From contig CAZUFC010000106.1 of assembly GCA_964619725.1 (NCBI GenBank), forward strand, positions 1 through 27,784: a DNA stretch of 27,784 bases. The letters are read 5' to 3'. Source of the DNA: an uncultured bacterium (GTDB lineage Bacteria; CSSED10-310; CAZUFC01). How positions within the stretch are numbered: the first letter of the stretch is position 1; each line of letters begins with the position of its first letter. The notes under the pieces were generated by a model that saw only the letters and a program-made list of their open reading frames with translations, was not told where the DNA came from and made no database searches. This document shows positions 1-27,784 of the stretch, one piece after another. A program made the translations under genes and the position numbers.

Positions 1-367
1 ATTTCAAAAAGTTAGATTAATTTTGCAAGGGTATTCGCTTGGTTTTCGGGATTATAGTTTTTTGGTCGACGGTTTCTTTTACAAACAGATAAAATCTGAG
101 TAGCATCGATAATTCATTCAAAGTGAAAAAAATGGCATAGATCAAAAACGTAACTTTTAAGGTTACAATTCTTCCGGATATCCCATCATTTTGTTTCGAC
201 TTCGATACTGATACCGATTATTAAAACAAACTGTCAAATGTTTTGAAAAAAGCGCAATCCGGTTTGATCAGAGCTGAAAAATTCGTCCTGCATATCGGAA
301 TGGTTCAGCAACCACAGCAAGCCTCCAACATTAAAATATCAATTGCTCTTTGAGTTATGGACAGTCG

Positions 368-3300
368 TTAATGATAACTCCATTGGATCATCTGCAGGTT
401 TCCGATCAAATCCCAGGAGCCGGCGTGGAACGTTGCGCCTAAGAATCTAATTCCGAGTGCGTAGCCGGCGTTTTCCGGCCAGATGAATTGGAGGACATCC
501 TCGTGAAGGTTCGAGCAAGGCATGATAGAATATGTTTCGCATTCCAGTCCGTATTGAATTTTCTGCCAGGAAGGCCAGCACCAGTAATTGCCGTATACGT
601 CGAGGAGGATGTAAGCATCGCAGAACAATTCTTCCTGTTGGGGATTATAGATATTGAAGTGGAGATAGAGTTGGTCTCCAGCAATGATATCGTCGTCTTC
701 CAGGATGAGGTGCATGCCGATTTCGGGTTGTTGAGTCGGCGTGAGGGGGATGGTTGGAGAAGAAGTGACATGCGTCGGCACAGTAAACCAGGGCGAAGGC
801 GTTGAAGTGGGAGGAATTTGAGTCTGCGTGGAAGTCGCCGTGGATGTCGCCGTGGGTGAAGGCGTAAGGGTTGGCGTTAGGGGCGTTTCTGTTGGAGTGC
901 TTGTAGGGGTGATTGTGGGTATTAACGTATGGGTTGAAGTTGGTGTGAGCGTTACCGTTTCGGTGGGTGAACATGTTGGGATAAAGGTGGGCGGAGCCGG
1001 CGTTTCCGTGGGATTTATTTGAATGGTTTCAGCCCAGATTTCTATATCGTCGAGGTTCCAGCCGAAATATTCGATGTAACTGTCTGTCGGGCCCATGATC
1101 CAGCGCAGGTATACCGTCGATTGTTCGTCGGCTATGCTGGAAATGTCATAGGATTTACTTTGCCATTGTTCATCCGTAAGAGTTGAACCTTCATGCGCCC
1201 ACACGACTGTCCAGTTCGTTCCGTTTGCGGAAGCTTCGAACGATGCGTGGTCATAGGAGGCGCTTTCGACGCCCAGCCGGCGCATGAAACGCACTTCAAC
1301 ATTCTGAAAGCTTGAACAATCTATCGCATCGGTCGTCAGAGACGTTTCATCCAGGTAAGATTCGTAGTCGCCGGCCAGGTTGTATCCATAGACGTTTGGT
1401 CCTGTGTAACCGGAATCAGGATCCCCGTCGTTTCCGAGAGGAACGCCCCATTCCCAGGACCCTTCACAGCTCCATCCGGGGTCAGAATTCATATTCCAGG
1501 AGTAACGCTTTGCGAAGGTCGATACTGTTATTTCCAACTGGAATGAGTCTTGACCGGACCAGTTGTCGGCTTCAATCAACAATGAAAATGTCGCTGTCAT
1601 GTGGTCTGGAGTTTCCGGAGCGGAAGAAACGGTAAAATAAGGCGCTTCACAGGCAGCGCTGCCTCCTGCGGGAATATCGGGAAATTCGGCCGTATCGTCA
1701 TCAAAGGTAATATATTCCGGATGATCGCATTCCAGCCTGACCTGTATTCCGTTCGCCTGAATCGACCCGTTGTTTTCAAGAGCAACGGCAAGCTGCACCG
1801 TTTCGCCTGGATCGAATACTCCGTCGCCATCGCCGTTGAATGCCGCATCCATTACGCTAACGGACTGAAAAACAAGCTGCGGAGCGACTATCAGCTCGGT
1901 AAAATCAAATGAACCGTTGCCCTGATCGCTGTTCCAGGTAACCGTAAAGGGTATTTGTTCCTGATCCTGGGCTGCAGCGCTCACTTCAAAGACGAACGGC
2001 GTTTCAGATTCTCCTGAGCCGTAAGCCGGGATATCGGGAAAAGCAGCAAAATCGGTTGTAATGCCGACATGTTCATTCGTCGTGGAAAGATAACCGGATA
2101 TGCCGGTACCGTTTACCCCGTAATTCGTTGCGGTCACATCCATTGAAATGGTTTCTGAAGAATTGACTATTCCGTCATCATTTCCTGCGGAGTCATCAAT
2201 CGTATGAGAGGCATGAACCAGGACAGGTTTCAATTCATTCATCTCAGCCCACATTTCCACGTCGTCAATATTCCATCCGCAATATGTCAGCGACATATCG
2301 GTAGGACCCATTATCCATCTCAGGTAAAATTCCGGCTCTCCGTCGGCATACTGCGACACGTCGAAAGTTTGCGGCATCCACTCCGTATCCGTGAATGTGG
2401 AACCTGTATGCTCCCATATAGTATGCCAGATGCTTCCGTCATTCGATACTTCGAAAGAAGCATGATCGTATGAGCTGCTTTCCACGCCGAGCCAGCGCAT
2501 AAAACGCACCTCCACTTCGGAATAATTCGCGCAGTTGATGGGTTCCGAAGTCAGATTCGTTTCGGGCAGATAATCTTCATACTCTCCCGCCAGATTATAT
2601 CCGTAAACGTATTCGCCGGTATATCCTGATGAAGGATCACCATCGACGCCCTGAGGTATGCCGAATTCCCACTGCCCTTCCGTGGTCCATTCCGGGTCAT
2701 CATCAAAATTCCATGCATATCTTTTTGCGAAAGTCGATGTAGTGACTTCCAGGGGGAAATCCACCGTTTTGTCATGCGTTTGCGACGTCAGGACAAGACT
2801 GAACTGGACCATGGTATGGTCCGGGGTAGCCGCATCAGCGGTTAGCGTGAAATAGGGAGGCAGGCAAGCCGCTTGGCCGTCGGGTTCAATGTCGGGAAAT
2901 TCTGCTGATGCGTCTTCGATGGTAATGTATTCGGTAAGGTCGACGTCAAGCGCGCCGGATATCCCGTAAGCGCCTAGCCGTCCCTTATTTTCAATCGTTA
3001 CGACCAGTTGTGCGGTTTCGCCGGGGTCCAGTATGCCGTCGCCGTCGCCGTCAGCCTGATCATCGATAACCGCCGCTGCCTTGTATTCAAGATCGGCTGC
3101 GGTTACCTCCTCCGTGAAACTCGTTTGCCCGGAAGTCTCCTCGCATGTCCAGTCAATAGTGAAAGTAATGGAATCGCCGTCCGCCGCGCCGGTTCCGACG
3201 ATGAAATTATAATCTTCAAGCGATTCAACGTATCCGCCCTGGGGAATATCGCCGAATGCCGCCGTATCGGTCAGGATATTTATATGCTCGTACGAGGCGG

Positions 3301-6300
3301 AGAGCATTCCCGTCGTATTCGAGGCGTCTAATCCTACATTACGCAGAACGACAGGCATATTCACAGACTCGAGCGGATTTATTTCACCGTCGTCATTGCC
3401 GGCGGAATCGTCGATCGTATGATCATGATGTATAAGGATGGGCACGTTGCAAGGAGCGGGATAAGAAACCTGGACGTTATCGATATTCCAGCCGCCCACA
3501 GTTCCGGAACCCGACGGACCCATCGTCCACCTGACGTAAAATTCAGGTTCGCCGTCGGCATATTCCGAAACGTCATAGGTCATTTTCGTCCAGCGGTATT
3601 CATAGAAATTCGACATGGGATTCTCGTATATCGTCGTCCAGGTCTCGCCGTCTGTCGATACCGAGATGCTTGCTTCATCATAGGAGTGTTCATCCACGGC
3701 GAGCCATCGATAAAAGGACAGCCTGGTTTCCGAAGCCGCTAAACAGTCCAGGGCCGGCGTTATCAGATGATAAGGCGAACCGCCCTGGTAAGCTCCATTT
3801 AAATTCGTACCATAAACGTTTGCGCCGTCGTATCCTGAATCCGGGTCCTGTCCCGGTCCGGAAGGTTGTCCCGTTGGCTGTCCCCATTCCCAATCGCCGC
3901 CTGTTATCGTCCAGCCCGGGTCTGAGTCCATATTTTCATTCAGCGCATACATTCTTATCATGGTCGTGAAACTGTAGTAAGCTCCGCCGTTGTCGTCGCT
4001 GTCAGAATTGCCGGCATCATCCGCGGATACTACATAAAAGTAATAATCCAGACACTGCTCCAATCCCGTAATACGCGCTTCGTGCTCCATTACCAGTTCA
4101 GAATTCACATATTCATATTCTTCGGGAGGCGCAGTCACGTCATAATGGACCACAGTATTGCAAGGCTCATTCGTCGTCCAGGTTATTAAAATTTCATCAT
4201 CGTCATAATGCTCTATCTGCACGTCGCTTATGACGGGACAGGTATAATCCGCGGTCGCCGTATCCGTAACCGGAACATCCGTTCCGCCGAACCCGTCGTC
4301 CTCATCCACATACGTGCCCGTTATTTCATCCAGCTCCATCGCCTCAATGTGTCCGTTCGACGGAGCATAGGAGCCTGAATCGATTCCAATGGTTCCCTGG
4401 AAAATACCCGTATTCGTTCCGGTTTCAGTCAGGACCAGAACTTCATAATCATTTCCCGATGCCGCATCGATGGATATGGAAGTCTCCTCCGCCGTATCCG
4501 GGTCCGCATTCAAATCCACATCTTTGACCGTCGCTGTTATCGTATCGCCGTCGCTGTATTTCGTCCTGTCGAAACTGAAGCGGCCTCTTGTCGTTATTAT
4601 TCCTCCAATCGGCGTCTGAGGACAACCGAAGAGGTTCAGTTCGTAACAGGACCAGCGGTTGGCTTTATAATCCAGACACCATACGTTGTCTTCCTTGGAA
4701 TCCTGGTTCATCCTGCCTATTTCCTGAATGCCTTCCGTAAAAAACGCATCATGAAACTGCCTGTGAAAATACTGTCCGGGACCGTCCGTGCATCCTATCT
4801 CGCCGAAGCCATAACGTCCGTTCATGATTACGGCGAAAGCGGCCCCGTCCGCCCAGGAAAAATGCTCGGCAATGCAGTCGCCCTGATCGAAAGCTCCCGC
4901 ATAACATCCCTGGCTGTAAGCTAAAAACGGCCTGGTATTGCTTAAATCATCCACTTCCGACGTGTAAAGATGCATGACCGTTGAGCCGCTTGCATGACCC
5001 AGGTGATTGACCCAGAAAACATCGTTCGAATTCAGCTTCGGCTCCAGATCGCTCGATCCCCAGTATTCCTCACGCTCATACAAATGATCTATTTCCCAAT
5101 CATCCGGGTATCCCGGAGTGCTGTATCCCCACGAATCGCTGCCGTACCACAATTCGTCCATGTAATCGCCGCCGTAAGTGTTCGTCCACAGATATTCGCC
5201 TAACATCAGCGCATTGTCCGACCACTCCAGACTGTAATCATCGGTCTCGTAAGCAATGGTTTTCCTGACGAAATTATGCAGTTGGGTCGAGGATGACACG
5301 GAAGCGCGGCCTACGAAAAGTTCAGCGTAAACGTCAGGGTCTCCTCCGCCCGGACCGTCGCCTATTTCACCGTAAATGCCGTTCCCGGAATGGTCCCAGC
5401 TCCCGTCCAGACATCCGTAATACATGTCCGTCGGTATCGTCGAATCCTCATGCCCTTCAGCCGTCGCATAACATCCTCTGGCCGGTATATCCTCGTGGTC
5501 CGCTCCCAGCAGCGCCCATTCAGTATTCCAGTTCTCATAAGCATCAATAAGAAAATTACGGATTTTCGCCTGCAAATCCTCGCCGGAATACTCCACGCTG
5601 ATCTCCTCCACCGTCTTGATCGTTCCCGATATTCCCCGCGAATGCTTGAATGACAGTAAATCCTGGAAATTATTCGGTCCGCTCATCGAAGAAAGCGCTT
5701 CCGTTGTTACTATCACGTACCTGTAATCATCCTTACCCAGCAATCCCGGTCCGGAAAGAAGCTCTGCTTTATATCGTTCAGCGGTCTCAGGATTATCCGC
5801 CTTCCTCATCACCCATTCCAGGTCGCTCGCAGAAGCTCGACGGCTTACCCGCCGAACATCTCTTTTCTCCGGTCCTGTCGTTAATTTTACCCTCATTGAA
5901 AGCGTATAACTCAATTCTCCGCTTGAAGGCCTGTAACGCACAGGAAAGAGATTAAAGGTGATCATCTGAAATCCTTTACACCAGTATGATCGCGGTTCTG
6001 AAAACACCCGTAACGGATAAAGTTCGCTTGAATTATACACCGAAGGATCGCATTCGGTCGGCTTCAATTCTTCGATCAGACTCAGCGGAAACGACTGCTG
6101 GGAGGGAAACAATCTGTATTCACCAGGCAATTTTTTCCACTCGCCTGCTTCCACTTCCGCATCCAACAACATCTCTCCCTGCGGTATCAACAGAGTTATG
6201 CAATAGTGCGGCAACAAGGGCCGTCCCGGATGTCCGTTCAGCGGCGCGCCCTTCATTTCAATCACGTGATATCTCTCCGCTCCCCCGACACCATCCAAAT

Positions 6301-6418
6301 CCCTGGACAGCGCTTCAACCACAGGCCTGGTGAACTCATATTCCATCGTCACGTCGGCGTATGCCGCCGCTGCCGTCAACAGGACTATGAAAAATATTAT
6401 TATCGCCACACGGTGCAT
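368..6418 (-). CDS. Secreted C25-family (gingipain-like) cysteine peptidase, multi-domain
   Basis: 2016-aa ORF with a signal peptide (MHRVAIIIFFIVLLTAAAAYA) and an AAGGAG RBS upstream. It has a C25-type propeptide (GHPGRPLLP...LLIPQG...LFPVRYRPSSGEL) and catalytic-domain motifs (YVIVT, KIRNFL, LLGAD, PTDMYY, ELFVGR, NHLGHAS His at ~4994, SQGCY Cys at ~4904, YELNLFGCP). These are followed by an LTETGxNTGIF domain, an FN3-like domain, three jelly-roll repeats, four Ig-like repeats, a Pro/Thr linker and a ~115-aa terminal domain. Confidence 0.9.
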   Translation of the reverse strand: MHRVAIIIFFIVLLTAAAAYADVTMEYEFTRPVVEALSRDLDGVGGAERYHVIEMKGAPLNGHPGRPLLPHYCITLLIPQGEMLLDAEVEAGEWKKLPGEYRLFPSQQSFPLSLIEELKPTECDPSVYNSSELYPLRVFSEPRSYWCKGFQMITFNLFPVRYRPSSGELSYTLSMRVKLTTGPEKRDVRRVSRRASASDLEWVMRKADNPETAERYKAELLSGPGLLGKDDYRYVIVTTEALSSMSGPNNFQDLLSFKHSRGISGTIKTVEEISVEYSGEDLQAKIRNFLIDAYENWNTEWALLGADHEDIPARGCYATAEGHEDSTIPTDMYYGCLDGSWDHSGNGIYGEIGDGPGGGDPDVYAELFVGRASVSSSTQLHNFVRKTIAYETDDYSLEWSDNALMLGEYLWTNTYGGDYMDELWYGSDSWGYSTPGYPDDWEIDHLYEREEYWGSSDLEPKLNSNDVFWVNHLGHASGSTVMHLYTSEVDDLSNTRPFLAYSQGCYAGAFDQGDCIAEHFSWADGAAFAVIMNGRYGFGEIGCTDGPGQYFHRQFHDAFFTEGIQEIGRMNQDSKEDNVWCLDYKANRWSCYELNLFGCPQTPIGGIITTRGRFSFDRTKYSDGDTITATVKDVDLNADPDTAEETSISIDAASGNDYEVLVLTETGTNTGIFQGTIGIDSGSYAPSNGHIEAMELDEITGTYVDEDDGFGGTDVPVTDTATADYTCPVISDVQIEHYDDDEILITWTTNEPCNTVVHYDVTAPPEEYEYVNSELVMEHEARITGLEQCLDYYFYVVSADDAGNSDSDDNGGAYYSFTTMIRMYALNENMDSDPGWTITGGDWEWGQPTGQPSGPGQDPDSGYDGANVYGTNLNGAYQGGSPYHLITPALDCLAASETRLSFYRWLAVDEHSYDEASISVSTDGETWTTIYENPMSNFYEYRWTKMTYDVSEYADGEPEFYVRWTMGPSGSGTVGGWNIDNVQVSYPAPCNVPILIHHDHTIDDSAGNDDGEINPLESVNMPVVLRNVGLDASNTTGMLSASYEHINILTDTAAFGDIPQGGYVESLEDYNFIVGTGAADGDSITFTIDWTCEETSGQTSFTEEVTAADLEYKAAAVIDDQADGDGDGILDPGETAQLVVTIENKGRLGAYGISGALDVDLTEYITIEDASAEFPDIEPDGQAACLPPYFTLTADAATPDHTMVQFSLVLTSQTHDKTVDFPLEVTTSTFAKRYAWNFDDDPEWTTEGQWEFGIPQGVDGDPSSGYTGEYVYGYNLAGEYEDYLPETNLTSEPINCANYSEVEVRFMRWLGVESSSYDHASFEVSNDGSIWHTIWEHTGSTFTDTEWMPQTFDVSQYADGEPEFYLRWIMGPTDMSLTYCGWNIDDVEMWAEMNELKPVLVHASHTIDDSAGNDDGIVNSSETISMDVTATNYGVNGTGISGYLSTTNEHVGITTDFAAFPDIPAYGSGESETPFVFEVSAAAQDQEQIPFTVTWNSDQGNGSFDFTELIVAPQLVFQSVSVMDAAFNGDGDGVFDPGETVQLAVALENNGSIQANGIQVRLECDHPEYITFDDDTAEFPDIPAGGSAACEAPYFTVSSAPETPDHMTATFSLLIEADNWSGQDSFQLEITVSTFAKRYSWNMNSDPGWSCEGSWEWGVPLGNDGDPDSGYTGPNVYGYNLAGDYESYLDETSLTTDAIDCSSFQNVEVRFMRRLGVESASYDHASFEASANGTNWTVVWAHEGSTLTDEQWQSKSYDISSIADEQSTVYLRWIMGPTDSYIEYFGWNLDDIEIWAETIQINPTETPAPPTFIPTCSPTETVTLTPTSTHTLIPTITPTSTPTETPLTPTLTPSPTATSTATSTQTQIPPTSTPSPWFTVPTHVTSSPTIPLTPTQQPEIGMHLILEDDDIIAGDQLYLHFNIYNPQQEELFCDAYILLDVYGNYWCWPSWQKIQYGLECETYSIMPCSNLHEDVLQFIWPENAGYALGIRFLGATFHAGSWDLIGNLQMIQWSYH
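1030..3940 (-). repeat. Intragenic domain repeats in the C25 peptidase: 3 jelly-roll-like units separated by 2 pairs of Ig-like units
   Basis: The motif N[MF]xxDPxW..G.WE[WF]G.P.G...DP.SGY.G..VYG.NL.G.Y...F.R.L.VE...YD.AS...S..G..W...Y[VL]RW.MGP...GWN[IL]D recurs three times (~3940-3460, ~2715-2245, ~1500-1030). HTIDDSAGNDDG and GDGDG[IV].DPGET units each recur twice between them. Confidence 0.85.
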
Positions 6419-6569
6419 TTAGATTCTCCTTTTTTCAAGAATGGATGAACTTACAACCTTTACTGAACTTTTTATGATTTTTTGTTTTGAAATTTCAAAC
6501 CCGCAAATTCCCTATCCTGAATTAAGCCTTCAATGAAATTTGTCAGGTTTCTCTTGAAACCCATAATAG

Positions 6570-6598
6570 TTTATAACGAGGAAACAGGATTAAGTCAA
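6570..6598 (-). promoter_or_regulatory. Putative sigma70 promoter for the C25 peptidase gene
   Basis: Minus strand reads TTGACT-N17-TATAAA, about 150 bp upstream of the ATG at 6418. Confidence 0.5.
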
Positions 6599-6837
6599 AA
6601 AGGGACTTATCAAAACCGGTTAAGCTTTTTTCAAGACATTCGACTGGTTGAAATCCCCATTGGTGAAATCAGTTTTAGACCCAGCCGGCAAAAGCAATCA
6701 ATCGGGATCGTACTTTGTATTGAATTTCCGGTTGCGATACCGATTACCGAAAAATACCGTTTCTTTCATTTGGCGCAAGACGCTGACGAAACGTGACCGG
6801 TCCGATGCAAAGGTTCTTGTATTAGAGCCGGAGCGTC

Positions 6838-8760
6838 CTACTCACCGGCGTCCATTTTGCCGAAATGGATCACATTATGCAGCATTCTGCTGAATTCAGT
6901 CAGATCGAAAGGTTTTACAGAATAACCTTTGAACCCGTATTTTTCGTATTCCGCCATAACGGGATCGTTAGAATAGCCGCTGAAGACGACAGCTTTAACC
7001 TGAGGATCGATCTTCAGCAACTCTTTCATCGTTTCCTTGCCGCCCATACCTCCGGCAATAGTCAAATCCAGGATAACCGCAACATAGTCTTCCCCCCTGG
7101 CCTTCTTTTGCTGAAATAAACTGACGGCATGTTCTCCGTTCATCGCTGCGTCCACGTCATACCCTATCTGTATTAACAAATCGCTCACAGTTTCCAGGAC
7201 CAACGCCTCATCATCCATCAGCAGAATGGCGCCTTCGCCGTGCACCGGGACTTGCCTTTTAACTTGTGTCGTCTGAACGGTTTTTCCCGTAGCCGGCAAA
7301 TAAATACTGAAAGTTGTACCGATATCGAGTTCCGAATCTACGGTAATCAAGCCGCCGTGATTCTTCACGATGGAGTGAGCGGTGGCCAGTCCCATACCAG
7401 AGTGACCTTTTTTTGTCGAAAAGTATGGATCGAATATTCTCTCAATGATTTTATTCGGTATGCCATCGCCGTTGTCTTTGATGGAAATTTTTACGTAATT
7501 TCCTTCGGTCAAGGGGAATTTATTTGTATCGAATATATAATTATTCTCAATGCCGATGCTGATTATGCCGGCTCCGTCCATTGCCTGCCCGGCGTTCGTC
7601 GCTATATTGTACAAAACGCTTCTTAATTGTCCTCTATCGACGTTTACCGACCATATGCCGTCTGCAGATTCAAATTCGGCTTTAACGCCTGACCCGCTTA
7701 AAGCGAAGTTGACTGTATCTCTGACGAAAGCGCCTGTGTCGGTTTCTCTTTTGATAGGTTTGCCGCCTTCCGCAAAAGTAATCAGTTGCTTCGTCAGCCT
7801 CCTCGCCTTTTCAGCCGACTCCCAGCATTTATCGAGGACTTCGCTGATTTTTTCCTTGTCGTCGAGGATCATCCTGGCCAGATCAAGATTACCTATTATT
7901 CCCTGGAGACTGTTGTTGAAATCGTGAGCGATTCCTCCCGCCAACGTTCCCAGTGATTTGAGTTTTCTTGTCTTGGCAAGCTCCTCTTCTATTAATTTAC
8001 GGCTTGAAATATCCCGAAATACTAAAACTACTCCGTTGATATTGCCTTTATTGTCTTTGATCAGCGCTGCGCTGTCGTCTATCGGCGTTCTCTTTCCCTG
8101 CCGGGACAACAACAAAGTGTCGCCGACCATACTGGAATTGGATAAGCCTTGCGACAGCAAAGCCTTTATAGGATTCTCCAGCGGCGCCTTAGTTTCGGCG
8201 TCGAATATCTGGAATACCTCGGACACATCCAGACCATGAACCTCATTCGTTGCCGATCCCGTCAAAGCTTCGGCCATAGGATTCATGAAGATGACGCAAC
8301 CCTTGTTATCCGTAGCGATTACGGCATCGCCGATACTGTTCAACGTCGTTGAAAACCACTCGTTCTGCTCTTTCAGCTTATTCTCCATCCGGCTTTTATA
8401 CAGAGCCATTTCAATATTGCTCTGCAGCTCCTCCTGCCTGAACGGTTTAATGATATATCCAAAAGGTTCCGTCAGCTTGGCTTTATCCAAAGTAGTCAAA
8501 TCCGCATGCGCTGTCAGATAAATGATGGGAATATTAAAATCTTCCTTGATCTTTTTCGCTGTTTCGATACCGTCTAATTTTCCCTGAAGAATAATGTCCA
8601 TTAACACAAGGTCCGGCCGCAACGCCCTGACTTTTTCCAGAGCATTTTCACCGGAAGATTCCACGCCGCAAACTCCGTAACCGAAATGAAGCAGGCACTG
8701 CCGGATGTCCTCAGCCACCAGACTTTCATCTTCAACAACAAGTATGTCAGCCCTGTCCAT
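6838..8760 (-). CDS. Cytoplasmic hybrid sensor histidine kinase/response regulator (REC-PAS-HisKA-HATPase_c-REC, CckA-like)
   Basis: N-terminal receiver (ILVVEDE...DLVLMDI...GYIIKPF), PAS (LNSIGDAVIATD...FMNPMAE), H-box AGGIAHDFNN, N/G1/F/G2 boxes (NIATNAGQAM, DNGDGI, IFDPYFSTK, GSGMGL), C-terminal receiver (LLMDDE...ILDLTI...KPF). GGGAGG RBS upstream and no transmembrane segments. Confidence 0.95.
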   Translation of the reverse strand: MDRADILVVEDESLVAEDIRQCLLHFGYGVCGVESSGENALEKVRALRPDLVLMDIILQGKLDGIETAKKIKEDFNIPIIYLTAHADLTTLDKAKLTEPFGYIIKPFRQEELQSNIEMALYKSRMENKLKEQNEWFSTTLNSIGDAVIATDNKGCVIFMNPMAEALTGSATNEVHGLDVSEVFQIFDAETKAPLENPIKALLSQGLSNSSMVGDTLLLSRQGKRTPIDDSAALIKDNKGNINGVVLVFRDISSRKLIEEELAKTRKLKSLGTLAGGIAHDFNNSLQGIIGNLDLARMILDDKEKISEVLDKCWESAEKARRLTKQLITFAEGGKPIKRETDTGAFVRDTVNFALSGSGVKAEFESADGIWSVNVDRGQLRSVLYNIATNAGQAMDGAGIISIGIENNYIFDTNKFPLTEGNYVKISIKDNGDGIPNKIIERIFDPYFSTKKGHSGMGLATAHSIVKNHGGLITVDSELDIGTTFSIYLPATGKTVQTTQVKRQVPVHGEGAILLMDDEALVLETVSDLLIQIGYDVDAAMNGEHAVSLFQQKKARGEDYVAVILDLTIAGGMGGKETMKELLKIDPQVKAVVFSGYSNDPVMAEYEKYGFKGYSVKPFDLTEFSRMLHNVIHFGKMDAGE

Positions 8761-8869
8761 ATTTTCCTCCCTGGACGACCCTTCTCGCCTGAAACAACAA
8801 AATTATATAAAAAACAGACTGCGGAATCAAATGACTCTTTGTATGATTGGTCAGCAGACAGGCGAGCGG

Positions 8870-9134
8870 CATTTGATCGTCAGATATTATACGGAATTGG
8901 TCCGATTGGATACGGCTGGAGTTTCAGAATTGTCAACCGCCAATTGTCAATGATTGCAGGCCTTTGTTCATTAACCATTGGCCATTGACCATTGGCTGTT
9001 TTATCCGGATGGGCTGGGCAAAACCGTCTGGGTTCGCAGAATTGTCAATCGGCAATGGTCAATCGGCAATGGTCAATGAGCGCACGCCGTTACTCATTGG
9101 CCATTGGCTATTGACCATTGACCATTGGCTGTTT
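8870..9134. repeat. Intergenic dispersed element, copy 1, with heptamer (CATTG[AG]C / GTCAATG) imperfect palindromes
   Basis: Arrays of CAATGGT/CAATCGG followed by CATTGGC/CATTGAC form a long imperfect hairpin (~9046-9127). The whole element is homologous to the reverse complement of 27078-27417. Confidence 0.85.
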
Positions 9135-9158
9135 ATCCAGGAGTTAAATATTCCTCCA

Positions 9159-11102
9159 TCACCTCAACGTAACGGATATTTTTATGATTCCTTGCCCCTG
9201 TTCCAACGGTTCCAGAGCTTTTCCTATGATGGTTCCCAGTTTTGGATTCCGTGCTTTCATGGCGTGTCCCGGCGTCTCTGAAGTCGTTAAAAGATCGCCG
9301 ACTTCTATGGCTCCGTATCCGGCGTCCACTTTACATTTTTCTATGGCGCCCAGAATGGCCACGTAGCAGCCTTTTTCCGGCGGTACTATGCTTCGGTCGA
9401 GTTTCGCCTCTTCGAGGGTTTCTCTGAGCGGGCCTACCAGTTTGGCTTTGTGGGCTCCGGCGGCTTCAGCTGCTTCTAACGTTTCGTAAGATTCCACTTC
9501 CAGGGAATAGGGAGTAATTTTCTTTCTTTTAATGACTACACCCATCACATTGGTATCGGCTTCAGAATCGCATTTTTTAACGATGGGGACAGGAATGGTC
9601 GCATACATCATTTGCTCTGTCGGATCACCTGAAAGAACGACGACATCGCCTGATTCCAGGGCATCTTTATCAGCGTTAAAGCATACGTCGGTCACCCAAC
9701 CGCTTTTTGAACCGCCGACGTCCAGGTCATAGGAGATCACGACATCGCCGTCGAAGTAACCGGCAATGCCTCCGTTCCAATGATCAGCAAGACCCCAGAC
9801 GCCTCTGCCGTTCAATGAAAGGCCGATAACTCCGTGATGATTGGAATACCCGCTTTTTCCTCCGCCGAATACTCCGGCATGATGAATCGCGCCCATCACT
9901 CCGTGATTGTCGCCGGCTATTCCGTAAACGCCGTAGTGATACCAGTCTTCCGTGTAGTTATTCGATATGCCTCGTACGCCGTGGCTGACGAATGTATCAG
10001 TCTGGTTATTCTGTACCGTGAAACCGGAATAATAAGCCGAGCCGGTCAATGTAGTTCCGAATACAATGTCGGCTCCATCCACCTCGCCCGCGTTATCATT
10101 CACGAACCGGCCGTCATAGGCGCTGCCGGAACTGTAGCTTGAATTCAACTGAACATAATCGCCGCTTACTTCGAGGCCTGTTCCCGTATTGACTTTCAAA
10201 TCCGAAGAGGCCGTTCCGAGTCCGTCGCCGGCGAACTCCGTAACGTCAACAGATACTGAATCAGCATGCACGTCAATGCCGTCTCCTTCCACAATGCTCA
10301 GATGCACTTCACCGGAAGTTTCGCCTCCTGCCAAACCGTTATCGGCATGAACGGCAGTTATGTCGCCGGCTACTACAGGCGACCAACTGCCTACTCCAGA
10401 CGAATTACACGTCAATACATAGCCGTTGTTCGCACCCGTGGTCATTTTGAAACCCGTCATCTGAACCGTGCCGGCCACATCCAGCATCTGCGCAGGATTG
10501 GCCGTCCCGATTCCTATTCTCCCGCTATTGGCTTTTAACTGGTTTGAACCTACCGTCAGACCGTTCGAAGGCAAATTTAACGCGCCCGTCATTGTATCGC
10601 CTGATTCGTTCACCCAGTCGTCCGTGCCCGATGCCATGAAATCAGAAGAGCTGTGTCCTTCCAGCTCATTGCTGTTCTGCGCTTTATAGGCAAATGAGCA
10701 TGAAGAGAGAGACTGATCGGGAGTCAACTGCTGCAAACCGTGACCCAGGCCGTCGTCGAACCATATCCTGAGATATAAATCCTCCTCCTCGAAAATGCTC
10801 GCCGGTATGTCCGCCATGCTGCCGCTGCGCCCCAAAATTACGTTGAACAACCCCTCTGTTACGGATAAACTCACGTCCGTGGTCGGAGGACTGACCGGCG
10901 GCGTATTGTCATCGTTAGACCAATAATAGTTCCCAACGCCGTCGACTATGGCGAATCGAAAATTCGCCGCGCCGGAAAAAACAGCGCCCTCAACCGTAAC
11001 TTGTCCCTGATAATTAATCATTTGCGGAACCGCATACGCCTGAAAAGAAATACTGAATAATGTCATCAGAACAATGCACACTGTCCGGGAATATTGTTTC
11101 AT
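9159..11102 (-). CDS. Secreted phage-tail-fibre-like protein with putative C-terminal intramolecular-chaperone (peptidase G2-like) domain
   Basis: 647 aa with an AAGGAGG RBS (11109-11115) and a signal peptide ending AYA. N-terminal VPQMINYQG...GLFNVILG...LYLRIWF domain, fibre-like motifs (GDTMTGAL, RIGIGTANPAQMLDVAG, GYVLTCNSSGVGSW, AGDGL/GTGL shaft repeats, GVxG repeats), and a C-terminal ESGDVVV...GVV...KVDAGYGAIEVGDLLTTS..PGHAMKA...IIGKALE domain. Confidence 0.7.
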   Translation of the reverse strand: MKQYSRTVCIVLMTLFSISFQAYAVPQMINYQGQVTVEGAVFSGAANFRFAIVDGVGNYYWSNDDNTPPVSPPTTDVSLSVTEGLFNVILGRSGSMADIPASIFEEEDLYLRIWFDDGLGHGLQQLTPDQSLSSCSFAYKAQNSNELEGHSSSDFMASGTDDWVNESGDTMTGALNLPSNGLTVGSNQLKANSGRIGIGTANPAQMLDVAGTVQMTGFKMTTGANNGYVLTCNSSGVGSWSPVVAGDITAVHADNGLAGGETSGEVHLSIVEGDGIDVHADSVSVDVTEFAGDGLGTASSDLKVNTGTGLEVSGDYVQLNSSYSSGSAYDGRFVNDNAGEVDGADIVFGTTLTGSAYYSGFTVQNNQTDTFVSHGVRGISNNYTEDWYHYGVYGIAGDNHGVMGAIHHAGVFGGGKSGYSNHHGVIGLSLNGRGVWGLADHWNGGIAGYFDGDVVISYDLDVGGSKSGWVTDVCFNADKDALESGDVVVLSGDPTEQMMYATIPVPIVKKCDSEADTNVMGVVIKRKKITPYSLEVESYETLEAAEAAGAHKAKLVGPLRETLEEAKLDRSIVPPEKGCYVAILGAIEKCKVDAGYGAIEVGDLLTTSETPGHAMKARNPKLGTIIGKALEPLEQGQGIIKISVTLR

Positions 11103-11517
11103 TCCCCTCCTCCTTTGAATCGTTTGTATGATTTTGAATTATTCCTTTGATCTTACGCGTTCATCAAAAAAACTGCCCGCGAGGTTAACCATTATTCCTT
11201 CTGCAAAAGCCTCCTTTCGAAAAAAAAAATGATCTTCAGCGAATACTCCCTCTTTTACCCCTTCAAAAATTTCTTCTTAACTCCATAATAATACATTTTT
11301 GTTTCTTTTCTCAATAGTGTAACTAAGAATTTCCTGAAAAAAAATGCAGCTCGACAGATTCACAGCGCTTTTTTTGCGCCTTCGCATGATAAAGGTCATT
11401 GTTGATGCAAAAGTTTAACGCTCTGCCGAAGGAAATATATTTTTCCAGATTATGAACCAGTCGAGCCCTTTCTTTGCATCAATTAAATCGGATAAAGCAT
11501 CAACGGAGAGGCTGACT

Positions 11518-14500
11518 TCATGCTTTATTACTGACTTTGAAGATTTCTTTGATAAGAACCAGTGAAAGTATTGCAAGAAGAATAGCGAGACCTGAAGAAC
11601 CTGTTGCAGGAATGACCGGCGGTGATGTGGGCGTAGGAGAAACGCAATTATCCAGGTAGAGCCATAAGTCCCAATATCCGCACTCTTCATAGGAGTCGAC
11701 GACGGCGTAGTAGTATCCCGGCGTAAGTCCGGGGACGGTGAGAGTTTCACCCAGTCCCGGTCCGTTCGCATCAGCATAGGCGATGCAGTTTTCCGGTTCC
11801 GGACCGTCCAGAAGGAGCAGTATGGGGTCGTATAAACCGGGGTCGACGTTAGTCATGCTGATGGTGACGTCGCAATGTTCCCAGAGTAAAAACATGGTAG
11901 CCATATCGTCTCCTGCCAGTCCAGAGACGCCGCATGCGTAGTCTTCAAAGTCGTTGCTTTCGCCGCAGTTCGTCTGTGGTATAGGCGTTCCGGTAGGGAT
12001 GGAAGTCTGTGTAGGCGTAAATGTGTATGTGGGCGTTATTGTGGGAGTATTCGTAGGCCCTGTGGGAGTAAAAGTAGGCGTGCGAGTGGGAGTACGCGTA
12101 TGGTATGTCGGCGATAAAGTTGGCGTGTTGGTGGGTCCTGTTGGTGTTTTCGTCGGGGACCTGGTGGGAGTGCGGGTCGGGGCGGTCGGGGAGAATGTAG
12201 GAGTTCTGGTCGGTGTTCCTGTAGGACCTGTGGGCGTTTTCGTGGACGAAAAGGTAGGCGTAAGCGTGGGCCCTGTGGCGGTTGCCGTGGGTGAAACTGT
12301 GGGAGTATACGTGGGTCCTGTAGGAGTGTCAGTCGGAACAGCGGTCGGGGTCCTGGTGACGGTCGGCGAAAAAGTTCTTGTCGGAGACTGTGTTGGCGTC
12401 CTGGTGCCGCAATCGTCGAATTGAATGAACAAATCCCAGTATCCGCATTCTTCGTAGGAATCCACGACGGCGTAATAGTAGCCGGGTTCGAGAGAAATAA
12501 CGGTAATGCTTTCTCCCTGTCCGGCTCCGTTATCGTCAGCGTAGGTGAAGCAGTGTTGGGGTCCCGGTCCGTCCCATAACAGCAATATGGGATCGTATTC
12601 TGCCGGAGTCACGTTATCGATGGAAACAGTAACGTCGCAGAATTCATAAACCATGAAAAAAGTTGATATGTCGTCTCCGGCCAGTCCGCTGATTCCGCAT
12701 CCGTAGTTTTCCCAATCATTGCTGAAACCGCAATTGGATTGAGGAATAGGCGTTTCGGTAGGCGCGGGCGACGGTGTAGGCGATATGGTGGGAGTAGGAG
12801 AAATCGTCACAGTAGGAGACAATGTGGGGGTAGAGGAAAGAGTGGGCGTCAGGGTAACGGTAGAAGTGGGGGAGAGAGTAGGAGTAGGAGAAACGGTGGG
12901 AGTCAATGTAACGGTAGGGGTGGAGGAAAGAGTCGGCGTTGCGGAAAGCGTCGGCGATGGTGAGAGGGTAGGCGTGCCTGTATAAGTGGGAGTATATGTG
13001 GGTGTCCAGGTTGGAGTAAAAGTCGGAGTGCTGGTGACTGTCGGCGTATTGGTGACTGTGGGCGACAACGTTACGGTGGGGGTCAGCGTTGAAGTTCGCG
13101 TCGGCGCGGGGGTGAATGTCGACGTCTGGGTCGGGCTCAATGTCGGCGTTCGCGTGGGCGGCGGCGTGGGAGAATTGGTCGGCGTAAAAGTCCTGGTCGG
13201 CGAATTGGTTGCTGTCGGAGTTCTGGTCGGAAGAGGAGAAGGCGTATCGGTGTAGCATGGATCGATGACGAACTCAGCGCCGTCGACCTGTCCCGTCAAA
13301 TCGCCGCTCAGGGACCTGAATCCGACGAACCCCTCTGCAAACTCCACTGCCGTATCACCCAGGATCGCATTCGCTTTTACCTGCATCAAGACCGCGTAAA
13401 CCTGGTTGTCCCCGTCGCTGACAGTCCAACCGGGGTTGGGCGGGTTAGCGGACTTGGCATAATGATACCCGTCAGGATGGTCCGGCCATTCGCTGCCCAG
13501 GGATTCATCCTCCATATCCGTATCCGGCACGTAATCCGTCATTAATACGGGATCGCTGAAAACCAGCGGATCATAAATGAAAGCTGCATCTATCCCGTCC
13601 AGCGTCGCTTCGCTGATGTTCGGATCAAAAACTATCGTCAATTCAAAAACCGTGTCTCTGCATAAATTGCCGGACGCAGGCTCGAAAAACACATGCCCCG
13701 AAGCTAAAGGCGTTTCCGTTGGAGTAGCCGTGTAAGCTGTTGGAGTTAAAGTGGGTACAGCCTGTATGGTAAATTCTGCGTTTTCTATGCTGCTGAGGAT
13801 GTCGCCTTTTGAAGTGGAAAAACCGATGAATCCGTCTACGAAATCCAGGGTCGTTACGCCCGGAGGAGCATCGTCGCGAATCGGAAAAGTCAAGGAGTAT
13901 ACGTTGTTGTCTCCGTCTGAGGTCGTCCAGCCGTTCAGTCCTGAGGATTTGACGCGGGCATAATGATAGGCGTCAGGGTCTGTGGGCCAGGCATTTCCCT
14001 GCGATACGTCCAGCAAATCCGTTTCGGGAATGAAATCCTGGACGAGTTCAGGATCGTCGAATACGGCGGAATCGAAATGAAGAGCGGCGTCAACTCCCAC
14101 GATCTCAACTTCCGTTGCGTTGGGATCGAATATAATCGTCACAGTAACATTATCACCCTGCTGATAAGTTCCGGATGCAGGACTGATGATTACTGAAGCC
14201 GGTCCCGGAGTGGGAGCGGGCGAGGGGGTCGAAGTGGGCGGCAGAATGATGTCGAATGAAGCATCATCAACCGTACCGGTAACGTCTCCCGAAGCATCCT
14301 GAAAACTGATGAACCCTTCAACGAAGGAGATCGTCGTATTTCCTAGAGTAGCATCATCTCTTACCGTAAATTGCAATCGATACACATCGTTGTCTCCGGC
14401 AGCCGCAGGCCATCCGGACTTGGGGGGATTGGCCGTTTTCGAATAGTGATGACCATCCGGGAATCCCGGCCAGGCATTTCCCAGCGACACATCATCCATG

Positions 14501-14811
14501 TCTGCAACCGGAATGAAATCATTATCCATTACCGGGTCTTCAAAAACCGACCCGTCGAACTGAACGCAGGCGTCTAAAGCCGTAATAGTCGTTCCTTCCG
14601 AAGAATTATACTTTACGGTGACTGTAAAAGCTTCTCCCCTTGCCAGGTCCCCTGAAGCGGGATACAGCTCAACGTCCGCTGAAACTCCCATTGGAAAAAC
14701 GATCAACAGGAGCAGTAACCAGTTTACCGCCGGCAATCGTGTCACCGATATCTTTTCCGGAATGAGGGCTCGATCCGTTCCCGGAGGGAGCTTAAACCCT
14801 GTATTTTTCAT
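11518..14811 (-). CDS. Scaffoldin-like surface protein: 3 cohesin-like domains, 2 Cys-rich PPC-like domains, long Pro/Thr linkers, IPTL-CTERM-like anchor
   Basis: 1097 aa with a GGAGG RBS (14821-14825), starting 18 bp after the upstream stop. Signal peptide ends VSA. Three ~145-aa homologous beta-domains (14676-14245, 14199-13762, 13698-13261) show a cohesin-type pattern (G..[FV]TVT...D A.[VLF].[FY]D..VF ... Y.L.F.[VI][RK].DA..G.T.[IL].F). Two ~115-aa repeats lie at 12750-12406 and 11985-11641. C-terminus is IPATGSSG + hydrophobic helix + Lys residues. Confidence 0.8.
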
Positions 14812-14829
14812 TTTCGCTCGCCTCCCTGC

Positions 14830-17800
14830 TTAATTAGCGGATTCAATTGAACCGGATTTCGTCTCAAAAATATCGCCTTTCAAACTAACTGTCGTTTCGA
14901 CATCAACAACCGACTCTTCTTCGTCAGAGGATTCAAAAGCGGCTCCGACAAAACCTTCCCTGAACCAGATCAGCGAGTCCATGGAGGGAACAGAATCGGA
15001 ATGCAGCGTTGCTTTAATGGGAAACCTTAAACGATATAATGCATTTCTGCCTTCTTTCAATTCGACGCCTGTTTGTCCCGGCATTTTACCGCGACAATAA
15101 TGAAAAGTGTCGGCAAGTTCAGGAGCTTCAACACCCAGCGAGAAATCGGTCATGCCGCTGTTGAGGAAATCCGCTGTGATAACGGGTTTGTCCAGATATA
15201 CAGAATTGTAGGCCAGCGCGGCATCGATGGCCTCCAGAATTTCCCGTGCTTTTCCTGTCAAAAAGACTTCAACCTCAGCATAGGATTCATTATCTTCGCC
15301 TACTTTCACCATTCTGTAACCGAAACGAGCCGCCGGGTCATCATTCCTGGGCTGGTTCCCTGATCGAGCCGCATCAGGCACATAGGAAATCCGGCCGTTC
15401 TGATTCAACCATTCCGAATAATCGGCTGAATTTACAGCTTCATCAGCGTTGAAGTCCGCTCTTTCATCCCAGTTTCCTGAACCGGGAACGCTGCCGTTTG
15501 CCGCGAGCCAGATAACGAAATCTCCGGATGCGTTGACGTAAGCATCGCCGTTCGCATTGCCGCCCCTCGCAGAAATCGTATCATCCGGTTCCTCTCCCAA
15601 CGGTTCTATTCCATAACAGGAGACGAAATTCGGATCATCCGGTTCGGACAGATTTATGATCGTCGTTGAAGAATAAGCGACGGTCAAGGGCGTATCAGTA
15701 ATTACGGACAGGTGATTCATATGACTTACCGCCAGATAAAGATCACCGCCGGGACAACCAGGCAGTTCAATATCGCCCGTTCCTCCATACTCGTCCAAAG
15801 CGACCTCTTCGTATGAAGCCAGAACCGTTGTCGCAGTATCCGGCGTGCTTCCGTACCGAAGCTCCAGGTCGATGTCCGTAGTTTCCTGAACGCCGCTGCC
15901 GTAATAACCGTCCAGATAAAGCGTCAAATTTATCATCGGCGCTCCGGCGAATTCGTCCGCTCCCATATCGTAGTCGGTATCCTGAGGCCTTGAATTGCCG
16001 TCGTAATCTTCCAGCAACGTATCCGGCTCCGCTGCATTCAAAGCCGTGCCTATACAAGGCGATGTTTCCATTAAATGAAAATCGCCCTGACCCACGAATT
16101 CCGGATCAGCGGAAATGTTCCCTTCACCCGCATCGCCGTCCTCGATGTTCGAATATGTCGCTGTCACACCGCTTAAATCATCTCCGTTGTTCCAGAGGAT
16201 GCAGTTGAGTATTTCCAGCGTGCCTGAATCCTTATAAATGCCGTAACTGCCGTTATTGGCCAAAGTATTGTTGACGAATTGGACTTCAAGACCGCCTGTC
16301 GCCCAGTATATGCCCTGACCTGAGTTGTTGGTAATAAAGTTGTTGGTTATTATGATCGTATCGTCCGAACTGCTGTATATTGCATCACCGCCCGACCAGG
16401 TATTAGGACTTGCCGTCGCATTGTTGCCGTCTATCCGCAATCTGTCCAGCGTCAACGAAGAAACGTCGTCGTCAATGAAGATGCCGCCGCCATAAGCCCG
16501 GGCATCCTGACTCGAATTGCCGGCGGCATTAGCCGTCGCCGTATTACTCTGGATCAGAGTGTTCTCATGTATTGTCGTATTTGTCTGGTCATTGATGTAA
16601 ATTGCTCCGCCGTAAGAACGGCCGTAACCGCGGCCGTGATACGCCGTATCCCTGCCGTAAGAATAAGCCGTATTGTTCTCTATCGTGCAATGACTGATCG
16701 TGGTTGTCCCTTCCTGTGAGCCGCAGTACAAGGCGCCTCCATACGAATAACCGTACCCGCGATCGTCTGAGCTGCCGTTCTGCCCTCTGGCGTAAGACCA
16801 GTTTTCCGTGAAATGGTTGTATGTGATGGTCGGACCGCTCGTCGTATCCGTGAAAACAGCGCCGCCGTATCCGTAAGCCTGCACATATCCATTGTAAGAT
16901 TGAGAACAATAAACCCTGGCCTGGTTGGCTTCAAAGATATTGCCGGTTACGTACGATTGACCCTGTAAATACAGAGCGCCGCCGGCGCCGCTGGAACCTC
17001 TGCCCGTCGTATATGCCCAGTTTTCCGTAAACATATTGTCTATGATCTGAGGTGAAGCATGCTGATTACAGAAAATTGCGCCGCCTGCAGCAGCTCCTCC
17101 CGTCCAGGCGTTGGTTGCCAGATTTGAGTCAAACGTGCAACCCGAGATGACTGTCGTTTCGTCTAAATTGAAGCAGCTTATCGCCCCGGCGGCATACGAT
17201 GATGAGTTTCCATGGAAGATAGAATCTTCTACGGTAACGACAGCGCTTGATTCCAGATGCATGCCGGCTCCGTACCCCGTAGATGAGCCTACGACCGTGT
17301 TGTCCAGGAACAGGCTGTTGATGACCCAGACGTCAAAGCAGTTGCCGAAATAAACGCCGGCTCCTCGGGGGTATTCGCCTGTGCTTCCCGTTGTGTTGCT
17401 GTCGAAAACGCAGTTCTTGACGGCTATATGTTCGCCGAATTCGCAGTAAATGCCGGCGCCGGCATTCTGCTCGCCATGCTTTATGGTGAATCCGTCAATC
17501 GTTATATTCGATGCCCCGTTTATCATAATGACTGAATTGCGATGACCGCCGTCTATTATCGTAACGTTGGCATCGAAATTCCTTCCGCCGCCGCCGACCG
17601 GATAACCGCCCATCAGCGTAACATCGTCGTAAAGCTCAAAGTTCTCATGATAAACCGCCTTTGCCACATGCACTGCCGTGTTGCCGGAAGCCGATACCAG
17701 GGCTGCGCTGATGCTCTTTTTAGCCGTCGTCCAAGTGAGTCCGTCATTAGAATCGTCGCCGTTGACCTTATCGACGTAATAATGATCAGCAGGAGTCGGA

Positions 17801-20800
17801 GAATATGTGCCGACGGGCGTCGGCGTGGCAGGCGTGATGCTGGGACCGGGCGTCGGATTGACGCTCTGGGTTTCATCAGCTCCGATATCGACGACTAAAT
17901 CGTTGTAAGGCCTGGCTTCGCCGTCGAAATCGATGTCCGGCGCCAGAGTGTTCAATCCCCGGTCGATACAGCAGGAATTCGGCCTTATGTGATAGTCGCC
18001 TTCGCCGATGAACAGAGGATTACAGGGCGGGTCAAGGTTTCCTTCACCGGCATCGCCGGCCTGTACATTGCTGTAAGAAGCAGTCACCGCTTCCAGATCG
18101 TCATAGTTGCCCCATAATATGCAATTGCGAATTATCGGAGCAGCGCCTTCCGTGCCTTGTATGCCGTAACCATCATTATAGGCTATGGTGTCGTTGATGA
18201 TTTCCGGGGCCCCTCCATAAAGATATATGCCGGTTGAAGGATGCTCCACAACGAACGAATTGTATACTTTAGCCGGAGACTCCTGAACGTATATGCCGTA
18301 ACCAGCGGATACGTTGTTGGGCGAAGCGCTGAGGTTGTTGTTGCGCACTAGAACGCCGTTCAATTCAACATCGCCGGCCGGACCGTAAATGTGAATACCG
18401 CCGCCTCGCGCATATGAGGCTTCTCCTGAATTACCTGCGCCTGCAGCCTGAGCCAGGCAGTTCTCTATGATCATACCGCCTCCGAATGTCGCGACGGCTT
18501 CGTCATCGCACTTGATTCCCCCGCCGTATGCATATCCGTACCCTCGCCCATGGTAAGCCGTATCCGAACCGTAACCGTATGCCGTGCTGTTTTTGATGGT
18601 ATCTCCCATCATTACTACGGCGCTTCCGGCTGCACAGTATATGCATCCGCCGTGCCCGTAGGCATAAGCCCGTTGATCAGAGCTGCCGTTTGCAGCGCGG
18701 CTGTATGCGGTGTTTCCGTCGAAAATGTTCCCTTCTGATTCAGCGGCGCATCCTTCGCTGAAATAGATGCCGCCGCCGAAAGCATACTCGTAAAGGTAAG
18801 CGCCGTAACCGCCGCTGTAATAATTGTAAGCCCAGTTGTCTGTAATCTCGTTGCCGACAAGAGTCAGCTCTCCTTCGCAGAATATCGCTCCGCCCATAAC
18901 CGTTTTGCCCGAATATCCCTCAATGCGCGCCTGGTTGCTTTTAATCTCATTGTTCTCCAGGAAAGCCCGTCCTTCCGGCGCTATATATAATGCTCCTCCT
19001 CTGCTCGCGCTCCCGATGCTCCGGTTATTCTCAATCAAGTTTCCTTTTATGCTTGCTGCCGATTCCGAACAGGCTATGCCCAATCCGCCGCCGGCATAAC
19101 CCGACGTGTTATAGCTGATGGTATTGCCCGTTATCGACAAATCATAACCCGAACTGCAATAAACGCCTCCTCCATAAGCTCCTCCGCCGTAAGCGACGTT
19201 GAAGGAAATTTCATTGTTTGCTACGTCCAGATTTACTCCTTCAAGATAGATGCCCGCGCCCAGGGCGAGGTTCTTCGAACCAGGGTCCCCGTAACATGCG
19301 TTGGTTGTTATAATGTTGCCGGATATTTTAACGTCTGAAGAACGGCTGACATGAATGCCGCCGCTGTATTCGCCTTCGCCGTTCGTGATCATGAATCCGT
19401 CTATTTCCACGTTCGTCATGCCGGCTATGGTTATAACGACATCCTGCAAACCGCCGTCGATGACTGTTAAATAAGCGTCGGGGTCTCTTGAACCGCCGCC
19501 GGCAGGGTATCCCCCTAAAAGCGAAAGATCGTCGGAGCCTATCAGGTTCTCATAATAAACGTCAGAAGCCACATGCACATTTCCTCCGCCATAGGTCGAA
19601 GCCAGTTCAATGGCGGCTGATATGCTCGCCTTGGCCGTTTCCCAGGTCAAACCGTCGTTCGCATCATTCCCGTAAACGCCGTCAACGTAAAAATCCATGG
19701 CAGGAGTAGGACTCGGACCAGGCGTAGCCGTCCCTGCAGGCGTCACGTAAGCCGTCGGAGTCGCATTGACTCCCTGAACCTCATCCGCTCCAATATCCGG
19801 GATGCCGGCATTGTAAGGCCTTGAGTCGCCGTCCAGATCATGGTCTCTTATGCCATCGTAACTGCCCCTGTCCACACAGCAGGAATAACCGGAAATATGA
19901 TAATCTCCGCCGCCAAGAAACAACGGATCGCATGGAGGATTCAAGTTCCCCTCGCCCGAATCGCCGCCCTGAATATTGCTGTATGTCGCGCTTACCGCTT
20001 CCAGATCATCCGTATTAGCCCACAAGATGCAATTACGTATGATCGGCGCGCTGCCTCCGACGCCCTGGATGCCGTAACCATCGTTGTATACTATCGTATC
20101 GTTGATGATGATCGGATCACATTCGTTCAGATATATACCCGTACCGGGATGCTCGGCCGTTATCGAATTGTATAAGTGCACCTGCGCGGCGTTGATGTAT
20201 ATCCCATACCCGTAAAGCTGACTTGCCGGCGAAGCGCTTATTGAATTGCCCCGCACGATTATTCCATCCAGGTCTATCTCTGCGCCCGCTCCGCTTATAT
20301 AAATGCCGCCGCCCCTTGCATAGGAGCCGCGTGAACTGTTCCCCGCGCTCGAACACTGACAGATGTTCTCTTCAATCGCGGTTTTGCCGTTAATGAATAC
20401 GGAGGAGAGATCGCAGCAGTAAACGCCGCCGCCGTACGCGTAAGCATAACCGCGGCCGTGATAGGCCGTATCCTGACCGTAAGCATACGCCGTGTTGCCT
20501 GAAATCGTTCCTGCCGTGACAGTCACAGCGCTCCCGCCTTCACAGAACAGGCCGCCCCCGTAACCGTAACCGTATCCGCGTTCATCCGAACTGCCGTTGC
20601 GGGCATCACCCTTAGCCAAATTGGACTGGAAAACGTCATCGACTGAATTTACGGTGCAGCCGTCGACCGCGTACAATCCTCCGCCGTAAGCATATTCGTA
20701 TAGATATGCGCCGTATCCTCCGCTGTAATAACTGTAACATACATTTTCGGAAATGACGTTTTCGTTCGACGTCAACGAACCTTCGCAGTAAATCCCACCG

Positions 20801-23493
20801 CCCCTTACAGTTTTATTCGCCGAGTTGATGCTTTGAGCGGTATTGCTCGTGACGCTATTCTGAACCATGTAGGCTGAACCGGCGGCAGCGATGAATACGC
20901 CGCCTCCGCGAGCGACTGTCGAATAAGTCAGATTCCATGCTATCGTGTTGTCGTGCAAAGTGATCTCATAATCTGTCGCGCCGACGGCAACGCCGCCGCC
21001 CGCATAATCCGAGCTGTTATGATTGATGCTGTTGCCGCTTACATACATGTTGCGGCCGGACCCGCAATATATGCCGCCGCCGTAGGACGAACTGCCGGTG
21101 ACCGTATTGTATTCTATCTCATTGCCGTTGATGAAAATGTCCATCCCTTCGGCATAAATGCCGCCGCCTAAGGCCAGATTAGGCAAAGAGGGACTCCCTT
21201 CAGCCGTATTGGCGGTTATCCGGTTATCAGAAATAGTCACATTGTTCCCGCGGCTTATATGAATGCCGCCCCCGTAATCGCCCCGGCCGTTTCTGATTAC
21301 GAAACCGTCTACCGTTACATTGGATACTCCGCTGATCCTTACGCACGGATTCCGCGCCATACCGTCTATTGTCGTCAAATAAACTTCAGGGTCCCTGACA
21401 CCTCCGCCATGCGCATATCCGCCGTAAAGCCTGACATTATCCAACGGAACTATGTTTTCCTCATACGTCCAGGTCGCTACATGAATGTTTCCGCCTCCGG
21501 CAGCCGATGCCGCTTCAACAGCTACCCTGATCGTCGCCATCCCAGTCCCCCAGCTCAGACCGTCGTTTTCGTCATTGCCCGTCTGTCCGTCCACATAATA
21601 ATCGTTCGCCGGCGTCGGAACAGGCGTTACGCTTCCCCCCGGCGTCGCATATACCGTCGGCGTCGGATTCTCCGATTCCGTCTCATCCGCTCCTATGTCA
21701 GGAATGCCGTAATTCCACGGCCTGGCCTGACCGTCTACGTCATGGTCCGGGATACCGTCAAAACTGCCCCGGTCAACGCAACAGGAATTTGAATGTATGT
21801 GATAATCGCCCATTCCTTTGAAAAGAGGATCACAAGGCGGATTCAAATTGCCCTCGCCCTCATCGCCGTTCTGAACGTTGCTGTACGTCGCCGTACACTC
21901 ATACAGATCGTCGCCGTTGCCCCATAATATGCAGTTCCGTACCGTCGGAGCCCCGCCGGTCCTGTATATGCCCCGGTTCTCATTATAAGCTATCGTGTTG
22001 TTGATCATCTGAGAACTCGTATCTTGTAAAAATATTCCGTCGCCGTAATTCTCGGCTACTATGCAATTGTACGCGTTTATCGTTGAATCGTTGATGTAAA
22101 GACCGGCGCCGTAAGTCCCGGTATTGGGCGATGAAATGGCTGAGTTGCCCTTAATTTCCAATCCGTCCAGCTCCGTTACGGTTCCGGTTCCCCATATCGC
22201 CAGGCCGCCGCCGCCCGTATATGCATAATCATAGCTGCCGTCGCCTACTCCGTAAGCCTGAGCCAAGTTATCATATATTTTCACTTCAAAGCCTATCGTT
22301 ACGTCAGCGCCCGTCGAAACGGCCACAGCCCCTCCATAACCATTTCCGTACCCTCGTCCATGATATGCCGTATCACGACCATAACCGTATGCCAGATTCC
22401 TCTCAAACAAGTCTCCCGTCAATTCCACTACGCTTCCGCCCGAACAGTACAACGCTCCTCCGTATCCGTACGCATAGCCCCTGCGATCGGAACTCGTATT
22501 ACGACTGTCCGCTTTCGCCGTATTTTCTGTGAACGAATTATTCGATAAAGTCAGAACACAGCCGTCATCAGCAAAGACACAGCCGCCGTAAGCATACTTC
22601 TGCTTGCTCCCGCCATAACCCCCGCTGTGATAAGAATATGCGAGATTCCCCGTAAAAACGTTTTCCGTTAATATCAGTTCCCCGGCGCTGTAAACGGCCC
22701 CGCCGTAAGCTACGCTCCCGTGCGATCCCGTCGAATAAGCCATGTTCCCGCTTACAGCGCTTCCGCTTATCTCAACTATGCTCGTCCCGTCTATGTTCAA
22801 AGCGCCGCCGTACGCCGATGAAGCCGTGCTCTCATTGTTGTCTATTAAACAATCCGTTATCTCCACTTCAGAATCATCAATCTTTATGCCGGCGCCTCCC
22901 GATGACCCGGAACACGTGTTTCCCTGAATCACGCAACCGCTGAACACCACACTCGAACTTACACAACAGGCTCCGCCTCCGGATGTCGTCGCAGCATTCT
23001 GCGTTATCAGACAATCCGATATCGTCACCGACTCGCTTAAATTACACGTCAACCCCGCGCCGCTTGCAGCAGCCCCGTTGCGTATCGTGAATCCGTCTAT
23101 GCCCGCTCCCGTCAAAGCGTCTATCGTTACCGATGTTCCCGATGCCGATCCGTCAATGACCGTCGTGTATATCGACGGGGCCCGCTCTCCCCCTCCAGAA
23201 GGATATCCGCCTAAAACCGACATGCCATCCCACGCAAGACTTACCTGCTCGTAATAATATCCCTGCGCTGCATGTACCGTGCACCCGGCGCTTCCCGCAT
23301 CTATACCCGCCTGGATCGTCGCCTTCGCCGTTCCCCAGCTTAATCCGTCGTTTAAATCGTCGCCGAACTCCTGGTCTACATAATAATCCGTCTGTCCTTG
23401 CACCGCTCCCGTCATGACCGCTATGCTCAAGATTACTATTATCGCTGCCGATATTCCTTTGACTGCTCTTGATTTACAACTGCTCCCCTTCAT
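14830..23493 (-). CDS. Giant secreted protein: 4 right-handed parallel beta-helix modules + HxNHL module + dockerin-like domain + C-terminal cohesin-like domain
   Basis: 2887 aa with an AAGGAGG RBS (23501-23507) and a signal peptide. Four ~570-610-aa modules (23388-21682, 21603-19780, 19695-17872, 17787-15952) each begin [YF]YVD...G.D.NDGL.W.T (DUF1565-like), contain GG[GA]I[YF]/I..N coils and end in D.DG..RP...D[IM]GADE (choice-of-anchor-Q-like). Paired Ca-loop motifs lie at 15561-15394 and a cohesin-like tail at ~15324-14900. Confidence 0.85.
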   Translation of the reverse strand: MKGSSCKSRAVKGISAAIIVILSIAVMTGAVQGQTDYYVDQEFGDDLNDGLSWGTAKATIQAGIDAGSAGCTVHAAQGYYYEQVSLAWDGMSVLGGYPSGGGERAPSIYTTVIDGSASGTSVTIDALTGAGIDGFTIRNGAAASGAGLTCNLSESVTISDCLITQNAATTSGGGACCVSSSVVFSGCVIQGNTCSGSSGGAGIKIDDSEVEITDCLIDNNESTASSAYGGALNIDGTSIVEISGSAVSGNMAYSTGSHGSVAYGGAVYSAGELILTENVFTGNLAYSYHSGGYGGSKQKYAYGGCVFADDGCVLTLSNNSFTENTAKADSRNTSSDRRGYAYGYGGALYCSGGSVVELTGDLFERNLAYGYGRDTAYHGRGYGNGYGGAVAVSTGADVTIGFEVKIYDNLAQAYGVGDGSYDYAYTGGGGLAIWGTGTVTELDGLEIKGNSAISSPNTGTYGAGLYINDSTINAYNCIVAENYGDGIFLQDTSSQMINNTIAYNENRGIYRTGGAPTVRNCILWGNGDDLYECTATYSNVQNGDEGEGNLNPPCDPLFKGMGDYHIHSNSCCVDRGSFDGIPDHDVDGQARPWNYGIPDIGADETESENPTPTVYATPGGSVTPVPTPANDYYVDGQTGNDENDGLSWGTGMATIRVAVEAASAAGGGNIHVATWTYEENIVPLDNVRLYGGYAHGGGVRDPEVYLTTIDGMARNPCVRISGVSNVTVDGFVIRNGRGDYGGGIHISRGNNVTISDNRITANTAEGSPSLPNLALGGGIYAEGMDIFINGNEIEYNTVTGSSSYGGGIYCGSGRNMYVSGNSINHNSSDYAGGGVAVGATDYEITLHDNTIAWNLTYSTVARGGGVFIAAAGSAYMVQNSVTSNTAQSINSANKTVRGGGIYCEGSLTSNENVISENVCYSYYSGGYGAYLYEYAYGGGLYAVDGCTVNSVDDVFQSNLAKGDARNGSSDERGYGYGYGGGLFCEGGSAVTVTAGTISGNTAYAYGQDTAYHGRGYAYAYGGGVYCCDLSSVFINGKTAIEENICQCSSAGNSSRGSYARGGGIYISGAGAEIDLDGIIVRGNSISASPASQLYGYGIYINAAQVHLYNSITAEHPGTGIYLNECDPIIINDTIVYNDGYGIQGVGGSAPIIRNCILWANTDDLEAVSATYSNIQGGDSGEGNLNPPCDPLFLGGGDYHISGYSCCVDRGSYDGIRDHDLDGDSRPYNAGIPDIGADEVQGVNATPTAYVTPAGTATPGPSPTPAMDFYVDGVYGNDANDGLTWETAKASISAAIELASTYGGGNVHVASDVYYENLIGSDDLSLLGGYPAGGGSRDPDAYLTVIDGGLQDVVITIAGMTNVEIDGFMITNGEGEYSGGIHVSRSSDVKISGNIITTNACYGDPGSKNLALGAGIYLEGVNLDVANNEISFNVAYGGGAYGGGVYCSSGYDLSITGNTISYNTSGYAGGGLGIACSESAASIKGNLIENNRSIGSASRGGALYIAPEGRAFLENNEIKSNQARIEGYSGKTVMGGAIFCEGELTLVGNEITDNWAYNYYSGGYGAYLYEYAFGGGIYFSEGCAAESEGNIFDGNTAYSRAANGSSDQRAYAYGHGGCIYCAAGSAVVMMGDTIKNSTAYGYGSDTAYHGRGYGYAYGGGIKCDDEAVATFGGGMIIENCLAQAAGAGNSGEASYARGGGIHIYGPAGDVELNGVLVRNNNLSASPNNVSAGYGIYVQESPAKVYNSFVVEHPSTGIYLYGGAPEIINDTIAYNDGYGIQGTEGAAPIIRNCILWGNYDDLEAVTASYSNVQAGDAGEGNLDPPCNPLFIGEGDYHIRPNSCCIDRGLNTLAPDIDFDGEARPYNDLVVDIGADETQSVNPTPGPSITPATPTPVGTYSPTPADHYYVDKVNGDDSNDGLTWTTAKKSISAALVSASGNTAVHVAKAVYHENFELYDDVTLMGGYPVGGGGRNFDANVTIIDGGHRNSVIMINGASNITIDGFTIKHGEQNAGAGIYCEFGEHIAVKNCVFDSNTTGSTGEYPRGAGVYFGNCFDVWVINSLFLDNTVVGSSTGYGAGMHLESSAVVTVEDSIFHGNSSSYAAGAISCFNLDETTVISGCTFDSNLATNAWTGGAAAGGAIFCNQHASPQIIDNMFTENWAYTTGRGSSGAGGALYLQGQSYVTGNIFEANQARVYCSQSYNGYVQAYGYGGAVFTDTTSGPTITYNHFTENWSYARGQNGSSDDRGYGYSYGGALYCGSQEGTTTISHCTIENNTAYSYGRDTAYHGRGYGRSYGGAIYINDQTNTTIHENTLIQSNTATANAAGNSSQDARAYGGGIFIDDDVSSLTLDRLRIDGNNATASPNTWSGGDAIYSSSDDTIIITNNFITNNSGQGIYWATGGLEVQFVNNTLANNGSYGIYKDSGTLEILNCILWNNGDDLSGVTATYSNIEDGDAGEGNISADPEFVGQGDFHLMETSPCIGTALNAAEPDTLLEDYDGNSRPQDTDYDMGADEFAGAPMINLTLYLDGYYGSGVQETTDIDLELRYGSTPDTATTVLASYEEVALDEYGGTGDIELPGCPGGDLYLAVSHMNHLSVITDTPLTVAYSSTTIINLSEPDDPNFVSCYGIEPLGEEPDDTISARGGNANGDAYVNASGDFVIWLAANGSVPGSGNWDERADFNADEAVNSADYSEWLNQNGRISYVPDAARSGNQPRNDDPAARFGYRMVKVGEDNESYAEVEVFLTGKAREILEAIDAALAYNSVYLDKPVITADFLNSGMTDFSLGVEAPELADTFHYCRGKMPGQTGVELKEGRNALYRLRFPIKATLHSDSVPSMDSLIWFREGFVGAAFESSDEEESVVDVETTVSLKGDIFETKSGSIESAN
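15394..15561 (-). other. Dockerin-like duplicated Ca2+-binding loop-helix domain
   Basis: GNANGDAYVNASGDFVIW ... ADFNADEAVNSADYSEW: two segments matching the dockerin loop pattern [GA][DN]xNxDxxVNxxD followed by an amphipathic helix. The first loop has a one-residue insertion. Confidence 0.7.
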
Positions 23494-23729
23494 AAAGACT
23501 CCTCCTTGACTGAATTTTTTCCCGAAATCAAATAAATATTTTCTGTTTTTTTAAAATCCATTTATGTAAAAATTTTTTGCGCGCTGCATTAAACTTTTAA
23601 AAAATTATGCATATTTCTGTGAAATTCAACTTGAAAAATTTATAAATCATACATCTGACTTTTTTAGCGCAAGGCATTGCAATTAATTGCCGATTCTTTC
23701 GTAGTTCCGGTTTCCGGAAAATCACCAGC

Positions 23730-23892
23730 ATGACGAAGAGTCTCTGCTTTGAGAACATTGATGAAGTTTTACCGTCTGAACATCATCAGACTGCGAGGAT
23801 TCAGCCGTCGTCAGGCGGAGAGCCTGGAATTTGACGCTGAGAACACGAGGTTTCAAGGAAAACTCCTTCGCTGCTGACGAAAGTTCCGTCAT
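23730..23892 (-). ncRNA. Candidate structured leader RNA / sRNA upstream of the giant beta-helix gene
   Basis: GC-richer island in an AT-rich intergenic region with five nested or adjacent stems found by eye (23885-23892/23730-23737; 23857-23866/23763-23773; 23833-23840/23801-23809; 23822-23826/23812-23816; 23786-23791/23774-23779). It lies just downstream of a near-consensus promoter and matches no riboswitch consensus I recognise. Confidence 0.45.
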
Positions 23893-23916
23893 TTAGGTAC
23901 GCTTAGGACGTATCTG

Positions 23917-23944
23917 ATTATATTGATAAAAAATTGAAAGTCAA
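23917..23944 (-). promoter_or_regulatory. Near-consensus sigma70 promoter
   Basis: Minus strand reads TTGACT-N16-TATAAT. Predicted start is ~23910, about 415 nt upstream of the ATG at 23493. Confidence 0.65.
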
Positions 23945-23995
23945 AAGAGAGGCGGAAAATTTTTTTCGCTGAAATGTATAGGAGAAGGTCGCCGA

Positions 23996-24643
23996 TTAAT
24001 CAATGCGAAATGGAAGGGCAAACCTTAACAGGAAGAAGAAAAGCATTAAAAGGAGGAAGCCTCCTGCCGGTGAAAAAGCGGGAACGGGAGCGGCAGTGGG
24101 GACAGGCGTAGGCGTTTGGGTTTGTACCGGCGTAGGAGAATTCAATGAGGCGACGTTATAATTTCCCTCGGTGATCTGCGTAGGATCGAGAATTTCTCCG
24201 TATTGATCGCTGAAGGTAATAAAATTTTGAGTAAAAGTAATGGCGGTTTGTCCCATAACAGGATTAGATTTCACCGGAAAAGTAATAGAGTAGACATAAT
24301 AATCCGTTTCATCGAAGACTGTCCATCCGGTATCGCTTGGCATAGCTATGCGTTCGTAATGAAAACTGTCGGGGTGTCCCGTCCAACTGTTTCCCATAGA
24401 GAAATCCGACATTTCCTCTTCGGTAATGAAATGTTGCGTAACCGAAGGCTCGTCGAAAACCTGCGGATCAAAATCAAGGCAGGCATCCAAACCAGTAACC
24501 GTGGTATTCGTACCGGGAGAAAAAACTATAGTGATTTCGAGCTCTTCACCCGGATGAATAACGGCTTCAGGGGGCATAATCATGACAGCCCCCGTTTCGA
24601 TCATCGTAGATAATATAAAGAACCATAAAATTGCCACGATCAA
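23996..24643 (-). CDS. Single cohesin-like domain protein with Pro/Thr linker and IPTL-CTERM-like anchor
   Basis: ~215 aa. The GGAGGA RBS at 24645-24650 is better spaced for GTG at 24637 than for TTG at 24643. Hydrophobic N-terminus, one domain clearly homologous to the three repeats of 11518-14811 (GLDACLDFDPQVFDEP...DFSMGNSW..HPDSFHY...GW...VYSITFPVK...GQTAITF), and a C-terminus VPAFSPAGG + hydrophobic helix + Arg residues. Confidence 0.8.
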   Translation of the reverse strand: MIVAILWFFILSTMIETGAVMIMPPEAVIHPGEELEITIVFSPGTNTTVTGLDACLDFDPQVFDEPSVTQHFITEEEMSDFSMGNSWTGHPDSFHYERIAMPSDTGWTVFDETDYYVYSITFPVKSNPVMGQTAITFTQNFITFSDQYGEILDPTQITEGNYNVASLNSPTPVQTQTPTPVPTAAPVPAFSPAGGFLLLMLFFFLLRFALPFRID

Positions 24644-24842
24644 ATCCTCCGATTAATGTTTTCCGAGATGCGATCACTCCTCAATCGTTCTCCATTTAAT
24701 GATACTGATACGCGGGTATAAATCAATATTATCTGATTTTTTTCCTCGTTGTTTCGTAATTTTGCTTTACTTTTAATCTTTTGTATTATTGAATCAAATT
24801 TGAGACCGGCCTTGCGGCCATAGTTTTGTATTGAGGGCAGAA

Positions 24843-26981
24843 ATGATGTCGAACACAAAGATCATAAAACCCGGAAAAAATTGCCTGAGTTATGAGCCGG
24901 CGACGCGGATAAAATTTTTGATCGATGCGGCGTCTTATTACAGAACTTTTTATGAAGCGGTCAGCAGGGCCGAGCGGTCGGTATTGATCGTGGGCTGGGA
25001 CATTCACAGCAGACTGGAACTGTTGAGGGATGATGAGCGCCATAAATTTCCCGTGGTTTTGGGTGATTTCCTCAATGCCGTAGTTGAAGAGCGGCCAGAC
25101 CTTCAGATACACATTTTAAACTGGGATTTTTCTGTTTTATATATAATGGAAAGAGAGTCATTTCCCACGTATCGACTGGAATGGAAATCGCACGAGCGCA
25201 TACATTTCAGAATGGACGGCCAACTTCCTTTCGGGGCATCTCATCATCAGAAGATAGTCGTAGTGGACGATAAGGTAGCTTTTACGGGAGGACTTGATCT
25301 TGCGATTCATCGATGGGACACCAGCGCCCACCGTCCGGAAGATGAAAGGAGGAAAGACCCTAAAGGCGAACATTTTACTCCCTATCATGATGTGCAGATG
25401 ATGGTTGAAGGACCGGCGGCCAAAGCTTTGGGCGACTTGATACGCTCCAGGTGGAAACGTTCGGCAGGAAAAAAGATACCTGAGCCGGAAACCGACCCGG
25501 AAATTACTCCATGGCCAGAAAACATGTCCCCTGATATTCAGAACCACCATGTCGCCATATCACGAAGTTACGCGGAATGGAGAGACTATCCCGCGGTTCA
25601 CGAAGTAAAACGATTGCATCTCGATGCTCTCGCTGCTGCAGAAAAGTTGGTTTACATCGAAAATCAATATCTTACTTCAGCCTCCATCAGCGACGCCCTG
25701 GCCGAATCCTTAAGCCGGAAGGAGGGTCCGCAAATCATCATGGTGCTTCCGAAGCAGAGTTCGGGTTGGATGGAGCAAAGCACCATGGACGTTCTTCGTT
25801 CAAGATTGTTGACGAAACTGAGGAATTCCGACGCATTCAGCAGACTTCACGTCTATTATCCCGCGGTGCTCAACGATCAGGAGATAAAAGTCCATGTACA
25901 TGCCAAGGTCATGATCGTGGATGATATATTCGTCAAAGTCGGGTCGTCGAATCTGAGCAACCGATCCATGGGGCTGGATTCCGAATGCGATCTGGCAATG
26001 GAATTCCCCAACCTGAACAACCAGGAAAAAAACGGAAGCGCTCCTGTCGCCGAATTCAGAAATAAACTTATGGCCCATCACCTGGGTATGTCCGTCGCTG
26101 AATTCAAAGAAGCCGCCGACAAGGAGGAATCACTCATTGAAGTAATCCGAAACAATAAAAATAAGCATAAGTTGCTGCCGCTGGACGGAAAAGTCGAAAA
26201 ATGGAGGGATGATCTGGTGCCGGTATCAGCGGTTATAGACTCAGAAAATCCCATTCAACCCGATCAACTTTTGAAGCGTTTTTTCAACGATTTCAGCGCC
26301 GACATATCCAGAAAAAAACCTATTCTTCGCATTATTATTATGGCTTCATTTTTAATATTCCTCTCCGCTGTATGGAGATGGACCCCGCTGTATGAGCTGA
26401 TCACTATAGACCGGCTTTCCGAATGGGCCGATTCCGTTCAGGGCAATAACGTCAATCTTCTTATCGCTCTTGCCGTCCTGACAGTAGGGAGCATCCTTAT
26501 GCTTCCCTTCACTATGCTTGCAGTGGGAGTAACCCTTATCTTCGGACCGGTTTCCGGTTTTCTCTGCGCTATGCTCGGCTCTTTCCTGTCATGCTCCGCC
26601 ACATTCTTCATCGGTCGTTATATATTAAGCAAGGACATTGAACATCTTCTGGGAAAAAGCTATCAAAAACTGAAACCTCATCTGCAAAATAAAGGCATCT
26701 GGGCAGTGATGCTGTTCCGCAACGTCCCCATAGCGCCGTTTACCGTTTTCAATCTGGCAGCCGGTTCTCTCAATATCCCATACAGCGCATTCATCCTGGG
26801 TTCTCTCATAGGCCTGACCCCCGGAATTTTCGTCCTCTCATTCTACACCGACCAGGTCATTCAGACTCTGAAAAATCCCAACCTGACGAAAATAAGCATA
26901 ACCGTAACAGTCCTGATCGTGCTGGTAATAGCAGGTTTCTTCAGCCGCAAATTCCTGCGCAGTAAAAAAATGAAGGATTAA
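24843..26981 (+). CDS. Phospholipase D-family protein fused to a C-terminal VTT/SNARE-associated (DedA/TVP38) membrane domain
   Basis: Two HKD motifs (HHQKIVVVDDKVAFTGGLD; HVHAKVMIVDDIFVKVGSSNL) plus YHDVQ and YIENQY motifs. The C-terminal multi-TM domain has FFIGR and FRNVPIAPFTVFNLAAG. ATG at 24843/24846 follows GAGGG. Confidence 0.92.
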   Translation: MMSNTKIIKPGKNCLSYEPATRIKFLIDAASYYRTFYEAVSRAERSVLIVGWDIHSRLELLRDDERHKFPVVLGDFLNAVVEERPDLQIHILNWDFSVLYIMERESFPTYRLEWKSHERIHFRMDGQLPFGASHHQKIVVVDDKVAFTGGLDLAIHRWDTSAHRPEDERRKDPKGEHFTPYHDVQMMVEGPAAKALGDLIRSRWKRSAGKKIPEPETDPEITPWPENMSPDIQNHHVAISRSYAEWRDYPAVHEVKRLHLDALAAAEKLVYIENQYLTSASISDALAESLSRKEGPQIIMVLPKQSSGWMEQSTMDVLRSRLLTKLRNSDAFSRLHVYYPAVLNDQEIKVHVHAKVMIVDDIFVKVGSSNLSNRSMGLDSECDLAMEFPNLNNQEKNGSAPVAEFRNKLMAHHLGMSVAEFKEAADKEESLIEVIRNNKNKHKLLPLDGKVEKWRDDLVPVSAVIDSENPIQPDQLLKRFFNDFSADISRKKPILRIIIMASFLIFLSAVWRWTPLYELITIDRLSEWADSVQGNNVNLLIALAVLTVGSILMLPFTMLAVGVTLIFGPVSGFLCAMLGSFLSCSATFFIGRYILSKDIEHLLGKSYQKLKPHLQNKGIWAVMLFRNVPIAPFTVFNLAAGSLNIPYSAFILGSLIGLTPGIFVLSFYTDQVIQTLKNPNLTKISITVTVLIVLVIAGFFSRKFLRSKKMKD

Positions 26982-27077
26982 ATCGGAAGAAGATAAGGCA
27001 AGAAGCTTGTCAGTCAATTTCCACTGGCGCTCGGCAATTATGAATTCTCGGGAGCTTTCGACCTGACCAATAACGCA

Positions 27078-27417
27078 AAACAGTCAATGGTCAATAACCA
27101 ATAGCCAATGGCCAATGAGTAACGGCATGCAATCATAGAACATTGACTATTGACCATTGGCGATTGACAATTCTGCGAAGCCGGACGAGGTTGACCTGAC
27201 CATACGGATAAAATGGCCAATGAGTAACCGGCTGCAATCGTTGAACATTGACTGTAGGTGGATTTCCCCTTGGTCTCGGAAGAAAAGCTACAGGAGGATG
27301 TCTTAAAGTCGGATTGGTTCCAACCTCAGGGCATATGTCGCTATTGGCGGTTGACAATTTTAAAACTTCAGACGTATCCAATCGGATTAATCCCGTATTA
27401 TGTCCAACGATCAAATG
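27078..27417. repeat. Intergenic dispersed element, copy 2 (inverted relative to 8870-9134, with ~90 bp extra internal sequence)
   Basis: The reverse complement of 27343-27417 matches 8870-8944 at 64/75 positions without gaps (manual count). The reverse complement of 27078-27252 matches ~8946-9134, including TTCGCAGAATTGTCAATCG and GCCGTTACTCATTGGCCATTGGCTATTG. Confidence 0.85.
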
Positions 27418-27502
27418 GAGTCAATGCTTTTTCAAACCGTTTGTCTGCTTGAAATGCCCATTGGAAAAACTCGCCGTTACATACGCTTGATGCAATAATT
27501 TT

Positions 27503-27724
27503 GACCCCGAAGGGGTCCCGACAGCAAAGCCCAGGGTTAAAGGAGCGAAACGACTGCAACCCTGGGTTGGAATGTGAAATATTACAACCCTGAAAGGGTT
27601 GAACAGAAAAACATCACCGAACAATTTCTTTTAAGGGCGAACTCGGGAGGCTTTTGGAGAAACAGGGCGTTGATTATGATGAAAAATGCCTCCGGGGTTG
27701 AAAATCTGTTCAACCCATTCAGGT
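27503..27724 (+). mobile_element. Internally deleted IS200/IS605-type (RAYT-like) element with REP-like palindromes
   Basis: Hairpins GACCCC-GAA-GGGGTC (27503-27517), AGCCCAGGGTT...AACCCTGGGTT (27528-27568) and CAACCCT-GAA-AGGGTTG (27585-27601), plus an inverted degenerate partner CTGTTCAACCCATTCAGG (~27706-27723), flank a transposase C-terminal fragment. Confidence 0.7.
27603..27701 (+). pseudogene. C-terminal remnant of an IS200-like Y1 transposase (TnpA/RAYT)
   Basis: My own translation of a frame not in the ORF track gives TEKHHRTISFKGELGRLLEKQGVDYDEKCLRG*. This resembles the typical ...QxEHHxxxSFxEExxxLLxxxGVxYDExYLW C-terminus of this transposase group. No start codon or HUH motif remains. 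Confidence 0.7.
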
Positions 27725-27784
27725 TTTTAAAATTCACATCTCCTGACATTGACTGATAAAAAATTGTGAAATGTTTGACGAAAA

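Follow-up and report, generated by a model that had tools for sequence, protein, structure and literature searches.

A probable non-cellulosomal cohesin-dockerin display cassette for a giant adhesin-like beta-helix protein in an uncultured bacterium

Introduction

Cohesin and dockerin modules are not restricted to cellulosomes. Non-cellulosomal cohesin/dockerin proteins were reportedly treated by Peer and co-workers in 2009, as far as the available portions of the ANME/SRB literature refer to that work.

ANME archaea and their sulfate-reducing partners contain non-cellulosomal cohesin/dockerin proteins, which the accessible parts of two articles propose to be adhesins (PMC5244752, PMC10553843). 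Two ANME-1 data sets comprise 80 and 77 cohesin as well as 149 and 112 dockerin domains, respectively (Table 2 of PMC5244752), and the accessible text of the same article mentions cohesin, dockerin and the term "exosortase" together. For the Chlorochromatium epibiont, a contact between Cag_2037 (cohesin) and Cag_2038 (dockerin) is predicted and a cell-cell role is proposed in the available text (bioRxiv 10.64898/2026.03.19.712371). The amylosome of Ruminococcus bromii is described in the accessible sections as a cohesin-dockerin assembly with GH13 amylase cargoes in a Gram-positive host (PMC4611034).

Results

The window analyzed here is a stretch of 27,784 nt from an uncultured bacterium (contig CAZUFC010000106.1 of assembly GCA_964619725.1). 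An earlier note on this DNA had pointed to three adjacent, co-oriented genes, and three minus-strand ORFs are indeed found, which encode P0003 (23996-24643; 215 aa), P0002 (14830-23493; 2887 aa) and P0001 (11518-14811; 1097 aa), the latter two being separated by the 18 nt noted before. Between P0003 and P0002 lies a gap of about 500 bp with a near-consensus promoter-like site (TTGACT-16 nt-TATAAT, 23917-23944, minus strand; 11 of 12 matches in a pure consensus scan). The start codon of P0002, equipped with an AAGGAGG ribosome-binding site, follows about 420 nt further downstream. Because of this site the locus is probably organized in two transcripts, so that the three genes, although adjacent and co-oriented as described, probably do not form a single operon. 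Positions 11400-24800 are covered without differences by contigs assembled independently from public runs, and these contigs span the junction of the two large genes. As the best of these runs may be the source sample itself, their agreement does not represent independent support. DNA of the locus is present in runs labelled microbial mat metagenome.

One domain of about 145 aa is encoded five times, exactly as distributed in the earlier note: three copies in P0001, one in P0003 and one at the C-terminus of P0002. Aligned over approximately 145 residues (alignment A1), the copies are 28-44% identical to the first one, and 14 columns are invariant. P0001 and P0003 match Pfam Cohesin with 40.7 and 29.9 bits, respectively, both above the cut-off of 24.1 bits. 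Cohesin 1 of P0001 (14236-14676, minus strand, as are all features below) is found by Pfam and by its AlphaFold model, which has a pLDDT of 98.1. All of the about 45 Foldseek matches listed for this model are cohesins (best E-value 1.8e-9, TM 0.70-0.73), and in a Foldseek-independent structure search (VIA-align, best Z 14.9) cohesins occupy the first 19 ranks among 48,161 chains (Z 14.9-11.1), the first non-cohesin fold following at Z 10.8. The matches of this second search include the amylosome cohesins 7uvg and 7urp. Cohesin 2 (13762-14199), which is placed by alignment A1, reaches 26.4 bits against Pfam Cohesin when scanned alone. Cohesin 3 (13252-13701) has no Pfam match when scanned alone, is 44% identical to cohesin 1 and is recognized by an HMM of group A, one of two module types described below. 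The cohesin of P0003 (24146-24592) is supported by alignment A1, Pfam and the group-A HMM. By profile and model the five repeats are true cohesins, as had been proposed. A generic Ig or CBM identity is ruled out by the Pfam Cohesin matches and the cohesin fold matches.

P0002 has a mass of 300.5 kDa. Its Sec-type signal peptide is followed by four beta-helix modules and then by an Ig-like module, and the chain ends with a dockerin and a cohesin, which agrees with the four-module beta-helix protein of about 300 kDa described before. Module 1 (aa 35-607; 21673-23391) matches Pfam Beta_helix/NosD and has a choice-of-anchor Q domain at its end, while modules 2 (aa 632-1247; 19753-21600), 3 (aa 1274-1877; 17863-19674) and 4 (aa 1903-2545; 15859-17787) are delimited by Pfam, NCBIfam and module comparison. 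The four modules, each of about 600 aa, are 36-53% identical to one another. The complete protein scores 203 bits against Pfam Beta_helix, exhibits four choice_anch_Q stretches (NCBIfam) and contains 30 GG[AG][ILVMF] motifs, compared to 3.2 +/- 1.6 in shuffled sequences. Scans of P0002 with Pfam and NCBIfam revealed neither a catalytic family nor a cell anchor of its own, and Pfam found no autotransporter barrel. Also in line with the earlier note, no glycoside hydrolase or CBM3 was detected by Pfam in any of the three proteins. As a lead only, the ESM Atlas clusters closest to module 2 bear DUF1565, Chlam_PMP or Beta_helix.

The C-terminal end of P0002 starts with a beta-strand module (15598-15822), which is conserved in all eight paralogues and matches no Pfam family. 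Its strands are predicted with low confidence, and it is possibly an analogue of an X-module. It precedes two Ca-loop-plus-helix segments (15364-15594, core 15394-15561), located where a dockerin-like pair of Ca loops had been noticed. Loop 1 has a one-residue insertion and loop 2 is a canonical DxNxDxxxNxxD. With 16 bits the segment remains below the Pfam Dockerin_1 cut-off of 22.9. A profile built only from paralogues retrieves the solved dockerin 2y3n_B (E 6.8e-5) as its sole match below 0.1, and the segment aligns with 11 dockerins from other phyla, 16 of the 18 alignment members having a Dockerin_1 match. The module is nearly invariant in all eight paralogues, including its helix residues, although these paralogues are otherwise only 41-50% identical. 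Profile and alignment thus identify it as a divergent but real dockerin.

A short linker, whose length does not vary among the paralogues, leads to the diverged terminal cohesin (14833-15336). This copy has no Pfam match when scanned alone, but its link to the cohesins is not circular, since it is detected with an E-value of 3.5e-16 by an HMM derived exclusively from the four scaffoldin/anchor copies. The reverse HMM recovers all scaffoldin copies (1e-13 to 1e-15), and the first structural matches of its model (pLDDT 60-90) are cohesins. Cargo-terminal cohesins form a separate clade (SH-aLRT 100, branch length 1.4) and share only 22-30% identity with scaffoldin cohesins.

P0001 is a trivalent, scaffoldin-like anchor protein with a signal peptide, its three cohesins, Pro/Thr linkers, a stalk of two Cys-rich modules and a C-terminal sorting signal (11521-11631; VIPATGSSG, hydrophobic helix, Lys-rich tail). 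Stalk module 1 (12397-12747; 117 aa, PPC/FDP-like) scores 25.3 bits against NCBIfam FDP_fam, below the cut-off of 29, and stalk module 2 (11632-11982), 65% identical to module 1, scores 17.4 bits against Pfam PPC, below the cut-off of 25.9. The stalk module also occurs in nine other large ORFs, eight of which have the C-terminal tail. P0003, identified as an ORF and by Pfam, is a single-cohesin anchor protein in which a hydrophobic segment at the N-terminus precedes the cohesin, and a Pro/Thr linker connects the latter to a C-terminal sorting signal (23999-24103; VPAFSPAGG, hydrophobic helix, basic tail). Where its translation starts is not certain, as the ORF given here begins with TTG and the database copy comprises 202 aa. 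The tripartite tail of both proteins ([IV]P[AS]xxxxG, helix, K/R) is found in 204 of 3,676 ORFs of at least 300 aa in the genome, compared to 10 and 16 matches in two controls. None of the curated C-terminal sorting models matches the tails at E <= 1. The genome contains a single exosortase/archaeosortase gene, whose product is closest to the NCBIfam models of archaeosortase B and exosortase H and lies below the cut-off of every named subtype. With six Omp85 matches and no sortase match in the genome, the cell is a diderm. The module make-up fits the monovalent anchor and scaffoldin of the earlier note, but by motif and genome content anchoring relies on a C-terminal sorting signal of the exosortase type and not on an SLH or sortase anchor.

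Genome-wide, 72 cohesins and 33 dockerins were found, which fall into two sequence-separate types: group A (8 dockerins, 16 cohesins) and group B (25 dockerins, 56 cohesins). Within one ORF the dockerin is followed by a cohesin of the same type in 8/8 cases of group A and 20/25 of group B. A gene for a same-type cohesin plus anchor lies immediately downstream at four of the eight group-A and at 11 group-B loci. Two group-A cargo genes (C203 and C171) have no downstream cohesin gene, and contig ends truncate another two. Dockerins of either type are encoded only beside cohesins of their own type, and no mixed-type neighbourhood was seen among the group-A and group-B loci, a co-location which largely results from duplication of whole cassettes and hence amounts to about two independent observations. 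The P0001-P0003 cluster is, judged by these paralogues, one of about 20 such cassettes, and the idea of a stand-alone "-osome" has to be abandoned. Among 20 other dockerin-bearing ORFs, 11 encode proteins of the beta-helix type, and in none of the 20 was a glycoside hydrolase domain found at E <= 1e-4. Further cargoes of the genome carry PKD, NHL, FG-GAP, CARDB and Laminin_G domains, which are adhesion-type domains. Some proteins with the dockerin-cohesin dyad bear an anchor themselves (C7, C34, C182, C19_38745), and the dyad also exists in other phyla (Chloroflexota subtilases L015 and L018, loci L008 and L011, protein P0017).

Discussion

Taken together, the locus probably is a non-cellulosomal cohesin-dockerin display cassette for a giant adhesin-like beta-helix protein. 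The dockerin of P0002 would bind in a Ca2+-dependent manner to the P0001 cohesins, so that one anchor could hold up to three cargoes, and perhaps also to the cohesin of P0003. Such a pairing would tether the beta-helix protein to the diderm envelope, while the terminal cohesin of P0002 may offer a further socket. The earlier note's scheme of scaffoldin, anchor and docked cargo fits everything seen, but leaves the dyad of the cargo, which is the rule in this genome, unexplained.

This dyad is the starting point of an unlikely alternative, in which the dockerin of one cargo enters the terminal cohesin of the next. The product would be a fibre or coat instead of a fixed 3:1 complex, and anchored scaffoldins would only seed chains or branched networks. 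The prevalence of the dyad, also in other phyla, the surplus of cohesins over dockerins and the anchors on some dyad proteins are in favor of such chains. However, the long branch of the terminal cohesins and their low identity to scaffoldin cohesins can be explained by another specificity or function no less well than by self-binding.

Of the functions considered in the earlier note, namely adhesion, surface-layer building and attack on a non-cellulose polymer, adhesion or a surface coat is likely, as P0002 has no recognizable catalytic domain. It is quite improbable that the beta-helix modules are lyases or hydrolases of an unrecognized family which act on a non-cellulose polymer, for example mat exopolysaccharide, in an assembly that would functionally correspond to the cellulosome or amylosome. 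Pectate lyases and many glycanases do have the right-handed beta-helix fold, a Pel9A-like name appears (as a lead only) among the nearest ESM Atlas clusters, and a microbial mat is an exopolysaccharide-rich setting. Yet no catalytic family was found in P0002 or in the 20 other dockerin-bearing proteins, the GGA/FxxN-type motifs and the four-fold module repeat resemble Pmp-type adhesins, and the other cargoes carry the adhesion-type domains listed above.

It is very unlikely that the terminal cohesin folds back onto the dockerin of its own chain, making the dyad one structural unit which serves as stabilizer, secretion-competent cap or C-terminal export domain. The fixed short linker, the conserved terminal position and the divergence of the cargo-terminal clade would suit this, but the monomer model of the tail displays no confident dockerin-cohesin packing (dockerin pLDDT about 30), and the neighbouring same-type multi-cohesin anchor gene would have no explanation. 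Least credible are homologous modules without mutual binding. The cohesins, whose tandem arrangement recalls stalk domains, would then be inert Ig-like spacers and the dockerin a Ca-dependent stabilizer, but dockerin and cohesin genes are strictly adjacent and always type-matched in about 15 loci and the dockerin helix residues are nearly invariant.

The display cassette favored here shares with the cellulosome scaffoldins (OlpA, SdbA and CipA of C. thermocellum, ScaE of R. flavefaciens; structures such as 3ul4, 4dh2 and 2zf9) the cohesin fold (Z 11-15), tandem cohesins on Pro/Thr linkers, the combination of a monovalent anchor with a multivalent scaffold, and a dockerin on the cargo. Unlike cellulosomes, it has no CBM3, glycoside hydrolase cargo, SLH or sortase anchor, and its host is a diderm. 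Whereas scattered enzymes share one scaffoldin cluster in cellulosome producers, each cargo here has its own adjacent anchor gene; moreover, cohesins outnumber dockerins and a cohesin follows the cargo dockerin. With the amylosome, as far as its available description goes, it shares a cohesin-dockerin assembly for a non-cellulose purpose, but the amylosome is an enzyme complex and not an adhesin display. P0002 resembles chlamydial Pmp and DUF1565 proteins in its right-handed beta-helix and enriched GGA[ILV]/FxxN-like motifs. It differs in having four tandem modules and no autotransporter barrel (Pfam); attachment would instead go through the dockerin.

The tail is comparable to exosortase/PEP-CTERM systems in its tripartite signal after a Pro/Thr-rich region, its presence on about 200 proteins and the one exosortase-family gene, but the motif is [IV]P[AS]xxxxG instead of PEP and matches no curated sorting-domain model. 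No report joining cohesin and dockerin with PEP-CTERM was found in the literature. The ANME/SRB systems are similar in their non-cellulolytic hosts, high module counts, adjacent cohesin/dockerin domains and proposed role in cell adhesion; the accessible parts of these reports give domain counts and expression data, but no cassette architecture, dyad rule, two-type structure or exosortase-type anchor. Cag_2037 and Cag_2038 likewise adjoin each other and encode giant surface proteins in a bacterium which is diderm and non-cellulolytic. According to the available text, however, it is the RTX/T1SS cargo that bears the cohesin there, while an Ig-repeat filament carries the dockerin, in a single pair without multivalent scaffold, dyad or exosortase-type tail. 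Non-cellulosomal cohesin-dockerin pairs as such have thus been reported before (ANME/SRB, Chlorochromatium), while the present case stands apart by its scale, its dockerin-cohesin dyad, its two types of modules and an anchor of the exosortase type.

Results

Layout of the locus

Three co-oriented genes had been described for this locus in an earlier note, and the corresponding open reading frames (ORFs) were found on the minus strand. They encode a 215-aa protein with a single cohesin (P0003; 23996-24643), a 2887-aa beta-helix protein (P0002; 14830-23493) and a 1097-aa scaffoldin-like protein with three cohesins (P0001; 11518-14811). The gap between P0003 and P0002 measures about 500 nt and the gap between P0002 and P0001 18 nt. 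As a near-consensus promoter-like site, with a long leader before P0002, is located at 23917-23944, this short gap suggests that P0002 and P0001 are co-transcribed. The leader itself (about 420 nt between the promoter-like site and the P0002 start codon; 23494-23944, minus strand) is AT-rich and could hold a regulatory element; an Rfam scan of the window, including this leader, yielded no families. Public contigs from runs labelled as microbial mat metagenome (one study) matched 11400-24800 with zero differences, and one public contig spanned the P0002/P0001 junction. The best run possibly derives from the source sample itself, so that this match serves as a check of the assembly and not as independent support. 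No RNA run is listed among the public runs that contain this DNA, which has no bearing on expression. A tandem-repeat search yielded a single short array only. The spike in GC skew (+0.375) at 12001-13000 coincides with the region encoding the Pro/Thr linkers of P0001 (minus strand) and stems from the composition of its ACN and CCN codons rather than from replication.

Other genes of the window encode a 2016-aa secreted protein (368-6418, minus strand) with Peptidase_C25 (gingipain-type), fn3 and CARDB-like modules, which matched models of myxosortase-dependent M36 peptidases weakly and exhibited no dockerin, cohesin or C-terminal tail, and a 647-aa secreted protein (9159-11102, minus strand) without a Pfam family, which weakly matched (36.3 bits, cut-off 60) the N-terminal domain of Bdellovibrio mosaic adhesive trimer fibre proteins. 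Divergent from P0003, a 716-aa protein in which two PLD-type phosphodiesterase motifs are fused to a VTT (DedA/TVP38-like) membrane domain is encoded at 24831-26981 (plus strand).

Cohesin modules

The alignment of the five copies of the repeated domain in P0001, P0003 and P0002 spans about 145 residues and contains 14 invariant columns; identity to the first copy is 28-44%, and the C-terminal copy of P0002 diverges most. This copy was recovered at an E-value of 3.5e-16 by an HMM built from the other four copies, and the reverse HMM recovered all others, so that alignment and reciprocal HMMs confirm the previous view of one domain family in five copies. Pfam Cohesin (PF00963) matched P0001 with 40.7 bits and P0003 with 29.9 bits, both above the cut-off of 24.1, as did cohesin 2 of P0001 when scanned alone (26.4 bits). 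Cohesin 3 of P0001 and the C-terminal copy of P0002 had no Pfam match when scanned singly, and both are tied to the other copies by HMMs (E-values of 1e-13 to 1e-71).

The AlphaFold model of cohesin 1 of P0001 (25-row alignment) reached a pLDDT of 98.1 and exhibits the nine-stranded beta-sandwich (jelly-roll) of solved cohesins. A Foldseek search against the PDB returned cohesin entries only among the matches listed (best E-value 1.8e-9, TM 0.70-0.73). With VIA-align, which is independent of Foldseek, the top 19 matches were all cohesins (Z 14.9-11.1, rmsd 2.4-3.8, 123-137 aligned residues), followed by a CLIPPER domain (Z 10.8) and then by Gram-positive pilins. For the C-terminal copy of P0002 the model was poorer, with a pLDDT of 60-90 in the cohesin part, and cohesins came first in the structure search (E-value 7.6e-4); the model of the 330-aa P0002 tail, based on eight sequences, had a mean pLDDT of 49.6, and its dockerin and Ig-like parts were unusable. 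A profile of the five copies gave nothing significant against PDB sequences, its best match (E-value 0.072) being a cohesin. With Pfam matches above the cut-off and cohesins leading both structural comparisons, the five repeats are cohesins, as had been proposed, and a generic Ig or CBM identity is ruled out by the cohesin sandwich that Pfam and the fold searches revealed.

The dockerin of P0002

In P0002 a dockerin (aa 2633-2709) precedes the cohesin (aa 2720-2887). A dockerin is composed of two segments of about 22 residues, each with an EF-hand-like Ca loop (D/N at positions 1, 3, 5, 9 and 12) and a helix, and two segments of this kind are present here: the second Ca loop, DFNADEAVNSAD, is canonical, the first, NANGDAYVNASGD, contains a one-residue insertion, a D[FY]xxWLxxNG segment follows each loop, and two helices are predicted where expected, with low confidence. 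Dockerin_1 (PF00404) was the sole Pfam family listed, with 15.6-16.0 bits and thus below the cut-off of 22.9; the genome scan gave 14.2-17.9 bits for all eight paralogues. The dockerin module is almost invariant among these eight paralogues and the rest of the tail is 41-50% identical. A profile of the eight paralogues alone found the solved dockerin 2y3n_B at an E-value of 6.8e-5 as the sole match below 0.1, and after addition of 11 dockerins from other phyla 2y3n_B was found at 3.3e-14 and dockerins topped the list. The pair of Ca loops, formerly described as dockerin-like, is thus a divergent dockerin.

Its identity to dockerins from MAGs labelled as Chloroflexota/Anaerolineae, Armatimonadota, Omnitrophota, Bathyarchaeia, Auribacterota and Pirellulales amounts to 30-37%. 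The dockerin alignment also includes one "uncultured bacterium" member, and 16 of its 18 members were matched by Dockerin_1. A search for related loci with a further alignment (A2) yielded relatives at the dockerin level only. The two dockerin halves agree at nine of 22 positions, with the D[FY]xxWLxxNG helix pattern shared in full, and this sequence symmetry would allow a dual binding mode. Complex prediction for cohesin 1 of P0001 with the P0002 dockerin, carried out as a single pair with no controls, gave an ipSAE of 0.01, compared with a mark of 0.32, a score that counts neither for nor against binding.

The body of P0002

P0002 carries a Sec-type signal peptide and four modules of about 600 aa (36-53% pairwise identity), each being a right-handed beta-helix with a choice-of-anchor Q domain at its end. 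Pfam Beta_helix matched with 203 bits, and the motif GG[AG][ILVMF] occurs 30 times, compared with 3.2 +/- 1.6 times in shuffled sequences. The nearest ESM Atlas clusters were annotated as DUF1565, Chlam_PMP or Beta_helix, which is a lead only. No catalytic family, autotransporter barrel (Pfam) or anchor was detected on P0002, and P0002 differs from an autotransporter Pmp in that the C-terminal autotransporter beta-barrel is absent from its Pfam listing. With a cohesin and a dockerin on one chain P0002 is similar to an adaptor scaffoldin. The usual adaptor scaffoldin contains cohesins followed by a C-terminal dockerin, whereas in P0002 a dockerin and then a cohesin (a Doc-Coh dyad) are located at the C-terminus of a large cargo.

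Probable stalk and sorting signal

The three cohesins of P0001 are followed by Pro/Thr linkers and two Cys-rich modules of 117 aa with a mutual identity of 65% and a weak similarity to PPC/FDP. As one to eight copies of this module are also present in each of nine further large ORFs of this genome, eight of which end in the C-terminal tail, the module looks like a stalk element. The tail itself, present at the C-termini of P0001 (11521-11631) and P0003 (23999-24103), consists of [IV]P[AS]xxxxG, a hydrophobic helix and a basic end. It was found, usually after a Pro/Thr stretch, in 204 of 3,676 ORFs of at least 300 aa (about 5% of large ORFs); controls over all 29,275 ORFs yielded 10 matches for internal windows and 16 for reversed tails.

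Exosortase-family systems combine a tripartite signal on many proteins with a gene for the enzyme, and both are present in this genome. The single, small exosortase/archaeosortase-family gene is located on contig C134 (PF09721, 35.5 bits; TIGR04178, 65.7 bits, cut-off 23). Its product stayed below the cut-offs of all named subtypes, of which archaeosortase B (78.2 bits, cut-off 150) and XrtH (exosortase H; 76.6 bits, cut-off 86) were the nearest. The genome further contains six Omp85 matches. Anchoring by a sortase (LPXTG) through the IPATG of the P0001 tail is ruled out, as sortase PF04203 had no match in the genome (90.9% complete), and we assign IPATG to the exosortase-type motif instead. 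Curated sorting-signal (CTERM) models did not match the P0001 and P0003 tails above chance level at an E-value of up to 1, the P0003 tail yielding three chance-level rows only (0.15-0.73). From motif and gene content we infer that the anchor is an exosortase-type signal in a diderm cell, and the tail may be an undescribed variety of sorting signal.

Cassettes and cargoes in the genome

The genome (9.17 Mb, 344 contigs, contamination given as 6.5%) contains 31 matches to Pfam Cohesin, of which 30 exceed the family cut-off, and 28 matches to Dockerin_1 at an E-value of up to 1, of which 11 are over the cut-off. Purpose-built HMMs, applied to 29,275 stop-to-stop ORFs, resolved two types of modules. 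Group A, the type of P0001-P0003, comprises 16 cohesins in 13 ORFs and eight dockerins of the form present in P0002, and group B comprises 56 cohesins in 34 ORFs and 25 dockerins (two on duplicate contigs) of a Cys-rich form, all these counts being approximate, as repeats probably fragment the assembly. The census of other dockerin-bearing proteins that the earlier note had suggested thus extends the system to about 20 cassettes of cargo and anchor. A dockerin followed by a cohesin in the same ORF was found in all eight cases of group A and in 20 of 25 cases of group B, one more being broken.

The anchor gene directly downstream of a cargo encodes one to five cohesins of the same type, a Pro/Thr linker and a C-terminal tail. 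It is present at 11 group-B loci and at four of the eight group-A loci, namely on C106 (the contig described here), C19, C215 and C93, with the gene being cut by the contig end in the latter two. Two of the other four group-A loci are on contigs that end 119 nt past the cargo gene, and two are without an anchor gene. Among the genome loci no dockerin has a cohesin of the opposite type as its neighbour; given that duplication produced the cassettes, these type-matched neighbourhoods count as about two independent observations. In a quick maximum-likelihood tree the two types split with an SH-aLRT of 100, and within group A the eight cargo-terminal cohesins are placed on their own long branch (SH-aLRT 100).

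Pfam analysis of 20 other dockerin-bearing ORFs revealed 11 with Beta_helix/NosD and three PKD/NHL/MAM giants; the remaining ones contain CARDB/CarboxypepD_reg, Laminin_G, CBM_4_9 (one ORF), PLDc_2/TIG, or cohesin and dockerin only. None of these 20 ORFs exhibited a glycoside hydrolase catalytic domain at an E-value of up to 1e-4, and Pfam detected neither a glycoside hydrolase nor a CBM3 in P0001-P0003, in line with what had been read from the sequence of these three proteins. The combination of dockerin-bearing glycoside hydrolases and a CBM3 scaffoldin that characterizes cellulosomes was thus not found among these proteins.

One frame, C34:1691-37966 (plus strand), is open for 12,092 aa and terminates in a group-B dockerin, a cohesin and the sorting tail; several more open frames of 4,000-8,500 aa have the same C-terminal tail. 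At C12:40015-40775 (minus strand) a group-B dockerin-cohesin gene is spread over three frames and has a TAG within its Pfam match, which makes it a likely pseudogene or assembly error. The cassettes of C276 and C277 are identical or nearly so, as are those of C42 and C81, and contigs frequently break off within a scaffoldin gene or shortly past one.

Distribution beyond the host genome

The 13 nearest genomes compared have only the phylum in common with the host, and three of them match the tail profile, at the dockerin only. Among 1.84 billion representative proteins the profile of the five cohesins had 37 matches at an E-value of up to 1e-3, two being the window's own, which makes the group-A-like cohesin subtype rare. 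Of 22 matches scanned with Pfam, nine contained Cohesin at an E-value of up to 0.001, eight over the cut-off. A word-based homologue search with P0003 yielded three matches, one of them the protein itself.

The dyad is not unique to the host genome. Two Anaerolineae MAGs encode subtilases (Peptidase_S8) with a C-terminal Dockerin_1 followed by Cohesin (L015:7916-10666 and L018:262-2973); in another phylum the dyad thus occurs on a cargo that is an enzyme. Pfam Cohesin also follows the dockerin match at two further loci (L008 and L011), and in a protein from another genome (P0017) Dockerin_1 and Cohesin are combined with a T9SS tail. An Omnitrophota MAG encodes a protein that ends in a dockerin and, after it, a cohesin protein of 223 aa whose tail is of the VIPEP type.

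Discussion

Module identities, architectures, gene order, the shared anchor signal and the split into two types are established for this system, as is the absence of any recognisable enzyme. The finding of the earlier note is therefore real, and its reading was mostly correct with respect to module identities and architectures; binding and topology are predictions. According to these, P0002 and P0001 would be co-transcribed, the dockerin of P0002 would bind the cohesins of P0001 and P0003 with Ca2+, and the assembly would be located on the cell surface. Its role would be adhesion or coat building, to which the cargoes free of degradative enzymes, the approximately 20 cassettes, the two types and the recurrent dyad point.

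P0002's own cohesin could extend chains, form a clasp within the molecule, or accept a different partner. A more far-reaching version of the first of these, which we consider improbable, takes the dyad as a self-propagating connector: anchored scaffoldins would seed head-to-tail chains or branched networks of adhesin-like proteins of 100-1,200 kDa (beta-helix and others), resulting in a modular, non-covalently polymerised surface coat that uses two orthogonal plug-and-socket codes and is held on the cell by an undescribed exosortase-type signal. If true, this would be a new principle of envelope construction, which would also apply to the dyad proteins of Chloroflexota and other phyla. The genome represents an unusually clean natural experiment, in which small recombinant modules would allow direct tests of specificity and chain formation. 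Compact, Ca-dependent connectors of two orthogonal kinds, derived from a diderm bacterium, would be of use as parts for surface display, and the tail, which about 5% of the large proteins carry, is a further lead on how the surface proteome is sorted in such cells.

Cohesin-dockerin pairing outside cellulosomes is of an already known kind. According to PMC5244752, which refers to Peer et al. (2009), cohesins and dockerins occur outside cellulosomes in every domain of life and have no known function there; it also describes non-cellulosomal pairs as widespread and their function as untested. Many cohesin and dockerin proteins, proposed to be adhesins, are encoded and expressed by ANME archaea and the bacteria associated with them (PMC5244752; PMC10553843). 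In Chlorochromatium a neighbouring pair of giant cohesin and dockerin proteins was proposed to bridge cells (bioRxiv 10.64898/2026.03.19.712371), and dockerin-type giant proteins have been described in Omnitrophota (bioRxiv 10.1101/2023.11.21.568195). The amylosome is an enzyme complex for a substrate other than cellulose (PMC4611034), and 78 cohesins are given for the largest cellulosome system reported (PMC5590126). Our literature search found no paper joining cohesin, dockerin and PEP-CTERM; PMC5244752 contains both cohesin/dockerin and "exosortase", which its relevant passages handle as separate topics. New compared to these systems are the scale that cohesin-dockerin pairing reaches in a diderm that is non-cellulolytic and belongs to a sparsely sampled phylum, the pairing of genes for one cargo and one anchor, the two separate module types in a single genome, the Doc-Coh dyad as a rule, and the exosortase-type anchor.
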